In this document: positions 1 to 64,000 of the stretch, in pieces | Numbering within the stretch: position 1 is the first letter of the stretch | How the letters are laid out: the number at the start of each line of letters is the position of its first letter | Assembly: GCF_000255655.1 (NCBI RefSeq) | Contig: NZ_JH636436.1 | Span: 654,985-718,984 of the forward strand | DNA length: 64,000 bases | Reading direction: 5' to 3' | Source of the DNA: Schlesneria paludicola DSM 18645 | GTDB lineage: Bacteria > Planctomycetota > Planctomycetia > Planctomycetales > Planctomycetaceae | Position numbers and translations under genes: made by a program | The notes under the pieces: generated by a model | Told to the model about the DNA's origin: nothing | The model's database searches: none | Seen by the model: the letters and a program-made list of their open reading frames with translations, nothing else

Positions 1-944
1 ATGCCAATGACCGACATGGTTCCGATGAGTGGCAGTCCGATTTCTCGGCAGGCATAAGGCAGCATCGGCAACAGCAGGCGCAGGAAACCGTATGTTCCCA
101 GTTTTAGCAACACACCGGCCAGCAAGACCGAACCTGCGGTGGGAGCTTCTACGTGGGCCAGTGGCAACCATGTGTGGAATGGGAACAGCGGTACCTTGAT
201 CATGAATCCGGCTGCGATCATCAGGAATAAGACGATCTGCGTCGAATCAGGTAGACCACCGGTCGCGAGAGCGGCCGCAAGGTCAGGAATGGCAAAGGGT
301 GTGGTCAGTGTGGGGTTCTTCTGAACAACAGTCACAACCAACGAGATCAACCCGAGCAGGGTGATCAAGCTGCCCGACAGCGTGTAGATAAAGAACTTGC
401 CAGCGGCGTAGCGACGCAACGGACCGCCCCAGATCCCGACCAGAAAGAACAAGGGGATGAGTGTGAATTCGAAGAACACATAGAACAACAAAATATCGAA
501 CGCACAGAAGACGCCGATCAGACCTGTTTCCAGAATCAGCAGGCAGGCATAGAACTCGGCCGCCCGTTCTTGAATCGCTGTCCAGGAAACCAGCACTGAC
601 GAGATGGTCAAGATCGTTGTCAACACGACCATGGCTAGACTGATGCCATCCAGCCCCAGGAAGAATTCGAACTTCACACCTGGACTATGGGGGCCTGCTT
701 GGGACAGGTCGAGCCAGGTGTGCCGCTGCACCATTTGAGGATGAACGGGTCCCCGTTCTGCAGCCGGGACGGCGGGCAGTTGGAGATACTGCGCGGCGAC
801 CGCCCACGAGACGAGGAATGTCGTAATCGTGGCAAGCAGTGCGACCCAACGGGCACGCTGGGCAGTGGCCTTGGGGTCAAGCAGCAGCAGCATGGCGGCT
901 GCGACTGCTGGCAGAAAAATCATGACGACTAACAAACTGGGCAT
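1..944 (-). CDS. nuoM: NADH-quinone oxidoreductase subunit M (N-terminal part; 3' end runs off window start)
   Basis: Manual minus-strand translation from the ATG at 944 gives a polytopic membrane protein ending ...FPFHTWLPLAHVEAPTAGSVLLAGVLLKLG (the FHTWLPxAH proton-pumping motif) and sits directly downstream of nuoL. Not in the ORF track because it is edge-truncated. Confidence 0.85.
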   Translation of the reverse strand, partial: MPSLLVVMIFLPAVAAAMLLLLDPKATAQRARWVALLATITTFLVSWAVAAQYLQLPAVPAAERGPVHPQMVQRHTWLDLSQAGPHSPGVKFEFFLGLDGISLAMVVLTTILTISSVLVSWTAIQERAAEFYACLLILETGLIGVFCAFDILLFYVFFEFTLIPLFFLVGIWGGPLRRYAAGKFFIYTLSGSLITLLGLISLVVTVVQKNPTLTTPFAIPDLAAALATGGLPDSTQIVLFLMIAAGFMIKVPLFPFHTWLPLAHVEAPTAGSVLLAGVLLKLGTYGFLRLLLPMLPYACREIGLPLIGTMSVIG

Positions 945-1017
945 CGAATCATACCTTTGCGGCGGAAAGCCGATTGCGGGCACAGGGAACGGATGACAGG
1001 CGTGGGTGTCGAACTCC

Positions 1018-3063
1018 TTACATCGTTCCCGCCAATGCTCGCAGCACCGAGATCAGGCAGACAATCAATCCGATCATCATGACGGTGCCATAATTCTGAA
1101 CCATTCCATTCTGAATCGGGCGGATGATGCTGCCGAATAGCCCGGGAATGAACCCGAAACAGTCGACGATCGTGTCAACCACCCAGCGGTCAAATAGTTC
1201 GCAGACGGTTGCAAACGCTCGCAATGGTCCTGCCACAAACTTGTAGCCGCACCAGTCGATATACAACCCTTCATGAGAGATATTGAAGCCCAGCGACATC
1301 CCACGCTTTAGGTTTTGCGGGATTCCCGGCGAAACCACGTAGAACAGGTACGCCACACCGATGCCACCCAGAGCCAGAATCGTACTGATTCCCATCATGA
1401 TGTAGTCTGGATCAAAGTGATGCGCTTCGGGCAGACCCGGTGTGTGATGCAGGTAATGGCCATAGAGCTCTGTCGGACCGGTGATGGCTCCGATGAACAA
1501 GGCTGCGATGGCGAGAATCGCCAATGGTCCTGCCATTGCGGGGGGCGCGTCGTGTGGATGATGTCCGGCTTCTTCCGGAAATTTCTCTTCACCCCAGAAC
1601 GTCATGAAGTAGGCGCGGAAGGTATAGAACGCGGTCATCAGCGAGGTCAGCAGCGCGACGCCAAGAACCATTTGATAGTACTGTCCACGTGTGGGATCTT
1701 GAGAGGCATCGACGAGGACAGCCAGGATTTCGTCCTTACTCCAAAAACCAGACAGCAGCGGAAATCCGGACAGGGCCAGAGCACCCGCCAGGAACGTCCA
1801 GTGGGTAATCGGCAACGCTTTCCGCAAACCGCTGAATCGCCGCATGTCGATCACATCGCCCATCGCGTGCATCACCGAACCGGCTGCCAGGAAGAGCACC
1901 GCCTTGAAGAAGGCATGCGTAAACATGTGGAACATGGCGAACGTCACAGCATGAGTCGCCAGGCCTTCGCCGCCGCCAGCGGCTCCCAATGCCATAAACA
2001 TGTAACCGAGCTGACTGACCGTCGAGTACGCGAGGACGCGTTTCAAGTCGTACTGGGTGAGCGCCGTGATTGCGGCGATCAAGGCCGTGGCAGCGCCGAT
2101 GATCGAGACAATCAACTGCACACTGGGGGCGTGTACGAAGAAGGGAGTGCAGCGGGCGACGAGATACACCCCGGCGGTCACCATGGTCGCGGCGTGGATT
2201 AAGGCGGAGACCGGGGTGGGGCCTTCCATCGCATCAGGCAACCAGACCTGCAGCGGGAACTGAGCGGACTTGCCCACGGCACCCACAAACAGCAGTGCGC
2301 AGATCGCGGTGAAGATGGTCGGTTGCGTTGCCACGATTCGATTGATGGCATCGGGTGATTCGAACAAGGTGCCGAAATCGAGTGTCCCAAACGTCAACCA
2401 GATCAGCAGAATTCCCAGAATAAACCCGAAGTCACCGATACGGTTGACGACAAAGGCTTTCTTGGCTGCTGCGGCCGCGCTTGGCTTATGGAACCAGAAC
2501 CCGATCAGCAGGTAGCTGCACAGCCCCACGGCTTCCCAGAAGACGAACATCATCAGGAAGTTGCCGGACAGGACCAGCATGCACATCGAGAAGACGAACA
2601 GGGACATCGCCGCGAAGAACCGGGGGTATCCGGGATCACCGGTCATGTAGCTGCTGGCGAAGATGGCAACCAGCAAGCTGACCGAAGTCACCATCGTCAA
2701 CATGAGGGCTGACATGGCGTCAGCACGCAAGATAATCGGAACATCGATCGTGCCAATCTTGATCCATTGGTAGACCGTTTTCACGATGGCGTGGCTGGCT
2801 TCGTGCTCTTCATGACCGAACCCGCTCGGCACCACCACGCTGAGGAGGTACAGCGACGCCGCAAACGAGATCGCCAGACCGAGCACCAGGGGGCGGTGAG
2901 CGTACTTGCGACGGATGACATGTCCGACCAGCACGATCCAGGCACACGCCAGCAGCGGTGCGGTGGGAATCAGCCAGATCACGTTCTCTTTAAGCCACTC
3001 TGTCACGGTCAACTCCGAATATTCGTTTGCCCATGGACCGTTCCACGGGGCTTCAATCGTCAA
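1018..3063 (-). CDS. nuoL: NADH-quinone oxidoreductase subunit L
   Basis: 681-aa polytopic membrane ORF with antiporter-like motifs (WLPDAMEGPTPVSALIHAATMVTAGVYL); position in the nuo operon. Confidence 0.9.
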   Translation of the reverse strand: MTIEAPWNGPWANEYSELTVTEWLKENVIWLIPTAPLLACAWIVLVGHVIRRKYAHRPLVLGLAISFAASLYLLSVVVPSGFGHEEHEASHAIVKTVYQWIKIGTIDVPIILRADAMSALMLTMVTSVSLLVAIFASSYMTGDPGYPRFFAAMSLFVFSMCMLVLSGNFLMMFVFWEAVGLCSYLLIGFWFHKPSAAAAAKKAFVVNRIGDFGFILGILLIWLTFGTLDFGTLFESPDAINRIVATQPTIFTAICALLFVGAVGKSAQFPLQVWLPDAMEGPTPVSALIHAATMVTAGVYLVARCTPFFVHAPSVQLIVSIIGAATALIAAITALTQYDLKRVLAYSTVSQLGYMFMALGAAGGGEGLATHAVTFAMFHMFTHAFFKAVLFLAAGSVMHAMGDVIDMRRFSGLRKALPITHWTFLAGALALSGFPLLSGFWSKDEILAVLVDASQDPTRGQYYQMVLGVALLTSLMTAFYTFRAYFMTFWGEEKFPEEAGHHPHDAPPAMAGPLAILAIAALFIGAITGPTELYGHYLHHTPGLPEAHHFDPDYIMMGISTILALGGIGVAYLFYVVSPGIPQNLKRGMSLGFNISHEGLYIDWCGYKFVAGPLRAFATVCELFDRWVVDTIVDCFGFIPGLFGSIIRPIQNGMVQNYGTVMMIGLIVCLISVLRALAGTM

Positions 3064-3118
3064 ACTTTGACTCGCTGACCCGCGATCAACAGTGTCGCGA
3101 GGTCACGCTGGCGTTTGG

Positions 3119-3562
3119 CTATGTCTTGGCCTGTGTCGGGCTGGGCGATTTTGGCATTCTTCCGGCCGGGGTCAGGTGTGGCAGATCCGCGTTCGGATCA
3201 GCAGGAGCCACGGTGGGGGATGCCACCCCGGAACCGGAGTACACTGGAAGATCGTCTTCACCCAGTTTGCCCCACAAGAACACGTCCAGCGACTTGCGAC
3301 GCTGGTAAAGCGACAGAATCATTGCGAGTGCCAATCCTGCCTCGCACGCAGCGACGGTCAGCACGAAGATCGTGAAGATCTGACCTTGTGGATTGTTGTG
3401 ATAGCGGCTGAAAGCGGTCAAATTGACCGAAACGCCATGCAGCATCAGTTCTGCTGAGAGCATGATCAGAATCAAGTTGCGACGCGTCAGGAAGCCGATC
3501 ATCCCCAGGATGAACAGCGTTGCGCCGATGATCAACTGATTTTCCAAAGCGGTGGTCGTCAT
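3119..3562 (-). CDS. nuoK: NADH-quinone oxidoreductase subunit K with Pro-rich C-terminal extension
   Basis: N-terminal ~100 aa match NuoK (LIIGATLFILGMIGFLTRRNLI...). There is a 4-bp ATGA overlap with nuoJ. A ~45-aa Pro/Ala-rich tail follows. Confidence 0.8.
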   Translation of the reverse strand: MTTTALENQLIIGATLFILGMIGFLTRRNLILIMLSAELMLHGVSVNLTAFSRYHNNPQGQIFTIFVLTVAACEAGLALAMILSLYQRRKSLDVFLWGKLGEDDLPVYSGSGVASPTVAPADPNADLPHLTPAGRMPKSPSPTQAKT

Positions 3563-4335
3563 AGTGTTCCTTGTGACCTCCGCGGTGCGAGTGCGATGGC
3601 GCCGATCGTGGCAATCAACAGCACCGTTCCGGCCAACTCGACAAAGTAGAGATAATCTCCGAATAGCGAACGTCCCAGGACTTTCAGTGAACCGATTTCG
3701 CGGGAGGTGTTTGTTTCGGTGTACGCGGCCTGGCTGAGCGGATTCGCCTCGATGGTGACGGGAACGGCGATGAACTGCCCGGATTGCGGTGCGTCATTCG
3801 TTGATTTGCCGTCGATCCCACCCCATTGCTGGAGGGTCAACAAGAGTGCCCCCAGCAGGACGAACGCACCGAACGATGCCACTCCTGGCTGGAATGGGTG
3901 GTTATCGTAACCGCCGCTGGACGCGGTTTGCTGGGCAAGCATGATCACGAACATAAACGTCACGATGATCGCACCGGCATAGACGATAATGGTCGTCGCC
4001 GCCAGAAAGGGGGCCGAGTTGATCAGGAACAGGCCACAAACCGCCAGGGTCACGATTGCGAACCACAAGGCCGAGTAGACGGGGTTGCGGTCGGTCACCA
4101 TCAACGTGGCACTGATGACTGCCGTCGCTGCAAAGACGAAAAACAGGGCGCTACGGATGAAGTCGCCCGTGGCGGGCAACAGCATGGGCTGGAGAGTCAG
4201 CAGGGCAGCCAGCCCTACGAGTCCACCAAGAATCCGCGGGCGATGCTTGCCTGCAGGCATCAGCAACCAAACGGCCAGCCAGCCCAATCCCAACGGGATC
4301 AGCAGCAGTCCGTTTTCTTTCAACCATTCCATCAC
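3559..4335 (-). CDS. nuoJ: NADH-quinone oxidoreductase subunit J
   Basis: 258-aa membrane ORF placed between nuoI and nuoK. Confidence 0.85.
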   Translation of the reverse strand: MMEWLKENGLLLIPLGLGWLAVWLLMPAGKHRPRILGGLVGLAALLTLQPMLLPATGDFIRSALFFVFAATAVISATLMVTDRNPVYSALWFAIVTLAVCGLFLINSAPFLAATTIIVYAGAIIVTFMFVIMLAQQTASSGGYDNHPFQPGVASFGAFVLLGALLLTLQQWGGIDGKSTNDAPQSGQFIAVPVTIEANPLSQAAYTETNTSREIGSLKVLGRSLFGDYLYFVELAGTVLLIATIGAIALAPRRSQGTL

Positions 4336-4424
4336 AATTCATTCCCGTCAGAAGCAACTAGTTGCAGGAATCAAAATGAATTCAGCAGCCGAGGTGTTTG
4401 AGCCGTCACGCTCATACCGAGTGG

Positions 4425-5072
4425 TTACTCAATCACTCCCGCCGTGGAAGACTTGGCCGCGCGGTCGTCTGTTTTGACAGACGTCGCAGGGCCTAGCGTA
4501 TGCAGTTCAACGAAATCACTGGCATGACCCAACTGGCCTTTGTGCGTCCGGATGGGGTTGTTGGGGGTGTCTTTGGTCTGGTCAAAGACGCTTAACAGTT
4601 TCTCTTTGTCGAACATCATTTCCTGGCGGGTCAACCCGACCAGATCGAAGATGTTGGTCAATTCGATGGAATCAACGGGACACGCTTCTTCGCACATCCC
4701 GCAGTAGATGCACTTCAGTTCGTCGATCACAAAGGATTTCGGGAACTTGTCGCGATCGGCCCAGTGAGGATCATCCTTCGGGGCATCCTGAGCGACGATG
4801 TCAATGCACCGAGCTGGGCATGCCGTGGCGCACATCATGCATGCCACGCATTTGACGCGACCTTTGTCGTCGCGATTCAAACGGTGTACGCCACGATAGT
4901 GTGTTGGCAGTGCCGGTTTTTGTTCTGGGTAGAATTCCGTGACGGGGTTGAAGTCCGTGACGTGATTTCCCGTCGTCCGCAAACCGTCGAAGACCGCGGG
5001 AAGGAATGTCGATTCCCAGAAGTTCATCGGCGGTTCTTCGACCCAGTCGACGTCTTTCGGATCAATGGCCAT
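4425..5072 (-). CDS. nuoI: NADH-quinone oxidoreductase subunit I (2x[4Fe-4S] ferredoxin)
   Basis: Two CxxCxxCxxxCP motifs (CIYCGMCEEACP, CVACMMCATACP). Confidence 0.9.
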   Translation of the reverse strand: MAIDPKDVDWVEEPPMNFWESTFLPAVFDGLRTTGNHVTDFNPVTEFYPEQKPALPTHYRGVHRLNRDDKGRVKCVACMMCATACPARCIDIVAQDAPKDDPHWADRDKFPKSFVIDELKCIYCGMCEEACPVDSIELTNIFDLVGLTRQEMMFDKEKLLSVFDQTKDTPNNPIRTHKGQLGHASDFVELHTLGPATSVKTDDRAAKSSTAGVIE

Positions 5073-5167
5073 GATTCGTCCTTATCGTTCTTAACTTCCG
5101 CTTGTCCGTGATCGTCACGCGTTGATGGCGTTTCTGAGAAGCAATGCGGAGTTCAGTTGTGCAATCT

Positions 5168-6382
5168 TCAGTGTGCGTGTGCGTGATGTCCGGCCGCTTC
5201 AACGGGTACTGCGGCCAAACGTCGTGCGAATGGACGTGTCGCCTGAGTGCCCATCAAGCCCGCGCCCAAAATTAGTCCCAAAGACATTGGCAAGAGCCAC
5301 CAGACGTTCAAATTGAATTGTTTGACGACCATCACAGTTACGACATTCAGCGTCGCCAACGGGATCATCACCTTCCAGGCAAGGCCCATCAGTTGATCGA
5401 ATCGGAAGCGAGGAATTGTCCATCGCAACATCTGAATCACGATGATGAAGGCGAACGACTTGGTCAGCAGAACGAGAACCTTAACCAGGGTTGAACCCAG
5501 ATAGTTACTGTTCGCTTCGGCGATGAATGGGAATTGCCAGCCACCGAAGAACAGGATGCTGGTCAGGAAGCTGATCGTGATGACGTGTGTGTATTCACCC
5601 AGGAAAAACAGACCCCATTTCATGGCGCTGTATTCGGTGTGCCAGCCACCGACGAGTTCTTGCTCACACTCTGACAAGTCAAACGGGAGACGCTGCGCTT
5701 CCGCCATGGCTGCGGTGAAAAAAAGAACGCACGCCAAAGGCTGAAACCAAATGTTCCAGCCAAAGATTCCTGCATTGGCCTGATGCAACAGGATCTTTTC
5801 GAGACTCATGGAATTGGTCAGCAGGGCGATACCAACCACCGACATTCCCAAGGGGATTTCGTAGCTGACCACTTGAGCGCTCGCCCGCATTGCACCAAGT
5901 GCGCTGTATTTATTGTTCGAGGCCCATCCACCGAGGATAACGCCGTACACGGCGAGGCTGCCGACTGCGAAAATGAAGATCAAACCCAGGTCAATCCCCG
6001 GGGCAATGATGAACGGAAATTGTCCGTCGGTCGAACTGAGGTTGTTTGGAACCGGTCCGAATGGCACAACGGCGAAAGCGAGCATCGTCGTGAATACTGA
6101 AATGCCCGGCGCAAGCAGAAACAAAACCTTGTTGACGTGACCCGGGATCACGTCTTCCTTGAGCAGCAGTTTGACCATGTCGGCGACGGGCTGAAGCAAA
6201 CCCCAGGGACCAACCCGGTTGGGGCCGATGCGGTCTTGCATCCACGCGGACAGCTTACGTTCGAGCAGAATCAGGTAGGAACACACGCCCAAATTGATGT
6301 TCATCACGATGGCAATCGTGAGCATCGGCATGACGAAGGGGCGAGCCCATTCCGGAAACCAGTTGATGAGTTGTTCAAGCAT
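5168..6382 (-). CDS. nuoH: NADH-quinone oxidoreductase subunit H
   Basis: 404-aa membrane ORF with NuoH/ND1-like sequence (LERKLSAWMQDRIGPNRVGP). Confidence 0.9.
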   Translation of the reverse strand: MLEQLINWFPEWARPFVMPMLTIAIVMNINLGVCSYLILLERKLSAWMQDRIGPNRVGPWGLLQPVADMVKLLLKEDVIPGHVNKVLFLLAPGISVFTTMLAFAVVPFGPVPNNLSSTDGQFPFIIAPGIDLGLIFIFAVGSLAVYGVILGGWASNNKYSALGAMRASAQVVSYEIPLGMSVVGIALLTNSMSLEKILLHQANAGIFGWNIWFQPLACVLFFTAAMAEAQRLPFDLSECEQELVGGWHTEYSAMKWGLFFLGEYTHVITISFLTSILFFGGWQFPFIAEANSNYLGSTLVKVLVLLTKSFAFIIVIQMLRWTIPRFRFDQLMGLAWKVMIPLATLNVVTVMVVKQFNLNVWWLLPMSLGLILGAGLMGTQATRPFARRLAAVPVEAAGHHAHAH

Positions 6383-6433
6383 GACGCGGATTGACTTGTC
6401 TTTAAAAAGGTTCCAAGGACAACATGCGGAACA

Positions 6434-8095
6434 TCAACCGACTGGTTGAAGTGTGGCCGCGCCGGTCGAGGATAACAACACTCCCTCTTCGGACAGATCG
6501 CCCACCTTGAGCGCTGCCAGTGCGGGGATTTCGCCCGCGATTTCCTGTCGTAACGTCGAGGCGTGGAACAAGCCATGGCGTCCGGCGAGTTCCATTAAAA
6601 TTCGTCCATCGGGCCGACTGAATTCCGGTCCACGCAATCCGCGATGAATGGCTTGTGCCAACCCAGCATGATTGACGAACGTACCATCTTTTTCGGCCCA
6701 GGCCGCCCCGGCGAGCACAAACTGAGCTTTGTCGCTTGCGGGTGTGGCGATCAGGTCTTGAACGATGAGCGTCTTCAGTTTGTCGAGCTTGCCGATGTCG
6801 GCTGCATCAATCCAGCCTTCAGGATCTCCACCCAGGACATACAGCGTGTCGATGCTGCCGCGGGTGACTTGTTCGAGAATTGCTGATTGCGTGACGACCT
6901 GTCCACCGAAATGCTTGAGGACGGCTTCGACACCGCGCTTGTTCGGGCACTTTTCGGCGCGGATCGTAAACTTCGTTGGCAGGACCGGTTTTCCGTGGAC
7001 GTCCTTCGGGTACAGGTCATCGCCTCCGACCATCCGAACGTGCCCCAGCCCCAATTTCACCTCGGGATTGATCGACTTCGCGTATTTCGCGAGCAGATAC
7101 GCTTCTTCAACGGTTGCCCACGGCGAGATCAGTACCGCCAGCTTGGATTTCGCCTGCTGCAAGGCGTTGCGGACGGCAGGCAGAATCGCATCCCAGTCTT
7201 TCGATGTGACCGTACCATTGGAACGTTGTTCAGGCGTCTTGAGCCGCTTGTCCGAATGGATGTACTTCCAGCCGAACCGACCTTCGTCACACATGAAGCT
7301 GCCCTGGGCCTGTGGATTTTCACGAGGCTTCAGGCGATACAGGACGTCTTCGTTCTGATCGACCGTGATGCTGCAACCGGTGCTGCAGTTTGGACAGACG
7401 CTGTTCTTCGACTTCAGCCACCAGACGCGCTGTTCGTAGAGGAAATCTTTGCTGCAGAGCGCACCCACCGGGCAAAGGTCGACAACATTACCAGCCAATT
7501 TGTTGTTACACGGTTCGCCGGGGAAGATGTCGATCTCTTCGTGCGTTCCGCGGCTGACGACCTGCATTTCGGCCGTGCCGCTGATCTCGCGCGTGAACCG
7601 CACGCAGCGCGTACACATGATGCAGCGATCGGTGAACAGAGTGATCTGATCGCCGATGTAATCTTTGTCCGGCTTGATGTTCTTAGGCTCTTGCAACCGG
7701 CTGTAACCGCGTCCGTACTTGTAGCTGTAGTCTTGCAAGCCGCATTCGCCAGCCTGATCGCAGACGGGGCAGTCGAGCGGGTGGTTCAGCAGCAGGTACT
7801 CAAGCGTCGCCTTCTGTGCGGCGAGCACCTTTTCACTGTTGGAAATCACGACCGTGCCATCTTTGACGGGAGTCTGACAACCGGGCAGCAGTTTGGGCTG
7901 CATGGCGATCGTGCCGTCCGGCTTTTTCTCGCCGACTTCGACCAGACACATGCGACAACTGGCGACGACCGATAGATCATGATGCCAGCAGTAGCTAGGG
8001 ATTTCGTCACCGGCCCTTTGAGCAGCCTGAATGCAGTTCAGTCGCTCGTTGGCACCAATCTCAACCGGCTTGTTGTTAACGATAACTGTGGGCAT
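6434..8095 (-). CDS. nuoG: NADH-quinone oxidoreductase subunit G (short, 553 aa)
   Basis: N-terminal 2Fe-2S and 4Fe-4S cysteine motifs (CWHHDLSVVASCRMCLVEV, CIMCTRCVRF). Shorter than enterobacterial NuoG. Confidence 0.85.
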   Translation of the reverse strand: MPTVIVNNKPVEIGANERLNCIQAAQRAGDEIPSYCWHHDLSVVASCRMCLVEVGEKKPDGTIAMQPKLLPGCQTPVKDGTVVISNSEKVLAAQKATLEYLLLNHPLDCPVCDQAGECGLQDYSYKYGRGYSRLQEPKNIKPDKDYIGDQITLFTDRCIMCTRCVRFTREISGTAEMQVVSRGTHEEIDIFPGEPCNNKLAGNVVDLCPVGALCSKDFLYEQRVWWLKSKNSVCPNCSTGCSITVDQNEDVLYRLKPRENPQAQGSFMCDEGRFGWKYIHSDKRLKTPEQRSNGTVTSKDWDAILPAVRNALQQAKSKLAVLISPWATVEEAYLLAKYAKSINPEVKLGLGHVRMVGGDDLYPKDVHGKPVLPTKFTIRAEKCPNKRGVEAVLKHFGGQVVTQSAILEQVTRGSIDTLYVLGGDPEGWIDAADIGKLDKLKTLIVQDLIATPASDKAQFVLAGAAWAEKDGTFVNHAGLAQAIHRGLRGPEFSRPDGRILMELAGRHGLFHASTLRQEIAGEIPALAALKVGDLSEEGVLLSSTGAATLQPVG

Positions 8096-8158
8096 AAGGC
8101 TTCAATGGCTTATCGTGGGATAGGGATGACTCAGAAGATCCAGTTGCAAGCAGGTTGC

Positions 8159-9553
8159 TCAGTGGACTTCCATCAATGCGTCTGAGGGTTTCACGGTTTT
8201 GCGTCCGGTGCGAATGTACTCTTCAAACTCGCCGCGGAACTTCTTGATCGCATTCTTGATCGGCCAGGCTGCTCCGTCGGACAGACCACAGATCGTGGTG
8301 CCGGGGATGATGCCCATCGACGAGGCGACTTCGACGAGAAGATCGAGGTCGCGCAGTTGGCCTTCGCCCATTCGAATTCGGGCGAGAATCTTGTGCATCC
8401 ATGCGGTTCCTTCACGGCAGGGCGTGCATTGGCCGCACGATTCATGCGCAAAGAAGCGAGCACAGTTGAACAGGACGTCGACCATGCTGGTCTCATCGTC
8501 GATCACGGTGATCGCCGCCGTGCCGAGACCCAGGCAGCCGGCCTTGCCGGGGCCGTTGAAATCGAGTGGAAGATCCAATTCTTCCGCAGAGAGAAAGCCC
8601 ATGCTGATTCCACCGGGAACGACCGCCTTGGCTTTGCGACCTTTCCAGACACCACCGGCATGCTTGTCGATCAATTCACGAGTTGTGATACCCATTGGCA
8701 GTTCAACACAACCCGGCTTATTGACGTGACCGCTGATGCAATACAGCTTGGGACCGTAGCTGCCGGCGTCGCGAGGATTGTTGGGGTCGGGCGGGACACC
8801 CAGACTCTTGAACCAGGCCGAACCGCGATCAAGAATTTGCTTGACGCATGCCATCGTTTCGATGTTGTTGACGATGGTGGGTTTTCGGAACAGCCCTTCG
8901 ATGGCGGGGAACGGAGGCTTGATTCGTGGCCAGGCGCGTTTGCCTTCGAGGCTTTCGATCAGTCCGGTTTCTTCACCACAGATATAGGCCGCCGCACCGC
9001 GATGCAGCACAACGTCGAGATCGAATCCGGTACCATGGATGTTCTTTCCGAACAGTCCCTTGGCATAGCATTCGTCGACGGCCTTCTGCAAGACGCGATA
9101 GCTGCGACCATACTCGTATCGCAGATAGATATAGGCCTTGTTCGATTTAATGGCGAAGCAACTGATCGCAATCCCTTCGAGGATCTGATGGGGATCTTCT
9201 TCCATCAGGATGCGATTGTTGAACGTGGCCGGTTCGGATTCATCCGCGTTGATGGCGAGATAGATCGGTCCGGCATGGTCCTTTGGCAGGAACGTCCATT
9301 TTAATCCGGTGGGAAATCCGGCCCCGCCGCGACCGCGCAGCCCCGAATCTTTCACCAGATTGATGACGTCGACCGGTGGCATCGCGAGCGCTTTCTTGAA
9401 GCCCTCGTAGCCGCCGTCACGCAGGTAAGTTTCCAGCGACGCACTGTCTGGTTTCCCGACGCGTGCCAAAAGTGTTGGTTCAAAGGTGGGCATATGTGTC
9501 TCGGAAGAAGCATGCACGGTTCGTATCAGAATCGCCGTCGATTCTGGTCGCAT
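8159..9553 (-). CDS. nuoF: NADH-quinone oxidoreductase subunit F
   Basis: FMN/NADH-binding motifs (GRGGAGFPTGLKW) and a C-terminal 4Fe-4S motif (ESCGQCTPCREG). Confidence 0.9.
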   Translation of the reverse strand: MRPESTAILIRTVHASSETHMPTFEPTLLARVGKPDSASLETYLRDGGYEGFKKALAMPPVDVINLVKDSGLRGRGGAGFPTGLKWTFLPKDHAGPIYLAINADESEPATFNNRILMEEDPHQILEGIAISCFAIKSNKAYIYLRYEYGRSYRVLQKAVDECYAKGLFGKNIHGTGFDLDVVLHRGAAAYICGEETGLIESLEGKRAWPRIKPPFPAIEGLFRKPTIVNNIETMACVKQILDRGSAWFKSLGVPPDPNNPRDAGSYGPKLYCISGHVNKPGCVELPMGITTRELIDKHAGGVWKGRKAKAVVPGGISMGFLSAEELDLPLDFNGPGKAGCLGLGTAAITVIDDETSMVDVLFNCARFFAHESCGQCTPCREGTAWMHKILARIRMGEGQLRDLDLLVEVASSMGIIPGTTICGLSDGAAWPIKNAIKKFRGEFEEYIRTGRKTVKPSDALMEVH

Positions 9554-9584
9554 CCGCTAGGCTTCCAACTCCTGAATTCGACTC

Positions 9585-10070
9585 TCACAAGGACTTCAAA
9601 AGTGCATCCGCCTTCTCGGGCGTGATGTTCATATGGGCTTCGTCATCGACCAGGATGCAGGGAGCGCCTTCGCAGGCACCCAGGCATTCGGCAAATTCCA
9701 TCGTGATTTTTCCATCCGCGGACGTTTGCCCAGGATGCACATGCAACTTCTCGCACATGTGTTGCAGCAATTCTTCACCGCCGCGCAACATGCAACTGAT
9801 GCTGCGGCAGACCCAGACGCGATGCTTTCCCAGCTTGTGCTTCTCGTCTTTGAAGAACTGGTAGAACGACATCGTGTCGTGGACTTCGGACGGGTGCAGT
9901 TCAAGCAGTTCCGCAATCTCACGGACAGCTTCGATCGAAACCGATCGCTGTGCGTCCTGCACCAAGTGCAGCGCTGGCAGGACGACGGCTCGCTTATTCG
10001 GGTACTTTGGGAATTGCGCCCGGATCTGGTCTCGCAATTCCTCGCTCAACACGCCCATCGTTTCTCTCAC
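9585..10070 (-). CDS. nuoE: NADH-quinone oxidoreductase subunit E
   Basis: 161-aa thioredoxin-like 2Fe-2S protein (CRSISCMLRG...CLGACEGAP). Confidence 0.9.
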   Translation of the reverse strand: MRETMGVLSEELRDQIRAQFPKYPNKRAVVLPALHLVQDAQRSVSIEAVREIAELLELHPSEVHDTMSFYQFFKDEKHKLGKHRVWVCRSISCMLRGGEELLQHMCEKLHVHPGQTSADGKITMEFAECLGACEGAPCILVDDEAHMNITPEKADALLKSL

Positions 10071-10165
10071 TTCACAACAAAACTTCAGTACTTTGCGCTG
10101 CGTCTGTCTTTTGCGCTGGTGGCCAGGGTGCCACGGAAATCTTCATGTCGTGGGCTGCGGCCCGG

Positions 10166-11386
10166 TTATCGATCCAACTCTGCGGCGATGATGTTCAAGC
10201 TCCCGAGAACCGCGACCACGTCGCTGAGCTGGTGGTTCTTGATGATCTGCGGGAACACCGAGAAGTGAACGTAGCTCGGGGGACGCGTTCGGGCGCGGTA
10301 CGAACGCGGCGAACCATCGCCGACGATGTAGTAGCCCAGTTCCCCGTTTGGCGATTCGGTTGCCGCGTAGATTTCTTCTTTCGGAGTCGGGAAGCCGCGG
10401 TTTGGCATCATGACTTCGAAGTGCTGAATCAAACCCTCGATGCTGCGGTAAACGGACGGCTTGGCGGGAATGACGGCTTTGCTGCCGGCGTCAACGTTCA
10501 CTGGGCCTTCGGGAATGTTCTCGATGCACTGCTCGATGATCTTGATGCTTTCGACCATTTCCTGCATTCGCACGAGATACCGTGCGTAGCAATCGCCGTC
10601 TTTCGCGGCGACGACTTTGAAGTCGAGGTCGGCATAGGCAAGGTAGGGCTCGTCCTTACGCAAGTCACGCAGCACACCACTGGCGCGGGCCAAGGGGCCT
10701 GTCACACCCATGTTGATGCAGTCTTCTGCGCTCAGATGGCCAATCCCTTTGACACGCTCGATGAAGATGCGGTTACGGGTGAGAAGGCGGTGCACTTCGG
10801 CATGGACGTCAGGGAAGCCTTTGACGAACGCCCGTACCTTGTCGACCCAGGCATTGTTGACATCAAACGCGACACCACCGACGCGAGTGTAGCTGGTGTG
10901 GAATCGCTGGCCCGAGGCGGTTTCAACGATGTCGTAGATGCGTTCACGCTGCTGGAAGAAATACAAGAACGCCGTGAAGCCGCCGAGGTCCAGTGCACAG
11001 GTTCCGGTGTTGAGCAGGTGATCCTGGATTCGCATCAGCTCGGCGAGAATTGTTCGCAGATACTTGCAGCGTGGAGTGATCTCGATCCCCAACAGCTTTT
11101 CGACGGCATGGTGCCACGAAATCTCGTTGTGCAGCGGCGAGATGTAGTTCATCCGGTCGACGATGGTGACGTACTGATTGAAGTCGAGGTGCTCACCCAG
11201 CTTTTCGAATCCTGAATGCAGGTATCCGATGTGGGGTACGGCATTGACGACCGTTTCACCGTCGAGCGTCAGGATCAGCCGCAACGTGGTGTGTGTGGCG
11301 GGGTGCTGCGGACCAAAGTTCAGCGTCCAGAGGTATTCCTTGTCTGGAGCGTCCATTTCGGCGAGATCAGATACTTCGAAAGGCAT
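10166..11386 (-). CDS. nuoD: NADH-quinone oxidoreductase subunit D
   Basis: 406-aa ORF with a NuoD/49-kDa-like sequence; separate from nuoC. Confidence 0.9.
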   Translation of the reverse strand: MPFEVSDLAEMDAPDKEYLWTLNFGPQHPATHTTLRLILTLDGETVVNAVPHIGYLHSGFEKLGEHLDFNQYVTIVDRMNYISPLHNEISWHHAVEKLLGIEITPRCKYLRTILAELMRIQDHLLNTGTCALDLGGFTAFLYFFQQRERIYDIVETASGQRFHTSYTRVGGVAFDVNNAWVDKVRAFVKGFPDVHAEVHRLLTRNRIFIERVKGIGHLSAEDCINMGVTGPLARASGVLRDLRKDEPYLAYADLDFKVVAAKDGDCYARYLVRMQEMVESIKIIEQCIENIPEGPVNVDAGSKAVIPAKPSVYRSIEGLIQHFEVMMPNRGFPTPKEEIYAATESPNGELGYYIVGDGSPRSYRARTRPPSYVHFSVFPQIIKNHQLSDVVAVLGSLNIIAAELDR

Positions 11387-11470
11387 AATCGTCTCTTGGA
11401 CGTGGAATTGTGATTGGAATCAGCTCGGCCGGGCGGTCAACGCGGCTCATCCATCGAAATCAAACGGAAA

Positions 11471-11965
11471 TCAGCTTTCGGCGCGCGTCAGCACCGGGAA
11501 ATTGTGTCGCTCGCCCAGTCCCTTGAGCGGATAGTCTTTTCGCAGCGGGTATGCGGTGAATTCATCGGGAGTCAGAATTCGTCGCAGATCGGGGTGTCCC
11601 GAGAACTTGATTCCGAACATGTCATAGACTTCACGTTCAAGCCAGTCGGCCGACTTCCACAGTGAATAGGCGGAAGGCAACACAGGGTCAGGATCGTTGA
11701 CGTGTGTCTTCAGGATCAGCCGTTCGCCCCTCGTGGTGCTGACCAGGACGTAAACGACACCGAAGCGATCCTTGGCGCCTTCGTATTCGAGGTAGTCGAC
11801 GGCGGTGACTTCCATCAACGTGTCGAACTGCAGGTCCTGCTTGAGATACGTCAGAATGTCGAGCAGATTCGCCGCTGGTACGGAAACGCGGTGATTGTCG
11901 CGAAACTGGCTGAAAGACAGTTCGGATTGCGGGAATCTGGATTTGAGAGAGTCTTCAGTGGGCAT
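11471..11965 (-). CDS. nuoC: NADH-quinone oxidoreductase subunit C
   Basis: 164-aa 30-kDa subunit-like ORF between nuoB and nuoD. Confidence 0.85.
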
Positions 11966-12067
11966 CGTGTGTCAACAGTCTTTTGAGCAAGAACACCGTT
12001 TTCGCAGTCCGCGTTCGTTGTGCACGAATCGCTTTCCGTGAGGTTGAACGATTCCGGGCGAAGATCG

Positions 12068-12643
12068 CTAGTTCAAGGCCACTAGCTTTTCGTTGGCCTC
12101 TCGAATTCGGATCAATTCGTCGAGGTCAAACGGAGTCGGCCCCATCGGTTGGGTCCGTTTACCGAATTCGGTCCCATTCAGCGTTCCACCATGCTTGATC
12201 TTGTCTTGCAAGGCGATGATCCCGGCCATCAATTGTTCAGGGCGGGGCGGGCAGCCTGGAACGTACAAATCGACCGGGATAAACCGATCGACGCCTTGAA
12301 CCACTGCGTAGGTGTCGAAGACACCGCCAGTACAGGCACATGCACCCATGCTGATGCACCATTTCGGCTCGGGCATCTGCATCCAGATTCGCTGCAACAC
12401 GGGCAACATTTTCATGGCTACGCGGCCAGCGACAATCATCAGGTCGCACTGGCGAGGACTGAATCGCATGACTTCCGCACCGAACCGCGCGAGGTCGAAT
12501 CGTGACGACGCTGTCGCCATCAATTCGATTCCACAGCAGGCCGTGGCAAATGGCATGGGCCACAAACTATTCGCGCGTGCCCAACTGGCTGCTGCGTCCA
12601 GCGTGGTCATAAAAACATTATCAGGAACGTCTTTCATCGCCAT
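12068..12643 (-). CDS. nuoB: NADH-quinone oxidoreductase subunit B
   Basis: CCGIELM...GACACTGG...CPPRP motifs of the 20-kDa/PSST subunit. Confidence 0.9.
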
Positions 12644-13029
12644 TTAAAGACCCCTTTTCGCCAGGCATACACATACGCGATGGCGAGTGTGGCCATGAAC
12701 ACGAGCATGATTCCGAACACAGTGCCCCGTAATTCCACCGGAACGCCCAAATGAGTGGCGGCTGATGGGTCTTCGAGATATGCGGAAACAGCCCACGGAT
12801 AAAGGAACAGCAGTTCCACGTCGAACACGAGGAACAGGATCGCTACCAGGTAAAATTTCACGTCAAAGGGCTGGCGGGCGTCACCAACGGGGTCCATCCC
12901 CGATTCATACGGCATCTGCTTGACAGCCGTTCTCTTACGGGGTCCCACAATATGAATGATGACCAGGTTCGTAATTACGAATCCGATCAGAACCCCGACA
13001 AACAGCAGTACGGGATACGAACTCTCCAT
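12634..13029 (-). CDS. nuoA: NADH-quinone oxidoreductase subunit A
   Basis: 131-aa 3-TM ORF (PYESGMDP...[23 protein letters not shown]); first gene of the operon. Confidence 0.9.
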
Positions 13030-13350
13030 GCGGTGTCAGCCTTTGAAACCTGAACAATTCGCCGTCAGCAGGATTGAAAACCATCTTCGTGATCGGTGGT
13101 CAATCTGCAACATTCACGCCACGTCCACTACCAAGCTCGGGATTCTAGGACCGGCTTCCACAAACTGCAACGCAACGTTGCGGGTCGGGGCGCCTGAACA
13201 CCGGGGCCGTTTTTGAGTTCCTTTTCGGACTCAAGGGGTGTAAGTCGCCGGTCGGAATCATGAAAATAACGAGCTCGCAAGGCGTTCGGAAATCCGTCAG
13301 CTTGATTTGGTTTTTCCGAAACCTTGCCTCGGTCAAGAGATCCAACCAAT

Positions 13351-14682
13351 TCAGGCCGCCCACTTGGCAAGACCTTCTTTTCTCAACGGCACACCAAGAT
13401 AAAACGCGGCGATGTCTCGAATCGCGTTTTCGGCAGAGAATCCATCTTCGGCAAAACGAATGCTTTCTTCTCGCCACATTGCGTGTGGTGTCGGCCATGC
13501 GTTCGCAGTTTCGGCAAACATCTCTGCAAAGTCCGAAGGCTCAAAACGGTTCATCCAGCGGATCGCGCGGCACGGTCGAAGTTGATTGTACGACTCAAGG
13601 TCAGACAGGATTGGAACCGCGCCGCATCCCAACGCTTGATACGTTGAAACAGACAGCATGTCAGTTTTTGGGACAGAAATCCCAAAGTCACTAAGCTTTA
13701 GCCACGCAGCGACTTCGGCGTGCGGGAGCATTCGTTCAATGAACGTGACTCGGTCACGGAATCGGCTTTGTTCGATGAGCTCGCGAACACCTTGCATATA
13801 GTCGGCTTGCGATTCACCACACAGCAGGACGAGGCGACCCTGGCCACCGCTGTCACAAAACTTGAAAAATCCTTGGATCACTTCGCGTGTGCGATAGTGA
13901 GGATGGGTTCGGCGATTGACCGTCCAGATCGGTTCGTTCAGCGGCAGTCCTGCTTTTTGGCGCAGATGGGCCCGTTCGATATCGCTGGCGCCGTGAAAGG
14001 TTTTGCCGTCGAGACCCAGATGAAAGCAATAAATCAGCTCCGGAGGGATTTCATATTGCTCGATCAAAATCTTCACGCATTCGGTGGAGGCGACCTGGAT
14101 CCGTTCTGCTCCCTGCAGAATCTGTCGCAGCAGCCAGCGATAGGCGAATCCGCGTTCGTGAGCACCGAACACTTCTGTGCCATAGACGCCAATAATGTAT
14201 CGTCGACCGCTCAGCCAGGCGGCAAATCCATTTCCGGAGGCACAGTGTGCGTGGAAGATCTCGTCCGACGACCGGGGTCCACGAAACCGCATGACCAGGC
14301 CGCTCAGCAGGTACCGTAACGACATGGGTGCCTTCTTGATCCACCGTGGCAGGATCGGGCGAATCGAGAAGCATTCGTTTTCAAAGGGTTCTACGGGATT
14401 TGCCGTTTCGATTTCGACGAAGGTCTGCGTCTGCGCGAACAGGGTTAGCCACTGTGCCACATGCACCGAGTCACCTGTCGCGATGAAACGGATGGTGCCG
14501 AGCGGCTGACCGGGCTGAAAACAGGTCAAGTCCTTGGCCAGTTCGTCCTCGCGTCGAATTTTCATCAGTCGTGCGAGTGCTTCATCGACGGGGGCCGCTG
14601 TGTTCATGGCAGATGCGTTGGGGGGCAAGTTTCCGGTCACTGACGCGTCCTCTTCACGCTGATTCATCTCAAATTCACGCAT
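13351..14682 (-). CDS. GT-B fold glycosyltransferase (family 1/4-like)
   Basis: GT1/GT4-like C-terminal region (SVPKTDMLSVSTYQALGCGAVPILSDLESY). Start set at the internal Met (MREFEM...). The upstream 56 codons of the longer ORF look non-coding. Confidence 0.65.
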   Translation of the reverse strand: MREFEMNQREEDASVTGNLPPNASAMNTAAPVDEALARLMKIRREDELAKDLTCFQPGQPLGTIRFIATGDSVHVAQWLTLFAQTQTFVEIETANPVEPFENECFSIRPILPRWIKKAPMSLRYLLSGLVMRFRGPRSSDEIFHAHCASGNGFAAWLSGRRYIIGVYGTEVFGAHERGFAYRWLLRQILQGAERIQVASTECVKILIEQYEIPPELIYCFHLGLDGKTFHGASDIERAHLRQKAGLPLNEPIWTVNRRTHPHYRTREVIQGFFKFCDSGGQGRLVLLCGESQADYMQGVRELIEQSRFRDRVTFIERMLPHAEVAAWLKLSDFGISVPKTDMLSVSTYQALGCGAVPILSDLESYNQLRPCRAIRWMNRFEPSDFAEMFAETANAWPTPHAMWREESIRFAEDGFSAENAIRDIAAFYLGVPLRKEGLAKWAA

Positions 14683-14728
14683 TTTTGCGGAGAAACAAAC
14701 AAATACGGTCGGGCGAGTGTGACGTGGT

Positions 14729-16057
14729 TCAAGCGGCAACTCGTCCGATCGGCCGCGGCATCGGCTTCTTGGATTGGGGCAACAGATTCTGAGTTGATAG
14801 GCGAGGTCGTCCTGCTGTGATGACGGCCCGAGATGACGACAGGCAGCCAAACAGGAGAAAGACCAGATTTCCGGTCAATGAAAATGTCAGATTGGGCTGA
14901 GTCAGATTACCGATCATCAGTCCGACGATCATTCCCTGCATCCCGCGCAGCAGATACCACGGTTCAGACTCGCTTCGCGCCCTGCGTTTGAGGCGTATGA
15001 TCGTGCTCAAGCCGCTGACGAGCAGGGCGAGGTAGAGCATCAGTCCCAGGGTTCCGCATTTGTGAAGCACTTCCAGATACTGTTGATGGGGAGTGTCGAA
15101 TTCGGAATACCGTGAGAACGATTCGAACATGTATCCGAAGACTGGTTTTTCGACCGCCAGTTCCAGTGCCAGTTGCCAGATGTCAAATCGCCCTGATGAT
15201 GGGTCTTCGCTTTCGGTGCTTCGTTCCAGACGCTGTTGGACTCGCTCTTCGAGCGTCGCCACAACCGCAGTGTCTTTTGCGATCGAGAACAGGCCGAAGC
15301 CAATGACGCTGAACACCATGATCGCGACGAAACACCCGGCCAAGACAGCCGTACGTCCTGTGGTGATCAGATAGATGATCGTTCCAAATAGGAGTACCAA
15401 TGTACTTGAACGTGACATTGATCCCAGGATCGTCAATGCCGTTCCGCCAGCGAGACACCAGCCTAATAATGGAAGAAAACGGTGTCGTGATGATTCGGCG
15501 GCAGCCAGAAGCAACGGGACCATTGCCGCATAGAAGCTCATCGGCGAATTGGGATATCCGCTCAGGTCCCACTCGTAGATCGACCTGCCCCACTCACCCG
15601 CCGGAAATTCAGGGCTCGTGATCGTGCAGCACATTGTCATGGCAGAGACGACTCCAAAGACCCAGCCGATGGTCTTGATGAACTCAAAGGGATCGATCCA
15701 GATTCCCAGCAATAGCCCCAAAACCACGAATCCGATTGGTTTGACGAGTTTGAACGCCGAATAGAGCCGGATCATTTCTCCGGTCATCCCCATTCCGATC
15801 CCCGCCAGAGTTGTGGCGTATGCGATGAACACAATGGCGATCAGGGGCGTCAAACGGTCGCCATGGACAACCTGCTTGGTATTTTTGGCGATCGACTTTG
15901 GTTGTGGCGTCCGCGCAAACAAGTAGAGAAACGGAACCAGCAAACAAAGGACGTCCGACAACATCAGTTCGATCGGTTTGTCGCCGACGGTTGCTGCGGT
16001 GGAATGAATGGGCCAGACAACAAACGTGCCGGCGATCCACAGTAAGACTGTCCTCAT
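14729..16057 (-). CDS. O-antigen ligase / polymerase (Wzy/WaaL-like) membrane protein
   Basis: 442-aa polytopic membrane ORF with an O-antigen-ligase-like periplasmic loop (HQQYLEVLHKCGTLGLMLYL). Confidence 0.6.
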   Translation of the reverse strand: MRTVLLWIAGTFVVWPIHSTAATVGDKPIELMLSDVLCLLVPFLYLFARTPQPKSIAKNTKQVVHGDRLTPLIAIVFIAYATTLAGIGMGMTGEMIRLYSAFKLVKPIGFVVLGLLLGIWIDPFEFIKTIGWVFGVVSAMTMCCTITSPEFPAGEWGRSIYEWDLSGYPNSPMSFYAAMVPLLLAAAESSRHRFLPLLGWCLAGGTALTILGSMSRSSTLVLLFGTIIYLITTGRTAVLAGCFVAIMVFSVIGFGLFSIAKDTAVVATLEERVQQRLERSTESEDPSSGRFDIWQLALELAVEKPVFGYMFESFSRYSEFDTPHQQYLEVLHKCGTLGLMLYLALLVSGLSTIIRLKRRARSESEPWYLLRGMQGMIVGLMIGNLTQPNLTFSLTGNLVFLLFGCLSSSRAVITAGRPRLSTQNLLPQSKKPMPRPIGRVAA

Positions 16058-17442
16058 TGTGGGACCTCACTCTTGATTTCAGGCGTCCGCGTCGAGATTT
16101 CAGGCGTTGATTGCCAGGCGGGGTGTTGTTGCAGGCTGACGCTGACCGCGATCGTCCAGACTAAGCTCGTCGCAATCTGGGCGAACCCGAGTCCCAGCAG
16201 CCCGTAGGGGCGGATCAACAGGAAGCTGATGGCCACGTTGACGACGGCACAAAGGCCCATGATCGCCAGGAGCGTTCGTTCGCGACCGGTCATCTGCAGG
16301 ACATAAGCCGACGTTCCAGAGAACGAGGCAATACAGGCCGAGATGAGAAGAGCGATAAGCACATGGTATCCAGGTTGATAGTCTCGTCCGATCAGCGTGA
16401 AGATCGTATCGCCAAAGCAGGCGACGCCGACCGCGACCGGTAAGGTAAATGCCACACACAAGGCTTGTCCTTGGACAACAAGTCGTCGCATCTCAGTGAA
16501 ACGGCCGGCGGCGTACAGGCTCGCAAATTGCGGTGCGATTACCAGACCCAGCGACTGGCTTCCCAGGATCGAAACATCGGCGAAACGTTCCATGGCGCTA
16601 TACAAACCTGCTGATTCGTGGGCGACCAAAGTCGCGCCGGCGATCGCGATGCTGATTCGGCTCTTCAAAACGACGAGTATTTCCGCAGCAAGGAATGCGA
16701 TGGCTACACGCGCCCACGCCAATCGGTCTGCGTCGTCGATGGCCTGGCCGTTCATCCGCCATGGAGATCGAAGGAGTGGTGATCTAAGGAAGAAGTACAG
16801 GACGAGGGCTGACATGCTCAGGATCGACACCAGATGCAACATCATGGCCGTCGAGGACGAAAGCGGTTTGGCGGGAGAAGATAACCACCACGTTGCGCCC
16901 GCCAGAACGAAGAGAATGACGGGCCAAAGTGCCGTGCTGATCTGGCTTTCAAACAGTCTTCCGGCACTCCGCAGGCTGGCTTCCTGGATCTGGCGGATCG
17001 AAAGCAGCGGGATCATGGCTGCTGCTGGCAACATGCAACTGGCGAGTTTGACGCCAATCGTATTCCAGTAGGTCAGGACCACCGCGCTGAAACCGAGTGA
17101 TACGAGGCCGGCCGCGATGACCGAGGCGAATGTGGAGTCTCGGATGATCGCGGCCCGCTTATTCAGTTCATTCTTCGCGGTGTATTCGGCGATATAACGC
17201 AGGACGGTATTGTCGATTCCCAGCTTGGCAAATACGCAAAGGATCTGAGCCCAGGCAAAGGCAAGCGAGTATTCGGCGAAACCGGCGGGGCCTAGGCTGC
17301 GTGCCAACACAATATGACTCAGCAGCAACCCGCCAGCGCCGAGGACGCGAATCGAGAGCGCTATGGCGCCGCTACGAGTGACTGACGCGGCTCGGCGTGT
17401 CGTCCTTGTCGCCGATACTGGAACCGAGCAAGTCGCACTCAT
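16054..17442 (-). CDS. Wzx-type polysaccharide flippase (MOP superfamily)
   Basis: Polytopic membrane C-terminal 462 aa. Start set at the internal Met (MSATCSVP...). The upstream 144 codons are Arg/Pro-rich and overlap the divergent gene. Confidence 0.65.
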   Translation of the reverse strand: MSATCSVPVSATRTTRRAASVTRSGAIALSIRVLGAGGLLLSHIVLARSLGPAGFAEYSLAFAWAQILCVFAKLGIDNTVLRYIAEYTAKNELNKRAAIIRDSTFASVIAAGLVSLGFSAVVLTYWNTIGVKLASCMLPAAAMIPLLSIRQIQEASLRSAGRLFESQISTALWPVILFVLAGATWWLSSPAKPLSSSTAMMLHLVSILSMSALVLYFFLRSPLLRSPWRMNGQAIDDADRLAWARVAIAFLAAEILVVLKSRISIAIAGATLVAHESAGLYSAMERFADVSILGSQSLGLVIAPQFASLYAAGRFTEMRRLVVQGQALCVAFTLPVAVGVACFGDTIFTLIGRDYQPGYHVLIALLISACIASFSGTSAYVLQMTGRERTLLAIMGLCAVVNVAISFLLIRPYGLLGLGFAQIATSLVWTIAVSVSLQQHPAWQSTPEISTRTPEIKSEVPQ

Positions 17443-17777
17443 AAATGTTTCGCATCTCGAAAAATATCGGGTGTAGGACCTGCCATGAAGTTGGTTCCGC
17501 TGTATCGCGTCAGGGGCGATTTGAGTCAGGGGCCTCTGACAACTTGTTCCGTCGCCTCGAAAGATCTGCCCTGTGGTTCGGAGTGCGGGCGGAATCTCAA
17601 CCAAAATTACGGGACTGTCAATCCCGGATTGGCCCGGCTCAGGCTCGCCGGACGGCGTGTCACGTGTTCCGTCATGAACAGGGGAAAACTGGACTTGTCG
17701 CGGGGGAAGGGTACTTCTATATCTTGCCTGGCAGCGCTCAACTCGGATTGCTTTCTTTTGATGAGTGAATCGCACGG

Positions 17778-20030
17778 ATGCGACAAATTCTCCAGTCTCT
17801 TTCGACGGGCCAAACGGAACTGGTCGAGGTTCCATGTCCAGCGGTCTCATCGGGCCAGCTCTTGATCCAGTCACGGATCAGTCTGGTCTCGGCCGGAACG
17901 GAACGGATGTTGGTCGAGTTTGGCAAAGCGAATTTGCTCGAAAAGATCCGGCAACAACCAGATCGAGTCCGTCAGGTTCTCGACAAGGTGAAAACAGACG
18001 GACTGTTGCCGACCATGGCGGCGGTGAAAAACAAGCTCGATCAGCCGATTCCGTTGGGATATTGCAACGTCGGAACGGTGGTCGAAGTCGGTGCCGGGGT
18101 CGACGGCTTTCAATGCGGTGATCGTGTTGTCAGCAACGGCCCGCACGCCGAAATGGTCTGCGTGCCGAAGAATCTCTGCGCACGGATTCCTGACGATGTG
18201 ACGGACGAAGCGGCCGCCTTCACGGTTCTGGGGTCGATTGGATTGCAGGGCGTTCGGCTCGCTCAACCGACGCTCGGCGAGGCATTCGTTGTGTCGGGTT
18301 TGGGTTTGATTGGATTGATCACCGTCCAGTTGCTGCGTGCTCACGGCTGTCGCGTGCTGGGTTTAGATTTCTCGACAGCGCGGCTTGAGTTGGCTGAAAA
18401 AATGGGGGCCGAAACCTTCAATTTGAATCACGGAGATCCCGCTGCGGCCGCACACAAATTCTCGCGTGGCCGCGGCGTCGACGGCGTCTTGATCACGGCA
18501 TCGACAGACAGCGATGAACCTGTGCACCATGCGGCGCAAATGTGTCGACGACGTGGTCGCATCGTCCTGGTCGGTGTCGTTGGGATGAAGTTGTCGCGTA
18601 CGGATTTCTACGAGAAAGAGCTTTCGTTTCAGGTGTCGTGTTCGTATGGGCCTGGTCGATATGACGAGAGCTACGAGCAGCGTGGCATCGACTATCCGGC
18701 GGGCTACGTGCGTTGGACGGAGCAGCGAAACTTCGAGGCGATGCTCGACATGATGTCGACGGGATCCATTGATCCTACTGTGCTCGTGACGCATCGATTC
18801 GCGGTCGAATCGGCTGTCGGGGCGTATGATCTGATTTCGAGTAAGCAGCCGTCGTTGGGTGTGTTGCTTGAGTATCCTCGCGCAGCGGAAGTCAAAACGC
18901 TGCGCGAGCAGACGGTTCGTCTGCATCGGCTCGAGCCACTGCGTTCAAAATCTCAGGCACGATCAGCAATGCCACGGGTCGCGGTGATTGGAGCGGGGAA
19001 CTATGCGTCGCAGGTATTGATCCCCGCGTTCAAAAAGTGTGGGGCGACGTTGGCGTGTGTTGCCTCACGGAACGGACTGACCGCTTCCCATGCCGCGCGG
19101 AAGTTTGGATTTGAACGAGCCACCAGCGATTTGGAATCCGTCATGACGGATTCGAGCATCGACGCTATTGTCGTTGCGACGCGACACGACAGTCATGCCA
19201 GTCTTGCCCAACGTGCCCTGGCGGCAGGCAAGCATGTCTTTGTCGAAAAGCCGTTGGCTTTGAATGTTGCGGATTTGGCAAGCGTGCTGGCTGTGTACCA
19301 GCAGGCTAGCGCAGACCATTCGGCAATCGCACCAATTCTGACGGTGGGTTTCAACCGCCGATTTGCCCCGCAAATTCAGCGAATGAAATCACTCCTCCGT
19401 GAGCTGCACGAGCCAAAGTCGTTCGTCATGACCGTCAACGCAGGTTCGATCCCGGCCGGACACTGGGTTCACGACCCGCATGCCGGCGGCGGTCGCATCG
19501 TGGGCGAAGGATGCCACTTTATCGACCTGCTGCGGTTCTTGTGCGGAAGTCCGATCGTGGCGGTTCAGGCGACAACATTCGGTCGGGAAGCCGCGGTTGC
19601 AATTCGTGATGACAAAATGACGATCACGCTGTCATTTGCCGACGGGTCATTCGGCACGGTGCATTATCTAGCGAATGGGCATCGTTCGGTCTCGAAGGAA
19701 CGGTTGGAAGTTTTCTGTGCTGGCCGAGTCATTCAACTGGATAATTTCCGGCGGATGACGGCCGTCGGATGGAAATCGTTCCGCAAGATGAATCTCTGGC
19801 AGCAGGATAAAGGGCATGTCGATGAAGTTCGGGCATTTTTGAAAGCGATTTCAGAAGGTGGTCCGCTGCCAATTCCTTTGGAAGAACTGAATGAAGTCAC
19901 CCGTGCGTCATTTGATGCGGTTGTTGCCGCCCAGTCGAACCAAGTGGTTCACAGTCAGGACGTCTCCAGCGAACAGACGTTGCCCTTTTGTGCCGTTGGC
20001 GCAAATGCCCCGCTCGTGCAGACCGCGTAA
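17778..20030 (+). CDS. Bi-domain oxidoreductase (Zn-dependent alcohol dehydrogenase/MDR N-domain fused to Gfo/Idh/MocA C-domain)
   Basis: N-terminal half has MDR features (GHEMVCVP-like, GLGLIGL Rossmann). C-terminal half begins RVAVIGAGNYASQ...EKPLALN, typical of Gfo/Idh/MocA. Confidence 0.75.
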   Translation: MRQILQSLSTGQTELVEVPCPAVSSGQLLIQSRISLVSAGTERMLVEFGKANLLEKIRQQPDRVRQVLDKVKTDGLLPTMAAVKNKLDQPIPLGYCNVGTVVEVGAGVDGFQCGDRVVSNGPHAEMVCVPKNLCARIPDDVTDEAAAFTVLGSIGLQGVRLAQPTLGEAFVVSGLGLIGLITVQLLRAHGCRVLGLDFSTARLELAEKMGAETFNLNHGDPAAAAHKFSRGRGVDGVLITASTDSDEPVHHAAQMCRRRGRIVLVGVVGMKLSRTDFYEKELSFQVSCSYGPGRYDESYEQRGIDYPAGYVRWTEQRNFEAMLDMMSTGSIDPTVLVTHRFAVESAVGAYDLISSKQPSLGVLLEYPRAAEVKTLREQTVRLHRLEPLRSKSQARSAMPRVAVIGAGNYASQVLIPAFKKCGATLACVASRNGLTASHAARKFGFERATSDLESVMTDSSIDAIVVATRHDSHASLAQRALAAGKHVFVEKPLALNVADLASVLAVYQQASADHSAIAPILTVGFNRRFAPQIQRMKSLLRELHEPKSFVMTVNAGSIPAGHWVHDPHAGGGRIVGEGCHFIDLLRFLCGSPIVAVQATTFGREAAVAIRDDKMTITLSFADGSFGTVHYLANGHRSVSKERLEVFCAGRVIQLDNFRRMTAVGWKSFRKMNLWQQDKGHVDEVRAFLKAISEGGPLPIPLEELNEVTRASFDAVVAAQSNQVVHSQDVSSEQTLPFCAVGANAPLVQTA

Positions 20031-20036
20031 GCGACG

Positions 20037-20070
20037 CGACTGAACGAGCGAAACGTCAATCGTTCAGTCG
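20037..20070 (+). terminator. 11-bp perfect inverted repeat (cgactgaacga/tcgttcagtcg) just after the stop of the bi-domain oxidoreductase gene
   Basis: Hairpin without a T-run; either a terminator or a regulatory palindrome upstream of glnA. Confidence 0.3.
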
Positions 20071-20178
20071 ATGACGTGCGAATAGAACTGTTTTCGGGGC
20101 GTGGCTGTCGCCTGTGACGATCGTCGCGAGGCGATTCGAGCGATTGACCGGTAAAGGCTGGGGCGACAACTTGCTCTG

Positions 20179-20194
20179 CGGCATCCGGTTTGCA
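20179..20194 (+). promoter_or_regulatory. Putative sigma54 (-24/-12) promoter for glnA
   Basis: cGGCATccggtTTGCAta with GG-N10-GC spacing, ~65 bp upstream of the glnA start. Confidence 0.35.
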
Positions 20195-20260
20195 TATCGT
20201 GGCGTGACAACGATTGTCAGATGAGTAAACCCCGCGAACGCTCTGCGGAGATTCCCCCAC

Positions 20261-21682
20261 GTGCATGTGATGACCCCTCGTGAAGTTTTGGCTCTGTGTC
20301 GGCAGAAAGATCTGCGGGCCGTCGACCTACGGTTCATGGATTTTCCCGGTACACAGAAGCATTTCACCGTCCCCGTGACGGCCCTGACCGAAAAAAGTTT
20401 CGAAGAAGGGTTCAGCTTCGACGGTTCGTCCATCCGCGGATGGCAGTCGATCAACGAGAGCGACATGCTGGTTGTTCCCGCATCTGGAACGGCCTTTGTT
20501 GACCCGTTCATGACGCAAACTTTGGTCATGACCTGCAATATTCAAGACCCGATTACGCGTGAAGACTATGCCAAAGATCCGCGCAATGTTGCCCGCAAAG
20601 CAGAAAACTACATGAAGTTGACGGGGCTTGCGGATACGGCCAATTTCGGGCCCGAGGCCGAGTTTTTTGTCTTCGACGACGTGCGTTTTGATCAGAATGA
20701 GCACGAAGCGTACTACCACGTTGACAGTATTGAAGGTCAATGGAATCGTGGCCGTCACGAAGCTTCCGGCAATTCAGGCTACAAAATCCGCCACAAAGAA
20801 GGGTATTTTCCCGTTCCGCCGACGGATACGCTGCAGGGGGTTCGCACGGAAATGATGCTGACGCTGCAGGATTGCGGCGTCGAAGTGGAAGCCCAGCACC
20901 ACGAGGTCGCGACGGGGGGGCAGTGCGAAATCGACATGAAGTACGCGCCGCTTGTGCAAACGGCGGATAATCTGCTGCTCTACAAATACATTGTCAAAAA
21001 TGTGGCAGCACGGCACGGAAAATCAGCAACCTTCATGCCCAAGCCACTCTGGAACGACAATGGGTCCGGTCTGCACCTGCACTTCTCGCTCTGGAAAAAT
21101 GGGGCAAACCTCTTCGCCGGGTCGGGGTACGCCGGGCTTTCGGATATTGCGCTGCACGCCTTGGGCGGAATCCTGAAGCACGCACCCGCGTTGATGGCGA
21201 TTTGCTGCCCGACGACGAACAGTTACAAACGGTTGGTTCCGGGATTTGAGGCCCCGATCAATCTCACCTACAGCAGCCGCAATCGGTCGGCCGCGATCCG
21301 AATTCCCGTTCATACTCCGACACCGGAAAGTAAACGATTTGAGTTCCGCTGCCCGGATTCGTCATCGAACGGCTATCTCGCGATGGCGGCAATGCTGATG
21401 GCGGCGATCGATGGGATTCAGCGTCGAATTGACCCGGGCCGTCCGCTGGATAAAGACATCTATGATTTGGCGCCCGAAGAGCTGAAAGATGTTCCCAAAA
21501 CTCCCGCGTCGCTCGAGGAATCACTCGCTGCATTGCGGAAGGACCACGAATTTCTGCTGCGTGGCGATGTCTTCACGGAAGACGTCATCGATACTTGGAT
21601 CTGGTACAAGACCGAAAAAGAAGTCGAAGCCCTTCGTCAGCGTCCGCATCCGTATGAATTTGCGATGTACTACGATATCTGA
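20261..21682 (+). CDS. glnA: Glutamine synthetase type I
   Basis: 473-aa ORF with GS-I sequence features (DLRFMDFPG..., GSGLHLHFSLW, NSYKRLVPGFEAP). Confidence 0.9.
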   Translation: MHVMTPREVLALCRQKDLRAVDLRFMDFPGTQKHFTVPVTALTEKSFEEGFSFDGSSIRGWQSINESDMLVVPASGTAFVDPFMTQTLVMTCNIQDPITREDYAKDPRNVARKAENYMKLTGLADTANFGPEAEFFVFDDVRFDQNEHEAYYHVDSIEGQWNRGRHEASGNSGYKIRHKEGYFPVPPTDTLQGVRTEMMLTLQDCGVEVEAQHHEVATGGQCEIDMKYAPLVQTADNLLLYKYIVKNVAARHGKSATFMPKPLWNDNGSGLHLHFSLWKNGANLFAGSGYAGLSDIALHALGGILKHAPALMAICCPTTNSYKRLVPGFEAPINLTYSSRNRSAAIRIPVHTPTPESKRFEFRCPDSSSNGYLAMAAMLMAAIDGIQRRIDPGRPLDKDIYDLAPEELKDVPKTPASLEESLAALRKDHEFLLRGDVFTEDVIDTWIWYKTEKEVEALRQRPHPYEFAMYYDI

Positions 21683-21730
21683 TGCGACACGAGCGGCATT
21701 CGCGTGAAATCCGCGTCTCGTTTGCCGTCG

Positions 21731-22561
21731 TTACTTGATCGTGAATGCCGGGCCAGCCTCGTTTCGCTCGACGCTGGTTACTTCGTTCATCGTTGAGCCT
21801 GCGAATCGTTCGACAGGAGCGATGATGCTCACGGTGATTTGTCCCGTCGCGCCGTTCTTCAGCACGCCCGCATGAACGGCAACGGCGGCGAGATTGCTGT
21901 CGAGAGCGTAAGGGCCTGTTCCAATGACCGCCCCCGCATCGGCCTTTCCGGTCAGCGTGAAGGTCAACGTCTCCTTGAGCTTGTCCTTATATTCCGTCAG
22001 GTTTGCAGGAGCCATTTTCGGTGCGTTTGCGGTGGCGTTCTTGGGATCTCCCTCCTTCGGGGGCGTTCCTGAAGTGGCCATTGCACCACCGCTTGTTGAG
22101 CCGAGCTCTTGCGGGGTGAGAAAACCATCGCCGTTCTTGTCGAGCTTGCGAAACTCGGCGAACTTCGCCCGATCCCACTCGTAGAGACCGATCTGACCAT
22201 CGCCGTTCTTATCGAGTGAGCGATAGGCCTCGGGAAGTGCCGCCGTCCGAGAACGACGGGTCGCAGTGGCCTCACCGATATAGTACAGCTCGTCCGGGCG
22301 AACATCGTCCGTTTCCGAGCCGTCCTCAATCCACACAATCTTCAGCATTTTATTCGCTTTGATTTCGCGGATTTCGACGAGGTAATTCTTCTTCTTTCCG
22401 TTGGCGTCGGGGTAAACCCCCACCAGCTTGGATCCAACCACCAGCTTGGCCTCAGCTTCAACTTGCTTGCCTGCGATCAAATTCACCGGCGTTTCCGCTC
22501 TCGCAGTCGAAACGCCGGCGAATAACATCAGCAAGAAACAGATGAGCCAACGGGTTTTCAT
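21731..22561 (-). CDS. Secreted protein with two EF-hand-like Ca-binding loops and a C-terminal LCCL domain
   Basis: Signal peptide (MKTRWLICFLLMLFAGVSTARA). Two DKNGDG loops. LCCL signature (TGKADAGAVIGTGPYALDSNLAAVAVHAGVLKNG). Confidence 0.6.
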   Translation of the reverse strand: MKTRWLICFLLMLFAGVSTARAETPVNLIAGKQVEAEAKLVVGSKLVGVYPDANGKKKNYLVEIREIKANKMLKIVWIEDGSETDDVRPDELYYIGEATATRRSRTAALPEAYRSLDKNGDGQIGLYEWDRAKFAEFRKLDKNGDGFLTPQELGSTSGGAMATSGTPPKEGDPKNATANAPKMAPANLTEYKDKLKETLTFTLTGKADAGAVIGTGPYALDSNLAAVAVHAGVLKNGATGQITVSIIAPVERFAGSTMNEVTSVERNEAGPAFTIK

Positions 22562-22589
22562 GGCGGTCCCCAGTCTGCCTCGGTCGTAT

Positions 22590-24176
22590 TCAACCGATGA
22601 TGGACGGATCAGTTTCTGGAACCAGATCGCTATCGGGATTAAACCATTCCTCTTTGTACTCGATCCGCTTCTTGTGCTTCATTGCCAGGTTGGATGTGAG
22701 GGCCATGATGGCATCCTTCATGCCTTGCTTGCCTGGGCAACGAAGTACTTTCTCACCTTGCTCCGGATTGCTGCCGAAGTTTCGGATGCAGAATGCGAAG
22801 TGTTCCATTTCTTCGGTATAGCCGCGGCTGACCTTGCCGACATCAGCGGTGGAAGCGGCCTTGGTGGGAGCGATGCTGGCGCTGGCTGCCAGGACCGGTT
22901 GACCGTCACTTCCGTCGATCGCATACAGTCGCTGGTCGATGCCACCCTTGGACGAGCCCGTGGCTTCTTTGTAGAGCATCGCTTCCAGTTCTTGCTTCAT
23001 GATCAGTGTCCCACGACTGCCGAAGACCGTCTCGCCGTACGGCTCGCTACGGTTCGTGCTGATCGAAGAGTAGGTCACGATGCAGACGTCATTCTTATCG
23101 TCTGCGTAATGAGGACCTGGGAACTCAAAAGTCATGTAGACGTGATCGTCGATATCGCGGTCATCAGCTTGCTGTTCGGGTGATCCGATCCCTTTCACGC
23201 CGTAATAGTTTTTGCCGCCATAGCCATAGCAGGCGATTGGCTGAACCTTGTTTAAGAAGATGCTGGCTGCGTCGAGTTGGTGGCTTCCCAATTCGGCCAT
23301 CAGCCCCCCACCGGTGTTGTTGTACAACCGCCAGTTCACCAACCGCTCCATCGATGGATAGCCGAATTCGCTCGCGAGGAACTTGTCGAGATCGGTCACA
23401 CCCTTTTCCTTGGCGTGTGCCAGCAAACCCTCGATGTCCTGCTTGAATTTGCGTCCAAATGATTCGGCGGTGTAACCACCTGGTCGCCAGCTATCGCTGC
23501 CGGGGAAGCTGTTGTTGCGGTGCCACTGGGCGCGGATGAATTTCAAATCACCGAGCATCCCTTTGCGGATCATGGTGTTCGCATTTTCATACAGCACGTT
23601 GTAGTGGCGCTGATGACCCACTGCGAGCAGTTTCTTTTCCTGCTTCGCAACCCGGATCATCTCTTTACACTGCATGACGGTGTGTGCCATCAGCTTTTCG
23701 GTCAGCACATGCTTGCCTGCTTTCAAGCAATCGATGGCGACCTGAGCGTGTTGGCACAAAGGCACAGCGATCACGACCGCTTCGATTTCCGGATGCTTCG
23801 AAAGCAGCTCGTGGTGATCGCGGTAGAGTTCCACCTTCTTTGCCGTTGCGGCACCGAGCTTGCGGTTGAGACCCCAGCGAATTTCGTCGCCGTCGCCTTG
23901 CAAAGCGCGAACTCGGTTTTTGGCTCGCAGGTCTGCGATCGCCACGATCTGCATGTATGCAGGTGGATGTTGCGTCAGCAAGACCGAACCTTCGTCGCCA
24001 GTTCCGATAAAGCCGACCTTGATCGGGTCTCCAGTCAATGCCCCATACCCGAAGTAGGTCGCACCGAGTGTTGCGGTCACGGCGGCGGCACCGGTCAGGA
24101 ATTCGCGCCGTGTGAAGGCAACGGCTTCATTAAAGTTCTCTTTGCCCAGACGTTCTTGTTCTGGTGTGAGTTGCAT
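22590..24176 (-). CDS. Tat-exported Gfo/Idh/MocA family oxidoreductase
   Basis: Start placed at the ATG with a GAGGAG Shine-Dalgarno 7 nt upstream. Twin-arginine signal ([17 protein letters not shown]). Rossmann [11 protein letters not shown]... Confidence 0.75.
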
Positions 24177-24289
24177 GAAAGTCTCCTCGTGTCGATTCGT
24201 CGATACTTGAATTTTAGTCGAAAGTTCTTGGTTGCTGGTGCCAATTTCCGTGGAAATTGCCGTTCCGTTGCGAATCGGAGAACGCTGAA

Positions 24290-25525
24290 CTATTTCGGTC
24301 GGCGGACGCGATGAATCAATGCCGAAATGATGGCGTCGATTCCGAACCACTTACCGCTTGGCAGGGCCGCGATCGCTAGCAAGGCGATCATTTCGACCAG
24401 CACTTTGTTTACGATCAAGTTGTGTTCAATACTCGGGATCTCTTGCACGCCGGGCCATGGTGGCATCGCCATGTAGAACATCATGAGCAGTCCGGCACCG
24501 CCGATGGCCGATAATCGCGTGAATAGTCCAACCATCAGCAGCAGGCCAAAGATCGTCAGCCCCCACATCGTTTGGCTATTAATGCGCTGCATGGGGGACG
24601 GGGCAGGTGGTACTGGCCCGAGTGCGAGTTGTTGCTCACCCAATATCTTGCTCGCATCGTCGAAGAGGTCTTTTTCTAAGGCTTGGACGGGGCCCACAAG
24701 ATTACGGCGTGTCTTTTGCAAATCACTCCATTGGCGTTCGAGGTGATCCCATTCGAACTTCGTTTTCGCTTCGGCGTACTTTTCTTCGTATTGCTTAATT
24801 TGTTCTTTGTAGTATTCGACTTCTCCCACCATCACGACCAGTTCTTGACCGTCGTCACCCTTCGCTTTTTGAACGATGCCAACGCGCTCGGGATCACCTT
24901 TCAACATGGCGGCCAAACGCTCGCGATACGACAATTTTGATGACTGACGTGCGACGTCGTTGACGGCCTTGATGACTGGGTCAAATCCAGCCTTATCAGT
25001 GGCCGCTTTTTGAGCGTCTTTGATGACTTCCAACAGCTTGGCTTGCTCGGTTGGCAGCAAGTGCAATTTGCCATCAATGGTCAGCTTCTTCGTCGCGGCA
25101 TCGTACTTGATTGCATCTTTGGCAATTCCCGCGGACTTGATCGCTTCGCTCAGATCGAATCCGGCAGGCAGTTCCGGTACGACAACGCTGAACCCGTTCG
25201 GACTTCCATCCAGCAATCGATCAAGTGCCGTGGCTTCGACGCCATAGTGGGCGACAAATCGGTCGCGCCAGCCGTCCCACTTGGCCGACATTGACTCATA
25301 GTCCAGCCACGACAGATCGTTCGGGTCTCCGGTCATATTGCGAAACGCGGTTCGCATCGGGCCGGTGGAGTTCTTGAGGTACCCTTCGGCTGTCCATGGT
25401 GCGGCCGTGCTTTGAGTGTTGAGTTTCCACAACCCTTCGTAGAGCAAATGCCAGCCAATGGAGACCCGTAACACCACCAACAAGGCTACCGCGAGCCAGG
25501 GAATCTTGCGCAAGTCTGACGGCAC
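24290..25525 (-). CDS. Membrane protein with DoxX-like N-terminal TM segments and a large central soluble (coiled-coil-rich) domain
   Basis: N-terminus [17 protein letters not shown] resembles DoxX. C-terminal TM helices. No further assignment. Confidence 0.45.
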
Positions 25526-25549
25526 TCGGAATCTCTTTCAGATGAAGAC

Positions 25550-26659
25550 TCAGGTCGCAAACCACCTCTCGCGAGGCATGTTGTACAGGATCGGTTCTAG
25601 TGTCTGACCCTGCTTGGGCAGCGGAAAAAAGATCGCGCCCACGGAAGTCGGCAGATTATCACAACATTGCAGACTCTTTTCGACTCCCAATACGAAAAAA
25701 GCGGTAGAAAGCGCATCGGCCATCGCCGCTTCCGGCGCAATGACGCTGACGGAAAGCAGTGTTTCCACGGGCCAGCCGGTTCGCGGATCAAGGATATGCC
25801 CGTAACGTTTTCCTTCATGACGGAACCATTGTACCGCCGTGCCGCTCGTGCCGATCGCCGCATCTTTGAGCAGTAGCGTCGCAAATGGTTTGTCCGGCAA
25901 CAGTGGATTTCTCAGCCCAATCGGCCAACCGTCGTGACCGGCATGACTTCCCTGTGCGCGAATGCTGCTCCGCCCGCCATGAACGAGCCAATTTTCCACT
26001 CCGCCCTCGAGAAGTCGAAGTCCTGCCTGATCGACGGCGTAGCCTTTTCCAATGGCTCCCAGATTGAACGACATTCCTTCACAGGGAAACGCAATCGTCT
26101 GATCTGTTTGGTCAAATTGAACTTTCGTCACGCCGCACTGTGGAAGCGTGGTTGCAATTTCGTCCTCTGTGGGGATGCGAAATTCCTGACGGCAACGACG
26201 CCAGAGATTGATCAATGCGCCCGACGCCGGATCAAACGCCTGCTCTGTCTGATCGCAGAGTGCGCGTCCCATTTCGAGCAGCGAATACAATTCCTGCTGA
26301 ACGAACACCGGTTCTTGGGCCGCCCGCCGGTTCAAATCGCTCAGAGTGCTGTCGGTGCGATAGACGGAAAGTTGCTGTTCCAATTCATGGACCAGATCGA
26401 GGGCGCACGAGGCGGCATCGATCTGGTCAGCGGAATTGCTGGGGTTGAGCATGACGTCAAAGTCGCACGCCATGGCGGTTGTGCGCAGCATCAACGTCGG
26501 TCCTCGCGATGGAGCAGGGACCGACGTCAGATCATCCGCCAGTTGTTCGCCCACTCGTCCCGCCGCGTCGCGAATGGCGCGAATGGCGCGACCGGTCAAA
26601 AAATCTCGGCGGTTCGGAGCGGATTCAGACATGTTGGGCGATCGACCGTTCCAGCGCAT
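25550..26659 (-). CDS. apbE: FAD:protein FMN transferase (ApbE family), Tat-exported
   Basis: RRDFLTGRA Tat motif. ApbE motif (NLGAIGKGYAVD). Start is either 26659 or the Met at 26632. Confidence 0.8.
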   Translation of the reverse strand: MRWNGRSPNMSESAPNRRDFLTGRAIRAIRDAAGRVGEQLADDLTSVPAPSRGPTLMLRTTAMACDFDVMLNPSNSADQIDAASCALDLVHELEQQLSVYRTDSTLSDLNRRAAQEPVFVQQELYSLLEMGRALCDQTEQAFDPASGALINLWRRCRQEFRIPTEDEIATTLPQCGVTKVQFDQTDQTIAFPCEGMSFNLGAIGKGYAVDQAGLRLLEGGVENWLVHGGRSSIRAQGSHAGHDGWPIGLRNPLLPDKPFATLLLKDAAIGTSGTAVQWFRHEGKRYGHILDPRTGWPVETLLSVSVIAPEAAMADALSTAFFVLGVEKSLQCCDNLPTSVGAIFFPLPKQGQTLEPILYNMPRERWFAT

Positions 26660-26716
26660 TCATCTCAAGGTGTGTTGCCGGAACGCCTCGATGGTCATTC
26701 ATGACTTGCGACCTCG

Positions 26717-28015
26717 TTACAGCGACCAACCCGCACGGTATTCACGTTTCAGGAACTGATCCGCCTCGGGCGAATCGGTCTTGAGCGCTTGTGCATCCCA
26801 GAGGATTGGTTTTCCGGCACGGTAGCTGACATTGCCCAGCAGGACGGCTTCAGTCAGGGTTCCCCCATATTCGAAGTGGGACGAGGTCGATCCCTTGGTG
26901 CGAATGGCCGTCAGCCATTCTGCGTGGTGTCCGGCGACGGATTCGGCGATCCAGGGCTTTACAGGTGCTGCCGTTTTTCCTTCCTGCATGAACAGATTGT
27001 TCGTGCCATAGTCCGAGATCAATCGACCGTTCGGCCCTTCGAAGAGCACGGCTGAGTTTTTCTTGTAGGACTCGGCTCCTTCTGGCATCCAACCGCCGTG
27101 ATACCAGGTCAAATGGACGGGCGGTTGATCGCCGCGTGCTGGAAATTTGTAGTCGACCTTCATCAGGTTGGGACACTCGTTGTCGCCGTTGTGCCCCTTT
27201 TCGCCCGTGGCCGACACGGATGTCGGAGCCCCAAGTTCCAGAGCCCAGAACGCCAGGTCCATGTAGTGACAGCCCAAGTCCGCCAGGGTGCCACCGCCGA
27301 AATCCCACCAGAAACGCCAGTTGAAGTGGAAATGGGCCTCGCTGAATGGCCGATACGGCGCGGGTCCGATCCATTGATCGTAATGAACGTAGGATGGCGG
27401 TTCGCTGGTCTTCACGGCGGGAAACGATCGTACTGGTGCGCCGACCCAGACATGCACGCGTTCGACAGGACCGATTGTTCCCGCGCGGATTGTTTCAACG
27501 ACCCGGCGATAGTTCGACCCGGCATGGATCTGGTTGCCCATTTGCGTCGGTACTCGAGCTGCAGCATTCAGCTTGCGGATTTGACGTGCTTCCCAGACCG
27601 AGTGCGTCAAGGGTTTCTCACAGTAAACCGGCAGGCCTTTCTTCAGCGCTGCGGCTGCGACAAACGCGTGGACATGGTCGGGCGTACTGCAGACGACGCC
27701 GTCGAGCCCCGGCACTTCGAGTGCTTCGCGAAAGTCGAAGACCCGCTTGGCCTGCGGGATTTTTTCGCCAGCGGCTTCGAGACGTTTGTCATCAATATCG
27801 CATAGCACGACGATGTTTTCGTGCGAAACACCGTTCAGATTGGCGGCACCGCGGTCGGCGACGCCGATCACAGCCAGATTCAGTTTCTCGTTGGCGCTGC
27901 GAGCTTCCTTCGCTTGCGCAACCGTTGGCCACGCCAGAACGCCCGCGGCGGTCGCTGCTGTTCCGGCTTTCACAGCGGCTTCAAGGAATTCACGACGGCT
28001 GAGACCCTGGGTCAT
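26717..28015 (-). CDS. Tat-exported Gfo/Idh/MocA family oxidoreductase
   Basis: SRREFLEAAVKAGTAATAAG Tat signal. LNLAVIGVADRG Rossmann. EKPLTHS motif. Confidence 0.8.
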   Translation of the reverse strand: MTQGLSRREFLEAAVKAGTAATAAGVLAWPTVAQAKEARSANEKLNLAVIGVADRGAANLNGVSHENIVVLCDIDDKRLEAAGEKIPQAKRVFDFREALEVPGLDGVVCSTPDHVHAFVAAAALKKGLPVYCEKPLTHSVWEARQIRKLNAAARVPTQMGNQIHAGSNYRRVVETIRAGTIGPVERVHVWVGAPVRSFPAVKTSEPPSYVHYDQWIGPAPYRPFSEAHFHFNWRFWWDFGGGTLADLGCHYMDLAFWALELGAPTSVSATGEKGHNGDNECPNLMKVDYKFPARGDQPPVHLTWYHGGWMPEGAESYKKNSAVLFEGPNGRLISDYGTNNLFMQEGKTAAPVKPWIAESVAGHHAEWLTAIRTKGSTSSHFEYGGTLTEAVLLGNVSYRAGKPILWDAQALKTDSPEADQFLKREYRAGWSL

Positions 28016-28225
28016 GACAAACTTCCCGGCAAATGTGTGAATGAATCGACCTCAATGGTCCTAGGCAACCGGCGCAGGCTGCGTCCGGTCAATAGACCAT
28101 CCAATACGTCTGCCTGCAAGCGACTGGCTGTTCGGTATTGAGTCCCACAGAAATCTGTCACTCGAAAACTGAATCTCCGCAACAGAGGGCCGAAGCGGTA
28201 TTTCGATCAACGGCGTGCGTGATGG

Positions 28226-28693
28226 TCACAGGTCGTCGTGATTGACAGAATGTCCGTTTTTCGACGCGTGGTAGCGGCGAATTTCTTCTTCTAGTTCTCG
28301 GCGTTCGTGTCGCAGATTGGCCCGTGCGACGGCGGTGTACGCGAATGTCGACAGCCAGTCCCCGAGCGCCATCAGTACCATCCACAGGACGAGTACGAAG
28401 ACGCACCCGACCCAAACGAAAAACAGCATCGGTCTTCGGATGAAGACTTGATCAAGTTGATCTCCGATCGGAATCATCAGGCCGATCGTGCCTAGCATAA
28501 CACTGACCTGCATCCGCCGACGAAATTGTCGGTCTGCGTGCAGGCGGGCCGAATCGTCATTTTCGACAACTTCATCCAGCGACCGACGCGAACGCCAGAC
28601 GAAGACTCCCATCACAATTGCGCACGCGACGAGCAGCCCGCCAAAGAGGAGCGCTGGCAGCGTGGTGGCGTCGATTCGTATCGGTAGAGGCAT
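28226..28693 (-). CDS. Hypothetical small membrane protein
   Basis: Two or three predicted TM helices. Start set at the internal Met (MPLPIRID...). No recognisable family. Confidence 0.35.
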   Translation of the reverse strand: MPLPIRIDATTLPALLFGGLLVACAIVMGVFVWRSRRSLDEVVENDDSARLHADRQFRRRMQVSVMLGTIGLMIPIGDQLDQVFIRRPMLFFVWVGCVFVLVLWMVLMALGDWLSTFAYTAVARANLRHERRELEEEIRRYHASKNGHSVNHDDL

Positions 28694-28876
28694 GATGCAG
28701 AAATAATACTGATCTCGCGGACCAGTTCCCACCGCGTGATCGATCAGGGGGCCGGTTGAGATTCGTCGACACAGTCTCCAATGCGATGGCATGCCGCTTT
28801 GACCCATGCAAGACCGCTACGGGCGCATTTCTGAAGCTCATTTCGAGCGACTGGCATCGGAGTTTGTTACACAGTC

Positions 28877-29362
28877 TCATCCGCCAATTTCGGCCAATTT
28901 TTCCGCGACTTCCTCAACGTGTCCATCGACTTTGACTTTCGGCCAGACTGCGGCAATTTTGCCCTGCTTGTCGATCAAGAACGTGGCGCGCTGGATTCCC
29001 ATCGACTTCTTGCCGTACATGTTCTTCTCGACCCAGACTCCATATTTTTCCGCGACAGCATGGTCTTCGTCGGCGAGCAGAGGAAATGGCAACGAGAATT
29101 TTTCTGCGAATTTTTGATGCGAATCGACCGTATCCGTACTCAATCCCAGCACGGCGGTCTCAGCCGACTGGAACTGCCCGATCGTGTCACGAAATCCGCA
29201 GGCTTCTTTGGTACAGCCGGGCGTGTCGTCGCGAGGATAGAAGTACAGCACGATATTCTGCTTGCCTTTGAACTGGCTCAGTTTCGCTCGGCCCTGGGGA
29301 AATGCGGGAAGGTCAAACGCAGGGGCCTTATCACCCACGGCCGGCATCGAAATTTCGGTCAT
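28877..29362 (-). CDS. bcp: Thiol peroxidase Bcp (peroxiredoxin)
   Basis: Start has GGAGAG 5 nt upstream. MTEISMPAVGDKAPAF...PGCTKEAC peroxidatic-Cys motif. Confidence 0.85.
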   Translation of the reverse strand: MTEISMPAVGDKAPAFDLPAFPQGRAKLSQFKGKQNIVLYFYPRDDTPGCTKEACGFRDTIGQFQSAETAVLGLSTDTVDSHQKFAEKFSLPFPLLADEDHAVAEKYGVWVEKNMYGKKSMGIQRATFLIDKQGKIAAVWPKVKVDGHVEEVAEKLAEIGG

Positions 29363-29643
29363 GTTGTCTCTCCAGATTGGCTTTTCGTTGTGGTTTTGCT
29401 GTGTCGTGACAGTTTTATCGGATCTGAGCGGAATTGACGGGATCATTATTTCGAGCCGAGTTGATTTGACCAGCCTGTTGAATTCACGATGCTGGCTCGA
29501 TCGAGTCTCGAAAGCCATGGGCACGCGCTGATCCATGAGGTTGCTGATTTCGACAGCAGGTTGGCCAGCGCCGGCAACGCTTCATCAGATACACTTCCGA
29601 CTTCTTCGTCCGAACGACCCGCGAAACGGTACCCTCTCAAACG

Positions 29644-30414
29644 ATGATTGTGATTCCAGTTCTTGACGTGCTGAATGGTCAGGTTGTTCGTGGAGTTGCC
29701 GGACGCCGATCGGACTATCGTCCGATCATCAGTCGACTGTCGCCCAGGACCGATCCTGTCAGCGTTGCGCAATCGCTTCGCGACTCGTTCGGTTTCAAAG
29801 TCTTCTATGTCGCAGATTTGGATGGAATTCTGCATGGTCTGCCCAATTTGACGCTCTATCGACAGCTCTCTGATCTCGGTTTGGAAACGCTGGTCGATGG
29901 CGGGGTATGTGACGTCGACGGTGCGACGACGCTCATCAATGCCGGGGCCACACGTATCATTGTTGGGCTTGAGACTTGTCGTTCACCGGATGCGTTGGCG
30001 CAACTGGTCGCTGCCTTTCCGGATCTGATCTTCAGTCTTGATCTTCAGCAAGGAGTTCCTCGCCGAGCGATCGATTCCGTCGGGTGGTATGACGACGCCA
30101 CCAGAATCGCGAATCAAATCAGCGCAGCCAAAATACGTTCGATTCTGGTGCTTGATCTGGCGGACGTGGGAACCGGCACAGGCGGTTCAACCGATAAGCT
30201 TTGCCGTCGAATTCGAACAGAATTTCCCGAGATCAGCGTGATTACCGGGGGCGGCGTTCGGGGGGCAGGTGACCTGCGCCGTTTACATCGTATTGGCGCG
30301 AATCAGGTTCTCGTCGCGTCGGCATTGCACGACGGTCGACTCACCCGTGAGGAACTGGCTGAGATTCAGAACGACGTCGACAAAGTGGGATCGGATAACG
30401 CGTTGGGATCTTGA
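29644..30414 (+). CDS. HisA/HisF-family TIM-barrel protein
   Basis: MIVIPVLDVLNGQVVRGV... and a C-terminal GGGVRGAGD phosphate-binding motif typical of HisA/HisF. Confidence 0.6.
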   Translation: MIVIPVLDVLNGQVVRGVAGRRSDYRPIISRLSPRTDPVSVAQSLRDSFGFKVFYVADLDGILHGLPNLTLYRQLSDLGLETLVDGGVCDVDGATTLINAGATRIIVGLETCRSPDALAQLVAAFPDLIFSLDLQQGVPRRAIDSVGWYDDATRIANQISAAKIRSILVLDLADVGTGTGGSTDKLCRRIRTEFPEISVITGGGVRGAGDLRRLHRIGANQVLVASALHDGRLTREELAEIQNDVDKVGSDNALGS

Positions 30415-30872
30415 GTGAGCGAGTTCGGATCAGTCGAGGCGAATTTCTTTTTCGAAGATTTTCGCTTCTTGGATGACGAGAGGTCGTAATCGCTTGGGTC
30501 AAAATTCGTGAGATGTCCGTCGCGGAAAAACAGAATCACGCTATAGCCTTCGTTATCCGGGCCCCACGTGAAGGCATTGTCTGTGGATTGGACTCCCTCT
30601 GATCTCATCCGACCCGTTTCGGTCGTGTATTCACCCGGTTCACCGATCGCGGCTTCGACTTCACGTAAGCTCATAGTGTTTTGAACGTTATTAGCGACGA
30701 GCCAATAGAGTGACTCGTGATTTCGTTCCGCAGAAAATCTCTCGCGATGGACGCGTTGAGCTTCCAGTCTGGCAGGATCGGGCTTGACGTATGCGTCCAA
30801 CCCCGGCACACCCGCGTTATGTAGAGTCTCGCAGCCGATGCAGACCAGAAGGGCTGAGATCGAAAGACTCAT
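30366..30872 (-). CDS. Hypothetical lipoprotein
   Basis: Lipobox LLVCIGC after a signal peptide. Low-complexity Ser/Lys tail. Converges on and overlaps the 3' end of the previous gene. Confidence 0.4.
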   Translation of the reverse strand: MSLSISALLVCIGCETLHNAGVPGLDAYVKPDPARLEAQRVHRERFSAERNHESLYWLVANNVQNTMSLREVEAAIGEPGEYTTETGRMRSEGVQSTDNAFTWGPDNEGYSVILFFRDGHLTNFDPSDYDLSSSKKRKSSKKKFASTDPNSLTQDPNALSDPTLSTSF

Positions 30873-31057
30873 CGAAACATTTAAAAAACGATACTGGAAC
30901 ATACAGACCGCCCCTCGGAACAAAAGCAGATCGGGGCGAAAGTTATGACAGACTGCAAAATTGATCCAGACCGACTTGTTTCTTCGCAGGCTTGACCAAG
31001 GCCGTTTGGGCTTTTATTGTTAGCACTCTCCAGCCCCGAAACCGGGGCGAATGACCG

Positions 31058-31131
31058 GGACGATTAGCTCAGTTGGTTAGAGCGCCACGTTGACATCGTG
31101 GAGGTCGTTGGTTCGAGTCCAATATCGTCCA
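31058..31131 (+). tRNA. tRNA-Val (anticodon GAC)
   Basis: Canonical cloverleaf: GGACGAT/ATCGTCC acceptor, GCTC-AGTTGGTTAG-AGCG D-arm, anticodon loop TTGACAT, T-loop TTCGAGT, discriminator A. Confidence 0.85.
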
Positions 31132-31447
31132 CTTATCACAACTTGATGCTGGCTCGTAATTTACGATTGCCCATCAGGTGAAGAAAGAGGGCCAAAGCGG
31201 GTTGCTACCCTAGTTTTGACCCTGATCGGCCCTGCGGCGTGAAAGTTTGTCGTTCATCGGACCCTGTTGCAGGGTGGCGCATCCGCGAGGAATCTGAAAA
31301 GTCCTCAACCTCTCTCTTCTCCTGCCTGAATTCCGCCAAACAGCAGGCTCGCGTCAAGATTGACGTCAGATCAACTGACAAAACGACGATCCCCGTGGAG
31401 CCGCAGGACTGCCCCACGGGGATTCGTGTTTGAGGAAAATGAAACGT

Positions 31448-32644
31448 TCACAACAGATTGACCACTTTGTCGGCGAGTCCCTTATCACCAAGGATGATAT
31501 TGAGCTTTCCGGCCGAAGCGATCTTTTCCAAGACTTCCAACTCGCGCAATCGCATCAGTGTCGGGCTGTCCGCCAGCAGTTTGGCCGTGTTGGCCTGGCT
31601 GCGGATCGCCGCTGTCTCTTCGCGTCGTGCGATCAAGTTCGCCTCGGCAGCCTTGTGAGCTTCCGTGACCTTGTTCATCAGATCCTTCATATCACCCGGC
31701 AGGATCACATCCCGGATACCGACCGAGGCGATCTCCAGTCCCAGTTCACCCGCTCGACGTCGGATGTTGTCCTGGATCTCCTTCGCGACAGCATCCTTGT
31801 CCGTCAGGAAAGCATCGAGTTCGCGCGCTCCCACCACGCCTCGCAGCACGAGCTGCGTGTCGCGGTACAGAGCCTGTCGCACATCGTCGGTCTGGCTGAC
31901 GGCCTTGCGAGCATCAACCACCTTGTAGGTCACGACAGCGTTCAGTCGCAAAGTGACTTTGTCGGCCGTCATGATCTCCTGACCACCAACGTCGACGATG
32001 GTTTCCCGCAGGTCAACTTCAACCAGCTTGGCTTCGGCCGTACCTTTCCAGAACGCGTACTCACCCGGAGCAAGCGAGTCGACATAGCGACCGTCGATGA
32101 AAAGCACGCCCACGTGATCACGCTGGACCGAGCCAACATCCAGGACACGGTTGGCCAGCGCCGAGCGGACAATCACCTTGAACTGTTCGTGCTCAAAGCG
32201 GACCGGTTGAATATCGATGATCTCGACGCGGACTTGCTTCTGGCCCGTCCAGCAGGCGTGCTGACCTGCTGGCAAGACTTGACTGAACCGGTTCTCGATC
32301 CAGACCAATGCTCGCTCGTTGTCCTTCAGGTCCAGGACCACGGCGCGCTCGGCGAGCGCACCAGACTTGATCATCAAGTCCAACTTCTCGTGAACGAGCC
32401 ACGGCTCACGCTGCGACACGACGTCGACACGGACTTTGCCGAATGGATCAAAGAACCAGTGAGCACCAGCCGTGAGCAGGCCTTGAAACTCACCGTCGCG
32501 GAACAACAAGCCCATTTCGTAGGTACGAATCTTGAAACGCTTCAACAGAATCACGGCAGACCTCCTTTCTGGAGGATCAATCAACGGAAGGCATTCTTGG
32601 CCTCGGGAATTCAATCGCTTTGACGATTTAGACGACAAAGACAC
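31448..32644 (-). CDS. SPFH/band-7 (slipin-like) domain protein
   Basis: RFKIRTYEMGLLFRDGEF start typical of slipin-like proteins; coiled-coil C-terminus. Confidence 0.8.
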   Translation of the reverse strand: MSLSSKSSKRLNSRGQECLPLIDPPERRSAVILLKRFKIRTYEMGLLFRDGEFQGLLTAGAHWFFDPFGKVRVDVVSQREPWLVHEKLDLMIKSGALAERAVVLDLKDNERALVWIENRFSQVLPAGQHACWTGQKQVRVEIIDIQPVRFEHEQFKVIVRSALANRVLDVGSVQRDHVGVLFIDGRYVDSLAPGEYAFWKGTAEAKLVEVDLRETIVDVGGQEIMTADKVTLRLNAVVTYKVVDARKAVSQTDDVRQALYRDTQLVLRGVVGARELDAFLTDKDAVAKEIQDNIRRRAGELGLEIASVGIRDVILPGDMKDLMNKVTEAHKAAEANLIARREETAAIRSQANTAKLLADSPTLMRLRELEVLEKIASAGKLNIILGDKGLADKVVNLL

Positions 32645-32958
32645 CCGCAGAAGGTGAAGCGTTCGCGGATCACACCAGAAAACACGGAGAGACGTTTGAG
32701 CCGTGGTCTGGCTCGGCGTCGAAGCGTGGCAAAGTTAGCCTTCATCCTGAAGCGAACCTCAAGATCCATCAGCCAACCCGTTCACGCACCGTTGCCGAAC
32801 AAGCGCCGCGGCGGAATCCACATCCTGCAAGGTGTCTTCTCATGCTGCCATCGACGCGGCGAACCACGTCGATGGCCAATCCTACAAGCGTTCACCTCCT
32901 TTGGGCTTCGTGGTCGAGCAGGTCTTTCGACCTATTCGTGGAGTCGGTTATGAGCCGA

Positions 32959-33030
32959 CGTGCTGTACGGGAGTCGAACCCGTGACTGCCAGATTCTCAG
33001 TCTGGTGCTCTACCTCTGAGCTAACGTCAC
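32959..33030 (-). tRNA. tRNA-like gene, anticodon GAG (leucine-type anticodon) but class-I length; acceptor stem with two internal mismatches (possible pseudogene)
   Basis: Good D-arm (GCTC-AGAGGTA-GAGC), anticodon arm (CCAGA-CTGAGAA-TCTGG) and T-arm (ACGGG-TTCGACT-CCCGT). Acceptor GTGACGT vs ACAGCAC has A·G and C·A mismatches. 5-nt variable region. Confidence 0.35.
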
Positions 33031-33134
33031 CAATGACTTCCGGTCAGAACCCATGTTCGGAACAGTCGGAGCAAAACTCTTTCGAGTGCCCCGACCGCCG
33101 CTGGACGGATGACATCAATGCTTTCAATCCAAAG

Positions 33135-33206
33135 AGACACCGGTGGGAGTCGAACCCACTGGATGCGGCTTTGCAGGCCGCCGCCACGCCGTGTGACATC
33201 AGCGTC
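33135..33206 (-). tRNA. tRNA-Cys (GCA)
   Basis: Anticodon arm GCGGC-CTGCAAA-GCCGC; T-loop TTCGACT; acceptor pairs with G·U wobbles; U73 discriminator as in tRNA-Cys. Confidence 0.55.
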
Positions 33207-33216
33207 ATTCAGTCAG

Positions 33217-33287
33217 TGTCCCTGCCAGGAGTTGAACCTGGTCTACGACCTTCGCAGGGTCGCGTGCATCCACCACACTCCAAGGAC
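33217..33287 (-). tRNA. tRNA-Arg (GCG)
   Basis: Acceptor GTCCTTG/CAGGGAC; D-stem GTGT/GCAC; anticodon loop CTGCGAA; T-loop TTCAACT; discriminator A. Confidence 0.6.
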
Positions 33288-33360
33288 AAAATATTGGTTC
33301 TCTCACTCAACGCGAGAACGACCTTCGATGACAAAACATTTGTGATCGCGCACTAAAAAA

Positions 33361-33431
33361 TACCCCACCGAGGAATCGAACCTCGCCCGACTGCTTCGAA
33401 GGCAGCCATGCATCCTTCACACTCGCAGGGC
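33361..33431 (-). tRNA. tRNA-Arg (TCG)
   Basis: Anticodon loop CTTCGAA; T-arm CGAGG-TTCGATT-CCTCG; acceptor pairs with three G·U wobbles. Confidence 0.5.
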
Positions 33432-33441
33432 ATATTTTCAT

Positions 33442-33513
33442 TCTCCCGACCTGGACTCGAACCAGGGCCTGGACCTTCGGAGAGTCCAATGCATTCCGCT
33501 ACAACATCGGGAC
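33442..33513 (-). tRNA. tRNA-Arg (CCG), G1·G72 mismatch
   Basis: Anticodon arm GGACT-CTCCGAA-GGTCC; T-arm CCTGG-TTCGAGT-CCAGG; first acceptor pair unpaired. Confidence 0.45.
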
Positions 33514-33599
33514 AAACAGGGCCGACGACTGGATTCGCACCAGCATGATTCCGCTTACAAGGCGGACGCCTTTCTCGATCGAGCCACGTCGGCAGTCAG

Positions 33600-33670
33600 C
33601 ACGAGCGCGAGGATTCGAACCCCATCCAGCAGTTTTGGAGGCTGCCCGCTCTCCCAGGAGCATCACTCGT
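33600..33670 (-). tRNA. tRNA-Trp (CCA)
   Basis: Anticodon loop CTCCAAA (as in E. coli tRNA-Trp); acceptor ACGAGTG/CGCTCGT; T-loop TTCGAAT; discriminator G. Confidence 0.5.
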
Positions 33671-33754
33671 GTGTTGCGTCCGCAAGGCGGGCACGAAAAA
33701 CATCGCGCGAACGATGAACCCATTCGTAACCCGTCTCGCGACGCGCATGAAAAA

Positions 33755-34402
33755 TCATTCATCCAATTCCACGGTCCAGTACGCCTCACTGAGGAACTTG
33801 GACCAGCTTCCGATCCGAACATCGTGCTGAGCATAGAGCGGTTTCCAGGTTGGACGTGTCGGCACCTTCTGCAACGGCATGTGTGCTTCAGCGGGTGTAC
33901 GATCGGCTTTGCGCAGGTTGCATTCCAGACACGCCAAAACACAGTTCTCCCAGACGCTGGTCCCACCTCGAGATCGAGGCAACACGTGATCGATCGTTAG
34001 GTCTTCTGTTCTGAGACACTCATGGCGCGGGCTGCGTTCGGCCTGTGAATCCCGATTGTCCACGCCGATGAAGCGGCTATGCCGCCCACAGTACTGACAG
34101 GTGTATCGATCTCGTTTGTAGATGTTTCGGCGACTGAATGTGACCGTGTTTGTGGGAACCCGGTCATATTCGGTCAGGGTGATCACCTCCGGCACGCGAA
34201 TCCGAGACGTCACCGACTGGACGAACAGTTCATCGTCCTGTGGGATTCGCTTCGCCCAATCAGCCCAGGTGTGCTGCTGAAAGTCAGCCGGATCGACGAT
34301 TCGTGCCCGTTCCGCAGCCACCAGCGTCAATGAACGTGCCACCGAGGCCACACCCACCGGCTGCCAGTTCCGGTTCAGTACCAGAGTCTGTCGACTCAAC
34401 AT
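33755..34402 (-). CDS. HNH endonuclease (McrA-like)
   Basis: HNH motif (YTCQYCG...IDHVLPRSRGGTSVWENCVLACLECNLRK). Start set at the internal Met (MLSRQTLVLN) so it does not overlap tRNA-His. Confidence 0.7.
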   Translation of the reverse strand: MLSRQTLVLNRNWQPVGVASVARSLTLVAAERARIVDPADFQQHTWADWAKRIPQDDELFVQSVTSRIRVPEVITLTEYDRVPTNTVTFSRRNIYKRDRYTCQYCGRHSRFIGVDNRDSQAERSPRHECLRTEDLTIDHVLPRSRGGTSVWENCVLACLECNLRKADRTPAEAHMPLQKVPTRPTWKPLYAQHDVRIGSWSKFLSEAYWTVELDE

Positions 34403-34434
34403 CGCCACCACGATTTTCTCTTTCTTATGAAAAG

Positions 34435-34509
34435 GGTGTTCGAACGGGATTGAACCGTCACCTTCGGCTTCACAGGCCGACATGCAGAAACCACTACACC
34501 ACGAACACC
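34435..34509 (-). tRNA. tRNA-His (GTG) with encoded G-1
   Basis: Anticodon arm TCGGC-CTGTGAA-GCCGA; acceptor GTGTTCG/CGAACAC; an extra 5' G (G-1) opposite the C73 discriminator, the hallmark of tRNA-His. Confidence 0.7.
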
Positions 34510-34510
34510 G

Positions 34511-34616
34511 CGCCTTCGCGCGAGAAAGTAGACAGTAGAGAGTTGAAAGTAGAACTGGTTCGCGACGCGTCTTGTCTACTCTCTACTTTCAATCAACTAC
34601 TTTCTCGCGCAGCGTG
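34511..34616. repeat. Palindromic spacer repeat family A, copy 1 (begins 2 nt upstream of the tRNA-His 5' end)
   Basis: cgccttcgcgcgagaaagtag...ctactttctcgcgcagcg with ~14-bp outer inverted repeats; related copies at 36741-36838 and 38998-39110. Confidence 0.55.
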
Positions 34617-34706
34617 CGGAAGGAGCGGGAGTTGAACCCGCAAGGCACATTAAAAATGCTCGACCGGCTTCCAACCGGTTCCCGTCACCATTCGGGTTGC
34701 CCTTCC
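34617..34706 (-). tRNA. tRNA-Ser (GGA), class II
   Basis: Anticodon arm ACCGG-TTGGAAG-CCGGT; long variable arm; T-arm GCGGG-TTCAACT-CCCGC; discriminator G. Confidence 0.55.
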
Positions 34707-34719
34707 GTTTTGACTTCAA

Positions 34720-34791
34720 TACCTCGACCAGGAATCGAACCCAGAACTCCCCGTTAGAAGCGGAGCATGATTTCTATTTCACCATCGAGGC
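34720..34791 (-). tRNA. tRNA-Arg (TCT)
   Basis: Acceptor GCCTCGA/TCGAGGT; anticodon arm CTCCG-CTTCTAA-CGGGG; T-loop TTCGATT; discriminator A. Confidence 0.6.
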
Positions 34792-34801
34792 CAAAAACAA
34801 G

Positions 34802-34889
34802 CGGAAGGCAAGGGATTCGAACCCTCATCTCCCGTGAGGGAGAGTCGCGTTAGCAGTGCGGTCCGGCCAACCGTATCCGGCTACCTTCC
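34802..34889 (-). tRNA. tRNA-Ser (GCT), class II, weak anticodon stem
   Basis: Anticodon loop CTGCTAA; variable arm CTCCC-TCAC-GGGAG; T-arm GAGGG-TTCGAAT-CCCTT; discriminator G; anticodon stem has terminal mismatches. Confidence 0.5.
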
Positions 34890-34927
34890 AATATCGAAAA
34901 GTTGAAATGCGTTTGCGCGGCATGGTC

Positions 34928-35416
34928 TCATCGCCGTTTCACGCCAGGATCGGCGAAATGTTCAATTCTTGTATGCCGTCCCGTTTCAATGTCCGCGAAG
35001 ACGTAATTCTCCGACGCGACCGGTGACCCAGCCATCCTCCGGAAAATGCCGATCTGCCCCAAGTGCAGCATCGCGTCCGCAAACGGACCTTGCAGCAGGT
35101 CCTCTTCATTGACATCGCGAATTGAAGACTCGTTGAGAAGTGACGCGTCAAGCTTTGCTAGGATCTCGAAGTAACCAAACACTTCGGCATTCCATGCCAA
35201 CATAGGCGGCTCAGTGGATTCATAGGGAACCATGAACGAATGCGCGTAGATGAGCACACCTCTCATGTGATTGAGAATCTCGCGTGGGCTTCGAACAGAT
35301 TCTGAGGGCCGGAAGTCTGCGATTTCCGGTGGCATATTCCTGAGCACATTGGCTCCGCGATATGCCAGCGCCGACAGAAAGTGCCGCAGCATGTATCTCT
35401 TCGTCGTTGTTTCCAT
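34928..35416 (-). CDS. DinB/YfiT-like four-helix-bundle protein (hypothetical)
   Basis: Start has GGAGAT 5 nt upstream (METTTKRYMLRHF...). DinB_2-like size and His spacing. Weak assignment. Confidence 0.45.
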   Translation of the reverse strand: METTTKRYMLRHFLSALAYRGANVLRNMPPEIADFRPSESVRSPREILNHMRGVLIYAHSFMVPYESTEPPMLAWNAEVFGYFEILAKLDASLLNESSIRDVNEEDLLQGPFADAMLHLGQIGIFRRMAGSPVASENYVFADIETGRHTRIEHFADPGVKRR

Positions 35417-35589
35417 CGTTATCTCCAATTGTTCCCAACGATTCGCCAAAGCGGCCTGTGAACATACTGAGTCGATTGATCCCCAATAGCGTTGAACCAT
35501 CAGTTCCAGCATGTCAGGTTGATGTCGTACTGATTGATCATGACGTCATGATCAATCGAATAACGAAATCTGAGACCTCAATCCAGAAG

Positions 35590-36254
35590 TTATTCCCAGT
35601 ATTGCTCCCACTTGTCGCCGTAAGATTCCTTGAGGCGTTCTAGGTAGACATAAGTCTTGATCTTGCCCATTTGCAAATCGCGGCCGCTTCGTCCTGATTT
35701 GCAAATGACACCCTCGGTGACACCGTATTTCCCGCAACGAACATCTTCGGCGAATGCCCCGGTGAACTTGCCACGGTGAACTTGCCACGGTACACGATTC
35801 GTGCAATCGGAAGATGTCCGAACCGTTCTACGAATTCGAAAGGCCCGAGTAGGTCTTCGTCACGTGCGACATCAAACATGACCAATCGCTTGACATCATC
35901 AAATTTATGTCGCCCAGCGAATGAATTCGCTCCGAGGTATTCAGCAAATGCAGTGAACCCTTGAACTGTGCTTTCCGAGGCCAATTCACTGAACGTGTGG
36001 GCCAAGGACGCGGACAATGTTTGACGAAAAACTTCCATCGCATCCGATAGCTCAGGGTGATCGTGACGAAACAGTTCCTCGCCGCGATCATCAATATTGA
36101 ACTCATCGCGTCGCGTTCCAAACGCATGCCAGCCGAAGTCCCGATCCCAACGGAAATGCAAATTCGTTCCGTCGTATTTTTCGAAAGCTATGCACTCGGT
36201 GAACGGGAAGTCTTTAGTGTTCGGAATCTTGCGGTAATGTAGCGCGGAGGGCAT
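35590..36254 (-). pseudogene. Rnl2-family ATP-dependent RNA ligase (nucleotidyltransferase domain), apparently frameshifted by a 14-bp tandem duplication at 35761-35788
   Basis: Motif I EKYDGTNLHF (cf. T4 Rnl2 EKIHGTNF), motif III-like AFAEYLG, motif IV LVMFDV and RGKF are in the annotated 204-aa frame (35640-36254). Motif V EGVICKSG appears only in the frame restored by deleting one 14-nt unit, which then runs to TAA at 35590. Confidence 0.5.
35761..35788. repeat. Perfect 14-bp tandem duplication (ggtgaacttgccac x2) inside the RNA-ligase coding region
   Basis: Direct reading of the sequence; the unit length is not a multiple of 3. Confidence 0.9.
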
Positions 36255-36343
36255 GGAGGAATCCTGGCTATCGACCTGATCGCTTTTCCTGTTTGCGTAC
36301 TTGGCCGTCTACTTTCACGGTCGGGTGCCTGCCCTGTCTGCAG

Positions 36344-36428
36344 TGACCAAGGGGAGAGTCGAACTCCCAAGCCCACGAGGGGCACGACGTTCTGAGCGTC
36401 GCGTGTCTACCAGTTGCACCACTTGGCC
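36344..36428 (-). tRNA. tRNA-Leu (CAG), canonical class II
   Basis: 3-bp D-stem with 11-nt loop containing GGTAGA; anticodon arm CGACG-CTCAGAA-CGTCG; 16-nt variable arm (GCCC-CTCGT-GGGC); discriminator A. Confidence 0.7.
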
Positions 36429-36436
36429 ATAATCAG

Positions 36437-36509
36437 TGACCCGTGCGGGATTTGAACCCGCGTTGCCGGCATGAGGGGCCAGCATCCTGAACCGCTAGAA
36501 GAACGGGCC
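36437..36509 (-). tRNA. tRNA-like gene with atypical anticodon loop CCCTCAT (C33; anticodon CTC/Glu-like or CAT-like)
   Basis: Good acceptor (GGCCCGT/ACGGGTC), T-arm GCGGG-TTCAAAT-CCCGC, 6-bp anticodon stem; identity unresolved. Confidence 0.35.
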
Positions 36510-36519
36510 GTTGTTCGAG

Positions 36520-36600
36520 TGCGTCGGGCAGGAGTTGAACCTGCACTGCACGAGGCGGGTGGGTTACAGCCACTTGGGCACGCCAATGCCCAGCCGACGC
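36520..36600 (-). tRNA. tRNA-Tyr (GTA), class II
   Basis: Acceptor GCGTCGG/CCGACGC perfect; D-stem GGGC/GCCC; anticodon loop CTGTAAC; 13-nt variable arm; discriminator A. Confidence 0.65.
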
Positions 36601-36664
36601 ATTCTAATTCGCGCTCACGAATATCTTGCAAACGGGTGTCGTTCGCGCGATGCACGTGAGCGAG

Positions 36665-36739
36665 TAACACGGGTGGGAGTCGAACCCACAGACCACGAAG
36701 GTTTGAGCTTCGCCGCTTTGCCGGATTGCGTACCGTGCC
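36665..36739 (-). tRNA. tRNA with CAA (leucine-type) anticodon, Leu-like D-arm but short variable region (class I length, 75 nt)
   Basis: Anticodon arm CGAAG-CTCAAAC-CTTCG perfect; D-stem CGC/GCG with 11-nt loop; variable region only 6 nt; discriminator A. Confidence 0.5.
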
Positions 36740-36740
36740 G

Positions 36741-36838
36741 CGCCTTCTGCGAGAGAGTAAAAGGTTGAAAGTCGCAAGTAGACAAGAATGGATCCGTCTA
36801 CTCTCAACTCACTACCACCTACTTTCTCGCGCAGCGTA
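36741..36838. repeat. Palindromic spacer repeat family A, copy 2 (fills the spacer between two tRNAs)
   Basis: cgccttctgcgagagagta...ctactttctcgcgcagcgtagc; shares the termini of copy 1. Confidence 0.55.
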
Positions 36839-36839
36839 G

Positions 36840-36913
36840 CGTCCTCGATGGGATTTGAACCCACGTCTCCACCGTGACAGGATGGAGAGCATTCCAGGCT
36901 GCTCCGCGAGGAC
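36840..36913 (-). tRNA. tRNA-Asp (GTC)
   Basis: Acceptor GTCCTCG/CGAGGAC perfect; D-arm GAGC/GCTC; anticodon loop CTGTCAC; discriminator G. Confidence 0.7.
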
Positions 36914-37034
36914 TTTTTCACGCGCGATCAAGATGGGAATGGAAATCAGTGTCGACCGCGCGTTGATAATTAACTCACCTCCCAACGCGCGAGTGACTGG
37001 GTCTGCGCAACCCATCACCGACGCGCACTAAACG

Positions 37035-37108
37035 TAGCTCAGGTGGGAGTCGAACCCACAGCATCCCTGGTTCTAAGCCAAGGTGGTCTGCCGATTGCCT
37101 ACCGAGCC
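37035..37108 (-). tRNA. tRNA with TAG (leucine-type) anticodon and short variable region; weak D-stem
   Basis: Anticodon arm CTTGG-CTTAGAA-CCAGG; T-arm GTGGG-TTCGACT-CCCAC; 6-nt variable region; discriminator A. Confidence 0.45.
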
Positions 37109-37121
37109 ATGTCTTGTTTGA

Positions 37122-37194
37122 TGCCCAGAGCGGGATTTGAACCCGCAAACACTCGATCTTAAGTCGAGTCACTCACACGTTGGCGTACCTGGGC
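37122..37194 (-). tRNA. tRNA with TAA (leucine-type) anticodon and 5-nt variable region (73 nt)
   Basis: Acceptor GCCCAGG/TCTGGGC; 3-bp D-stem plus 10-nt loop; anticodon arm CTCGA-CTTAAGA-TCGAG perfect; T-arm GCGGG-TTCAAAT-CCCGC; discriminator A. Confidence 0.5.
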
Positions 37195-37206
37195 ATGTCA
37201 TCGAAG

Positions 37207-37278
37207 TAATCCCGGATGGACTCGAACCATCGTTACCTGGGTGTAGGCCAGGCGTCGTCGCCGCTGGACCACGGGATC
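37207..37278 (-). tRNA. tRNA-Val (TAC) with C33
   Basis: Anticodon arm CCTGG-CCTACAC-CCAGG (position 33 is C); T-arm GATGG-TTCGAGT-CCATC; discriminator A. Confidence 0.5.
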
Positions 37279-37288
37279 AAATAAAAAA

Positions 37289-37359
37289 TGGACTTATCGG
37301 GAATCGCACCCGAATTTTTGGTTTGCAGGACCGATGTCTTCCTGTTGGACCATGAGCCC
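37289..37359 (-). pseudogene. Degenerate tRNA-like element (non-canonical T-loop TGCGATT, acceptor and anticodon-stem mismatches; loop CCTGCAA)
   Basis: Only partial cloverleaf complementarity. Confidence 0.25.
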
Positions 37360-37379
37360 GATTGTTCGTCGCCAGCGAG

Positions 37380-37465
37380 CGGAAGCCGTGGGGCTCGAAC
37401 CCACAAGCGGGATGTTCCCGCCGCCTGTTTTCAAGACAGGTTCCTCATCCGGCCGGATGACTTCC
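37380..37465 (-). tRNA. tRNA-Ser (TGA), class II
   Basis: Acceptor GGAAGTC/GGCTTCC; anticodon arm CCTGT-CTTGAAA-ACAGG; variable arm GCGGG-AACAT-CCCGC; discriminator G. Confidence 0.6.
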
Positions 37466-37477
37466 GTAATCTGTAAA

Positions 37478-37551
37478 TTGTGGGAGTTGGAATCGAACCA
37501 ACGCCTCCGGGTTCAGAGCCCAGCATCGCCACCAGCAGCGACTATCCCGCA
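37478..37551 (-). tRNA. tRNA-Gln (CTG)
   Basis: U1-A72 first pair as in tRNA-Gln; D-stem GTCG/CGAT; anticodon arm CTGGG-CTCTGAA-CCCGG; one C3·A70 mismatch. Confidence 0.55.
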
Positions 37552-37627
37552 ATGAATTTGATTGAGACAAGACACTCGTACTTTCCAAGGGTTCGTGTGC
37601 TACCGTGGTTCTCGGTAAACTGATGGA

Positions 37628-38101
37628 ATGGATGTGAACTGTGCCAAGCAGATGTTCTTTGCCTACGACGGGTCGCGTTTCTACATGTCGCGAAACGGAG
37701 ATGAGGACAAATACGCTCAGATGCAGGTCCCAGCATCGATCGAAGCACAATGGTTGGATGAGTTGACATCTCGCAAACTCGATCAACTCATTTCTTCGGC
37801 AAATTGGATGGTTGTACATTTTCTCCTTCATCATTCCGACTTCCGCCAATTGGACCGACTCGCCGCAGCTGCGCCATTGGGAACTCTTCAGGAGAAATGT
37901 GCATTTCTTGAGGAACTCCTAAAATATGTACAGCAATGTTGTGGAGCATATGAGTCCAGTCGTCTCGCTAACGTTTGCGATTCAATTCTTCGAGATGCAT
38001 TCACGTTGCGAAAGCGGGCTCGGGCGAAGAATTCCCTTGCTCGAATTGAACGCCTCGTCGAGAACGCCGAAAAGTTTGTCGCGACGTTGCTCTCAGATTG
38101 A
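37628..38101 (+). CDS. Hypothetical protein (157 aa) in a lower-GC segment inside the tRNA array
   Basis: Intact ORF on the opposite strand to the array with no overlap with tRNAs; no recognisable motif. Confidence 0.4.
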   Translation: MDVNCAKQMFFAYDGSRFYMSRNGDEDKYAQMQVPASIEAQWLDELTSRKLDQLISSANWMVVHFLLHHSDFRQLDRLAAAAPLGTLQEKCAFLEELLKYVQQCCGAYESSRLANVCDSILRDAFTLRKRARAKNSLARIERLVENAEKFVATLLSD

Positions 38102-38104
38102 TGA

Positions 38105-38178
38105 ATTGCGGGGGCAGGAATCGAACCTGCGCCTCCGGGGTCAAAGCCCAGCATCGCTGCCAACAGCGACTACCCCGC
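38105..38178 (-). tRNA. tRNA-Gln (TTG)
   Basis: Acceptor TGCGGGG/CCCCGCA perfect with U1-A72; anticodon arm CTGGG-CTTTGAC-CCCGG; T-arm GCAGG-TTCGATT-CCTGC. Confidence 0.7.
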
Positions 38179-38185
38179 AATGGAA

Positions 38186-38257
38186 GAGGGACGGGTGGGA
38201 CTCGAACCCACGCGCTGGTGCTTAACAAACACCTGCTCTGCCGCTGAGCTACCGACC
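38186..38257 (-). tRNA. tRNA-Asn (GTT), T4·T69 acceptor mismatch
   Basis: D-arm GCTC-AGCGGCA-GAGC; anticodon arm GGTGT-TTGTTAA-GCACC; T-arm GTGGG-TTCGAGT-CCCAC. Confidence 0.55.
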
Positions 38258-38264
38258 CAATCGA

Positions 38265-38336
38265 GAGTGCCCTGCGGGAATCGAACCCGCCTGTCCAACT
38301 TGGAAGGCTGGCACCTCTGCCGATCGGTCAAGGGCA
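38265..38336 (-). tRNA. tRNA-Gly (TCC)
   Basis: Acceptor GTGCCCT/AGGGCAC perfect; anticodon arm CCAGC-CTTCCAA-GTTGG; U73 discriminator. Confidence 0.65.
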
Positions 38337-38359
38337 CATATTCTTTCCTCAAGTCGGAA

Positions 38360-38491
38360 GCCGTGGGACTCGAACCCACAATCCCGATTCTCGGGACACC
38401 TGCTTTCGAGCGTTGTACATCTATCGCGGCTTCAGCCTTCATCCTCGCTTTCGCTCGGCCGCAGGCCTTGCTTCCAGCCGGATGACTTCCA
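38360..38491 (-). tRNA. tRNA-Ser(CGA)-like gene with a ~50-nt insertion between anticodon-stem position 31 and the loop (intron-like or disrupted)
   Basis: Ends match tRNA-Ser(TGA) at 37380-37465 (GGAAGTCATCC... / ...GTGGGTTCGAGTCCCACGGCTTCCG). Stem CCTGC/GCAGG encloses the 50-nt insert followed by a canonical loop CTCGAAA. Variable arm TCCCG-AGAAT-CGGGA intact. Confidence 0.3.
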
Positions 38492-38634
38492 TTCGTGTTA
38501 AGGCTGCGGCGACAGGAATCGAACCATCAACCGAAGCCGCTGGCCGAATAGGTCAGTTGAAGGCGAAGGGCGATAGTCTTTCAAATCCGAGTCGCCTGCC
38601 CGTACCAACACGGACTCCACCGCAATTTATATCA

Positions 38635-38708
38635 GTCAGCGCGGTCGGATTTGAACCGACGATCTCGTGGTCCCAAGCCACGCGGATTTCCATGCTTTCC
38701 CACACGCT
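38635..38708 (-). tRNA. tRNA-Pro (TGG)
   Basis: C1-G72 first pair and A73, typical of tRNA-Pro; anticodon arm CGTGG-CTTGGGA-CCACG; T-arm GTCGG-TTCAAAT-CCGAC. Confidence 0.7.
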
Positions 38709-38768
38709 GACAATCGTTCATCGCGGATCGACCTTCGTTGTCATCAAGGATCGTCCACGCGAACAAAA

Positions 38769-38839
38769 AAGCACCCAGCGGGAGTTGAACCCGCACCTCC
38801 GCCTTGGCGAGACGGTACGCTGCCGCTACGTCATGGGTG
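38769..38839 (-). tRNA. tRNA-Gly (GCC) with C33
   Basis: Acceptor GCACCCA/TGGGTGC perfect; D-stem ACGT/GCGT; anticodon loop TCGCCAA; U73. Confidence 0.5.
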
Positions 38840-38923
38840 CATGCATTCCTGGCCGAATTGTTAAAGACCTATTCGCAACGCGCGATTGGCCAAGTTTGTG
38901 AACTCGCTTCATCGCGCATGAAA

Positions 38924-38995
38924 AAGCACCGGGTGGGACTCGAACCCACGTTGCCGTATTACGGGTGCGGTGTCTTGGCCGCTAAACGACCAGTG
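38924..38995 (-). tRNA. tRNA-Thr (CGT) with C33
   Basis: Acceptor GCACTGG/CCGGTGC; D-stem GTTT/AGAC; anticodon arm CCGCA-CCCGTAA-TACGG (one mismatch); T-arm GTGGG-TTCGAGT-CCCAC. Confidence 0.45.
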
Positions 38996-38997
38996 CA

Positions 38998-39110
38998 GCG
39001 CCTTCGGCGAGAAAGTAGAGAGTGGAAAGTCGTGAGTGGACAAGAACCGATCCGTCTACTTTCCACTCTCTACGGACTATTCTCTCTGTCCCGGCACGCC
39101 GGGACAGAGA
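38998..39110. repeat. Palindromic spacer repeat family A, copy 3, plus a 13-bp hairpin (ctctctgtcccgg/ccgggacagagag) that overlaps the 3' end of tRNA-Lys(CTT)
   Basis: cgccttcggcgagaaagtagagagtggaaagt...actttccactctctac has a perfect 16-bp inverted repeat. It starts 3 nt upstream of the 5' end of the preceding tRNA. Confidence 0.55.
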
Positions 39111-39179
39111 GACCAGACGGACTTGAACCGTCACTTGCTCGGGTAAGAACCGAGTGTGCTGCCACTAACACCTTGATCC
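39107..39179 (-). tRNA. tRNA-Lys (CTT)
   Basis: D-stem GTGT/GCAC; anticodon arm CTCGG-TTCTTAC-CCGAG perfect; T-arm GACGG-TTCAAGT-CCGTC; acceptor with two G·U wobbles. Confidence 0.6.
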
Positions 39180-39196
39180 CGTAATCCTTCGTTCAG

Positions 39197-39268
39197 TTAG
39201 GCCTGGGCGGAGTTGAACCGTCGTCTGGCCCTTATAAGGAGCCTGCTCTCATCGTTGAGCTACAGGCC
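39197..39268 (-). tRNA. tRNA-Ile (TAT)
   Basis: Canonical D-arm GCTC-AACGATGA-GAGC; anticodon arm GGCTC-CTTATAA-GGGCC; A73. Confidence 0.55.
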
Positions 39269-39277
39269 CAGTAATCA

Positions 39278-39349
39278 ATGGGGCCGGAGGGATTCGAACC
39301 CCCACCGGGCAGATTAAAAGTCTGCTGTGCTGCAGTTACACCACGACCC
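39278..39349 (-). tRNA. tRNA-Lys (TTT)
   Basis: Acceptor GGGGTCG/CGGCCCC; anticodon arm GCAGA-CTTTTAA-TCTGC perfect; T-loop TTCGAAT; A73. Confidence 0.65.
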
Positions 39350-39410
39350 CGGATGAGGACGTGGTTCCATTTGTTCGTGAGGTCTCGATCCATAATCTGC
39401 ACCTTGTTCA

Positions 39411-39481
39411 ATCGCTTGGAGTGGAGTTGAACCACCGCTGTCGCCGTATCAGAACGACGTGCTTCCGTTACACCACCAAGC
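39411..39481 (-). tRNA. tRNA-Ile (GAT)
   Basis: Acceptor CGCTTGG/CCAAGCG perfect; anticodon loop CTGATAC; T-arm GGTGG-TTCAACT-CCACT; A73. Confidence 0.6.
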
Positions 39482-39623
39482 GGAGTCGGGATGGTCAGAA
39501 TCGAACTGACTGTGTTCAACTACCGCGGCCCGGCCTTCATCCTCGCTATTCGCTCGGCGTCATTCCTTACTTCTCAGCTACCAGCCCGGAAATGACAGAA
39601 CTTTGACTTCGTCAAAACGAAGA

Positions 39624-39659
39624 AGCCCGGTGTCCTTTGCGTGACACCGGGCTCTTTTG
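39624..39659. terminator. GC-rich hairpin (11-bp stem agcccggtgtc/gacaccgggct) followed by a T-run; reads as a terminator in both orientations
   Basis: Perfect inverted repeat with cttttg on the plus strand and tcttcgttttg on the minus strand; lies at the upstream (minus-sense) edge of the tRNA array. Confidence 0.4.
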
Positions 39660-40153
39660 AAAAAGCTTGCGGAGGCTTAGGGCCGATGTCACGAGCGCAG
39701 GGGATACGAGGATCTTTCGCTTCGCAAACCTGTATTCCCCGGAATACTGGCAAGATGTTGCCGAATCTGGGTATGCACGGGTTGCGTACCGAAGAGGTTC
39801 GCCGGTATGGCAAACCGCCTCGTATCGCTCTGTCTGCAATCGGACATCAGCTGTGAAAACATCATAATCCGCAAGACCTTTGAAATTGTTTCTTCCTGAA
39901 ACTGCCGGTCAGAGCGATGAACGCCATCGCTGTTGCATTCTTAGATGCGCGAGCGCAGCAATAAGTTCGCGGGAAACTTCAAAAATCAATACGAATCTTG
40001 GGTGAGGGTGCGAGCGAATGGGAGGCTTCAAATCTGAACTGAAACGGCGGCGAATTCGTCTCGAGCGTCCCCAATATCTCGTTGCCTCAGCAGGTTGCGA
40101 AGGAAGACGTAGACAAGCCAGCCAAAACAGACGGGCTGCTTCACAAGGAACTC

Positions 40154-41161
40154 TTAAGCCCAGATGCCAATCGGCTGACCTTTTTTGTAGTTCAAGAACG
40201 CTTGCAGCGAAACACGCGGACCGCCCTTAAAAGGGATCACAGCGTGGGGCCTGCCTGTGTTGATGATGACGGCATCACCACTTTTGAGCTCGATTCGAAT
40301 GGGGGGCGGAAGAAGCTTTTGGAAACGTAGCTGCAATTCTTCGTTCTGATAATTCGATTCAAGGAAAAAGTGTTTGACGGAATGCCAATGACCGATTGCT
40401 TCATGCATCGTGGTGATTTGAGGATTCCACAGATAGAGATGACCACCAATTTCGGGTTGCTTCAGGTACACATTCAACGAGAACTGGCCCGAATTGCTAC
40501 TGAGCAGTGGTGAACTATCCACATGGCACCCCAATGACGTTTCCGTAACGGTCTCAGTATTGTCGTACATCACCCGCACAAGCCCGGGTGACATTTTACA
40601 GCCCTTATAACGGGCAACAGTCATGCCATCATCCCATAGCTCATCGACCATGATGCGAAATTTGTCATAGGGAGAAACGTACGGCGCCGCCATGCTTCGT
40701 AGTTTCTCGGATGTTGAGATGGCGTTTTGAAAGTAGCGATGCCAGCTTTCGTCGCTCTTATTGGCCATACTGAATGGCTCGCCAAAGACATTGACATCAC
40801 TGGGTTTGAACTCGGTTTTCAGATCGTAGATATTCCAGTTCTCAAGTTTTTCTTTCAGGATGTTTGTCGTCATCCGTTCGCAGACTTCAGCCGTGCAGAA
40901 CGCGGGAAGGTGAATTGCCAGAATGCGATTAGTAAATAAATCTCGCAGCAATTCCGATGACAGCCGGTCCGTTTTGACAATTCCGGACCCATCCGAGGGC
41001 ATCGTTTTCCCGGCAGTCAGTTGTTCCATCGGCCAGAGCAAGCACTTCATGATAGGGGTGCGAAGGATTCGTCCGATCAATGGAATGGTGCTAGCTGGTC
41101 GCGGAGGAACTTTCATGATGCTCATCGTCGATCGATTCTTTCGGGCTTCAGTCCGCGCCAC
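40154..41161 (-). CDS. 2OG-Fe(II) oxygenase-like protein (hypothetical) in an AT-rich segment
   Basis: HxD...H...RxS-like arrangement (LGCHVDSS, GRPHAVIPF, RVSLQAF). Codon usage and GC differ from the flanks. Start uncertain. Confidence 0.45.
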   Translation of the reverse strand: MARTEARKNRSTMSIMKVPPRPASTIPLIGRILRTPIMKCLLWPMEQLTAGKTMPSDGSGIVKTDRLSSELLRDLFTNRILAIHLPAFCTAEVCERMTTNILKEKLENWNIYDLKTEFKPSDVNVFGEPFSMANKSDESWHRYFQNAISTSEKLRSMAAPYVSPYDKFRIMVDELWDDGMTVARYKGCKMSPGLVRVMYDNTETVTETSLGCHVDSSPLLSSNSGQFSLNVYLKQPEIGGHLYLWNPQITTMHEAIGHWHSVKHFFLESNYQNEELQLRFQKLLPPPIRIELKSGDAVIINTGRPHAVIPFKGGPRVSLQAFLNYKKGQPIGIWA

Positions 41162-41388
41162 TGCGCGGATGGTTGCGGACTCAATTTGTTGATGGGGCGA
41201 AGTTTATGGCAAAGGAAGTGAAAATCAAGGCTGTGCAGACGGACAGTCTGTCGCGCTCTCTCGATTCCCGGTTCGTCGAGACTTCCCGAAACCATCTGCA
41301 ATGAAGCCAGAATTCGTGGGCTCTCTCGCGAGATTGTTAAGTGTGTCCAGCGATGTTCTTGGGGCGCGATGTCACAGAGGGATCTTCG

Positions 41389-41527
41389 CGGTAACCGTTC
41401 ACAGTCTCAGCAGAGGGGGGGGGCAGGAATATTTACGCGGTTCAATCGGAATCCCACAGTGCATCGACTGGGGTAAGCCTTCCCTTAGCTGCGGGAAAAT
41501 GAGCCAGTCCTCGGCCTGTGAACGCTG
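41389..41527. repeat. MITE-like element copy 1 (left TIR ggtaaccgttcacag; right TIR degraded)
   Basis: ~85-90% identical to 56842-56977 and, inverted, to 43009-43148. Confidence 0.6.
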
Positions 41528-41796
41528 ACATCGTCGCATCCACGAATCAGAAGGCCCGAATGAGAGATGCTTTCGGACACCCGCAGCCATAGCGAATGTG
41601 CGTGCGAGAGAATTTGAGTCGTGCTGACGATTGACTCGTCGCGAAGATGAACGGCGATGTCCCATTCGTTGGGGCTCATCGCGTCGATGTTTTGTGCCGG
41701 GCAGCTTGCGACCAATTATTCAAAAGGCTCGAACTTCTAGAGGATGCCGTGTATTTGAATCCGCTCGCACGTGACCATCGCCACCTACCGCGAATA

Positions 41797-42489
41797 CTAG
41801 ACAACTACCAGGCGCTCCGAGCGTTCGGCGCTTCTTAATTCCAGAAATTCAAGCCATTGATTCATTCCCAAACCCGTCTTCGCCGAAAGTTCGAGAATCC
41901 TCATGCCGGGTCGAACAGCCTGAACGCTCGCGTAAGCCGCTTCTCGATCGAACTCTGTCACGGTTGCGAGTTCGATTTTGGTGATGATCGCCACATCGGC
42001 GGTGTTGAAGATGGTGGGATACTTCCGCGGTTTGTCTTCCCCCTCAGTCACGGAAAACAGGACGAGCCGCATTTCTTCGCCCAAGTCGTATGTTGCAGGG
42101 CAGACCAGATTGCCGACGTTTTCAATAAATAGAAAGTCGAGTTCGTCCAGGTTCCAGCCCACAAGTGCGTCGCTCACCATCTTGGCTTCGAGATGGCAAA
42201 CGGAACCGGTGATGATCTGCCGAATCGGGACACCCGCGCGTTCCAGTCGCCGGGCGTCATTCTCGGTTGCCAGATCACCCACGAGTGCGGCACAGCGATA
42301 CCGTTCGCGCAGCATTGTCAGGGTTCGTTCGAGAAAGAGCGTCTTTCCCGTGCCAGGGCTTGAAACCAGACTGACCACGAAGACTCCGTTGTTGTGAAAA
42401 CGCTGCCTGAGTAGTCGCGCATCGTTGTCGTTGGCCTTAAGGACCTGGGTTCTTACCTCGACCATTCGAGTTGTCGTCGGGAGGCTCAT
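41797..42489 (-). CDS. hypB: Hydrogenase nickel-incorporation GTPase HypB
   Basis: P-loop GTGKT plus CH motif of HypB. Start set at the ATG overlapping the hypA stop (ATGA). The longer ORF N-terminus overlaps hypA. Confidence 0.85.
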   Translation of the reverse strand: MSLPTTTRMVEVRTQVLKANDNDARLLRQRFHNNGVFVVSLVSSPGTGKTLFLERTLTMLRERYRCAALVGDLATENDARRLERAGVPIRQIITGSVCHLEAKMVSDALVGWNLDELDFLFIENVGNLVCPATYDLGEEMRLVLFSVTEGEDKPRKYPTIFNTADVAIITKIELATVTEFDREAAYASVQAVRPGMRILELSAKTGLGMNQWLEFLELRSAERSERLVVV

Positions 42490-42833
42490 GACTCGATCTC
42501 CATTGCAACGATTTCCAGTTCGCGCCCACAGACGACATCTCCGCATGGTGTCCCGCATTCGGGGCAGCACAAGTCCTGGAAGCAGGGCAATTCGCGTTCG
42601 GTGTCGCAGACATGACATCGTACGCGCAGGGGGACTTCTTCGACGACCAATTCGACCTTTGAGAATGGCGACATTTCTCGGGCCAAGTCGAACGCGGATA
42701 TCAGCGCCTGCTTGATTACTCCCGACAGGGGGCCCAGTTTCAAGTAGATCGATTTGATCTCCGCGCCGCCGCGGCGGTCCGATTCTTCACCGGCAATATC
42801 GAGAATACTCATCGCCAGAGACAGTTCGTGCAT
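42486..42833 (-). CDS. hypA: Hydrogenase maturation Ni-metallochaperone HypA
   Basis: MHELSLAMSILDI... N-terminus and CxxC-x12-CxxC zinc finger. Confidence 0.85.
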   Translation of the reverse strand: MHELSLAMSILDIAGEESDRRGGAEIKSIYLKLGPLSGVIKQALISAFDLAREMSPFSKVELVVEEVPLRVRCHVCDTERELPCFQDLCCPECGTPCGDVVCGRELEIVAMEIES

Positions 42834-43008
42834 TCGAGTATCGTCCTATGACATTTCGCTGATACGGATATAGCGCGCCAAACCAGGAAACTCTGCGAAC
42901 ATGCAAACCAGAACCCAGAGGAGAATGAAAACTCCGAGTACAATAGCAAAGATGTCTTCGGCGATGGCCATGATGACTTTCATCGTGCGTACCCCTTTTC
43001 ACATTGTG

Positions 43009-43148
43009 TGGTAACAGTTCACAGGCTGGGAACTGGCTCATTTTCCCGCGGTATAAGGAAGGCTTAGCCCAGTCGATGCACTGTGGATTCCAATTGAACC
43101 GGGAAATTGTGCTTGTCCCGCTCACTTTGGGCTGTGAACGGTGACCAT
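43009..43148. repeat. MITE-like element copy 2 (inverted; TIRs ggtaacagttcacag / ctgtgaacggtgacc)
   Basis: Covers the last ~28 codons and the stop of the hydrogenase maturation protease gene. Confidence 0.6.
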
Positions 43149-43696
43149 TGTGTGATCAGATCGTTTGTTGGCGGCACGTTATCCGTGGTCTCGTCGGTGA
43201 CAACTGGCATTCGTGCATAGACTTCGTTCGTGAGCAGCGCAATTTGATGGATTGCACCTTCGATTGCCGTTTGGACGGTTGGAGTTAATCCCATCTTGCC
43301 TTCGTGTTCATCGCCAAGGTCTTCCGGCTCGCACCCGACCAGCAGAATTCGACCTGGGGTTCCGCCGAATGCCCGTACCATCCGCAATACATTCAGCGGG
43401 TGCATGCTGTGCGCATCGAGAATCGAATCGGCTTCGTCAATATCATGCAGATCGAGTTCCATCGTGTAGACCGTGCCGGGAGTGCCACCTTGTGGCGTGG
43501 CGTCGACCAGGATTGTCGTCTCAATTCCATCCATCAGTGCGTATGCCAGATCCATGCCTCGAATGCCGTAATCGATCACACTGACGCCGCTTGGCCATGT
43601 TTGACGTTGTAGACGTTGGACAACTTCGCAGCCGAAGGCGTCGTCTCCACGGAAGATGTTTCCAATTCCCGCGATCAACAGGTGTCGCAACATCAT
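43064..43696 (-). CDS. [NiFe]-hydrogenase maturation endopeptidase (HybD/HupD family)
   Basis: GIGNIFRGDDAFG N-terminus and His/Asp metal ligands; the C-terminal ~28 aa are encoded by the MITE-like repeat. Confidence 0.85.
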   Translation of the reverse strand: MMLRHLLIAGIGNIFRGDDAFGCEVVQRLQRQTWPSGVSVIDYGIRGMDLAYALMDGIETTILVDATPQGGTPGTVYTMELDLHDIDEADSILDAHSMHPLNVLRMVRAFGGTPGRILLVGCEPEDLGDEHEGKMGLTPTVQTAIEGAIHQIALLTNEVYARMPVVTDETTDNVPPTNDLITQWSPFTAQSERDKHNFPVQLESTVHRLG

Positions 43697-44076
43697 GGGC
43701 TCTCCTGTTGATTGTCGGGCAAACGCATCGGTTCAACTTCCTCTGTCGAAAAGAAGAATCGGTGGCCAGGTTTCCTCAAGAATCCCAAATCGCGACCGGG
43801 GTCATCGTCCAGGACGACTGCCAGATGAATCTGACCTTCGAAGTCCTGTTCAATGGCTTCGATCGTGGCCACCTTTTTCTGAAACGCGAGGTCCATGATG
43901 TCTCCTCGTTTTTTTGGCCAAAGGCGGACCTTGTCGCTCACCCTCAAATCGACTCCAAATACGCGAACACTTTCAAGTCGCGTTTCGACATCCAGTTCGG
44001 GCCAGGGAAAGTCCTCCATCATCGTTTTAAGACTCACTTTCTTTCGTTGCGTCGAATTCCTCTTCGAACCAATCAA
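43693..44076 (-). CDS. Hypothetical protein in the hydrogenase locus
   Basis: 127-aa ORF, translationally coupled (overlapping stop/start) with its neighbours; no family recognised. Confidence 0.4.
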   Translation of the reverse strand: MIGSKRNSTQRKKVSLKTMMEDFPWPELDVETRLESVRVFGVDLRVSDKVRLWPKKRGDIMDLAFQKKVATIEAIEQDFEGQIHLAVVLDDDPGRDLGFLRKPGHRFFFSTEEVEPMRLPDNQQESP

Positions 44077-45125
44077 GCTTGTTCGCGTGTCATTCCTCGA
44101 AGCGCGCCATGCAACTTTTCGAAGTGCTCCTGGGGTAACCCCTCTGCGCGTTCCAAAAGCCTTCGTGCTTGTTCATCAACGCATCGCATTTCTCGCTGCT
44201 CTCCGGGCGTCAACGTCATGACTCGAAGCATGAGCATTTCGTCGATTTCCGTTGCGTCGAAAAAGTCACCCGGACTTTCCTGTGCAATTTGGGGATAGTC
44301 ATACAGAATGATGGGTGAGGCCAGTATCGTTTGTCGCGACTTGTTCTCGCCGACAAGCACAGGCCAACAACCTCGCTGCTGACAGGTCGCTGCGGCATCG
44401 GCCAATTCCAACGGTGGCTCCAGCAGTGAAACAAATTCTCCATCGCTGACCGTCAATACAGCATGCGTCGAGGCCAATGACGAGAGAAGGACTTGGTCAC
44501 GAGTTGACGAGTTCGCTTCAGGCAGCGATGTCTCATTGTGGATGACGACTCGCAGCCGATAGACCTGGCCCTCAAGGCGAGTGGCACTGACCACGACGGT
44601 TCCACGAAGTTCCTTCTGCGTCCGTTGGACCCATCCCAAAGGTTGCAATGACTGTTCGCAGATCTCTTCCGTCGTCGAGTTCGGCCCGAATCGGAAACGA
44701 AGTACATGTGTCGTGTCACAAAGTTCTTCAATGCACAGTTCGAGCGAGTCGACCTCGCGCTCCTCTGCCTCCTGCCAGGTCTGATAGCGATGCCCATTGA
44801 CTTCGAGGCACTCAACGGGCCGCGATGATCGTGGCGAGATCGCCTGGTCGGGTGAATCGCGATGGACAAATTCTTCGACTTGACGCTGAAGCAAATGCAG
44901 AAAACGCGTTCGGACTCTTATCGAAGCGAACCTTTCCTGTAACAGGCATTCCACCTGCATCGTCCAGGACTCGGTCCCCGCTTGGGCCTGGCTGTAGGCT
45001 TGCGGTACAAGGACGCCAAAGTTGAACCTTTGTCGATTTTTCACTGCCGACGCCCGATAGGGGTACAGTAGATAGCCTTCGTAGAGTATGGATTGTGCGA
45101 TTCGATCAACGAGCGGTTGAGTCAT
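44073..45125 (-). CDS. Hypothetical hydrogenase-associated protein
   Basis: Start set at the ATG overlapping the upstream stop (ATGA); conserved-looking but unassigned. Confidence 0.45.
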   Translation of the reverse strand: MTQPLVDRIAQSILYEGYLLYPYRASAVKNRQRFNFGVLVPQAYSQAQAGTESWTMQVECLLQERFASIRVRTRFLHLLQRQVEEFVHRDSPDQAISPRSSRPVECLEVNGHRYQTWQEAEEREVDSLELCIEELCDTTHVLRFRFGPNSTTEEICEQSLQPLGWVQRTQKELRGTVVVSATRLEGQVYRLRVVIHNETSLPEANSSTRDQVLLSSLASTHAVLTVSDGEFVSLLEPPLELADAAATCQQRGCWPVLVGENKSRQTILASPIILYDYPQIAQESPGDFFDATEIDEMLMLRVMTLTPGEQREMRCVDEQARRLLERAEGLPQEHFEKLHGALRGMTREQA

Positions 45126-45769
45126 GTCGGCACCTCCAATGCGGTGGATGCCAGAAGACGTTGCAATGTCTCGTCCCAAGTGGGAATTCCTTGATGACAT
45201 TTGAATCTGTAGAGTTGATCGAACACATCGTGTCTCAGGCAAAGCCAGGCGGAATTGGGGTAGTAGAATTCCATCATCTGCTTCCAGGTCGAAACGGGCA
45301 GTCGATATCGAGCTTCCTTCGACCAGGGGATTTGGGTCACTTGCAGCATGCCCGTCTCTTGCCGGTAGAAAATTGAGCCACTGAACAGCAGCAAAAGTGG
45401 GATATCTCCTTGCTCCAGGCCATAGAAATACTTGGTTGCGGCAACGTTGAAGTCGTATGTGCAGGGGATTTGAACGTCAACCAGAACCTCACGCTGGAAC
45501 GGCGGGACGAGTGTGCTGACACGTGTCCAATGCATGCTGCGAAGTGTCTCACCCCAGCGATCGGCGGCACCGAACAGGTCAATCAGATTCGTTTGTTCAT
45601 TCTGGGTGTAGGCCCGCCGATTGGATTCGATTTGGATTTGACATTGCAAATTCACATTCTGGATGGACTGCGATACTCCGCCCTTGATACGGAGTTTTAG
45701 GATGAGGGTCGGTACGACCGCGTGTTCAAGTGACGTTGCATCCTCGACATGGAATTCAAGATCCGACAT
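45122..45769 (-). CDS. Hypothetical hydrogenase-associated protein
   Basis: ORF in the coupled gene string between the NifU-like gene and the protease; start uncertain. Confidence 0.4.
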   Translation of the reverse strand: MSDLEFHVEDATSLEHAVVPTLILKLRIKGGVSQSIQNVNLQCQIQIESNRRAYTQNEQTNLIDLFGAADRWGETLRSMHWTRVSTLVPPFQREVLVDVQIPCTYDFNVAATKYFYGLEQGDIPLLLLFSGSIFYRQETGMLQVTQIPWSKEARYRLPVSTWKQMMEFYYPNSAWLCLRHDVFDQLYRFKCHQGIPTWDETLQRLLASTALEVPT

Positions 45770-46439
45770 GACCGGGCCTCCGATCAGGGGTCGCCCGTTG
45801 TCCGAGAGAATCGAAGAACTCACGCACGCGATTCCAGACGTTTGTACCTCCCGAAAGGCCACGCCAGTGCAGTCTCAGTATGCCCGCGAGTTTATAGCAC
45901 TCGTCGATGGGCGTGATGAAATACTCATCGACCAAGAAGCCGGCACGGATACCCATCCGATTGACCAGCAACGCTTCCACGTCGGGTTGCAGCGAATTGA
46001 GTGGCTTACAATTTCGAATGAGCTCCTGCCATTTCTCAAAATTCAGCAGTGATTCCACGGGCCCCGCTGGACTGGGATACAGGACCATTGTTTTGGCTGC
46101 GGAGCTGTCAAAAAAGAAGAAGGCCAAATTGATGGGGATCATCAGGCCGTCCCAGTCGGCATCCGGAATTTGAAAGTCTCGCAATTGATGAATGTCGCGT
46201 GGAACTCGGCGATACTTCATCTCTGCCGCACCCGAGAACAGCAGTGCGCAGGCCGTACACGAACACAGCAGGTGTCGGTTTTTCGGATCGAGCAGATGAT
46301 CATGTTCGGATGGCAATTGCAGGCCACAGAGCTCGCAACGTCGGACGTCGGCGGGGCGCGGCTTGGTGAAGCTTCGCAATGTCGCGAATGTCTTTCGGAA
46401 CGATGCTTCAGGGATGCGGACTTGTGGCGAAGTGGTCAT
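45756..46439 (-). CDS. Cys-rich hypothetical protein (CELCG...CSCTAC motif)
   Basis: Start at the ATGA overlap with the upstream NifU-like gene; possible metal-binding accessory protein. Confidence 0.45.
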   Translation of the reverse strand: MTTSPQVRIPEASFRKTFATLRSFTKPRPADVRRCELCGLQLPSEHDHLLDPKNRHLLCSCTACALLFSGAAEMKYRRVPRDIHQLRDFQIPDADWDGLMIPINLAFFFFDSSAAKTMVLYPSPAGPVESLLNFEKWQELIRNCKPLNSLQPDVEALLVNRMGIRAGFLVDEYFITPIDECYKLAGILRLHWRGLSGGTNVWNRVREFFDSLGQRATPDRRPGHVGS

Positions 46440-47308
46440 GGTGACACCGCCAATGCGATGCGTGTTTTTCCGCCTGACTGAAGCAAAGGCAGCGGTTCCA
46501 GGTGCAGGGCGGGTAGATCGAGGCAGCGCCCTGCTCGCATGACGTCGAACTGGGTTCCGCAATCTGGACACGAAAGCACACTGCCCGAAAGAGTGCCCGT
46601 TTTCAGCGAGTTTCCGCAGTGTGAGCAACCGTTTTGATAGGCGTAAAGACCCGTGTTCAAACGTAGAAATAACACGCTTTGATCGTGCAGGTCGCGCGTG
46701 TCGACTTCTCCGTCGGCCAGGTCATGTAAGCCCGCGATTTCCTCCCACTGCATTGCCGAAGCCGCATCGGCGGCATGCTCGAACGATTCGAGCGGAATGA
46801 ATCCGGGCAATGAGGCGGGAACGACACCCTCGACTTCCAGACCCAGAACATCAGGAGCATGTTCACTGATCGCTTCTTCGATCGCCATCTTGAGTGTCAT
46901 CGCGGACGACGGGCAGCCGTGACAACTTCCTTGGAGCTGCAGCCGGACAAGTCCTTCGTCGATTTCCAAGAGTTCGACATTTCCGCCATGCGACTTCAGG
47001 TAGGGTCGAACCTGCTCCAGAGCTCGTCCCACGCGCGTCACCAGATCGACAGGATGCAATTCGTGCAGAAGTAACAATCCCGCAACCAGTTGGTCCTCGG
47101 CAAGTCGCAGGATGGCCCCTTCGCTGGTGGCGATCTGCTGTGTCACGATCTTCAACAAACGCTCTAAACCAGTGCGGTGCAGTTCCATCACCAATTGCAC
47201 CAACTCGGTGGCGGTATCACGAACCTCCTCATCCGCGAGATGATCGAGGCGTGCGACAAGCGTGTCGATCATCTCAAGCCTCGTGTGCAACGTTGCCTGT
47301 TCGGTCAT
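46436..47308 (-). CDS. NifU-like Fe-S cluster assembly domain protein with C-terminal Cys-rich module
   Basis: NifU C-terminal domain signature (LKSHGGNVELLEIDEGLVRLQLQGSCHGCPSS) plus CSHCG...CPDCG. Confidence 0.65.
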   Translation of the reverse strand: MTEQATLHTRLEMIDTLVARLDHLADEEVRDTATELVQLVMELHRTGLERLLKIVTQQIATSEGAILRLAEDQLVAGLLLLHELHPVDLVTRVGRALEQVRPYLKSHGGNVELLEIDEGLVRLQLQGSCHGCPSSAMTLKMAIEEAISEHAPDVLGLEVEGVVPASLPGFIPLESFEHAADAASAMQWEEIAGLHDLADGEVDTRDLHDQSVLFLRLNTGLYAYQNGCSHCGNSLKTGTLSGSVLSCPDCGTQFDVMRAGRCLDLPALHLEPLPLLQSGGKTRIALAVSP

Positions 47309-47418
47309 GTCTGGTTGCCCCTTTTCATGAAACGGGAACGAAGCGACAAATCAACCGTTCTGGTCGAAAGAAGCGTGGATGACGCCGTGTCGTCAACGGC
47401 ACCCGATCGCGTTGTGGG

Positions 47419-49224
47419 TCACGTCTGTTGAAAATGCTGTCCGAACATCGGCGAATGATTCAGGTCCAGGTGCTTTCCATTTCCCAAATACATATGCACT
47501 CCGCATGGCAGGCAAGGATCGAAACTTCGGACAGCGCGCATGATGTCGATCCCTTTGAAATTTTCCGGTCCGTTTTCTTCGAAGATGGGTGTGTTCTGGA
47601 CCGCGTCTTCATACGGGCCGGGAGTTCCATAGATATCTCGTGGATTCGCATTCCAGGGCGTTGGAGGATACGGGTGATAGTTCGCAATCTTTCGGCCGCG
47701 GATCACGACGTGGTGCGACAAGACACCGCGAACGGCCTCGTGGAATCCGCATCCGATGGCCTCATCGGGGACTTTGAACTCTGTCCAGGTCTTGGTTCGA
47801 CCCACGTGCAATTCCTTCATCGCCTTTTCGGCAAAATAAAGTGCGCATCCTGCGGCATAGGCCTGAAAATAGGTACGGGCACGATCGCGTTCAATCGCGT
47901 TGCTCCACTGGGGAATCTTCCATTCGAATTCGACTTCCGGCTTGGTTGCCGTTTTCGGCAGGTAAATCTTGACGCTGGTCCCCGTCGACTTCACGTATCC
48001 GATATCCACTTTGCCAGCCAATGCTGTGGCCCAGAATCGAGCGATCGGTCCGCCGCCAGTATCCAATGCCAGGTAGTCGCCGGTGCGTTTGTCGAACCAA
48101 CGCGGGCACATGACCCAGGTGTAGTTTCCGTTGAAATCTCGCTTCTGTGGTTTCGGGATTGTTGTCTGATTCCAGGGGTGACGCTGATCCACCGGGTTGC
48201 CCAGCGGGTCTTGTTTGACAAACGTCTCTTTGTCTTCCCAGTCCTCATAGTAAGAGCTGCCGAGTAAGATTCGTATGCCGAGATTGATGTCCACGAGATC
48301 CGTCGTGACAAGTTTTCCGTCGACGACAATGCCTGGCGTGACGAACATCTGGTTGCCCCAGTCATTCATCCGCTTGTACGTATAGTCACAATGGTCGGGG
48401 TCTTGAAAAGATCCCCAGCAGCCCAGCAGGATTCGTCGGCGTCCCACTTCCTCATAACCGGGCAGTGCCTGGTACCAGAAGTCGAAGAGATCGTCGTGTA
48501 GCGGCAGGCATTTTTTCATGAACTCGACATATCGCATCAAACGCACGATGTAGTCGGTGAAAAGCTGAACCGTTGGAACCGTTCCGACGCCGCCGGGATA
48601 CAGTGTGGAAGGGTGAACGTGGCGACCTTCCATCAGGCAGAACATTTCGCGGGTGTAGCGGCTGACCAGTAATGTTTCGCGGTAGAATTCTCCTGTAAAT
48701 GGATTCAGAGCGCGCATGATGTCGGCGATCGTTTTGAATCCATGGTCCGCGGCATGAGGCGCTTCCGTCTTCTCTGCGAGCGCCAGGACACCAGGGTTCG
48801 TTTCGCGAACCATTTGTTCGCAGAAGTCGACCCCAACCAGATTATCCTGGAAAATGTTGTGGTCGAACATGTACTCGGCGGCCTCACCCAGGTTGACGAT
48901 CCATTCGGCAATCGCGGGCGGCCGTACTCCAAAAGCCATGTTCTGGGCATAGTTTGCACAACAAGCGTGATTGTCGCCGCAGATGCCGCAAATGCGGCTG
49001 GTGATAAAGTGCGCGTCGCGCGGATCTTTGCCTTTCATGAAGACGCTGTATCCGCGAAAGATCGACGATGTGCTGAAGCATTCAGCGACCTTTCGATTGC
49101 CGAAGTCGATCTTGGTGAAGATTCCCAAGCTACCCACGATGCGCGTAATTGGGTCCCAATTCATCTCAACGAGATTGCTGCCTTCCGCGCGATTTCGTTT
49201 CCTTGGCTCGACGGTTGTGGCCAT
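47419..49224 (-). CDS. [NiFe]-hydrogenase large subunit, group 1h/5-type signatures
   Basis: AGGAG 8 nt upstream of the chosen ATG. L1 motif TSRICGICGDNH and L2 motif SFDPCLPCGVH. Confidence 0.9.
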   Translation of the reverse strand: MATTVEPRKRNRAEGSNLVEMNWDPITRIVGSLGIFTKIDFGNRKVAECFSTSSIFRGYSVFMKGKDPRDAHFITSRICGICGDNHACCANYAQNMAFGVRPPAIAEWIVNLGEAAEYMFDHNIFQDNLVGVDFCEQMVRETNPGVLALAEKTEAPHAADHGFKTIADIMRALNPFTGEFYRETLLVSRYTREMFCLMEGRHVHPSTLYPGGVGTVPTVQLFTDYIVRLMRYVEFMKKCLPLHDDLFDFWYQALPGYEEVGRRRILLGCWGSFQDPDHCDYTYKRMNDWGNQMFVTPGIVVDGKLVTTDLVDINLGIRILLGSSYYEDWEDKETFVKQDPLGNPVDQRHPWNQTTIPKPQKRDFNGNYTWVMCPRWFDKRTGDYLALDTGGGPIARFWATALAGKVDIGYVKSTGTSVKIYLPKTATKPEVEFEWKIPQWSNAIERDRARTYFQAYAAGCALYFAEKAMKELHVGRTKTWTEFKVPDEAIGCGFHEAVRGVLSHHVVIRGRKIANYHPYPPTPWNANPRDIYGTPGPYEDAVQNTPIFEENGPENFKGIDIMRAVRSFDPCLPCGVHMYLGNGKHLDLNHSPMFGQHFQQT

Positions 49225-49333
49225 GAACGGACTCCTGTGAAGCAAGCAGAACTTGATTGGAGATTTCAGTGCATCGCGAAATGTTTGGACCACGATCGTG
49301 GTCTGTCATGTTTCGAAGAGGAACGTTTTGCAG

Positions 49334-50395
49334 CTACTTCGACTTGACGTATTTGCTCTGATAGCCCGTCGTCAGCGTCGGTTGGTTATGTCGCCACTTT
49401 GGTTCTTTGTTGAGTTTCCGCTGCGTCATCCGGCGTAATGGCGTGATGATCTTGCCGTAAAACTTCGATGCCAAAGTCGAGACTCGTGCGCCTGGTGGCT
49501 CGTCCATAAAGGGCATGAACTTGTCAGGAAAACCGGGCATTGTGCAGCCGATGCAAATTCCCCCCACGTTCGGACAACCTCCGATGCCGGCCATCCAACC
49601 TCGTTTCGGGACATTGCAGTTCACGACGGGGCCCCAGCAGCCGAGTTTGACCAGGCACTTGGGTGATCCATATTCCGATGCGAAGTCCGACTGTTCGTAA
49701 TAACCCGCTCGATCGCAGCCTTCGTGAACCGTGCGCTCGAACAGCCATTTCGGTCGTAACGCTTCGTCAAGCGGGATCATGGGGGCCAGACCCGCGACCT
49801 GGTACAACAGGTACAGCAGTGTTTCCATGAAATTGTCGGGCTGGACGGGACATCCCGGCACGTTGACGATCGGAAGTCCGGACTTCGACTTCCAGTCCCA
49901 GCCCAGGTAATCTGCGACACCCATGGCACCCGTCGGATTGCCAGCCATGGCATGAATTCCACCGTAGGTCGCACATGTACCAGCACAGACAACGGCCACG
50001 GCTTTGGGGGCGAGCCGGTCAATCCATTCGTTGGTGGTAATCGGTTGGCCTGTTTTTGAGTCGGTTCCCAGTGCCGCCCAGTAGCCTTCGGACTTAATCT
50101 TTTCGTTGGGAATCGATCCTTCGAGGACCAGTACGAAAGGATCAAGTTCTCCGCGAGCGGCCTGATGCCAGTACTTCATGAAGTCGTCTCCGACCTCATA
50201 GGCAATGACGGGGTTGTGAACATGGACTTTGGGCAAGCCTGGAATGGCCCCCAAGACAATGTTCTCAATACTGGGTTGGCTGGCGGCCGTGATCGAGACA
50301 GAATCGCCATCGCAACTTAGTCCCGTTGTCATCCAGACGATATGAATTTCTGCAATGTCTGGTTTTCGCTTGGCTTGGATCGCGGGTGAGGGCAT
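49334..50395 (-). CDS. [NiFe]-hydrogenase small subunit (no Tat signal)
   Basis: Proximal, medial and distal Fe-S cluster Cys motifs (GLSCDGDS, CAGTCATYGG, CPNVGGICIGC); no RRxFxK leader. Confidence 0.9.
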   Translation of the reverse strand: MPSPAIQAKRKPDIAEIHIVWMTTGLSCDGDSVSITAASQPSIENIVLGAIPGLPKVHVHNPVIAYEVGDDFMKYWHQAARGELDPFVLVLEGSIPNEKIKSEGYWAALGTDSKTGQPITTNEWIDRLAPKAVAVVCAGTCATYGGIHAMAGNPTGAMGVADYLGWDWKSKSGLPIVNVPGCPVQPDNFMETLLYLLYQVAGLAPMIPLDEALRPKWLFERTVHEGCDRAGYYEQSDFASEYGSPKCLVKLGCWGPVVNCNVPKRGWMAGIGGCPNVGGICIGCTMPGFPDKFMPFMDEPPGARVSTLASKFYGKIITPLRRMTQRKLNKEPKWRHNQPTLTTGYQSKYVKSK

Positions 50396-50713
50396 TCGAA
50401 ATTCTCCTTCTAAGCGGCTTTAGGCCTGGCTAGATCCATCACATTTTTCAGACAACCCCCTTGTTGATTCGAAGTGGGGCGATCGTTTGGACCGCGACGG
50501 CGATTTGCAGCAAGGACGCAAATACGAAGCTCCTGCCGCGTTTTAGATGGGGCAACAGCGCAGGGTATGGCCGAAATCTGCCAACCTGACGCGGTGGGAT
50601 TGAGGGATCTTGTTTGCCATGTCTTGATGCCGTCCGGCTGACTGCACCGCCTGCTGTCTCCGCCCCAGGATCGGCGGGGGTTCGAGCGAACGATGATGCA
50701 GCATGAGTCGCCA

Positions 50714-51799
50714 TCAGCAAATCCTTGGCAGCTGTTCCCCGGCTAGCATTGTCACAACTCGCTCGCCGCCGATCATCGATTTCAGCACAACGATGCCGGG
50801 GTGATCAGAGACAATTTCGCCAATCGCGACGGCGTTCTTCCCCAGTCGATTGCTGCGCATCACTTGCAACAGGCCCTCAGCCGCATCTGCAGGGACGACC
50901 GCGACGAGCTTGCCTTCATTGGCAACATAGAGGGGGTCGAGGCCCAGCATTTCGCAGGCACCGCGGACTTCGCGGCGTATCGGCAGGCGGGACTCCCACA
51001 GTTTGACGCCGACGCCCGACGCATCCGCCAGTTCATTCAGTGTGCTGGAAACGCCACCCCGGGTCGGGTCACGCATGCAGCGAATTTTAGGGCAGGCCTT
51101 GAGCATCGCTTCGGTCAGTGCATTCAATGGCGCAGAATCGCTTTCCAGTACCGTTTCGAACTCAATTCCTTCTCGTTGCGACATAATGGTTACGCCATGA
51201 TCGCCGATTGTCCCAGAGATCAGTACCTGGTCACCAGGACGGGCATTGTGAATCGACAATGAACGACCTTCTGGAATCCAACCGATTCCCGAAGTGGTGA
51301 TGAAGACCTGATCGCCTTTGCCACGATTCACGACCTTGGTGTCACCTGTGACAAGGGTGACTCCCGCGTCTTTGCACGCGGTGCGCATGGAGGCCACGAT
51401 GCGTCGCAAATCCTCAATCAGCAAGCCTTCTTCCAGGATGAAGGCGGCAGAGAGGAATTGCGGAATTGCTCCTCCTACGGCCAAATCATTCACGGTGCCA
51501 TGTACGGCCAGCGTTCCGATGTCGCCGCCCGGGAAGAAGAGCGGTTGCACGACGAAGGAGTCGGTTGTGAAAGCCAGGCGGGGGATCAGATGGCTGTTGG
51601 ATCTGATCCAGCCAGACAGATCGAGCGTCGCTTGATCCTCAAGTGCCGCGAGGACGGGATTGTCCCACTCTTGCAGAAACGTATTTCGGATCAAATCGGC
51701 CGACATTGTCCCGCCACTACCGTGTCCCAAGAGGACCCGGTCAGATTTGCTGATGGGACGAGGGCAGCTCAATTGCCCAATGTTGATGGCGCCGGGCAT
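50714..51799 (-). CDS. hypE: Hydrogenase maturation factor HypE
   Basis: AIR-synthase-like fold with C-terminal PRIC (HypE Cys-terminus). Confidence 0.9.
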   Translation of the reverse strand: MPGAINIGQLSCPRPISKSDRVLLGHGSGGTMSADLIRNTFLQEWDNPVLAALEDQATLDLSGWIRSNSHLIPRLAFTTDSFVVQPLFFPGGDIGTLAVHGTVNDLAVGGAIPQFLSAAFILEEGLLIEDLRRIVASMRTACKDAGVTLVTGDTKVVNRGKGDQVFITTSGIGWIPEGRSLSIHNARPGDQVLISGTIGDHGVTIMSQREGIEFETVLESDSAPLNALTEAMLKACPKIRCMRDPTRGGVSSTLNELADASGVGVKLWESRLPIRREVRGACEMLGLDPLYVANEGKLVAVVPADAAEGLLQVMRSNRLGKNAVAIGEIVSDHPGIVVLKSMIGGERVVTMLAGEQLPRIC

Positions 51800-51865
51800 A
51801 CCGTTCCTATCAGAAATTCAGTGCCGCACTCAAAACCAAGTGGGATGGGCTCGACCAACCCTCAT

Positions 51866-52981
51866 TTAGATTTCTGAACCCGCGGCAACGGGATGCCGCA
51901 ATCGCCCATAGTTGTAGTAAGCCGCGCAGGCACCTTCAGACGACACCATGGTGGCTCCCAAAGGATGTTCGGGCGTGCATGATTTGCAGAACGCCTGGCA
52001 TTGATGAGGCTTTCTAATACCTTGCAAAATCAAACCGCTGATACATTGTTCCGATTCGTGGACCGTGACCTGTTGAACATTGAATCTCGTTTCGGCATCG
52101 AACTGTTGATACGGTTCGGTCAGGCGGTAGCCGCTCAAGGGAATTTCGCCGATTCCGCGCCATTTGCGATCGCAGACTTCGAATACTTGGTGAATCAGTT
52201 CAATGGCACGTGGGCTTCCGTCACGGCGGACCGCGCGTGAGTATTGATTGCCGACGCCGACTTGCCTCCGTTCGAGCATGCAGACGCACTCGTAGATTCC
52301 TTCAAGAAGATCAAGTGGCTCGAAGCCTGTGACCACGATCGGAATCTGAAACCGTTCGGCGATTGGGACGTATTCTTCCAACCCCATTACGGCACATACG
52401 TGCCCTGCGCCAAGAAAGCCCTGAACTCGGTTGTCGAGTGACGAAAGGATGGCGGACATTGCCGGGGGAACGAGTACATGAGAGACCAGCACCGCGAAAT
52501 TGCTCAGTTTTCGCTTCTTGGCCTGCGCAACGGCCATGGCATTTGCTGGCGCGGTGGTTTCAAACCCGACCGCAAAGAAGACCACGACGCGATGTGGGTT
52601 TTGCTCGGCAATCTTCAGGCAATCGAGTGGCGAATACACAATCCTGACATCAGCACCCGTCGCTTTGATGGCAAAGAGGTCAGACTGGCTACCCGGCACT
52701 CGCAACATGTCTCCGAACGAGCAAAATATGACATCCGACCGCGTCGCAATCGCGATCGCCTTGTCAATCAGTTCAAGCGGTGTGACGCAGACCGGACAAC
52801 CCGGCCCGTGCACCAGTTCAACGCCATTCGGCAGTAGTTCATCGATTCCATATTTCACAATTGTATGTGTTTGCCCGCCGCACACCTCCATGATCGTCCA
52901 GGGGCGAGTGACGACGCGAGAGATAGCGGTTATCAATTGCTTTGCCGCGACGGGATCACGGTATTCATCTTGAAATCTCAT
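51866..52981 (-). CDS. hypD: Hydrogenase maturation factor HypD
   Basis: [13 protein letters not shown] and CxxC...C Fe-S motifs. Confidence 0.9.
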
Positions 52982-52990
52982 GGTTGCCTT

Positions 52991-53284
52991 TCACGAGATT
53001 CTGGCGCGGAATGAGTCGCGATCGTCTGCGACGAACGTTTCACCGTGACTTAGTTCCTGCAGATCATCCATTTCCTTCAGGAACTGAAAGACTCGCTGTG
53101 CCTCATCGGCGTCGATGACTTGTAACGAAAAGCCGACATGCACAATCACGAAATCTCCAATCTGGGCTTCGGGTGTGTGTTGCAGGCAGACACGCTTGAA
53201 CACGCCGCCAAAGTCGACTTTCGCCATCAACATGTCGTGTTCAGAATAGGTCTCGATGACCTCGCCGGGAATGCCGAGGCACAT
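52991..53284 (-). CDS. hypC: Hydrogenase assembly chaperone HypC
   Basis: MCLGIPGEV N-terminus. Confidence 0.85.
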   Translation of the reverse strand: MCLGIPGEVIETYSEHDMLMAKVDFGGVFKRVCLQHTPEAQIGDFVIVHVGFSLQVIDADEAQRVFQFLKEMDDLQELSHGETFVADDRDSFRARIS

Positions 53285-53298
53285 GACGACTCCCTCTG

Positions 53299-55644
53299 TT
53301 ACGGACCAGGATATGATGCCGCCGCGACGGCCAACTGACCCAGACTGATTCCGCCGTCGTTACAAGGAACGAGATGTTGGCGATAAACCTTGAAGCCATC
53401 TTTCGACAACTGTTGCGCCACTTCGATGGAGAGCAAGGAGTTCATGAAGACTCCGCCACTCAGGACGACTTGCTCGAGCGCGAACTCAGTTCGCAGCTTA
53501 TGACAGATGCGTTTCGTCACGTCCGTGATTGTGGAATGAAAACGTCTGGCAATCAATTCCCTTTCAGCAAAATCAGAAATATCTTGAAGAATCGCTCGAA
53601 TCAATGGGCGTGTGTCGATGCTGAAGCACGTTCGCCTATTCAGATCAAGTTCCATATCAAGTTCGAATGGATACGCGTGATCTGGTGAGGCTTGGCTTGC
53701 GAGTAATTCCAATTCCACGGCCGCCTGCCCTTCGAAGGTGACCGTGGTTCGTATTCCTAATAGCGCTGCGACCGCATCGAACAAACGCCCCATGCTTGAC
53801 GTTAACGGGGTGTTGAATCGGCGACTCACCATTTGGTAAATCGTTCTTGCCGCGTCGTGCCCGACGTGTTCGATCAGGGCAGGCGATTGGCAGTCGGCAT
53901 CGATCAAGTGAGCCATCGCGCTGCGCCAGGGCTCGCGAATGGCCGCGTCTCCACCCGGAAGCCCGACATAACGCAGGTGAGCAAAACGTTCAAAGCCTTG
54001 ATAGTCGGCGACCAGGAATTCTCCTCCCCAAATATGCCCATCAGTTCCGTAACCGGTTCCGTCGAAGGCAACGCCAATCACGGGCCCCGATAATGAATGC
54101 TCGGCCATACAACTGGCGATATGTGCGTGGTGATGTTGCACGGCCAGTAACCGAAGAGACTGTTCGGCGGCACGGCGCCGTGCGTACGTGGTCGAGGCAT
54201 AATCGGGATGCAGATCATGCACGACGCAGGCAGGGCGTGTTTCGAAGACTGCTTCAAAGAGCCCGATGTCGCGTTCAAACGCTTCGAACGCACTGAAGTG
54301 ATTCAGGTCTCCCAGATGATGACTCAGAACGGCACGCTTCTCATGACCTAATGCAAAGGTCGACTTGAGCTGCCCCCCGACGGCGAGGGTCGGCAGGGCG
54401 AGGGCAATCGGCAGCGATAATGGTTCCGGTGCGTAACCTCGAGATCGCCTCAGAAGCGTTTCAACACCGTCGATCGATCGAACGACGGAATCGTCGCATC
54501 GAACGTGGATCGAACGATCGTGGGCGAGGACGAGATCTACGATGTTTTCGAGCCTGGCGATTGCATCGTCGTCGTCGTAGGCGATTGGTTCGTCCGCACG
54601 ATTGCCACTGGTCATCACCAGAATTGAGGACTCGACAGCACTCAACAAGAGATGATGCAACGGCGTATAGGGGAGCATCATTCCGAGATTAAGGCTGCTC
54701 GGGGCAATCGACGGGGCGACGGTTTCCGCGCGATCATCTTGACGAGTTCGCAATAGTACAATCGGCCGGCGCGGCGATCGAAGTAGTGCGGCTTCCGCTG
54801 AGTCGACCTCACAGTAGCGTCGAGCTTCATCGACGCTGTCGACCATCAGCGCGAACGGCTTTTGATCACGGTGTTTCCGGCGTCTGAGTTCGGAGACCGC
54901 AGAGTTGTTGCGAGCGTCACAGACGAGGTGATAGCCGCCCAGCCCTTTCAAGGCACCAATCTTTCCGTTCCGGATCGCCGCTACGAAATCGCAGACTGGG
55001 TCCGTAGTTTCGATTGGCTGGCCTGTGTTCGTCAGAAGTCGCAATCGTGGGCCGCAGGCCGGGCATGCAATCGGTTGAGCATGGAATCGACGATCGGCCG
55101 GATTGACGTATTCGCGTCGGCAATCCGCACACATTGTGAAGATGGCCATGGTTGTTCGCAGGCGATCATACGGAGCTCCGCGGATGATCGTCAGGCGCGG
55201 GCCACAGTTCGTGCAGTTGACGAATGGATACAGATATCTTCGGTCACTTGGATCAAAGAGTTCTCGGACACAATCGGCACAGGTGGCAACATCGGGTGAG
55301 ATCGAGATTGCCGATGGAACTTCGCTGTCGATGCTTTCCTTGATCTGAAAATCGACGTCGCCGAGAAGCGGCAGCGAACGCGATTCAACCGACTCGATTC
55401 GTGCCAGCGGCGGGGCGCCACTTGTGAGCATGATCGAGAACTCCACGACCGATTCGGGAAGGCCTTCGATTTCAACATGCACCATCCCGGATTGGTTTCG
55501 CACGAAACCCACGAGTCCCAAGTCGGTCGCGATCCGATGTACGAAGGGCCGAAACCCAACGCCCTGAACGATCCCTCGCACGAGAAAAGCGCGGCGTTCG
55601 CACGTCGTCTGTGGGATGCCAAGACTAGGACGTTTCACGGACAT
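53299..55644 (-). CDS. hypF: Carbamoyltransferase HypF
   Basis: Acylphosphatase domain (VQGVGFRPFV), two CxxC-x18-CxxC zinc fingers, YrdC and Kae1-like domains. Confidence 0.9.
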   Translation of the reverse strand: MSVKRPSLGIPQTTCERRAFLVRGIVQGVGFRPFVHRIATDLGLVGFVRNQSGMVHVEIEGLPESVVEFSIMLTSGAPPLARIESVESRSLPLLGDVDFQIKESIDSEVPSAISISPDVATCADCVRELFDPSDRRYLYPFVNCTNCGPRLTIIRGAPYDRLRTTMAIFTMCADCRREYVNPADRRFHAQPIACPACGPRLRLLTNTGQPIETTDPVCDFVAAIRNGKIGALKGLGGYHLVCDARNNSAVSELRRRKHRDQKPFALMVDSVDEARRYCEVDSAEAALLRSPRRPIVLLRTRQDDRAETVAPSIAPSSLNLGMMLPYTPLHHLLLSAVESSILVMTSGNRADEPIAYDDDDAIARLENIVDLVLAHDRSIHVRCDDSVVRSIDGVETLLRRSRGYAPEPLSLPIALALPTLAVGGQLKSTFALGHEKRAVLSHHLGDLNHFSAFEAFERDIGLFEAVFETRPACVVHDLHPDYASTTYARRRAAEQSLRLLAVQHHHAHIASCMAEHSLSGPVIGVAFDGTGYGTDGHIWGGEFLVADYQGFERFAHLRYVGLPGGDAAIREPWRSAMAHLIDADCQSPALIEHVGHDAARTIYQMVSRRFNTPLTSSMGRLFDAVAALLGIRTTVTFEGQAAVELELLASQASPDHAYPFELDMELDLNRRTCFSIDTRPLIRAILQDISDFAERELIARRFHSTITDVTKRICHKLRTEFALEQVVLSGGVFMNSLLSIEVAQQLSKDGFKVYRQHLVPCNDGGISLGQLAVAAASYPGP

Positions 55645-55883
55645 CCGGTCACTTGTCTCCGATCGAGTTTATTCTGAATCTCGCGGGTAGCGTATCACGA
55701 AACGAAGGGCTCTCGGAATCGGACAATCGCCTTTTTCTTCGTGCGTATGTGATGTGCATGTGACGGATGATTCGATGGCAAGTTAATATCACGTTGTCGA
55801 CGTCATATTCCGGGCGCGATTCGATTTCTGGATTTGCCGTTGTGCGTCGAGTGTCGGCTTGCCACTTCCATGGAGCATCAATA

Positions 55884-56750
55884 ATGATCACACGTAGGAT
55901 GTTCGCCACGGTGTTTGTCGTCACACTGTGGTCTGTGATGGGAGTTGACTCTTCCTCACCGTTACGAGCGCAAGAGTCAGAGGGTCTGAGCGATTCCATC
56001 ATGCAAATGACGCTGGGACGCGTCGTTTCGGGTGATGTCCAGGTGCTTGATTTGACTTATTCCTTGAATGAGAAGACCCCGTTTTGGCCGGGCGACGATT
56101 ATCAGCCATTTCAATTGCGCACAATTGCGACCTTGGAAAAGAACGGCGTTTCATCCAAAGCATTTTCGATGCCCGAACATTTTGGAACGCATATCGATGC
56201 GCCATGCCATTTTGAAAAAGGAACACCGACTGTCGACGAGATAGCGATCGGCGATTTGTTCGCACCCGGTGTCGTGATCGACGTCACTGTTCAGGCGGAA
56301 GCGAATGCCGACTATCGCTTGTCTGTCGACGATCTATCGGCCTGGGAAACACGTCATGGACGAATTCCGGATCGTGCCGTCGTCTTTCTGAAGACGGGTT
56401 GGAGCCGCTTCTGGAATAGCAACGCCCGCTATCGAAACCAGGATCTCCATGGGACAATGCATTTCCCGGGTTTCTCAGAGGAATCGGCTCGGTGGTTACT
56501 GAAAGAGCGCGATGTTCGTGGGGTGGGAATCGACACACTGAGCATTGATCATGGACCTTCAAAAAACTTCATCGTCCATCATGTGATCAATGGCGCGGGT
56601 CGTTACGGTCTTGAGAACGTGGCGGATTTGGACATGCTTCCCCCGCGAGATTTCATTCTGATCGTGGCTCCCATCAAGATCACGTCCGGCACTGGCGGGC
56701 CGACGCGACTCTTTGCTGTCCTGCCTTTGCGAAAGCCTTTGGCTGAATAA
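55884..56750 (+). CDS. Secreted cyclase-family protein (kynurenine formamidase-like)
   Basis: Start set at the internal Met with a signal peptide (MITRRMFATVFVVTLWSVMG). HFGTHIDAPCHF metal-binding motif. Confidence 0.7.
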   Translation: MITRRMFATVFVVTLWSVMGVDSSSPLRAQESEGLSDSIMQMTLGRVVSGDVQVLDLTYSLNEKTPFWPGDDYQPFQLRTIATLEKNGVSSKAFSMPEHFGTHIDAPCHFEKGTPTVDEIAIGDLFAPGVVIDVTVQAEANADYRLSVDDLSAWETRHGRIPDRAVVFLKTGWSRFWNSNARYRNQDLHGTMHFPGFSEESARWLLKERDVRGVGIDTLSIDHGPSKNFIVHHVINGAGRYGLENVADLDMLPPRDFILIVAPIKITSGTGGPTRLFAVLPLRKPLAE

Positions 56751-56841
56751 GATCAATCTGCAAATTGAATCAATTTGGTTGATTTCCCGGCGCTGATTCA
56801 TAGTTTGCAGATTCGGAGCAGGCGTAGTTGTGACTTGATGT

Positions 56842-56977
56842 GGTAACCGTTTACAGTCCGAAGAGAGGGGGGCAGGCACATTTTCCCGGTTGATTGGAAC
56901 CCACAGCGCATCGACGAGGGTAATCCTTCCCTTTACGCGGGGAAATGAGCCAGTCCCCGGCCTGTGAACGGTTACCG
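56842..56977. repeat. MITE-like element copy 3 (intact 15-bp TIRs ggtaaccgtttacag / ctgtgaacggttacc)
   Basis: Intergenic; best-preserved copy of the family. Confidence 0.65.
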
Positions 56978-57180
56978 TGACGTGATCAATCGCCGAGCTT
57001 GCCCAAAGCAATGTGTTCGTTGACTCCAATTGCTGTATGCCGTTCAATCTAAGTTGAATCTGAGGCACGTCACAGATCTGGTCAACGACTGTTGGATTCC
57101 GATGGCGTCTTTGTTCTGATGTGAATCAGCTATTTTCAGATTGATTCAGTCGATTTGATCGAGCTTGTGCGAGGGTTTCG

Positions 57181-59109
57181 ATGCGTGATCGCCTGCGAAT
57201 TATCGTCATTTCATGCGTGATGATAATGATCGCTTTGGGAGTTGTGGGATCGCTCTATCAGTCGATGCCACAAAGGCCGACAGCAAGCAAGTCACCGGCA
57301 GGCACGGCGGCTAGGGGCAAGTTTCGCCATCAGAATTTCGAGAAATATACGCTGTGGTGGGACCAGATTCCGGAGCGACTGCGAAAAGAAGGCTGTCCTC
57401 CCGGGACTCAGGCCAATATTCATCCCCAAGACTACGCTGGCCCGGAAGCCTGTAAAAACTGTCACAAGAAGCAGTACGAGTCGTGGTCAAAGCATCCGCA
57501 CCGTTGGATGAACTCACTTGTTGAGAATACGACTGTCCGCGGCAATTTCAATGATCATCGGATGTCGTACCTCGGTGGTGATGTGACGTTCTACAAAGCG
57601 GCCGATACTTATCGCATGCGTCTGGAACGAGACGACGTCCGTCGGGAATTCGTGGTTCAACAAACGATCGGATCTCGCTACTTCCAGTATTACGTCGGCA
57701 AGCAGCTTGAGGGACCTGAGCCGTCCGATCATCCGCTCTATTTCGAAGACCATGTTCTGCCATTGGGGTATTGGTTGGATCGTGAAGAGTGGGTGCCGAC
57801 CGTACATATCGGCGAAGAGTTCCGCGAGGGAGAAAGGCCTGATCCGTTTGTGCAACGACCTGCATATTCAGGCAATCTCACGGAGTATGCCGATAAGACG
57901 ATCGACTTGTATCGCAGTCAATGTAACTTTTGTCACACCACATTCGCCATTGGTGATATGTTTGTGCGTTTCCAGCGAACTTTCGGTCGGCACATCCCGG
58001 TGCAGCTTGACGTCTCGTTATCGGAATATGTGCAGAGCTCGCGGCCGGAAATGTGGCCCGAAGGACGCAAGCCGTATGACATGGCCGACGAGGAATTCGC
58101 GAAGATCCTTCAAGAATTCCACGGACTCGATGCGAGAAAGCACGCGGTTACTTTGGGGATCAGTTGTGAAGCATGTCATCTGGGGGCGAAAGACCATGCG
58201 GAAGGACGGTTGAAGAGACCCAGGTTCTTTCCGACAGGTTCTGAAGTGGTCACGCGTACGACGACATTGACCTGCGATCTCGGACGAACTCATGACAACG
58301 TAAACTGGGCCTGCGGACGCTGTCACGCTGGCGAAAGGCCGCAGTATGCCAATGGAACCTCGACCTGGAATTCGACGGAATACTCCGACGCCATGCGAGG
58401 TAGTTGCTATTCTCAATTGACCTGTATCAAGTGTCACGATCCACACGAGTCCATTGGTCAAGAATGGTCTCAGACCCCAGCCAAAGACGACGCAAGTTGT
58501 CTGAGCTGCCATCAGAAGTTTGAAGCGGAGACAGCCCGCATCGCACATACACATCATCCGCTGGATCATGAGGGTTCACGGTGTATGAACTGTCACATGC
58601 CGCGGATCAATGAGGGCCTTCAGGAAGTCGTGCGTACGCATACTATCTTCTCGCCGACGAATCGCGTCATGATTGAGACGAATCAGTTGAACGCGTGTAA
58701 CCTTTGTCACCCAGAGCAACCAATCGACTGGACGTTGACGCATTTGAAGAGATGGTATGGCACGACGTTTCAGCAACGAGCGATCGACACGAGTTATCCG
58801 AATCGGAATCTGCCGGTGGCAATTGGTTGGCTGAAGAGTGATCGTGAAGCGGTTCGATTGGTTGCCGCGGATGCGATCACCAGGACCGATGCCCGCTGGG
58901 CGCTACCCGACCTGATTGGTGCACTGGATGATCCGTTCATACTCAATCGCCAGTTCGCTCGAATCGGACTGGAGAAAATGCTGAAGGTGAAGCTGAGCGA
59001 TTTTGGTTACCAGTTTTATCAGTCGCGAGACGAGCGGGTTGTTCCATTGCGAAAAATGAAGGAACAACTCATCCCTGCTACAGTCGACGTCGATGCGGAA
59101 CGCCGCTAG
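57181..59109 (+). CDS. Multihaem cytochrome c (8 CxxCH) with N-terminal membrane anchor and HEAT-like C-terminus
   Basis: Eight CxxCH motifs (CKNCH, CNFCH, CEACH, CGRCH, CIKCH, CLSCH, CMNCH, CNLCH); N-terminal TM helix. Confidence 0.8.
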   Translation: MRDRLRIIVISCVMIMIALGVVGSLYQSMPQRPTASKSPAGTAARGKFRHQNFEKYTLWWDQIPERLRKEGCPPGTQANIHPQDYAGPEACKNCHKKQYESWSKHPHRWMNSLVENTTVRGNFNDHRMSYLGGDVTFYKAADTYRMRLERDDVRREFVVQQTIGSRYFQYYVGKQLEGPEPSDHPLYFEDHVLPLGYWLDREEWVPTVHIGEEFREGERPDPFVQRPAYSGNLTEYADKTIDLYRSQCNFCHTTFAIGDMFVRFQRTFGRHIPVQLDVSLSEYVQSSRPEMWPEGRKPYDMADEEFAKILQEFHGLDARKHAVTLGISCEACHLGAKDHAEGRLKRPRFFPTGSEVVTRTTTLTCDLGRTHDNVNWACGRCHAGERPQYANGTSTWNSTEYSDAMRGSCYSQLTCIKCHDPHESIGQEWSQTPAKDDASCLSCHQKFEAETARIAHTHHPLDHEGSRCMNCHMPRINEGLQEVVRTHTIFSPTNRVMIETNQLNACNLCHPEQPIDWTLTHLKRWYGTTFQQRAIDTSYPNRNLPVAIGWLKSDREAVRLVAADAITRTDARWALPDLIGALDDPFILNRQFARIGLEKMLKVKLSDFGYQFYQSRDERVVPLRKMKEQLIPATVDVDAERR

Positions 59110-59172
59110 TTCCGAGTTTCTCAGATCGGTTCTGACGTTGGTCTCTGCGGAGGGCGGATGCCACTTCAGCGG

Positions 59173-60381
59173 TCACGCTCCTTGAAAGAGTTCCAAGCCC
59201 TCAAACGGTCCTCCCAGGATCTTGTGTGACGGAATCTTGAACCATTGTTCGAGGATGCTTGCATAGACTTGGCGGAAGTCTGTTTGCACTCTCAGATCAC
59301 CATCCTCCAAGTCGGTCAGCGATGGCGTGAGGCCGACGAGGCCACCTTTGACGGGCATCCCGGCGACGAAGACCGGGCCGGCGGTGCCATGATCTGTCCC
59401 CTCAGAGTCATTTTCGGTGACACGTCGACCGAACTCGCTGAACGCCAGAACGACGACTCGATCGTCGAGCTTCGCCGCACGCAAATCCTCCAGAAACGCT
59501 TGCAGGCTTGTTGAGAACTCGCGAAGCAGACGTCCATGCGTATTGAGCTGTGAGGAATGCGTGTCGTAACCGGATTGAATGGCATAGAACACTCGGGCGG
59601 GTGAATTTCCTTGAATGAGCTGCGAGACCAATTTCAGCTGTGAGGCCAGCTTGCTGTCCGGATATTTCGCGGTTTTTGTGTTGTCGGATTGGCTTCGCCT
59701 GACAAACGCGTCCGCATTGTGGAGGGTGGACGCAACCTGGCGGGCGGCAAAGTCTCGCAAGGTTGCGTCATTGGATGTCGTCACCAGCGGGTGCGTGTTC
59801 AACGCGTCCAGGTCCAGCACAAGATCCGCCGAGTCTTTCATCGAAATTGCGGTGGACCGCTTGCCCCATAGGGCCAGCGGTGTTTCCTGTTCGCCGACAT
59901 GAACCGCATCAGCCGCGGGGATCTCAGACGTTGTGTTCACCGACATGTCCAGAGCTCGACCGAGCCACCCATCTTCGCTCAGTCGCAGTTCATCGCGATA
60001 GCCACTTTCCCAAATTCGCATGCTCGTGAAATGAGATCGATCCGGGTTGGGATAGCCAACACCTTGCACGATCGAGAGTCGTCCGTCTCTAAACAGTTCT
60101 GCTGCCGCTTTCATCTCATGATGAAGTGCGACCTGATCGCTGAGTTTGTGCAAATCATCTGTCTTCAGCCGCAGTTTCGATCGAACGCGGGCATAGGCGT
60201 CATCCTGGTACGGGACGACGGTATTGATGCCATCGTTGCCGCCGTCCATTTGAATCACGACCAGCACCGGGGCATCCTTGGTTGGCCCCGCTGCGAGTGC
60301 GGTGCGATTGAAAATACTGGGAACCCAGGGCGAGAGCGTGATCAGCGAGCTGGTCTTGAGGAAGCTACGTCGTGAAAGCAT
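59173..60381 (-). CDS. DUF1501 (sulfatase-like) domain protein, Tat signal
   Basis: MLSRRSFLKTSSLITL twin-arginine leader; DUF1501-like length and content. Confidence 0.75.
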   Translation of the reverse strand: MLSRRSFLKTSSLITLSPWVPSIFNRTALAAGPTKDAPVLVVIQMDGGNDGINTVVPYQDDAYARVRSKLRLKTDDLHKLSDQVALHHEMKAAAELFRDGRLSIVQGVGYPNPDRSHFTSMRIWESGYRDELRLSEDGWLGRALDMSVNTTSEIPAADAVHVGEQETPLALWGKRSTAISMKDSADLVLDLDALNTHPLVTTSNDATLRDFAARQVASTLHNADAFVRRSQSDNTKTAKYPDSKLASQLKLVSQLIQGNSPARVFYAIQSGYDTHSSQLNTHGRLLREFSTSLQAFLEDLRAAKLDDRVVVLAFSEFGRRVTENDSEGTDHGTAGPVFVAGMPVKGGLVGLTPSLTDLEDGDLRVQTDFRQVYASILEQWFKIPSHKILGGPFEGLELFQGA

Positions 60382-60426
60382 GGTCCGTCTTCCTTTGTGA
60401 TGATTCGGAGTTCGATGAGCAGGCCG

Positions 60427-61803
60427 TCATGCCTGGTAGTGAACCGCATGCGAGAGCAGCAGCGCAGTGGCCAGGGACAGGGGGGTGGTCGACTTCGCTT
60501 CGTGGGCCGTCCTCGCGACTTCGACGATGATCGAAGGTTCGGCATGGCCCCAAAACAACTGGGCGAGCCACGCCGTGCCGTTTTCCAAATCAGCGCTCTG
60601 CCCATGTTGTCGGCACAGTTCGGTCAAGCGAATCTCGCGAGCGGGATTCCAAAGCGCCCCGGCAATCAGGGCGGCGGCAAAATTGGATCGAGCGACGATC
60701 ATGCTGGACGCCAACCAACTGCGGCCCTCTTTCCAGCCACCGACGTTGGGGGGATAGAACAGGTCTTGTCCGATGCGTGTGGTCCAGTCGGCCAGCATCA
60801 GCGTGTTGACGCCAGATTTGTCGAGTTCCAGTGACCGCATGGCGCCCACCACAAATTCAACAGGTCCAAGGACCCTACTGTGCAATTGGGACGCCGAAAA
60901 GAATGTCTCTGAACGGACCACTTTGTCCACAGCCCAATCAATATCAAGCTGACGGAAACGCAGACCGTCGGCGAGTTGCTGGATCGCCGCTGCGGGGGCA
61001 GGCTCGCCTAGAAAGATCTGGCCGATTCGCCATGCCAGCCTCTGGGCCGTTGCAGGTTGTTGAAGCAGAATCTGCAGGACGTCATCGCCCCCGAATGAGC
61101 CGCTGACATTCAGCACCCGTTTGACACCCTCGTCATGGCGCGAGCTGCGATTCACAAAGTGATCGCGAGTCACTCCCCAGCCGGTCAGCGCACGGGCGAC
61201 GTCTTTGACGTCGTCTTCCGTGTAATTTCCGACGCCCAACGTGAAGAGCTCCATCAACTCACGGGCTAGATTTTCGTTTGGTCTTCCTTTGTTGTTCGAA
61301 TCGGCGTCGAGCCAGACGAGAAGGGCGGGATGTTTGACAACGGCACAGAGTAAATCCCCGAACCGTCCGCGCCCGCGCTGGCGAAACAGTTCGTTCTGTT
61401 CGCTCATCAGTGTCAGGTCGTTCACTTTGCGATTACTGGTGGCGAAATGGTTGTGCCACATCAGCGTCAGTCGCTCGGTGAGCGGATCGGGTGAGGTCAA
61501 CATTTGATAGAGCCACCACGCTTTCAAGCGGGCGGGTGAATCCGAGCGCGTTGCCGCATTCAACAAGGTCTCGGTAACGGTCGTGCGCTCCGGTGTGTTC
61601 GTTGAGCGGACGTCGTTCAGAATCCGATCGATTGCGGCTTTGGGGCCTGCTTGCAGGTCGCGCTGCAATTCCGGCCAACTCGCCGAGAATCCGGTACGAC
61701 GGTGAAGATGCACCACACGCTCCAAGTTCCACGGCAATTCGGGCGAAGGCACGTACGGTTTCCAGAGAGAAGCGTCCACCGTCGTTGAGAGTGAGTCTGT
61801 CAT
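60427..61803 (-). CDS. DUF1800-family protein (usual partner of DUF1501)
   Basis: 458-aa ORF immediately upstream of, and co-oriented with, the DUF1501 gene; assignment by context and length. Confidence 0.55.
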   Translation of the reverse strand: MTDSLSTTVDASLWKPYVPSPELPWNLERVVHLHRRTGFSASWPELQRDLQAGPKAAIDRILNDVRSTNTPERTTVTETLLNAATRSDSPARLKAWWLYQMLTSPDPLTERLTLMWHNHFATSNRKVNDLTLMSEQNELFRQRGRGRFGDLLCAVVKHPALLVWLDADSNNKGRPNENLARELMELFTLGVGNYTEDDVKDVARALTGWGVTRDHFVNRSSRHDEGVKRVLNVSGSFGGDDVLQILLQQPATAQRLAWRIGQIFLGEPAPAAAIQQLADGLRFRQLDIDWAVDKVVRSETFFSASQLHSRVLGPVEFVVGAMRSLELDKSGVNTLMLADWTTRIGQDLFYPPNVGGWKEGRSWLASSMIVARSNFAAALIAGALWNPAREIRLTELCRQHGQSADLENGTAWLAQLFWGHAEPSIIVEVARTAHEAKSTTPLSLATALLLSHAVHYQA

Positions 61804-62114
61804 GATTGAGGACTAACCTCTTGGGATGATCGATCGCGAGCCCCGTAGCACAGCCACTCTGTCCTGGCAGGCTCACCAGCATCGAGGGCTGGATTGTTGG
61901 CCTGCGCCCAACGAATTCATCAACGTGCCAATTCCGATTTGAATCTTCACTGGCGGCCTCTTGCAATCATGGGGACTGCTTCCGCACAGGTTCGAGACCG
62001 CCATCGTTTCTTGAATATCGAGGCGCCTGTCCGCTTTATTTGAACTGGCCAACAGTCGATTCGCGGATTGTCTCCAGACCGATAAGACCCGTTCTGCACA
62101 CCGAGCCGCTTTGG

Positions 62115-63953
62115 TCATCCACCTTTCGTGCCGGGGGCAGATCTCATCTGTTCTTTGAACTTTTCAGTAAAGGTTTTTTCATCGGCGATGCGAATATCGC
62201 CCAGATCAAGGACTTCACCCGCCTTCACTTTAATGACCACATCCAATGGTGCATAAATCTGTTTGCTGAGGTCTTTGCCTTCGCGGGAAAGCACGCGAAT
62301 GCGGTATTCTTGACCGGGGATCAGGTGCTTCAGTTCGAAGCGGCCTTGCGAGTCATTGAACAAGTTGGATCGATGTCGTCTGAAGTCGCCTGGTGGAAGA
62401 GGTGGTGCCTGGAGTGATTGTCGCATCTCGCCGTTCGAATCGTCTCGTCTTGGAGTCCAGCTCAGCAGTTGCAGATTGGGAATCGGATCATTGTGTTCGT
62501 CCACAATGCGTCCTGTCGCATTTCCCGCAGGTGCTAGTTTCACGACAAGGGGACTCGTCACCGGTCCCGTTATAAGGATTTGTGCCGCGAGTGACTTCTC
62601 GCGATCGAAGAACGCCACAGTTCGCGGGACTGCGGCGTCATAGCCGAGGATTTCAAACTGTCCGTCAGGATCCACCTGATCCCAGGCCGCGGCAAACTCT
62701 TTAATCTTTCCGCTGTACGCTGCGGTTGAAAGCGGCTTGCCTGATTCATCAACGACATGCCCCTTCAAGTTATTTCCTGCATCCAAGGTCAGGTCGAGTT
62801 GGATTTCATGCTGATCCAGCGACGGGTCGATCTCTTTGACGAAGTGGAAACTGGATGGCATGCAATAGGATGGTCGAGTTTCAAAATACGGGACTTCCGA
62901 GGAAGCTTTCTTACCCGTTTTGATCGTGTCCGCTCCTGCACCGCGCGGATACTTCTGATGCTGCTCTGCCTGAAAAGCAATGATGCCAGGTCCGGGTGCG
63001 ACGACAAGCCGGAATCGTCCTTGGTTGTCGGCTCGTAGCGATTGCCGTTCGTCGACCTGGCCGCGTTCCCCCGCTTTGTTGTCCCGGAACGTGAATGGTT
63101 CGAAATGGCCCGCCAAACCTTCTCCCGATTGCTTGTCGGTGACGCGTCCCGTAATCCAAACACCCGGTTGCAATTCAAAATCCACCTTCAGTGGATCTGC
63201 GGAGGCTGTCGTCTTGGTCTGCTTGCTGGTTGAGAGATAGGCTCGGTCCGAAGGGGAAATGACACCAATTCGGTTGTCCGCTCCAATTGGCATTCCTTCC
63301 AGTCGAAAACGTCCTTCCGAATCGGCCACAGTTCGAACGAAATCCTGGCCCCATCCGTTGATCGGGTGACCGTGTCGCTTTTGACTGAGGACGACTGCAC
63401 CCGGGATCGGCTGTTTCGAGATTTTGTCGACGATGGTGCCCACGATTGGCTGGGAGGGCCCTGCCACATGGATCAACTGACTCGGGTGATAAAGTTCCTT
63501 CCTCATATCTCCGCGGGCCCATTCATTCGGCATCTCGATCGGTTTGCCAGGTTGAGTTCTGGCGTAGATCAAGTCGGATTGAATGCCGGGGCCTTCGATC
63601 AAGAGTTGGACGATTCGATCGCGCCCAATTCCACGCAACACAAATTTGCCTTGTGCATCGGTGAGCCCCGGCGTGATGAGGGAACGGACTTGAGGGCCGT
63701 TCATTTGTTTTGAAAGAGCTTGATTCGTGGAATAGAAATCGGCGCGTTCTTCGGTGGTCTTCTTTTGCCACTCCTCCAAGCGTTCGTCCGCGCCCGTCCT
63801 GGCTTGAATCAACAGGACCTTGGCACCGACCACTGGCTGGCCGTCGATATTCAGGATTTGACCTTCGATCGGTTGGTCGTCGGGTTTCAATTGGAGTGGT
63901 TGGCCCGCCGACTCGAGCACTTTCAATTGGGCTTCCCGATACGGATCAGGCAA
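62115..63953 (-). CDS. Protein with repeated carboxypeptidase-regulatory-like (CarboxypepD_reg) domains
   Basis: At least five G-x-[IV]-x-D-x-x-G-x-P-[IV]-x-[GN]-A motifs. The N-terminus is near the window end, so the start is uncertain. Confidence 0.55.
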   Translation of the reverse strand: MPDPYREAQLKVLESAGQPLQLKPDDQPIEGQILNIDGQPVVGAKVLLIQARTGADERLEEWQKKTTEERADFYSTNQALSKQMNGPQVRSLITPGLTDAQGKFVLRGIGRDRIVQLLIEGPGIQSDLIYARTQPGKPIEMPNEWARGDMRKELYHPSQLIHVAGPSQPIVGTIVDKISKQPIPGAVVLSQKRHGHPINGWGQDFVRTVADSEGRFRLEGMPIGADNRIGVISPSDRAYLSTSKQTKTTASADPLKVDFELQPGVWITGRVTDKQSGEGLAGHFEPFTFRDNKAGERGQVDERQSLRADNQGRFRLVVAPGPGIIAFQAEQHQKYPRGAGADTIKTGKKASSEVPYFETRPSYCMPSSFHFVKEIDPSLDQHEIQLDLTLDAGNNLKGHVVDESGKPLSTAAYSGKIKEFAAAWDQVDPDGQFEILGYDAAVPRTVAFFDREKSLAAQILITGPVTSPLVVKLAPAGNATGRIVDEHNDPIPNLQLLSWTPRRDDSNGEMRQSLQAPPLPPGDFRRHRSNLFNDSQGRFELKHLIPGQEYRIRVLSREGKDLSKQIYAPLDVVIKVKAGEVLDLGDIRIADEKTFTEKFKEQMRSAPGTKGG

Positions 63954-64000
63954 ATTCGCCGCGAGTTTCCGGAGTTCGTTGACCGCTGATCCACTCGTTT

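Follow-up and report, generated by a model that had tools for sequence, protein, structure and literature searches.

A chromosomal long tRNA array with 32 tRNA genes in Schlesneria paludicola

The window analyzed here, a stretch of 64,000 nucleotides, contains a genuine case of the long tRNA arrays that have already been described, and not a new kind of system: the locus qualifies as a tRNA array unit or "L-array" as these are defined in the literature, down to the embedded HNH gene. The window was assigned to the S. paludicola chromosome because two of its proteins, slipin and the DinB-like protein, match those of this species with 100% identity. The explanation that we favor, and hold to be fairly probable, is a chromosomal L-array consisting of 32 supernumerary tRNA genes, an HNH gene, a dead RNA ligase gene, and a DinB-like passenger gene, which would serve as a reserve tRNA pool.

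Composition of the array

Using ARAGORN, we identified 30 minus-strand tRNA genes between positions 32959 and 39482, and 25 of them were supported by the Rfam model RF00005 at its gathering score. The Rfam search added two tRNAs unseen by ARAGORN, tRNA-Ala(UGC) at 37289-37359 (43 bits; with G3:U70 and A73, but C33) and tRNA-Arg(UCG) at 33361-33431 (37 bits), for a total of 32 co-oriented genes in a stretch of 6.6 kb. The tRNA density is 4.8 per kb; the genome average for S. paludicola, from published counts, is approximately 0.6 tRNA per 64 kb. The initial annotation, made from the sequence alone, had proposed about 30 minus-strand cloverleaf genes in four blocks, forming a large, redundant, and mostly functional-looking array, and all of this is supported. 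The 32 genes have 32 different anticodons, one gene per anticodon, and represent 18 amino acids. Neither an initiator or elongator tRNA-Met, nor a functional tRNA-Phe, nor tRNA-Glu(UUC) was detected by ARAGORN or Rfam in the array; thus, the earlier claim that Ala, Phe, Met, and clear Glu members are missing holds for Phe and Met, but Ala(UGC) and Glu(CUC) are present, and the anticodon list was further corrected to include Thr(UGU). The presence of Arg(GCG) and Ile(UAU) is possibly a novel detail. Rfam scores of array tRNAs are low (35-63 bits) compared with 71 bits for the neighboring tRNA-Val, U33 and a 7-nt anticodon loop are kept in 29 of the 32, and CCA is encoded by none of the 32 genes.

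A G+C-rich 12-bp hairpin with a T-run behind it (39623-39654, minus strand) resembles a terminator; it is kept in a relative (L107) and is the end of the upstream gene and the 5' boundary of the array. In order of transcription, block 1 (38105-39482) contains tRNA-Ile(GAU) (39412-39482), Lys(UUU) (39279-39350), Ile(UAU) (39196-39270), Lys(CUU) (39107-39180), Thr(CGU) (38925-38996), Gly(GCC) (38770-38840), and Pro(UGG) (38635-38709), then two long tRNA-like genes, and finally Gly(UCC) (38265-38337), Asn(GUU) (38186-38258), and Gln(UUG) (38105-38180). Block 2 (36343-37552) contains Gln(CUG) (37477-37552), Ser(UGA) (37379-37465), the Ala(UGC) gene detected by Rfam, Val(UAC) (37206-37278), Leu(UAA) (37120-37195), Leu(UAG) (37034-37108), Asp(GUC) (36839-36913), Leu(CAA) (36664-36739), Tyr(GUA) (36519-36600), Glu(CUC) (36436-36509), and Leu(CAG) (36343-36428). 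Block 3 (34434-34889) contains Ser(GCU) (34801-34889), Arg(UCU) (34720-34791), Ser(GGA) (34616-34706), and His(GUG) (34434-34508, with G-1 at 34509 and C73). Block 4 (33134-33670) contains Trp(CCA) (33599-33670), Thr(UGU) (33519-33593), Arg(CCG) (33441-33514), the Arg(UCG) gene detected by Rfam, Arg(GCG) (33216-33287), and Cys(GCA) (33134-33206). All four blocks are on the minus strand and were delineated with ARAGORN and Rfam. The array ends with a minus-strand tRNA-like gene called as Leu(GAG) (32959-33030), which has G73 and two acceptor mismatches. Its body is kept in relatives and its anticodon varies (AAC, GAU, CGU), which makes a decoding role doubtful; this anticodon switching is possibly novel.

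Five Leu-type genes had been proposed, and four of the five turned out to lack a long variable arm: the arm is short in Leu(UAA), Leu(UAG), Leu(CAA), and the terminal Leu(GAG), and long only in Leu(CAG). These short-arm genes are another detail of possible novelty. It is known that a type I tRNA-Leu can be charged by a bacterial LeuRS (PMC6614811): in Streptomyces coelicolor, a type I tRNA-Leu(CAA) with a short variable loop exists beside type II tRNA-Leu, as it does here. However, the S. coelicolor tRNA belongs to the housekeeping set, and its LeuRS is co-adapted (PMC6614811), whereas in Schlesneria three or four Leu isoacceptors of an accessory array are type I by sequence.

Protein genes, aberrant members, and spacer repeats

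The HNH, DinB-like, and RNA ligase genes noted initially were all confirmed, each on the minus strand. The HNH endonuclease (33755-34402; 215 aa) is a full-length homolog of the HNH protein encoded beside the trn operon of Anabaena sp. PCC 7120 (30% identity, E value 7e-26), and embedded HNH genes are likewise conserved in mycobacterial arrays (PMC12803027). The DinB-superfamily protein (34928-35416; 162 aa) is a passenger, because its homologs elsewhere are found outside arrays. The slipin (SPFH/Band 7) gene (31448-32554, minus strand), a core gene directly downstream, lies outside the array proper; in relatives, it serves as the conserved anchor of this locus. Also outside is the canonical plus-strand tRNA-Val(GAC) (31058-31132; 71 bits), which the initial annotation had placed beside the array and which both ARAGORN and Rfam detected; its sequence is unrelated to the array Val genes, and it is a housekeeping tRNA.

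The gene at 35593-36254 encodes a minimal ATP-dependent RNA ligase (PF09414-like, with a KYDG motif) that has the Rnl nucleotidyltransferase fold and whose homologs are 214-216 aa long. A perfect 14-bp tandem duplication at 35763-35790 splits this gene into two frames and, as read from the sequence, inactivates it. The ligase is frameshifted here and missing from a close relative (L106), so it is dispensable. Its recurrence, both within arrays of planctomycetes and in tRNA islands that belong to one lineage of huge phages, is possibly a novel observation. On the other hand, 79 of the 84 homolog loci are not near tRNAs, and no conserved RNA repair neighbors were found around the homologs; the dispensability of the ligase and the location of most of its homologs speak against the explanation favored here. 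In phage T4, tRNA genes are clustered together with the homing endonuclease SegB, and tRNAs cut by anticodon nucleases are resealed by the ATP-dependent RNA ligase of the Rnl1/Pnkp repair system (cited in PMC8421152). The Schlesneria array is similar in combining clustered tRNA genes with a homing endonuclease and an ATP-dependent RNA ligase; however, T4 has only 8 tRNAs, and its larger ligase, Rnl1, is partnered with a kinase-phosphatase, whereas no end-healing enzyme was found within the array.

Three over-long tRNA-like sequences (39487-39587, 38505-38623, and 38355-38490, all on the minus strand) account for the "pseudogenes" and the "CGA-like Ser" gene of the initial annotation. The first, at the start of the array, has the 5' end of the tRNA-Phe(GAA) of related arrays, and its anticodon region is swapped for a module of approximately 47 nt shared with 38355-38490; this disrupted remnant of a Phe gene is likely a pseudogene. 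The second (119 nt) has a good acceptor stem (GCGGUGG/UCGCCGC, A73), but its T stem is poor and its anticodon loop is 18 nt long; the 5' part matches the Gln-scaffold "Asn(GUU)" gene found in L002 and L009, and this sequence is likely a pseudogene as well. The third is a 136-nt tRNA-Ser-like RNA whose acceptor, variable, and T arms are intact and whose anticodon arm is lengthened by an insertion of approximately 50 nt with CUCGAAA; its counterpart at L001:8659-8763 is 105 nt long. Because three members are disrupted, selection on the array may be weak or episodic, which also counts against the favored explanation. A palindromic spacer element of approximately 100 nt, detected inside this array only, is present in three copies (34509-34615, minus strand; 36740-36838; and 38997-39106), all of which form long hairpins (z from -4.4 to -5.7).

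Homologous arrays and related systems

Arrays of the same gene order were found in Thalassoglobus sp., GCA_021651095.1, and Bremerella cremea. Orthologous tRNAs are 70-95% identical among planctomycete arrays, and their anticodons are kept. Among stem pairs that changed between orthologs, 73 are double compensatory, 68 are one-sided and still pair, and 38 are broken; since 79% still pair, array tRNAs are under structural selection. Thus, the array genes are homologous to those of other planctomycete arrays and evolve under cloverleaf selection. The G·U-rich and mismatched stems reported initially are indeed present, but they are a class-wide trait and not a sign of decay here: the G·U and mismatch fractions equal those of the Anabaena array, and the mismatch load, 2.8%, does not exceed that of related arrays or that of the functional Anabaena array (4.5%).

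Published tRNA counts are 77 for S. paludicola but 51 and 54, respectively, for two array-free relatives, Schlesneria sp. DSM 10557 and Planctoellipticum (PMC10923784, PMC11812302); the array is therefore supernumerary, with redundancy per anticodon derived from these genome tRNA counts only. Among the closest known systems is the trn operon of Anabaena (Nostoc) sp. PCC 7120, an L-array on plasmid delta (Santamaria-Gomez et al. 2021, PMC8421152); under translational stress, 23 of its 26 tRNAs are expressed and become charged. Like the Schlesneria array, this operon consists of supernumerary, co-oriented, non-periodic tRNA genes (approximately 25-30), and the two share a homologous HNH endonuclease adjoining or inside, tRNA-Leu with a short variable arm, a similar G·U and mismatch load, and a functionally linked RNA ligase. 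However, the Anabaena array is on a plasmid in another phylum, has a different gene order, and shows no detectable one-to-one orthology (identity ≤0.71, which is background). Its ligase is RtcB, co-regulated but encoded elsewhere, whereas that of Schlesneria is an ATP-dependent Rnl-type enzyme embedded in the array. Some Anabaena tRNAs encode CCA, unlike those of the Schlesneria array. The units on Acidithiobacillus ICEs (Tran et al. 2016, PMC4758250) and Mycobacterium plasmids and phages (Yano et al. 2026, PMC12803027) share at least 20 tRNA genes at a density of at least 2 per kb, 18-20 amino acids, redundancy with the chromosomal set, a single embedded HNH gene, and divergent anticodon-domain sequences. 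These units reside on ICEs, giant plasmids, or phages with flanks differing by strain, whereas the Schlesneria array lies on the chromosome, has a native composition, and occupies a conserved site.

Origin and probable role

The initial assignment to a mobile-element or phage type holds only in part, and a recent arrival of the array as cargo of an integrated phage, ICE, or other mobile element is unlikely. According to the literature, such arrays spread by horizontal transfer (PMC8421152, PMC4758250), huge phages carry relatives of the ligase, and a homing-type HNH nuclease lies within the array; to this extent the assignment stands. At the locus itself, however, there is no integrase or phage gene, att-like direct repeats flanking the array were not detected, and GC content does not deviate (54.8% in the array versus 55.3% in the window). 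Both flanks are syntenic: close relatives and a Thalassoglobus genome likewise have the array upstream of slipin, and full, partial, or deleted versions occur among relatives at this site. The shared site indicates a long-resident chromosomal locus that is decaying and rearranging in place. It is highly improbable that the array is instead the principal housekeeping tRNA operon of the organism, similar to those of Firmicutes, even though its genes, one for each anticodon, represent 18 amino acids and lie in a chromosomal setting with normal GC: the missing Met, Phe, and Glu(UUC) genes, the low Rfam scores, the excess of approximately 25 tRNAs over array-free relatives, and the lack of most of the array in close relatives all contradict this.

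A decaying relic, a once-functional acquisition that drifts to pseudogenes and has no present role, is possible but doubtful. The broken ligase, the three disrupted tRNA-like genes, the inserted palindromes and passenger gene, and the unconstrained anticodon of the terminal tRNA would fit such a relic, as would an internal deletion in L107; this loss of approximately 6 kb of the array in one relative is also a point against the favored explanation. Pairing retained across genera, the modest mismatch load, and the preserved anticodon loops argue against decay. Mainly non-decoding tRNAs (toxin decoys, sources of regulatory fragments, or aminoacyl donors for non-ribosomal reactions) are very unlikely: short-arm Leu genes, C33 in Ala, and extended anticodon arms are non-canonical, and the literature leaves such roles open (PMC8421152), but conserved anticodons with exactly one gene for each are a pattern selected by decoding and not by a decoy function.

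Under the favored explanation, a chromosomal L-array with a reserve tRNA pool, transcription of the array would, by analogy with Anabaena, begin upstream of 39587 and yield one or a few precursors, to be cut into CCA-less tRNAs that would receive CCA post-transcriptionally and then be charged. These tRNAs would replace a damaged housekeeping pool or serve when translation is impaired; possible triggers are ribosome-targeting antibiotics, tRNA-cleaving toxins, and anticodon nucleases. Ancestrally, the embedded ligase would have resealed cleaved tRNAs, and the HNH enzyme may favor maintenance or spread of the cassette. On this analogy, the array probably provides spare tRNAs when translation is under stress or tRNAs are attacked.

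Composition of the array and its place in a known class

On the minus strand, ARAGORN identified 30 tRNA genes from position 32959 to 39482, and on the plus strand a tRNA-Val(GAC) at 31058-31132. The Rfam tRNA model scored 25 of these 30 genes at its gathering threshold and detected two further minus-strand genes that ARAGORN had missed, tRNA-Arg(UCG) at 33361-33431 (37 bits) and tRNA-Ala(UGC) at 37289-37359 (43 bits); thus, the array comprises 32 tRNA genes in 6.5 kb (4.8 genes per kb), each with its own anticodon, and covers 18 amino acids. The five genes called by ARAGORN only (Trp, Tyr, and three Ser) align to the tRNA-clan models below threshold, and their orthologs are conserved in related arrays. 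The tRNA-Ala(UGC) has the G3:U70 pair and A73 of alanine identity, along with C33 and two stem mismatches. The large co-oriented array proposed in the initial annotation from the sequence alone is therefore borne out by both programs, and its four blocks and three embedded protein genes are as described there. Its inventory needs revision: Ala and Glu, which it listed as absent, are both present, and Thr(UGU) was overlooked. Met is indeed missing, as is a working Phe gene.

All 32 genes lie on the minus strand, 4-153 nt apart within blocks, and the array is interrupted by the three protein genes and by three long hairpin elements. A 3' CCA is encoded by none of the 32. In many of them, N73 is followed by CUGA or UUGA (e.g., ACTGAA, ACTGAT, and ATTGAA), which may represent a shared 3'-processing context. 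Array members score 35-63 bits with the Rfam model, versus 71 bits for the tRNA-Val(GAC) just outside. The only close paralogs are two Gln genes (84% identity), and the remaining repeats are T-arm matches. Between the Gln genes is a 552-nt gap (37553-38104) of lower GC content (48%), whose open reading frames (157 aa on the plus strand and 134 aa on the minus strand) had no match in Pfam, PHROG, or NCBIfam. A sigma-70 promoter scan, which is uninformative for a planctomycete, returned fewer matches than shuffled sequence and identified no promoter.

Tran et al. (2016) set the minimum for a tRNA array unit at 20 tRNA genes and 2 such genes per kb, and the array exceeds both values. Its 32 different anticodons also make it non-periodic in composition, unlike accretive tandem arrays; an HNH gene is linked to it; and its phylogenetic distribution is sporadic, with most of the array lost in a close relative and arrays present at only 5 of the 84 loci that we fetched using the embedded RNA ligase as a query. 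The locus thus fits securely the operational definitions of both the tRNA array unit (Tran et al. 2016) and the L-array (Santamaria-Gomez et al. 2021), and Planctomycetes are among the array-bearing phyla in both surveys (PMC4758250, PMC8421152). Published totals of tRNA genes are 77 for S. paludicola, 51 for Schlesneria sp. DSM 10557, and 54 for Planctoellipticum (PMC10923784, PMC11812302); the excess of S. paludicola over these array-free relatives (51-54) is approximately the size of the array. From these total counts we infer that the array is probably redundant, anticodon by anticodon, with a dispersed housekeeping set. The canonical tRNA-Val(GAC) at 31058-31132 lies outside the array and is unrelated to the array-type Val(GAC) of related arrays.

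Related arrays and the history of the site

The ligase query recovered arrays from Thalassoglobus sp. (31 tRNAs), GCA_021651095.1 (26 tRNAs, plus a partial contig), Bremerella cremea (17 tRNAs), and a Schlesneria metagenome-assembled fragment (3 tRNAs on a 3-kb contig). These arrays and that of S. paludicola have a common gene order, e.g., Val(UAC)-Leu(UAA)-Leu(UAG)-Asp-Leu(CAA)-Tyr-Glu(CUC)-Leu(CAG)-ligase-...-Ser(GCU)-Arg(UCU)-Ser(GGA)-His, and most window tRNAs have a gene of the same anticodon as their best match in each related array (70-95% identity). A comparison of 39 orthologous pairs found 179 stem base pairs that differ: 73 are changed on both sides and still paired, 68 are changed on one side and still paired, and 38 are broken. 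Because most changed pairs remain paired, this comparison provides strong evidence that the cloverleaf structures have been under selection. The stem load of the window array (9.6% G·U and 2.8% mismatches) is equal to or below that of the related arrays; the corresponding values for the array of Anabaena 7120 are 9.1% and 4.5%. In Anabaena, 23 of the 26 array tRNAs are expressed and aminoacylated during translational stress (PMC8421152).

About 2 kb downstream of the homologous array in GCA_021651095.1 (L002:13644-15254), there is a Ro60/TROVE-vWA gene; no such gene was found in the window. In other bacteria, Ro60 orthologs act with tRNA-like Y RNAs and RtcB.

The genes flanking the array are chromosomal and encode a slipin (SPFH/Band 7), a histidine-biosynthesis enzyme, AhpC, ApbE, HypB, HycI, and NiFe hydrogenase. 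The slipin and the DinB-like protein of the window are each 100% identical to an S. paludicola protein, both encoded on one contig; exact-sequence look-ups of window proteins matched no record. Neither the array (54.8% GC) nor its embedded genes (50.6-57.3%) are compositional outliers relative to the window (55.3%), whose value agrees with the 55.7% published for the species (PMC10923784). The window yielded neither an integrase or phage gene nor flanking direct repeats, no phage structural, replication, or integrase genes adjoin the tRNAs, and the phage collection that we searched contains no near-identical DNA. A search for att-like direct repeats, as suggested in the initial annotation, recovered none; only T-arm matches, the Gln paralogs, and the palindromic spacers were found. 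A prophage or phage tRNA island is not supported, given the chromosomal flanks and the lack of a near match in the phage collection. Horizontal acquisition is an interpretation attached to the L-array class and lies outside its operational definition; its signs, namely foreign composition, mobile genes, and a variable site, were not seen here.

The slipin gene is directly downstream of the array both in the window and in the Thalassoglobus contig. We considered it as a member of a co-transferred cassette and rejected this: it is a highly conserved core gene (more than 80% identical across more than 120 clusters) and therefore an anchor of the site rather than cargo. Two metagenomic relatives with slipins 93-94% identical to that of S. 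paludicola show other states of the same site. One of them (L106) has the 3' half of the array with the HNH gene, without the ligase and the DinB-like gene; Val(GAC)-Thr(GGU)-Ala(CGC) occupies the position of the window's DinB-like gene (34928-35416, minus strand). The other (L107-L109) retains the upstream flank with a terminator-like hairpin, the Phe-like first tRNA, and the last four tRNAs, and the approximately 6 kb between the first tRNA and the last four are missing. An rve-family integrase/transposase and a DUF927 protein are encoded 6-9 kb upstream of this remnant (L107:1-3159) and could be related to the rearrangement. The DinB-like gene was rejected as a conserved array partner, as none of its homologs elsewhere are in arrays. 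Taken together, the slipin anchor, the alternative states of the site, and the DinB-like homologs outside arrays indicate that the array is an old resident of this site whose members have been gained, lost, and rearranged; recent mobility at this locus is not supported.

The embedded RNA ligase and HNH genes

The open reading frame at 35640-36254 (minus strand) encodes a PF09414-like "RNA ligase family protein". Its 753 homologs, mostly 214 aa long, are from Planctomycetota, Cyanobacteria, Armatimonadota, and Chloroflexota; in these sequences, FEKYDG (the lysine motif I, KxDG) is invariant, and EGVxCK and KIKT (motifs IV and V) are conserved. A search of PDB sequences with the ligase profile produced no match, and a fold search was therefore required. 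The predicted structure of a full-length homolog (pLDDT 92.9) had its best PDB matches in T4 Rnl2, trypanosome REL1, T4 Rnl1, archaeal Rnl3, and Naegleria NgrRnl (probability 1.0, TM approximately 0.55), so the modeled protein is predicted to have the nucleotidyltransferase fold of Rnl ligases. The reading frame of the window ligase is not intact: a perfect 14-bp tandem duplication (CCGTGGCAAGTTCA x2) at 35763-35790 (minus strand) shifts it, leaving EGVxCK and KIKT present and out of frame. Both halves of the gene are otherwise conserved (62-65% identity to homologs). These features point to either a very recent inactivation or a reversible slipped-strand switch.

Phage-borne relatives of the ligase (37-43% identity) are located in tRNA-rich regions in seven of eight viral contigs, mostly of 130-360 kb. 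All seven have one tRNA order, and therefore we counted them as a single phage lineage. More distant relatives are found in other huge phages. The homolog in phage XacN1 was considered as a further tRNA neighbor and discarded, since it is not adjacent to tRNAs. Stand-alone ligases have no conserved neighbors, RNA-repair genes included.

The HNH protein (33755-34402, minus strand; PF01844, E 3.7e-13) matches over its full length (30% identity, E 7e-26) the product of the HNH gene next to the trn operon of Anabaena, and its gene is also present in the metagenomic relative L106. The Anabaena HNH gene is the one reported as a conserved upstream neighbor of cyanobacterial L-arrays that is induced along with them (PMC8421152); mycobacterial array units have likewise conserved an HNH gene in their interior (PMC12803027). 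This family is not a reliable marker of plasmid arrays, as only one of five plasmid loci checked had an array. In the window protein, 24 residues that its Anabaena homolog lacks are inserted between the CxxC motif and the DH catalytic segment. NCBIfam also gives a weak similarity, scoring far under the cut-off, to the HNH domains of IscB and Cas9.

Unusual tRNAs and the possible function of the array

Three Leu genes on the minus strand, UAA (37120-37195), UAG (37034-37108), and CAA (36664-36739), are only 75-76 nt long and combine a Leu-type D arm (3-bp D stem and large D loop) and A73 with a 4-5-nt variable loop, consistent with the sequence criteria for type I tRNA-Leu, and they are conserved in the Thalassoglobus, GCA_021651095.1, and B. 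cremea arrays. The L-array of Anabaena 7120 (L087, 1554-2090) likewise contains 75-78-nt Leu genes with a short variable loop, which are not discussed in the paper describing it (PMC8421152); the same array has a 71-nt Ser(CGA). Such genes are not universal in L-arrays: the Leu genes of an Acidiphilium plasmid array have a normal length of 82-84 nt. One bacterial LeuRS, that of S. coelicolor, charges type I tRNA-Leu (PMC6614811), and by analogy with this single precedent the host LeuRS might leucylate the short-arm tRNAs of the array.

The array also has Arg(GCG) (33216-33287, minus strand) in place of the usual bacterial Arg(ACG), and Ile(UAU) (39196-39270, minus strand) in place of the CAU/lysidine tRNA-Ile2; both are conserved in related arrays. 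These tRNAs are uncommon in bacteria and bypass A34 deamination and lysidine, respectively; the decoding set may therefore be independent of TadA and TilS.

The terminal gene (32959-33030, minus strand), called as Leu(GAG), has G73, two acceptor mismatches, and the best Rfam score, and because of G73 it does not fit type I tRNA-Leu. Its counterparts (L107:9524-9595, L106:~4283-4355, and L001:11646-11719) have the anticodons AAC, GAU, and, in Thalassoglobus, CGU. In close relatives, the D, T, and anticodon-stem sequences are nearly identical; most changes fall in the anticodon loop or the 5' acceptor strand, and L106 and L107 have lost U33. Judged by this pattern, a decoding role for the terminal gene is doubtful.

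What the initial annotation took for pseudogenes and a CGA-like Ser are elements of 101-136 nt with tRNA ends, at 39487-39587, 38505-38623, and 38355-38490. The last, a 136-nt Ser-like RNA on the minus strand, keeps the acceptor, variable, and T arms and has an extended anticodon arm; its Thalassoglobus counterpart (L001:8659-8763) is 105 nt long. This RNA and the Phe-like element at 39487-39587 carry, in their anticodon regions, an inserted module of approximately 47 nt (CCGAGCGAA.AGCGAGGAUGAAGGC....GCCGCGRUAGWUG.ACA), half of which is also present in the Thalassoglobus Ser-like RNA. The module-bearing RNA, with its tRNA ends and extended anticodon arm, had no match in Rfam. The tRNA spacers contain three copies of an imperfect palindrome of approximately 100 nt (34509-34615, 36740-36838, and 38997-39106, minus strand) with 78% mean column identity, which form long hairpins (dG -45 to -51 kcal/mol, z -4.4 to -5.7). 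The palindromes are absent from the rest of the window, the fetched loci, and the related arrays; neither they nor the 47-nt insert module were found outside this array. The palindromes may represent a small MITE, or they may act in processing or termination.

What might such an array do? By analogy with Anabaena, we consider a reserve tRNA pool the most likely reading, at roughly even probability: the array tRNAs would be drawn on once translation or the housekeeping pool is impaired, the ligase would ancestrally have acted as a repair partner and would now be dispensable, and the HNH protein would serve as a maintenance or spread factor. This reading draws on Anabaena because it is the only experimentally studied case, and on anti-defense proposals for phage and plasmid tRNAs (PMC8421152, PMC10264068, PMC12803027). 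Its main rival is that the array in S. paludicola is a slowly decaying relic. On the one hand, the frameshifted ligase and the internal deletion in L107 are what such decay might look like. On the other hand, the maintained stem pairing speaks for tRNAs that are still kept.

A more novel and, in our view, improbable reading would have the 214-aa nucleotidyltransferase-only ligase dedicated to supernumerary tRNA sets. The ligase and a modification-independent tRNA set (one gene per anticodon, short-arm Leu, Arg(GCG) rather than ACG, and Ile(UAU) rather than the lysidine-dependent CAU) would jointly "replace and repair" tRNAs attacked by cleaving toxins, as a module common to planctomycete chromosomes and one huge-phage lineage. 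The long Ser-like RNAs would then not be dead genes; they would mimic tRNAs and be directed at the ligase or at toxins.

Long tRNA arrays have been recognized in scattered bacteria, plasmids, and phages but are poorly understood, and the array described here is real and a further case of this known type; our findings do not overturn current views. Possibly new are the association of the ligase with the array, the occurrence of short-arm Leu genes both here and in Anabaena, the terminal gene with its changing anticodon, the Ser-like RNAs with an extended anticodon arm, and the in-place deletion series. The planctomycete lineage presents full, partial, and internally deleted states of the array at one chromosomal site, with the ligase intact, broken, or absent across the series, and thus offers a natural experiment on which parts are kept and which are dispensable. 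That an Rnl-type ligase is repeatedly embedded in such arrays suggests a testable link between tRNA replacement and tRNA repair, as does the use of anticodons that need neither A34 deamination nor lysidine. Finally, the short-arm tRNA-Leu common to planctomycete and cyanobacterial arrays hints at shared ancestry or shared constraints across phyla.

What the first reader, a model, noticed from the sequence alone, without database searches (positions are those of the whole stretch)
33217..39268. Unusual anticodon repertoire: four arginine isoacceptors including GCG, and tRNA-Ile(UAU)
Bacteria normally read CGN with ACG (inosine) plus CCG, and read AUA with lysidine-modified CAU. Here GCG, TCG, CCG and TCT arginine tRNAs and a UAU isoleucine tRNA are encoded, next to GAT-Ile. 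Both Gln anticodons and both Lys anticodons are also present. A set that decodes without the modification enzymes TadA and TilS is what phage or mobile-element tRNA sets look like when they supplement host decoding.
Basis: partly seen in the sequence, partly recalled or inferred. Interest (0 to 1): 0.5.

Follow-up and report, generated by a model that had tools for sequence, protein, structure and literature searches.

The report
Accessory tRNA gene array in a planctomycete
This is an extra cluster of about 33 tRNA genes in a planctomycete chromosome. It belongs to a mobile cassette family already reported in that phylum, and its unusual arginine (GCG) and isoleucine (UAU) tRNAs are conserved, apparently working members.

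Summary
Arg-GCG, Arg-UCG, Arg-CCG, Arg-UCU, Ile-UAU, Ile-GAU, both Gln and both Lys tRNA genes sit in a minus-strand array of 33 tRNA genes (32959-39482). The array lies inside an ordinary planctomycete chromosome (nuo, glnA, hyp, DUF1501/DUF1800).

It is not a one-off. At least 25 Planctomycetota genomes carry the same gene order, with an HNH endonuclease gene between His and Trp and often an SPFH/Band7 gene downstream. Arg-GCG is in 20 of 25 arrays and Arg-ACG in 2. Pooled, the family uses G34/U34/C34 in nearly every codon box.

Arg-GCG and Ile-UAU orthologues keep invariant anticodon loops. Ten of 21 stem pairs in each show compensatory changes, so they are under selection as tRNAs.

One IMG/VR phage contig carries the whole cassette as a 6.75-kb cargo insertion. 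About 79 related phage contigs lack it.

Kim et al. 2016 already described "degenerate tRNA clusters" carrying tRNA-Ile(UAU) in Planctomycetes. Santamaria-Gomez et al. 2021 list Planctomycetes among the phyla with L-arrays.

The array is accessory and mobile, but phage tRNA sets mostly keep Arg-ACG, and the core tRNA set could not be inspected. Verdict: new member of a known kind, moderate interest.

The parts
32959..39600 (-). The tRNA array as a whole: 33 recognisable tRNA genes, three disrupted ones and four inserted ORFs. Order: (Pro*)-Ile GAU-Lys UUU-Ile UAU-Lys CUU-Thr CGU-Gly GCC-Pro UGG-(Asn*)-(Ser CGA*)-Gly UCC-Asn-Gln UUG-[ORF]-Gln CUG-Ser UGA-Ala UGC-Val UAC-Leu UAA-Leu UAG-Asp-Leu CAA-Tyr-Glu CUC-Leu CAG-[Rnl-like][ORF]-Ser GCU-Arg UCU-Ser GGA-His-[HNH]-Trp-Thr UGU-Arg CCG-Arg UCG-Arg GCG-Cys-tRNA-like.
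   Evidence: The same order is seen in 25 arrays.
33216..33287 (-). tRNA-Arg(GCG). It would read CGC/CGU through G34 without inosine.
   Evidence: 49 bits. In 22 orthologues 99.1% of stem cells pair, 10 of 21 pairs have compensatory changes, and the loop CUGCGAA and the D-loop GGA (A20) are invariant.
33361..33431 (-). tRNA-Arg(UCG).
   Evidence: Rfam 37 bits; ARAGORN at relaxed threshold. Orthologues in 16-17 arrays.
33441..33514 (-). tRNA-Arg(CCG).
   Evidence: 37 bits.
34720..34791 (-). tRNA-Arg(UCU).
   Evidence: 50.8 bits.
39196..39270 (-). tRNA-Ile(UAU). It would read AUA without lysidine. The window copy has one A-C mismatch in the T stem.
   Evidence: 57.4 bits. In 14 orthologues 97.3% of stem cells pair, 10 of 21 pairs have compensatory changes, and the loop CUUAUAA and A73 are invariant.
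39412..39482 (-). tRNA-Ile(GAU), array type with a non-canonical D arm.
33755..34402 (-). HNH endonuclease gene between tRNA-His and tRNA-Trp. The mechanical ORF runs to 34483 and overlaps tRNA-His. The likely start is the Met at about 34402.
   Evidence: Pfam HNH 3.7e-13; phrog_16726 1.7e-34. Homologues sit at the same position in all 25 arrays and in phage tRNA clusters. Start inferred.
31448..32644 (-). SPFH/Band7 gene at the downstream end of the cassette.
   Evidence: Pfam Band_7 1.9e-27. It lies directly downstream of the array in 10 other loci and inside the phage cargo insertion in L081.
32959..33030 (-). tRNA-like element that ARAGORN calls 'Leu(GAG)'. It is not a Leu tRNA. The body is conserved, the 7-nt loop is hypervariable and the acceptor is mismatched.
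   Evidence: 11 loci carry it between Cys and Band7, with nine different loop sequences.
35590..36254 (-). RNA-ligase-like ORF (KYDG motif) broken by a 14-bp tandem duplication at 35762-35789. It is specific to this lineage.
   Evidence: Pfam RNA_ligase 26.7 bits after repair, cut-off 27; phrog_548 3.5e-7. No homologue in the 80 related loci.
34928..35512 (-). In-array ORF of 194 aa, unknown function, specific to this lineage.
   Evidence: No hit in Pfam, PHROGs, NCBIfam, PADLOC or PDB. Absent from related loci.
37628..38101 (+). 157-aa ORF on the opposite strand, inside a roughly 470-nt insertion between the two Gln genes. Unknown function.
38356..38490 (-). tRNA-Ser(CGA) carrying a 50-nt insertion (38411-38460) between positions 31 and 32 of the anticodon arm. 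All other tRNA parts are intact.
38510..38625 (-). Orthologue of the array's first tRNA-Asn(GUU), disrupted from the anticodon loop onward by a roughly 65-nt insertion.
   Evidence: alignment to L004, L005 and L029 Asn genes and to the L003 insertion.
39487..39590 (-). Remnant of a Pro-like tRNA (T arm and acceptor retained) containing the same repeat element (39518-39576).
39623..39654 (-). Strong terminator-like hairpin (12-bp stem followed by a T run) just upstream of the array. It marks the upstream edge of the cassette.

Best explanation
The region is a supernumerary tRNA gene array of the L-array type. It forms part of a roughly 8-kb cassette: tRNA array, HNH endonuclease gene, a tRNA-like element and an SPFH/Band7 gene. 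This cassette is widespread in Planctomycetota and can move, including as cargo in a phage genome.

The family was built on one rule. Each codon box is served by G34, U34 and C34 tRNAs, with no A34 and with Ile-UAU for AUA. Arg-GCG, Arg-UCG and Arg-CCG would therefore read CGN without TadA-made inosine, and Ile-UAU would read AUA without TilS-made lysidine.

Shown here:
- The cassette is conserved across the phylum.
- Arg-GCG and Ile-UAU are under purifying selection as tRNAs.
- The cassette is present in one member of a conserved phage backbone and absent from its relatives.

Inferred:
- The tRNAs are charged and used.
- They act as an alternative or backup decoding set when housekeeping tRNAs or their modification are limiting, for example under phage infection, tRNA-cleaving toxins or translational stress.
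- They supply AUA decoding for acquired genes.
- The HNH enzyme promotes spread of the cassette by homing.

The window copy is partly eroded: about 33 of some 45 ancestral genes remain, three tRNA genes are disrupted, and foreign ORFs are inserted.
For: - Chromosomal context: nuo, glnA, hyp and DUF1501/DUF1800 genes surround the array.
- Conservation: the same gene order with HNH between His and Trp occurs in 25 arrays.
- Anticodons: Arg-GCG is in 20 of 25 arrays, Arg-ACG in 2 and Ile-UAU in 13-14. The pooled table shows G/U/C34 in every box except Gly-CCC, with only sporadic A34.
- Selection: both tRNAs show 10 of 21 compensatory pairs and 97-99% pairing, and 0 of 500 shuffles reach the observed values on the main measures. 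Their anticodon loops are invariant.
- Arg identity elements A20, C35 and G36 are present and invariant (combined with established E. coli ArgRS identity rules).
- Accessory status: the array lacks Met/fMet, Phe and Glu-UUC. Array tRNAs score lower than canonical tRNAs outside arrays, and the window's canonical Val(GAC) differs from the array Val(GAC) family.
- Mobility: upstream flanks are variable. The cassette is a 6.75-kb insertion (L081 about 6242-12997) in a phage backbone with recombinase, topoisomerase and terminase; about 79 related contigs share the backbone without tRNAs. Band7 in L081 is 90-94% identical to chromosomal copies.
- HNH homologues are embedded in tRNA clusters of bona fide phages, for example L085 with a Gp23 capsid gene.
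- Literature: PMC4807772 (clusters are supernumerary; Ile-UAU occurs only in clusters; AUA is rare); PMC8421152 (L-arrays spread by horizontal transfer, have homing endonuclease neighbours, and are induced under translational stress in Anabaena).
Against: - No expression, charging or modification data exist for this array.
- The rest of the source genome could not be examined. Whether a core Arg-ACG, Ile2-CAU, tadA or tilS exists is unknown, so independence from TadA and TilS follows from the anticodons and is not shown to be the selected property.
- Several window genes look damaged: three insertions, C33 in Ala-UGC, an A-C mismatch in the Ile-UAU T stem, and a frameshifted ligase gene.
- The phage link rests on one contig lineage (L081 and L148). 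The direction of transfer is unknown.
- The window has no integrase, att repeat or phage gene.
- Codon usage gives no sign of a special need: ATA is 2.6% of Ile codons.
Confidence: 0.7

Rival explanations
1. The lineage is simply atypical. This array is the organism's main, vertically inherited tRNA set, and Planctomycetota as a whole read CGY with Arg-GCG and AUA with Ile-UAU.
For: The cassette is present across several planctomycete families with conserved order. HNH and Band7 identities fall off gradually (77% to about 50%), as expected for old vertical descent. Arg-GCG survives in small remnants of the form His-HNH-Trp-Arg GCG-Cys even where the rest of the array is gone (L011, L013, L060, L068).
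Against: The window array has no Met/fMet, Phe or Glu-UUC. Canonical 71-72-bit tRNAs exist outside arrays, including Val-GAC in the window and Arg-UCG in L020. Many HNH loci with long flanks have no array. Complete arrays such as L035, L054 and L074 lack Ile-UAU. PMC4807772 reports a 46-tRNA baseline without clusters and states that UAU is the only anticodon confined to clusters. That implies CGY decoders exist outside clusters.
Confidence: 0.08
2. The array is a decaying relic of an old phage or island insertion. Most of its tRNA genes are non-functional pseudogenes, and the odd anticodons are drift.
For: Rfam scores are low. Three tRNA genes are disrupted by insertions. The ligase gene is frameshifted. 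The Met-to-Ala segment and the Phe-Glu-Pro segment are lost relative to fuller arrays. Sporadic anticodon mutations occur in relatives: ACG, ACC, AAA, ACA and UCA. Kim et al. call these clusters 'degenerate'.
Against: Drift would not keep anticodon loops invariant or produce 10 of 21 compensatory stem pairs in Arg-GCG and Ile-UAU over HNH divergence down to about 50%. Gene order and the G/U/C34 pattern are kept in 25 arrays.
Confidence: 0.15
3. The array RNAs act mainly outside decoding. They could be decoys or sponges for tRNA-targeting nucleases, substrates of RNA repair or quality control (Ro60/Rsr, RNA ligase), or processing signals.
For: A conserved tRNA-like element with a hypervariable loop and no proper acceptor ends the array. 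A Ro60/TROVE gene lies downstream of the array in 6 loci. An RNA-ligase-like ORF sits inside the window array. Published work shows that phage tRNAs can counter anticodon nucleases (PMC10264068, PMC11555353).
Against: The near-complete and orderly anticodon repertoire, the invariant anticodons, and retained identity elements (A20/C35/G36 in Arg, A73 in Ile and Leu, G3:U70 in Ala, G-1 in His) point to decoding. No nuclease or toxin gene was found next to the array.
Confidence: 0.07

Closest known systems
'Degenerate tRNA gene clusters' of Planctomycetes carrying tRNA-Ile(UAU) (Kim et al. 2016, PLoS One, PMC4807772, main text and S2 Text)
   Same: Same phylum. Clusters of many low-scoring tRNA genes, judged supernumerary and horizontally acquired. 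A single, well-formed tRNA-Ile(UAU) sits inside the cluster. AUA is a rare codon (2.4-5.9% there, 2.6% here).
   Different: That paper reports clusters of 2-28 genes with 'disrupted synteny'. It does not mention Arg-GCG, the G/U/C34 pattern, the HNH gene, the Band7 gene or a phage copy. Here the gene order is conserved across 25 arrays of up to 45 genes.
L-arrays (Santamaria-Gomez et al. 2021, NAR, PMC8421152), prototype the Anabaena PCC 7120 trn operon
   Same: A long, same-strand, non-periodic array. It adds genes to the host set, is patchily distributed, and has a homing-endonuclease gene as neighbour. Planctomycetes are listed among phyla with L-arrays.
   Different: L-arrays are said usually not to add new anticodons; this family adds at least Ile-UAU and probably Arg-GCG. 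Induction by translational stress and regulation by repeats were shown only in Anabaena and are untested here.
tRNA array units (Tran et al. 2016, GBE, PMC4758250), for example on the Acidithiobacillus mobile element
   Same: Meets the formal definition of at least 20 tRNA genes at 2 or more per kb. Accessory and linked to mobile DNA.
   Different: The Acidithiobacillus arrays carry Arg-ACG and mainly duplicate core isoacceptors.
Phage tRNA clusters with embedded homing endonucleases (T4 segB region as discussed in PMC8421152; tRNA-rich mycobacteriophages, PMC10264068)
   Same: HNH homologues of the window protein lie inside tRNA clusters on IMG/VR phage contigs, one with a T4-type capsid gene. 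Ile-UAU is common in those clusters.
   Different: The window copy is chromosomal with no phage genes nearby. Phage clusters mostly keep Arg-ACG (19 loci against 2).
AUA decoding by tRNA-Ile(UAU) in Mycoplasma mobile and in tilS-deleted Bacillus subtilis (PMC3575796, PMC3919564)
   Same: Same anticodon solution for reading AUA without lysidine.
   Different: In those cases the tRNA replaces the lysidine system in the core set. Here it sits in an accessory array, and the status of tilS is unknown.
CGN decoding without TadA in Mollicutes (PMC3711424), and the archaeal G34/U34/C34 anticodon pattern (own knowledge)
   Same: CGN is read without inosine. The pooled repertoire resembles the archaeal pattern with no A34.
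   Different: Mollicutes rely on Arg-UCG (and unmodified ACG), not GCG. The tRNAs here have a bacterial type: G-1 is encoded in His, and Tyr is class II.

Membership tests
tRNA array unit (Tran et al. 2016) | At least 20 tRNA genes at a density of at least 2 per kb | tested here: met
   33 tRNA genes in about 6.5 kb, about 5 per kb.
L-array (Santamaria-Gomez et al. 2021) | Long array, all genes on one strand, closely spaced, not periodic | tested here: met
   All 33 genes are on the minus strand and most spacers are 5-110 nt. Four ORF insertions interrupt the array. No periodic tRNA pattern.
L-array (Santamaria-Gomez et al. 2021) | Supernumerary: adds to a complete housekeeping set elsewhere in the genome | tested here: inconclusive
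   Indirect evidence only. The array lacks Met/fMet, Phe and Glu-UUC. A canonical Val-GAC lies outside it. The literature gives a baseline of 46 tRNA genes (PMC4807772). The source genome was not retrievable.
L-array (Santamaria-Gomez et al. 2021) | Patchy distribution and horizontal transfer | tested here: met
   Upstream contexts vary. Array-bearing and array-less HNH loci are interspersed. The cassette is present in one phage backbone and absent from about 79 relatives.
L-array (Santamaria-Gomez et al. 2021) | Neighbouring homing-type endonuclease gene | tested here: met
   An HNH gene lies between His and Trp in all 25 arrays. Endonuclease activity and homing were not tested.
L-array (Santamaria-Gomez et al. 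2021) | Silent in normal growth, induced under translational stress | not testable with these tools
   No expression data. No sigma-70-like promoter was found upstream on the array strand.
Planctomycete degenerate tRNA cluster (Kim et al. 2016) | Planctomycete genome | tested here: met
   The window carries DUF1501/DUF1800 genes and TAT-signal GFO/IDH/MocA oxidoreductases. All 80 best genomic relatives are Planctomycetota.
Planctomycete degenerate tRNA cluster (Kim et al. 2016) | Cluster tRNAs score below canonical tRNAs | tested here: met
   Window array tRNAs score 34.6-63.3 bits against 71.2 for Val-GAC. In related loci, tRNAs outside arrays score 71-72 bits and array tRNAs mostly 30-65.
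Planctomycete degenerate tRNA cluster (Kim et al. 2016) | Single-copy, well-formed tRNA-Ile(UAU) inside the cluster | tested here: met
   One copy at 39196-39270, 57.4 bits, among the best-scoring members. Conserved in 13-14 arrays.
Phage or prophage tRNA cluster | Lies within a phage genome, with structural, packaging or integration genes around it | tested here: not met
   The window has no phage, integrase or transposase gene and no att repeat. A homologous cassette does lie inside a phage backbone elsewhere (L081).
Functional elongator tRNA (Arg-GCG, Ile-UAU) | Cloverleaf maintained by compensatory substitutions, with a fixed anticodon | tested here: met
   10 of 21 pairs with changes on both sides in each; 99.1% and 97.3% pairing. 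Slid-partner controls give 28-53% pairing. Anticodon loops are invariant.
Functional elongator tRNA (Arg-GCG, Ile-UAU) | Aminoacylation with the cognate amino acid and use on the ribosome | not testable with these tools
   Only identity elements can be read from the sequence: A20, C35 and G36 for Arg; A73 for Ile.
Decoding set independent of TadA and TilS | No A34 Arg tRNA and no CAU Ile2 tRNA in the set; CGN and AUA are covered by G/U/C34 and UAU | tested here: met
   Window: GCG, UCG, CCG and UAU present; no ACG; no CAU. Family: ACG in 2 of 25 arrays. Some relatives carry CAU genes of unclear identity.
Decoding set independent of TadA and TilS | Host lacks, or the array tRNAs bypass, tadA and tilS | not testable with these tools
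   The rest of the genome is unavailable.

The most novel reading that the evidence does not exclude
The cassette is a portable, nearly complete decoding kit, exchanged between phages and chromosomes, that does not depend on wobble-base editing. It uses G34/U34/C34 only, Arg-GCG, Ile-UAU and Leu tRNAs without the long variable arm. On this reading, selection has kept the kit across Planctomycetota because it keeps translation going when host tRNAs or their modification enzymes are attacked. Its odd companions would be functional parts of the same conflict system rather than debris. These are a tRNA-like element with a hypervariable 'anticodon' loop, short repeat elements that land in anticodon arms, and links to Ro60 and RNA ligase genes.
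Probability: 0.25. Interest if true: 0.6.

Novelty: new member of a known kind. Interest (0 to 1): 0.38.

Why it matters
The function of accessory tRNA arrays is still poorly understood. This family offers a clean comparative system: dozens of copies with one gene order, a clear anticodon rule, and a caught-in-the-act transfer into a phage.

If Arg-GCG and Ile-UAU are used, they show a bacterial route to reading CGY and AUA without the otherwise near-universal TadA and TilS steps. That bears on how phages and hosts contest the tRNA pool.

The practical lesson for annotation is that these anticodons in a planctomycete do not signal a new code or an unusual core set. They mark this cassette.

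Tried and rejected
- Known phage: megablast of 30-42 kb against 50,697 phage records found no match.
- Source genome: exact-protein look-ups for HNH and HypD found nothing on record. The best genomic relative is only 77% identical. A whole-genome tRNA census and a tadA/tilS check were therefore impossible.
- Empty-site test at the window's own chromosomal position: a metagenome scan with ORF 40154-41161 found no relatives. A scan with the HisA-like gene found only relatives at 44% identity or less, with no informative synteny.
- Integration at tRNA-Val(GAC): no repeat of its 3' end occurs anywhere in the window.
- Known RNA families for the insertions and repeats: a permissive Rfam scan of 30.5-40.5 kb returned only tRNA-type hits and chance matches. 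I considered an archaeal bulge-helix-bulge intron, a group I intron and a hammerhead for the 50-nt insertion. All were rejected on size, on the predicted fold (a symmetric 3x3 internal loop) and on the absence of Rfam hits.
- Defence-system assignment of the in-array ORFs: PADLOC and NCBIfam gave only generic HNH-domain hits.
- Structure-based annotation of the ligase-like ORF and of ORF 34928-35512: nothing meaningful in PDB sequences.
- Codon-usage difference between in-array ORFs and housekeeping genes: none convincing.
- My first strict DNA pattern for Arg-GCG in IMG/VR found nothing, because L081 differs in the T arm. A looser pattern found only the L081 contig.
- I first took 'Leu(GAG)' at 32959-33030 for a Phe-like or array Leu tRNA. 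I rejected this once its orthologues showed a hypervariable loop.

Full report

Yes. ARAGORN finds 31 tRNA genes in the window, 30 of them on the minus strand between 32959 and 39482. Rfam's tRNA model and ARAGORN at a relaxed threshold add Arg(UCG) at 33361-33431 and Ala(UGC) at 37289-37359.

| tRNA | Coordinates |
|---|---|
| Arg GCG | 33216-33287 |
| Arg UCG | 33361-33431 |
| Arg CCG | 33441-33514 |
| Arg UCU | 34720-34791 |
| Ile UAU | 39196-39270 |
| Ile GAU | 39412-39482 |
| Gln CUG | 37477-37552 |
| Gln UUG | 38105-38180 |
| Lys CUU | 39107-39180 |
| Lys UUU | 39279-39350 |

The array has no Arg-ACG and no CAU gene. It also lacks Phe-GAA and Glu-UUC.

**2. What surrounds it?**

The window is ordinary bacterial chromosome. 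It carries the nuo operon, glutamine synthetase, polysaccharide genes, a NiFe hydrogenase with its hyp maturation genes, and the DUF1501/DUF1800 pair and TAT-signal GFO/IDH/MocA oxidoreductases typical of Planctomycetota. No phage, integrase or transposase gene is present. GC content is flat at about 55%.

Four ORFs sit inside the array:
- An HNH endonuclease gene lies between His and Trp (33755 to about 34402).
- A 194-aa ORF has no family match (34928-35512).
- An RNA-ligase-like ORF contains a KYDG motif. A 14-bp tandem duplication at 35762-35789 breaks it. Removing one copy restores a 216-aa reading frame (Pfam RNA_ligase 26.7 bits, cut-off 27; phrog_548 3.5e-7).
- A 157-aa ORF lies on the opposite strand (37628-38101).

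An SPFH/Band7 gene follows the array (31448-32644). A strong terminator-like hairpin precedes it (39623-39654).

**3. It belongs to a large, syntenic family**

The HNH protein has at least 591 relatives in the species-representative genome collection. The 80 best are all Planctomycetota, and the closest is 77% identical. Twenty-four of those 80 loci, plus the window, carry at least 15 tRNA genes in the same order:

Phe-Glu-Pro-Pro-Ile GAU-Lys-Ile UAU-Lys-Thr-Gly-Pro-Asn-Ser-Gly-(Asn)-Gln-Gln-Ser-Ala-Val-Leu-Leu-Asp-Leu-Tyr-Glu-Leu-Met-Leu-Val-Thr-Ala-Ala-Ser-Arg-Ser-Arg-His-[HNH]-Trp-Thr-Arg CCG-Arg UCG-Arg GCG-Cys.

The fullest array has 45 genes.

Anticodon counts across the 25 arrays:

| Anticodon | Arrays (of 25) |
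|---|---|
| Arg GCG | 20 |
| Arg ACG | 2 |
| Ile UAU | 13-14 |

In the two arrays with ACG, that gene derives from the UCG paralogue.

Pooled over the arrays, every codon box is served by G34, U34 and C34 tRNAs. Only Gly-CCC is missing, and A34 appears only sporadically. Arg-GCG is therefore one instance of a uniform rule, not an isolated oddity. It is the one place where that rule departs from normal bacterial practice. Normal practice is ACG plus CCG; Table 1 of PMC3711424 lists no GCG gene for the outgroup bacteria shown.

Band7 lies directly downstream in 10 other loci at 65-87% identity. Upstream flanks are not conserved. The window's other three ORFs have no counterpart in related loci, so they are lineage-specific insertions.

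**4. Are the unusual tRNAs real tRNAs?**

Twenty-two Arg-GCG orthologues pair at 99.1% of stem positions. Ten of 21 pairs have changed on both sides. Fourteen Ile-UAU orthologues pair at 97.3%, again with 10 of 21 compensatory pairs. No shuffle reaches the observed values on the main measures, and sliding the pairing partners drops pairing to 28-53%.

The anticodon loops CUGCGAA and CUUAUAA never vary. Arg-GCG keeps A20, C35 and G36, the ArgRS identity set established in E. coli. Ile-UAU keeps A73.

This argues strongly against pseudogenes. Charging and use on the ribosome remain inferred.

**5. Accessory or core?**

The window array cannot translate alone, because it lacks initiator and elongator Met, Phe and Glu-UUC. 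Its tRNAs score 35-63 bits against Rfam. Canonical tRNAs outside arrays score 71-72 bits: Val-GAC at 31058 in the window, Asn in L001 and Arg-UCG in L020. The window's Val-GAC is unrelated to the array Val-GAC family.

Kim et al. 2016 (PMC4807772) report 46 tRNA genes in planctomycetes without large clusters and 76-96 in those with them. They call the clusters degenerate and horizontally acquired. They also state that UAU is the only anticodon found exclusively in clusters.

I could not inspect the rest of the source genome. The presence of Arg-ACG, Ile2-CAU, tadA and tilS is therefore untested.

**6. Mobility and the phage link**

HNH homologues occur on 66 IMG/VR loci, and many are embedded in tRNA clusters. 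One of these, L085, has a T4-type Gp23 capsid gene and a prohead protease gene next to a 35-tRNA cluster.

L081 is a 94-kb contig that carries the planctomycete cassette itself: 36 tRNAs including Ile-UAU and Arg CCG-UCG-GCG-Cys, the HNH gene, the tRNA-like element and Band7. On one side lie a serine recombinase, a phage-type topoisomerase and phrog_8203. On the other lies a large terminase (phrog_675, 4e-89).

About 79 related contigs (terminase 74-100% identical) share this collinear backbone but have no tRNA genes. Backbone alignment stops at about L081:6241 and resumes at about 13000. The gap is about 190-250 nt in the relatives and 6.75 kb in L081. The cassette is thus a discrete cargo insertion.

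Band7 in L081 is 90-94% identical to chromosomal copies in L025, L043 and L048. This indicates a recent exchange, of unknown direction. The Arg-GCG family was found in IMG/VR only on this contig.

In an HNH tree, array-bearing and array-less loci are interspersed. Remnants of the form His-HNH-Trp-Arg GCG-Cys occur, which suggests frequent erosion.

**7. How it most likely works**

The cassette supplies a second, nearly complete set of decoders that does not need A34-to-inosine editing or lysidine. G34 in Arg-GCG reads CGC and CGU. UCG and CCG read CGA and CGG. UAU reads AUA, as shown for this anticodon in Mycoplasma mobile and Bacillus subtilis (PMC3575796, PMC3919564).

Two findings suggest the likely use. 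The Anabaena L-array is induced under translational stress (PMC8421152). Phage tRNAs can escape or offset tRNA-targeting defences (PMC10264068, PMC11555353). By analogy, this set probably serves as a backup when housekeeping tRNAs are depleted or cleaved. Kim et al. also proposed routine help with rare AUA codons. These steps are inferred.

The window's codon usage shows no special demand. ATA is 2.6% of Ile codons. Among Arg codons, CGU plus CGC make up 51%, CGA 27% and CGG 14%.

**8.

The accessory and mobile reading is supported. The claim that freedom from TadA and TilS is typical of phage sets is only half right. In the phage clusters examined, Ile-UAU is common (13 loci), but Arg-ACG dominates (19 loci against 2 with GCG).

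**9. Comparison with what is known, and novelty**

The array meets the tRNA-array-unit definition and the structural criteria for an L-array. It matches the planctomycete clusters with Ile-UAU described in 2016.

The details that appear to be new are:
- phylum-wide synteny;
- the G/U/C34 rule with conserved Arg-GCG;
- the cassette composition (HNH, tRNA-like element, Band7);
- the phage cargo case.

I file it as a new member of a known kind, of moderate interest.

**10. Side observations**

These are listed separately under things noticed in passing:
- Short repeat elements are inserted in anticodon arms.
- A tRNA-like element has a hypervariable loop.
- Long hairpin repeats occur only within the array.
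- Four Leu tRNAs lack the long variable arm.
- A Ro60 gene lies next to some arrays.

Noticed in passing
window 32959-33030 (-); also L001, L006, L025, L031, L043, L048, L054, L074, L078, L081: ARAGORN calls this gene tRNA-Leu(GAG), but it is a conserved tRNA-like element lying between Cys and Band7. The D arm, anticodon stem (CCAGA/UCUGG) and T arm are nearly identical across 11 loci. The 7-nt loop is different in almost every locus (CTGAGAA, TTTAAGG, CTCGTAC, CACGTAA, CCGTGAA, CCACAAA and others), and the acceptor does not pair. Function unknown.
   Followed up: partly
window 38411-38460 (in Ser-CGA), 39518-39576 (in a Pro-like remnant), 38510-38625 (Asn); L002, L003, L005, L021, L022, L039: A family of repeat elements of about 50-105 nt is found only inside these arrays. 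Its core is TGGAAGCAAGG..GCCGAGCGAWAGCGAGGATGAAGGC..CCGCGGTAG, with a second half GACTATCGCCCTTCGC..CTTCGGTTGATGG. It often sits where an expected tRNA is missing: Ser-CGA in the window and L003, Glu-CUC in L005 and L021, Arg-UCU in L003. In the window's Ser-CGA it is a clean 50-nt insertion between positions 31 and 32. It matches no Rfam family and does not look like a known intron type.
   Followed up: partly
window 34510-34615, 36740-36837, 38998-39101; L002 7254-7346 and 7524-7616: Three copies of a roughly 100-nt long-hairpin repeat (-45 to -51 kcal/mol) each fill a whole tRNA spacer, about 2.2 kb apart. None occurs elsewhere in the 64-kb window, and two copies sit in the array of a close relative.
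   Followed up: partly
window 37120-37195, 37034-37108, 36664-36739; related arrays: Leu-UAA, Leu-UAG, Leu-CAA and (in relatives) Leu-GAG are 72-80 nt long, with a short unpaired variable region. They keep a Leu-type D arm and A73. Only Leu-CAG has the normal long variable arm (83-86 nt). This holds across the arrays.
   Followed up: partly
window 35762-35789: A perfect 14-bp tandem duplication (CGTGGCAAGTTCAC x2) frameshifts the RNA-ligase-like ORF. It could be a recent inactivation, a slippage-prone site or an assembly error.
   Followed up: partly
L005 11049-11120: The orthologue of Arg-UCG in this array has the anticodon UCA. Its loop is CUUCAAA rather than CUUCGAA, which would match the UGA stop codon.
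   Followed up: no
L004 7756-9420, L007 5108-6919, L035, L039, L051, L020: A Ro60/TROVE plus vWA protein gene (Rsr-like) lies just downstream of the array in six loci. This hints at a link with RNA quality control and possibly Y-RNA-like partners. The gene is not present in the window.
   Followed up: no
L001 880-950, L004 4002-4154, L006, L020 and others: The array 'Met(CAU)' genes in relatives are 69-71 nt long with unusual T loops (AUCGAUA or UGCGACA) and short D arms. Whether they are initiator, elongator or Ile2-type is unclear. The window array has none.
   Followed up: no
L148-L227 (IMG/VR): A phage-like backbone recurs in about 80 viral contigs from many samples. It comprises two serine recombinases, a topoisomerase, phrog_8203 and a large terminase, with the terminase 74-100% identical. 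Only the L081/L148 lineage carries the tRNA cassette.
   Followed up: partly
window 37289-37359 (-): Ala(UGC) keeps the G3:U70 pair but seems to have C rather than U at position 33 and a mismatch in the anticodon stem. ARAGORN calls it only at a relaxed threshold.
   Followed up: no
window, 31 long ORFs: CGA makes up 27% of arginine codons in the housekeeping genes, which is high for a bacterium relying on inosine. A canonical, 71-bit Arg-UCG gene lies outside the array in L020. This suggests planctomycete core sets include Arg-UCG.
   Followed up: no

Follow-up and report, generated by a model that had tools for sequence, protein, structure and literature searches.

The closest described counterparts of the locus reported here are the cyanobacterial L-arrays, tRNA arrays with a conserved HNH gene, a co-regulated RNA ligase, and induction by translational stress, the last demonstrated in Anabaena only (PMC8421152). 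Tran et al. set the threshold for a tRNA array unit at 20 or more tRNA genes with 2 or more per kb, counted the Planctomycetes among the phyla in which arrays are rare, and regarded those of the Planctomycetes as isolated insertions that scarcely resemble one another (PMC4758250).

The array of Schlesneria paludicola resembles the cyanobacterial L-arrays, such as the trn operon of Anabaena sp. PCC 7120, in being long, co-oriented, and supernumerary. Both have linked HNH genes that are homologous to each other, an RNA ligase is functionally associated with the cyanobacterial array, and the unusual tRNAs Ile-TAT and Glu-CTC are common to the two. In contrast to the cyanobacterial arrangement, in which the HNH gene lies upstream of the array, the gene lies inside the array at the junction of tRNA-His and tRNA-Trp, and the ligase is an array-embedded, ATP-dependent enzyme of Rnl type rather than RtcB. 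The tRNA order and the leader also differ, and the S. paludicola array is chromosomal and is followed by a Band_7 gene. Unlike the isolated insertions described by Tran et al., many planctomycete arrays have a common tRNA order, leader, HNH position, and Band_7 neighbor.

A second parallel is the tRNA cluster of phage T4, with its nuclease gene among tRNA genes and its ATP-dependent RNA ligase tied to tRNA upkeep. SegB of the T4 cluster is a GIY-YIG homing endonuclease, not an HNH enzyme, and T4 Rnl1 has an additional C-terminal domain and acts with Pnkp in tRNA repair. The S. paludicola array, unlike T4, has neither Pnkp nor phage genes and belongs to a bacterial chromosome.

The tRNA array and its planctomycete relatives

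The window, which is the whole stretch of 64,000 nucleotides that was analyzed, comes from S. paludicola DSM 18645, and its HNH and DinB-like products each match a deposited protein of this species at 100% identity. Its features, with positions counted from the first letter of the window, are as follows.

31058 to 31132, plus strand: separate tRNA-Val(GAC), 71 bits
31448 to 32644, minus strand: Band_7/SPFH gene (PF01145, E value 1.9e-27), conserved 3' neighbor directly downstream of the array
32959 to 39482, minus strand: tRNA array of 32 genes with four embedded ORFs (ARAGORN, Rfam, and relaxed ARAGORN)
33599 to 33670, minus strand: tRNA-Trp(CCA), conserved neighbor downstream of the HNH gene (ARAGORN)
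33755 to 34411, minus strand: HNH endonuclease gene, 218 amino acids (PF01844, PHROG 16726, and deposited protein)
34434 to 34508, minus strand: tRNA-His(GTG), conserved neighbor upstream of the HNH gene (ARAGORN and Rfam)
34928 to 35416, minus strand: DinB-superfamily-like gene, 162 amino acids (identical deposited protein; relatives match PF12867)
35590 to 36254, minus strand: ATP-dependent RNA ligase gene, a frameshifted pseudogene, 216 amino acids if repaired (motifs, fold, and homologues)
35763 to 35790, minus strand: tandem duplication of the 14-bp CCGTGGCAAGTTCA (read from the sequence and located by script)
37628 to 38101, plus strand: ORF4, 157 amino acids, an all-helical conserved family (126 relatives and an AF2 model)
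38353 to 38453, minus strand: degenerate Ser-like pseudo-tRNA (repeat families matching tRNA-Ser-TGA; relaxed ARAGORN)
39613 to 39700, minus strand: conserved leader bordering the array on its 5' side (comparison with upstream regions of related arrays)

All four ORFs of an earlier note on this DNA were confirmed. ARAGORN called 30 array tRNAs, all on the same strand as the three minus-strand ORFs that the note had placed in the gaps of the array, and Rfam and relaxed ARAGORN added Arg-TCG (33361 to 33431) and Ala-TGC (37289 to 37359). With 32 co-oriented genes in 6.5 kb (4.9 tRNAs per kb), the locus qualifies as a tRNA array unit, for which 20 or more co-oriented genes and 2 or more per kb are required. 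Eighteen amino acids are represented, and Met, Phe, and Glu-TTC are missing. The Ser-like pseudo-tRNA, to which relaxed ARAGORN assigns a four-base anticodon, occupies the place of Ser-CGA in other arrays. In this array and four related ones, Rfam found tRNAs only and no other RNA family. Compensatory changes were seen in 155 of 509 predicted tRNA pairs across arrays, with noncanonical cells at only 3.6%, and the array tRNAs are thus under structural selection. Their scores range from 30 to 63 bits, versus 71 for the nonarray tRNA-Val, and their identity between genera is only 56 to 95%.

The genome of S. paludicola is reported to contain 77 tRNAs (PMC10923784), whereas its congener Schlesneria sp. 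DSM 10557 has 51 (PMC11812302); a further count used for comparison is 54 (PMC10923784, PMC11812302). By these literature counts, the array accounts for the excess of about 26 tRNAs over the congener and is therefore supernumerary, an L-array as in cyanobacteria.

Six related loci and others have the same tRNA order. These include arrays of 31 and 26 tRNAs (L006, from Thalassoglobus, and L007), one of 17 in Bremerella (L039), and metagenome loci of up to 41 (L129); L049 is a further example. Judged by gene order, the S. paludicola array belongs to a planctomycete family of up to 41 tRNAs. The leader consists of an invariant GTGAC box, a spacer of about 40 nt, a hairpin (GCCCGGTGTCAC-loop-GACACCGGGC), and a T-run, and it also precedes the first tRNA in seven related arrays. 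At the other end, Band_7 orthologues with 70 to 83% identity follow the array in six loci. In Schlesneria sp. DSM 10557, the locus is a collinear remnant consisting of Phe, Ser, Ser, Ser, HNH, Cys, and Band_7.

The tRNA-Val at 31058 to 31132 scores higher than any other tRNA in the window, lies behind the Band_7 gene on the strand opposite to the array, and is only 56 to 60% identical to the array Val-GAC of three related loci. It is not an array member, nor, with no repeat of it between 28 and 44 kb, an attachment site.

Protein-coding genes within the array

The HNH gene begins 22 nt past tRNA-His and ends 84 nt before tRNA-Trp. The earlier note had labeled it correctly and set its start at 34483, which falls within tRNA-His; because the identical deposited protein has 218 amino acids, the gene extends from 33755 to 34411. 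The product matches Pfam PF01844 (E value, 3.7e-13; 49.8 bits against a cutoff of 21.4) and PHROG 16726 (E value, 1.7e-34). Its DH...N...N motif is intact, with DHVLPRSRGG...WEN...CNLRK aligning with IscB and the Nostoc HNH protein, and two CxxC pairs (CQYC and CLEC) flank the motif as in the subfamily; there is also a lineage-specific insertion of about 21 amino acids. The family assignment is solid, and nuclease activity is predicted. A PADLOC scan for defense systems gave only generic HNH-motif matches (PtuB and Cas9) for this protein and none for the other ORFs. The Nostoc HNH gene, which immediately precedes an array of 24 tRNAs on plasmid pNsp_d, encodes a protein with 31% full-length identity to that of the window.

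Full-length HNH orthologues (52 to 80% identical) with intact motifs were found in more than 80 loci. Among the 61 metagenome loci with enough upstream sequence, 23 have tRNA-His no more than 300 nt upstream of the gene; tRNA-His precedes it in two further loci as well, and tRNA-Trp follows about 40 to 65 nt after the gene in most array-embedded orthologues. At least three tRNAs are present at 36 of 80 orthologue loci, and about half of the orthologues are away from tRNAs. The candidate view of a core gene that merely happens to lie beside tRNA-His was dropped after the metagenome scan, in which the gene was array embedded in about half of the loci.

The ORF at 35640 to 36254 that had been taken as an RNA ligase turned out to cover only the first portion of a gene interrupted by a frameshift, and the label itself is borne out by motifs and predicted fold. 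Two copies of CCGTGGCAAGTTCA, at 35790 to 35777 and 35776 to 35763, stand in tandem. When one copy was deleted in silico, the reading frame gave a 216-amino-acid protein ending in WEQYWE, the same end as in all homologues, and the ligase gene thus spans 36254 to 35590. Motif I (K26xDGxN) and motif III (E105) precede the frameshift. Motifs IV (EGVxCK) and V (KxK) follow it out of frame, downstream of the duplication, and the copy in the window is therefore a pseudogene. All four nucleotidyltransferase motifs are invariant among 22 relatives, including K26-Y-D-G-T-N of motif I.

The match to PF09414 is weak (19 bits versus a cutoff of 27). The AF2 model of the repaired protein has a pLDDT of 93, and its best PDB fold matches are T4 Rnl2, NgrRnl (Rnl5), TbREL1, T4 Rnl1, and Rnl3 (E values, 4e-7 to 1e-4), with TM-scores, normalized to the targets, of 0.35 to 0.5. 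The assignment as an RNA ligase is weak by sequence and solid by motifs and modeled fold. The protein resembles T4 Rnl2, Naegleria NgrRnl, and trypanosome REL1 in its nucleotidyltransferase fold (Foldseek E values, 4e-7 to 1e-5) and in motifs I, III, IV, and V. It differs from them in its identity of 11 to 18%, its length of about 215 amino acids, and the addition of only a C-terminal helix to the domain. The repaired ligase is the nucleotidyltransferase domain only, without the C-terminal domain of Rnl2 or the N-terminal OB domain of Rnl5.

In at least five other genomes, the ligase gene adjoins tRNA-Leu(GAG), just 3' of it. The gene begins 15 to 29 nt past the preceding tRNA in five related arrays and 83 nt past it in a sixth (L018), and in four it ends 3 to 7 nt before the next tRNA. 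Array-linked ligases cluster together in a neighbor-joining tree. Relatives with 40 to 47% identity occur in tRNA-rich regions of viral contigs of 130 to 359 kb, and further relatives occur in huge-phage genomes of 385 to 642 kb, including XacN1. Most relatives, in Gemmataceae, cyanobacteria, and Chloroflexi, are away from tRNAs; as the same holds for many HNH orthologues, neither protein is strictly array dependent. Neighbor clustering of 88 loci of ligase relatives outside arrays gave no RNA-repair genes as partners, only lineage-specific ones (HtrA protease, short-chain dehydrogenase, and EF-hand proteins). A literature search found neither an Rnl-type ligase inside tRNA arrays nor a characterized member of this ligase clade.

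Arrays are known with HNH only, with ligase only, and with both, and of those with an HNH gene, most lack the ligase. Since the Thalassoglobus ligase carries an in-frame TGA and the S. paludicola copy is broken as well, the ligase is evidently dispensable. An ATP-dependent ligase requires 3'-OH and 5'-phosphate ends, and the array itself encodes neither a kinase nor a phosphatase for end healing.

HNH and ligase genes recur in tRNA arrays, as the earlier note had expected of HNH nucleases and RNA-repair enzymes. The DinB-like gene and ORF4 do not, and no tRNAs were found near their relatives elsewhere, so that both are local insertions. The DinB-like gene sits where other arrays have Val-GAC, Thr-GGT, Ala, and Ala. 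Its earlier label has indirect support, through relatives: Pfam and NCBIfam gave no match for the gene product, whereas 6 of 24 relatives match PF12867 DinB_2 (best E value, 3.4e-6) and 5 of 24 match MST. The homologues are 150 to 165 amino acids long, H12, H50, D114, and H118 are invariant in the 24 relatives, and no PDB relative was found by sequence or by family profile.

ORF4 separates two tRNA-Gln genes, 85% identical to each other, that adjoin in other arrays, and it was absent from the other arrays compared. It is a real conserved family, with a model pLDDT of 97.7. Pfam, NCBIfam, PHROGs, and PADLOC gave no match, and Foldseek against the PDB gave nothing below an E value of 0.04 and generic helical repeats only. 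The plus-strand ORF had been reported in an AT-rich gap, which is only mildly so (GC content, 0.489 versus 0.553 for the window).

Mobility and alternative readings

The array and its ORFs might be carried by an integrative element or prophage, perhaps a degraded one, with an integrase gene that is now gone or is located beyond the window; we consider this unlikely. The viral and huge-phage ligase relatives point toward it, as do the resemblance of the HNH protein to phage HNH families, the unequal tRNA counts within the genus (77 versus 51; PMC10923784, PMC11812302), and the horizontal spread of L-arrays described in the literature (PMC8421152). A similar array with leader occurs in IMG/VR, on a contig that has two serine-recombinase ORFs 4.6 to 7.6 kb upstream, but a tRNA-dense contig in IMG/VR is a weak sign of a virus. 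The ligase gene (GC content, 0.507) and ORF4 are the sole parts below flank GC, and their GC3 values (0.52 and 0.50, respectively) are below those of host genes (0.59 to 0.70). Against this, the GC content of the array as a whole (0.547) equals that of its flanks (0.544 to 0.556), and the GC3 of the HNH gene is host-like.

The earlier note had seen no integrase, and our scan of 34 ORFs lying from 12 to 59 kb of the window likewise turned up no gene for an integrase, recombinase, or transposase and no phage gene. The note had also proposed a search beyond the window for att repeats matching tRNA-Val; between 28 and 44 kb, the direct repeats of 18 nt or more were tRNA-derived and spacer repeats only, and none brackets the array or includes tRNA-Val. 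Nothing within the window marks the array as a phage or mobile island.

The earlier note had held that ORFs lacking homologues, together with a syntenic array, would speak for a core feature. The ORFs have homologues, and the array and Band_7 are conserved across genera, but the outer genes are not. In an all-against-all flank comparison, nothing was conserved beyond leader, array, and Band_7, even between two Schlesneria species; in the window, the flanking genes are glnA, polysaccharide synthesis genes, a peroxiredoxin gene, and a [NiFe]-hydrogenase operon. The idea that the array is syntenic and hence vertically inherited is weakened by these flanks, and past mobility of the unit may have occurred. 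On the other side, the Band_7 junction is kept across genera, and the collinear HNH-Band_7 remnant of the congener fits decay in place, not a clean empty site. A long residence of the array in the chromosome seems probable.

Somewhat less likely still is that the HNH gene, and perhaps the ligase gene, are selfish invaders of the array without a cellular role, the HNH enzyme acting like SegB by cutting array-less alleles and copying in itself and neighboring tRNAs. HNH is a classic homing-endonuclease fold, and this reading was proposed earlier for the cyanobacterial HNH gene all8564 (PMC8421152); the existence of all three combinations of HNH and ligase in arrays, and ligase decay in two genomes, would also agree with it. 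Yet the full-length conservation of HNH with intact motifs in so many loci, its recurrent His-Trp junction, and its persistence outside arrays form a pattern of purifying selection, not that of a cycling homing element, and its host-like GC3 likewise disagrees.

That the array is a plain housekeeping tRNA operon, a core feature with ordinary neighbors, is very improbable: the conserved order and Band_7 adjacency, the retained cloverleafs, and the lack of mobility genes between 12 and 59 kb would suit it, but not the array-borne tRNA excess over the congener (PMC10923784, PMC11812302), the missing Met, Phe, and Glu-TTC, the low scores and divergence of the array tRNAs, the pseudogene among them, or the loss of most of the array in the congener.

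A putative spare-tRNA and sealing module

Our preferred reading, held with reasonable though by no means full confidence, is that the ORFs lie in a supernumerary L-array common to many Planctomycetes, in which HNH and ligase genes are optional and position-fixed components, and that the array serves as a spare-tRNA and sealing module. The conserved unit consists of the leader, with its GTGAC box and terminator-like hairpin, followed by about 30 to 40 co-oriented tRNA genes in fixed order and then Band_7. Its optional parts are the HNH gene between tRNA-His and tRNA-Trp and the minimal ATP-dependent RNA ligase gene just past tRNA-Leu(GAG). As the HNH and ligase genes lie only 3 to 30 nt from adjoining tRNAs, they are most likely co-transcribed with the array. 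Their spacing and orientation also suggest tRNA-punctuated processing, in which the HNH and ligase mRNAs would be released as RNase P and RNase Z excise the flanking tRNAs.

Upon damage to translation or to the pool of housekeeping tRNAs, such a module could supply spare tRNAs, plus a sealing activity where the ligase is intact. This stress or repair role is suggested by analogy with the cyanobacterial L-array, for which it was shown. In S. paludicola, the ligase is inactivated by the 14-bp duplication, through which motifs IV and V are lost; one Ser tRNA has decayed, several array members have been lost or moved, and the DinB-like gene and ORF4 are later insertions.

Long supernumerary tRNA arrays were already known, with function studied in one cyanobacterium only. 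The present locus reveals a widespread planctomycete array family of fixed architecture, with a conserved leader, an HNH gene at one junction, and, at another, a minimal RNA ligase gene in some lineages. A caution for annotation is that arrays dense in tRNAs and carrying HNH genes can pass for prophages. The intact ligase orthologues and the candidate regulatory leader are testable material.

A bolder version, which we put forward as speculation with the odds against it, is that Planctomycetes possess a regulated spare-tRNA operon in which the leader hairpin silences about 30 to 40 back-up tRNAs. HNH and ligase would be expressed as tRNA-punctuated mRNAs, and tRNAs hit by tRNA-cleaving toxins or phage-defense nucleases would be replaced or resealed; the ligase clade, shared with huge phages, might then be a new dedicated tRNA-repair family. 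That spare tRNAs keep company with a nuclease and a ligase repeatedly, in two phyla as well as in huge phages, suggests a general module for tRNA back-up or repair, which would bear on tRNA-targeting toxins and phage defense.

The array and its planctomycete relatives

ARAGORN predicted 30 tRNA genes on the minus strand between 32959 and 39482 of the window, and two more (Arg-TCG, 33361-33431, and Ala-TGC, 37289-37359) were added by Rfam and a relaxed ARAGORN run, giving a total of 32 tRNAs at 4.9 per kb. The array tRNAs cover 18 amino acids, with neither Met nor Phe represented. Four ORFs, three on the minus strand and one (ORF4) on the plus strand, lie in its larger gaps, all found where the earlier note had claimed them. 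Two window ORFs have 100% identity to deposited proteins of Schlesneria paludicola, which assigns the window to this planctomycete.

Features of the window
33216-33287, tRNA Arg-GCG, an anticodon unusual for bacteria
33755-34411, minus strand, HNH gene
34928-35416, minus strand, DinB-like gene (162 amino acids as deposited)
37628-38101, plus strand, ORF4, a real family with 126 relatives
38353-38453, minus strand, degenerate Ser-like tRNA with an insertion, in a 297-nt gap where related arrays have Asn and Ser-CGA
38505-38580, fragment resembling a tRNA 3' end, a possible second remnant in the same 297-nt gap
39196-39270, tRNA Ile-TAT (Ile-UAU anticodon), unusual for bacteria
39613-39700, minus strand, leader
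40154-41161, minus strand, gene directly upstream of the array, without a Pfam match but matching the PADLOC "2OG" CRISPR-associated profile (E value, 5e-9); probably a 2-oxoglutarate/Fe(II) oxygenase
41797-55644, [NiFe]-hydrogenase operon with HypB, HycI, HypD, HypE-like, and HypF genes, adjoining the array in an ordinary chromosomal context

On sequence comparison, the array belongs to a family of arrays shared by planctomycetes. The closest relatives of its RNA ligase sit within arrays of nearly identical tRNA order, and the sampled arrays contain the HNH gene only, the ligase gene only, or both, the last being the case in the window alone.

Comparison loci
L001, leader at 8722-8830
L003, leader at 6205-6325
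L006, Thalassoglobus, 31 tRNAs found
L007 and L008, GCA_021651095, 26 and 12 tRNAs found
L018, Schlesneria MAG, 3 tRNAs found
L039, Bremerella cremea, 17 tRNAs found
L049, Planctomycetaceae MAG, 12 tRNAs found
L129, leader at 775-885
L155, leader at 815-920
L192, 94-kb IMG/VR contig, leader at 2782-2875; serine-recombinase ORFs (Resolvase and Recombinase domains) at 7446-8246 and 9713-10456

The order of L129, with the ligase slot inserted from L006 and L007, was taken as canonical: leader, Phe, Glu, Pro, Pro, Ile-GAT, Lys, Ile-TAT, Lys, Thr, Gly, Pro, Asn, Ser, Gly, Gln, Gln, Ser, Val, Leu, Leu, Asp, Leu, Tyr, Glu-CTC, Leu-CAG, Leu-GAG, (ligase), Val-GAC, Thr, Ala, Ala, Ser-GCT, Arg-TCT, (Ser-GGA), His, (HNH), Trp, Thr, Arg (three or four genes), Cys, and then a Band_7 gene. 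The window array keeps to this order except for some losses and moves: it has no Phe or Glu-TTC, the DinB-like gene occupies the usual place of Val, Thr, Ala, and Ala, and the Gln pair is split by ORF4. The Ser-like tRNA and the fragment in the 297-nt gap are a sign of decay inside the array. Ile-TAT and Arg-GCG are both kept across planctomycete arrays, and Ile-TAT is found in a Nostoc plasmid array as well.

Both edges of the array recur. A Band_7 orthologue (70 to 83% identity) lies 3' of the array in L001, L006, L129, L130, L168, and L170, and the leader at the 5' edge is conserved in eight loci (the window, L001, L003, L006, L007, L129, L155, and L192) although all upstream genes differ. 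The leader, which has no Rfam match, consists of an invariant GTGAC box, a spacer of ~40 nt, a hairpin (39654-39623 in the window) with a stem that is almost invariant (GCCCGGTGTCAC-loop-GACACCGGGC), and a T-run; it may be an attenuator or operator of the array.

A long hairpin repeat (~95 nt; folding z-scores, -4.4 to -5.7) fills three inter-tRNA spacers (His/Ser at 34520-34615, Leu/Asp at 36749-36837, and Thr/Lys at 39007-39095), and no further occurrence of its core motif was found in the window or among the 107 loci compared. In GCA_021651095, the array with the ligase has a Ro60/TROVE gene (RNA quality control; L007 13644-15254) ~2 kb downstream.

Protein-coding genes within the array

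The HNH endonuclease label is supported by Pfam HNH (E value, 3.7e-13) and PHROG 16726 (E value, 1.7e-34), but the start at ATG 34483 falls within tRNA-His (34434-34508). The deposited protein has 218 amino acids, and the gene is therefore 33755-34411, starting 22 nt past tRNA-His. The protein retains both CxxC pairs and an intact catalytic motif, and an insertion of ~21 residues is common to the closest 218-amino-acid relatives. A metagenome scan with this protein as the query yielded 80 orthologous loci, with at least 3 tRNAs in 36, at least 10 in 15, and 41 in one. Upstream sequence was long enough in 61 loci; 29 of these have a co-oriented tRNA within 300 nt upstream of HNH, and this tRNA is His in 23 of the 29; Trp usually comes next after HNH. 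More distant relatives (43 to 48% identity) belong to a second array type (L177, L179, L184, L186, and L189), in which they occupy the 3' end and the tRNA order is different, ending in Arg-CCT, Arg-CCG, and Arg-ACG; tRNA-SeC(TCA) is present in L177 and L186.

The ORF at 35640-36254, which the earlier note took for an RNA ligase gene, scores 19 bits with PF09414, below the cutoff of 27, and contains motif I (KYDGTN). Its homologues of ~214 amino acids align only to the first 76 to 79% of the ORF, because the 14-bp unit CCGTGGCAAGTTCA is present as a tandem duplicate within the gene (35790-35777 and 35776-35763). Deletion of one copy in silico gives a 216-amino-acid protein that ends in WEQYWE, as in the relatives, and has motifs IV (EGVxCK) and V (KxK), both invariant. 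Since this repair restores a full protein, the gene spans 36254-35590 and, as read from this assembly, is a pseudogene. The predicted model of the repaired protein (pLDDT, 93) resembles the nucleotidyltransferase domains of T4 Rnl2, Naegleria Rnl5, REL1, T4 Rnl1, and archaeal Rnl3 at 11 to 18% identity and is without any extra domain. Thus, motifs and predicted fold uphold the ligase label, and the ORF as first drawn is the frameshifted front part of the gene.

In related arrays, the ligase start lies 15 to 29 nt past the preceding tRNA (L006, L007, L008, L039, and L049; 83 nt in L018), and its end lies 3 to 7 nt ahead of the next (L007, L008, L018, and L049). The reading frame of the Thalassoglobus ligase (L006 10001-10651) meets an in-frame TGA at codon 185, shortly ahead of motif V, and continues past it to a normal WEQHWE end abutting tRNA-Val; either this gene is decaying, as the second such copy, or the stop codon is read through. 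No publication on this ligase clade emerged from a literature search.

The DinB-like protein has no direct match in Pfam, NCBIfam, or PDB. Among 24 aligned relatives, 6 match DinB_2 and 5 the related MST family, and H12, H50, D114, and H118 are invariant, so that the DinB label is plausible at the superfamily level only. ORF4 is predicted to be all-helical (pLDDT, 97.7), with no family match (Pfam, NCBIfam, PHROG, or PADLOC) and no fold match. HNH nucleases and RNA-repair enzymes had been proposed as array companions, and HNH and the ligase do recur within arrays; relatives of the DinB-like gene and of ORF4 were never near tRNAs among the loci examined.

Mobility of the array unit

The array unit itself may have moved in the past. 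No pair of genomes, two Schlesneria species included, shares anything outside the leader-array-Band_7 unit, and GC3 is low for the ligase and ORF4, but the GC content of the array is not deviant. L192 carries the same array and leader, with two serine-recombinase ORFs 4.6 to 7.6 kb upstream, the only mobility-type genes observed in the vicinity of arrays of this family. The minimal ligase family is also found in huge phages of 130 to 640 kb (L090, L091, L094, L096, and L097; LR756511, LR756502, LR745206, and AP018399), and ligase relatives lie in tRNA-rich regions of such phages. On IMG/VR contigs, the ligase lies between two co-oriented tRNA clusters, 3 to 8 kb off on either side; in XacN1, there is no tRNA within 8 kb of the relative.

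A phage- or ICE-type element in the window, possibly degraded, had been proposed, with the 3' end of tRNA-Val as a candidate att site. The 34 ORFs between 12 and 59 kb covered by a profile scan belong to an ordinary chromosomal repertoire (polysaccharide synthesis, glnA, ApbE, peroxiredoxin, a HisA-like gene, and the hydrogenase operon with its Hyp maturation genes), with no recombinase or phage protein among them, and a search for an att-like repeat at 28 to 44 kb found none. The tRNA-Val(GAC) at 31058 is a separate gene, only 56 to 60% identical to the array Val-GAC of other genomes. We conclude that the window is without a recognizable integrative element or prophage.

Spare tRNAs and a proposed role

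Judged from their sequences, the array tRNAs are functional but spare. Across 24 tRNA species, each common to at least 3 arrays, compensatory double changes occur in 155 of 509 predicted pairs, a biased count in that these alignments also served for the structure prediction, and noncanonical cells make up only 3.6% of the pair alignments. Identity between genera is only 56 to 95%, and Rfam scores are 30 to 63 bits, versus 71 for the nonarray tRNA-Val. S. paludicola is reported to have 77 tRNA genes, versus 51 in Schlesneria sp. DSM 10557 and 54 in Planctoellipticum (PMC10923784, PMC11812302), and the HNH-Band_7 locus of DSM 10557 is a collinear array remnant (leader, Phe, Ser-TGA, Ser-GCT, Ser-GGA, HNH, an acetyltransferase gene, Cys, Gly, and Band_7). 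On this basis, the array counts as supernumerary, the property by which L-arrays are defined (PMC8421152).

Among known systems, the cyanobacterial L-array comes closest. The HNH of the window is a full-length homologue (31% identity) of a Nostoc plasmid HNH encoded directly upstream of a 24-tRNA array. In contrast, HNH is internal at a fixed position in the planctomycete family, the embedded ligase is of the Rnl type rather than RtcB, the tRNA order and leader differ, and Band_7 is the neighbor. Array surveys have noted rare arrays in Planctomycetes, and this family and its companions were not described (PMC4758250, PMC8421152).

Tight spacing and shared orientation suggest that HNH and the ligase are transcribed together with the tRNAs; their mRNAs would be released as the adjacent tRNAs are processed by RNase P and RNase Z. 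A strong role for the ligase in the module has several facts against it: the gene is dead in the window and has the in-frame TGA in Thalassoglobus, most HNH-bearing arrays are without it, and no end-healing enzyme is encoded near the array. A Pnkp repair enzyme is encoded elsewhere in the S. paludicola genome (PMC3675462). The array of Anabaena is induced by translational stress along with its HNH gene and an RNA ligase, and survival is aided (PMC8421152). By analogy, the planctomycete module, with the terminator-like leader as a candidate control point, would supply backup tRNAs, plus a sealing activity in genomes with an intact ligase.
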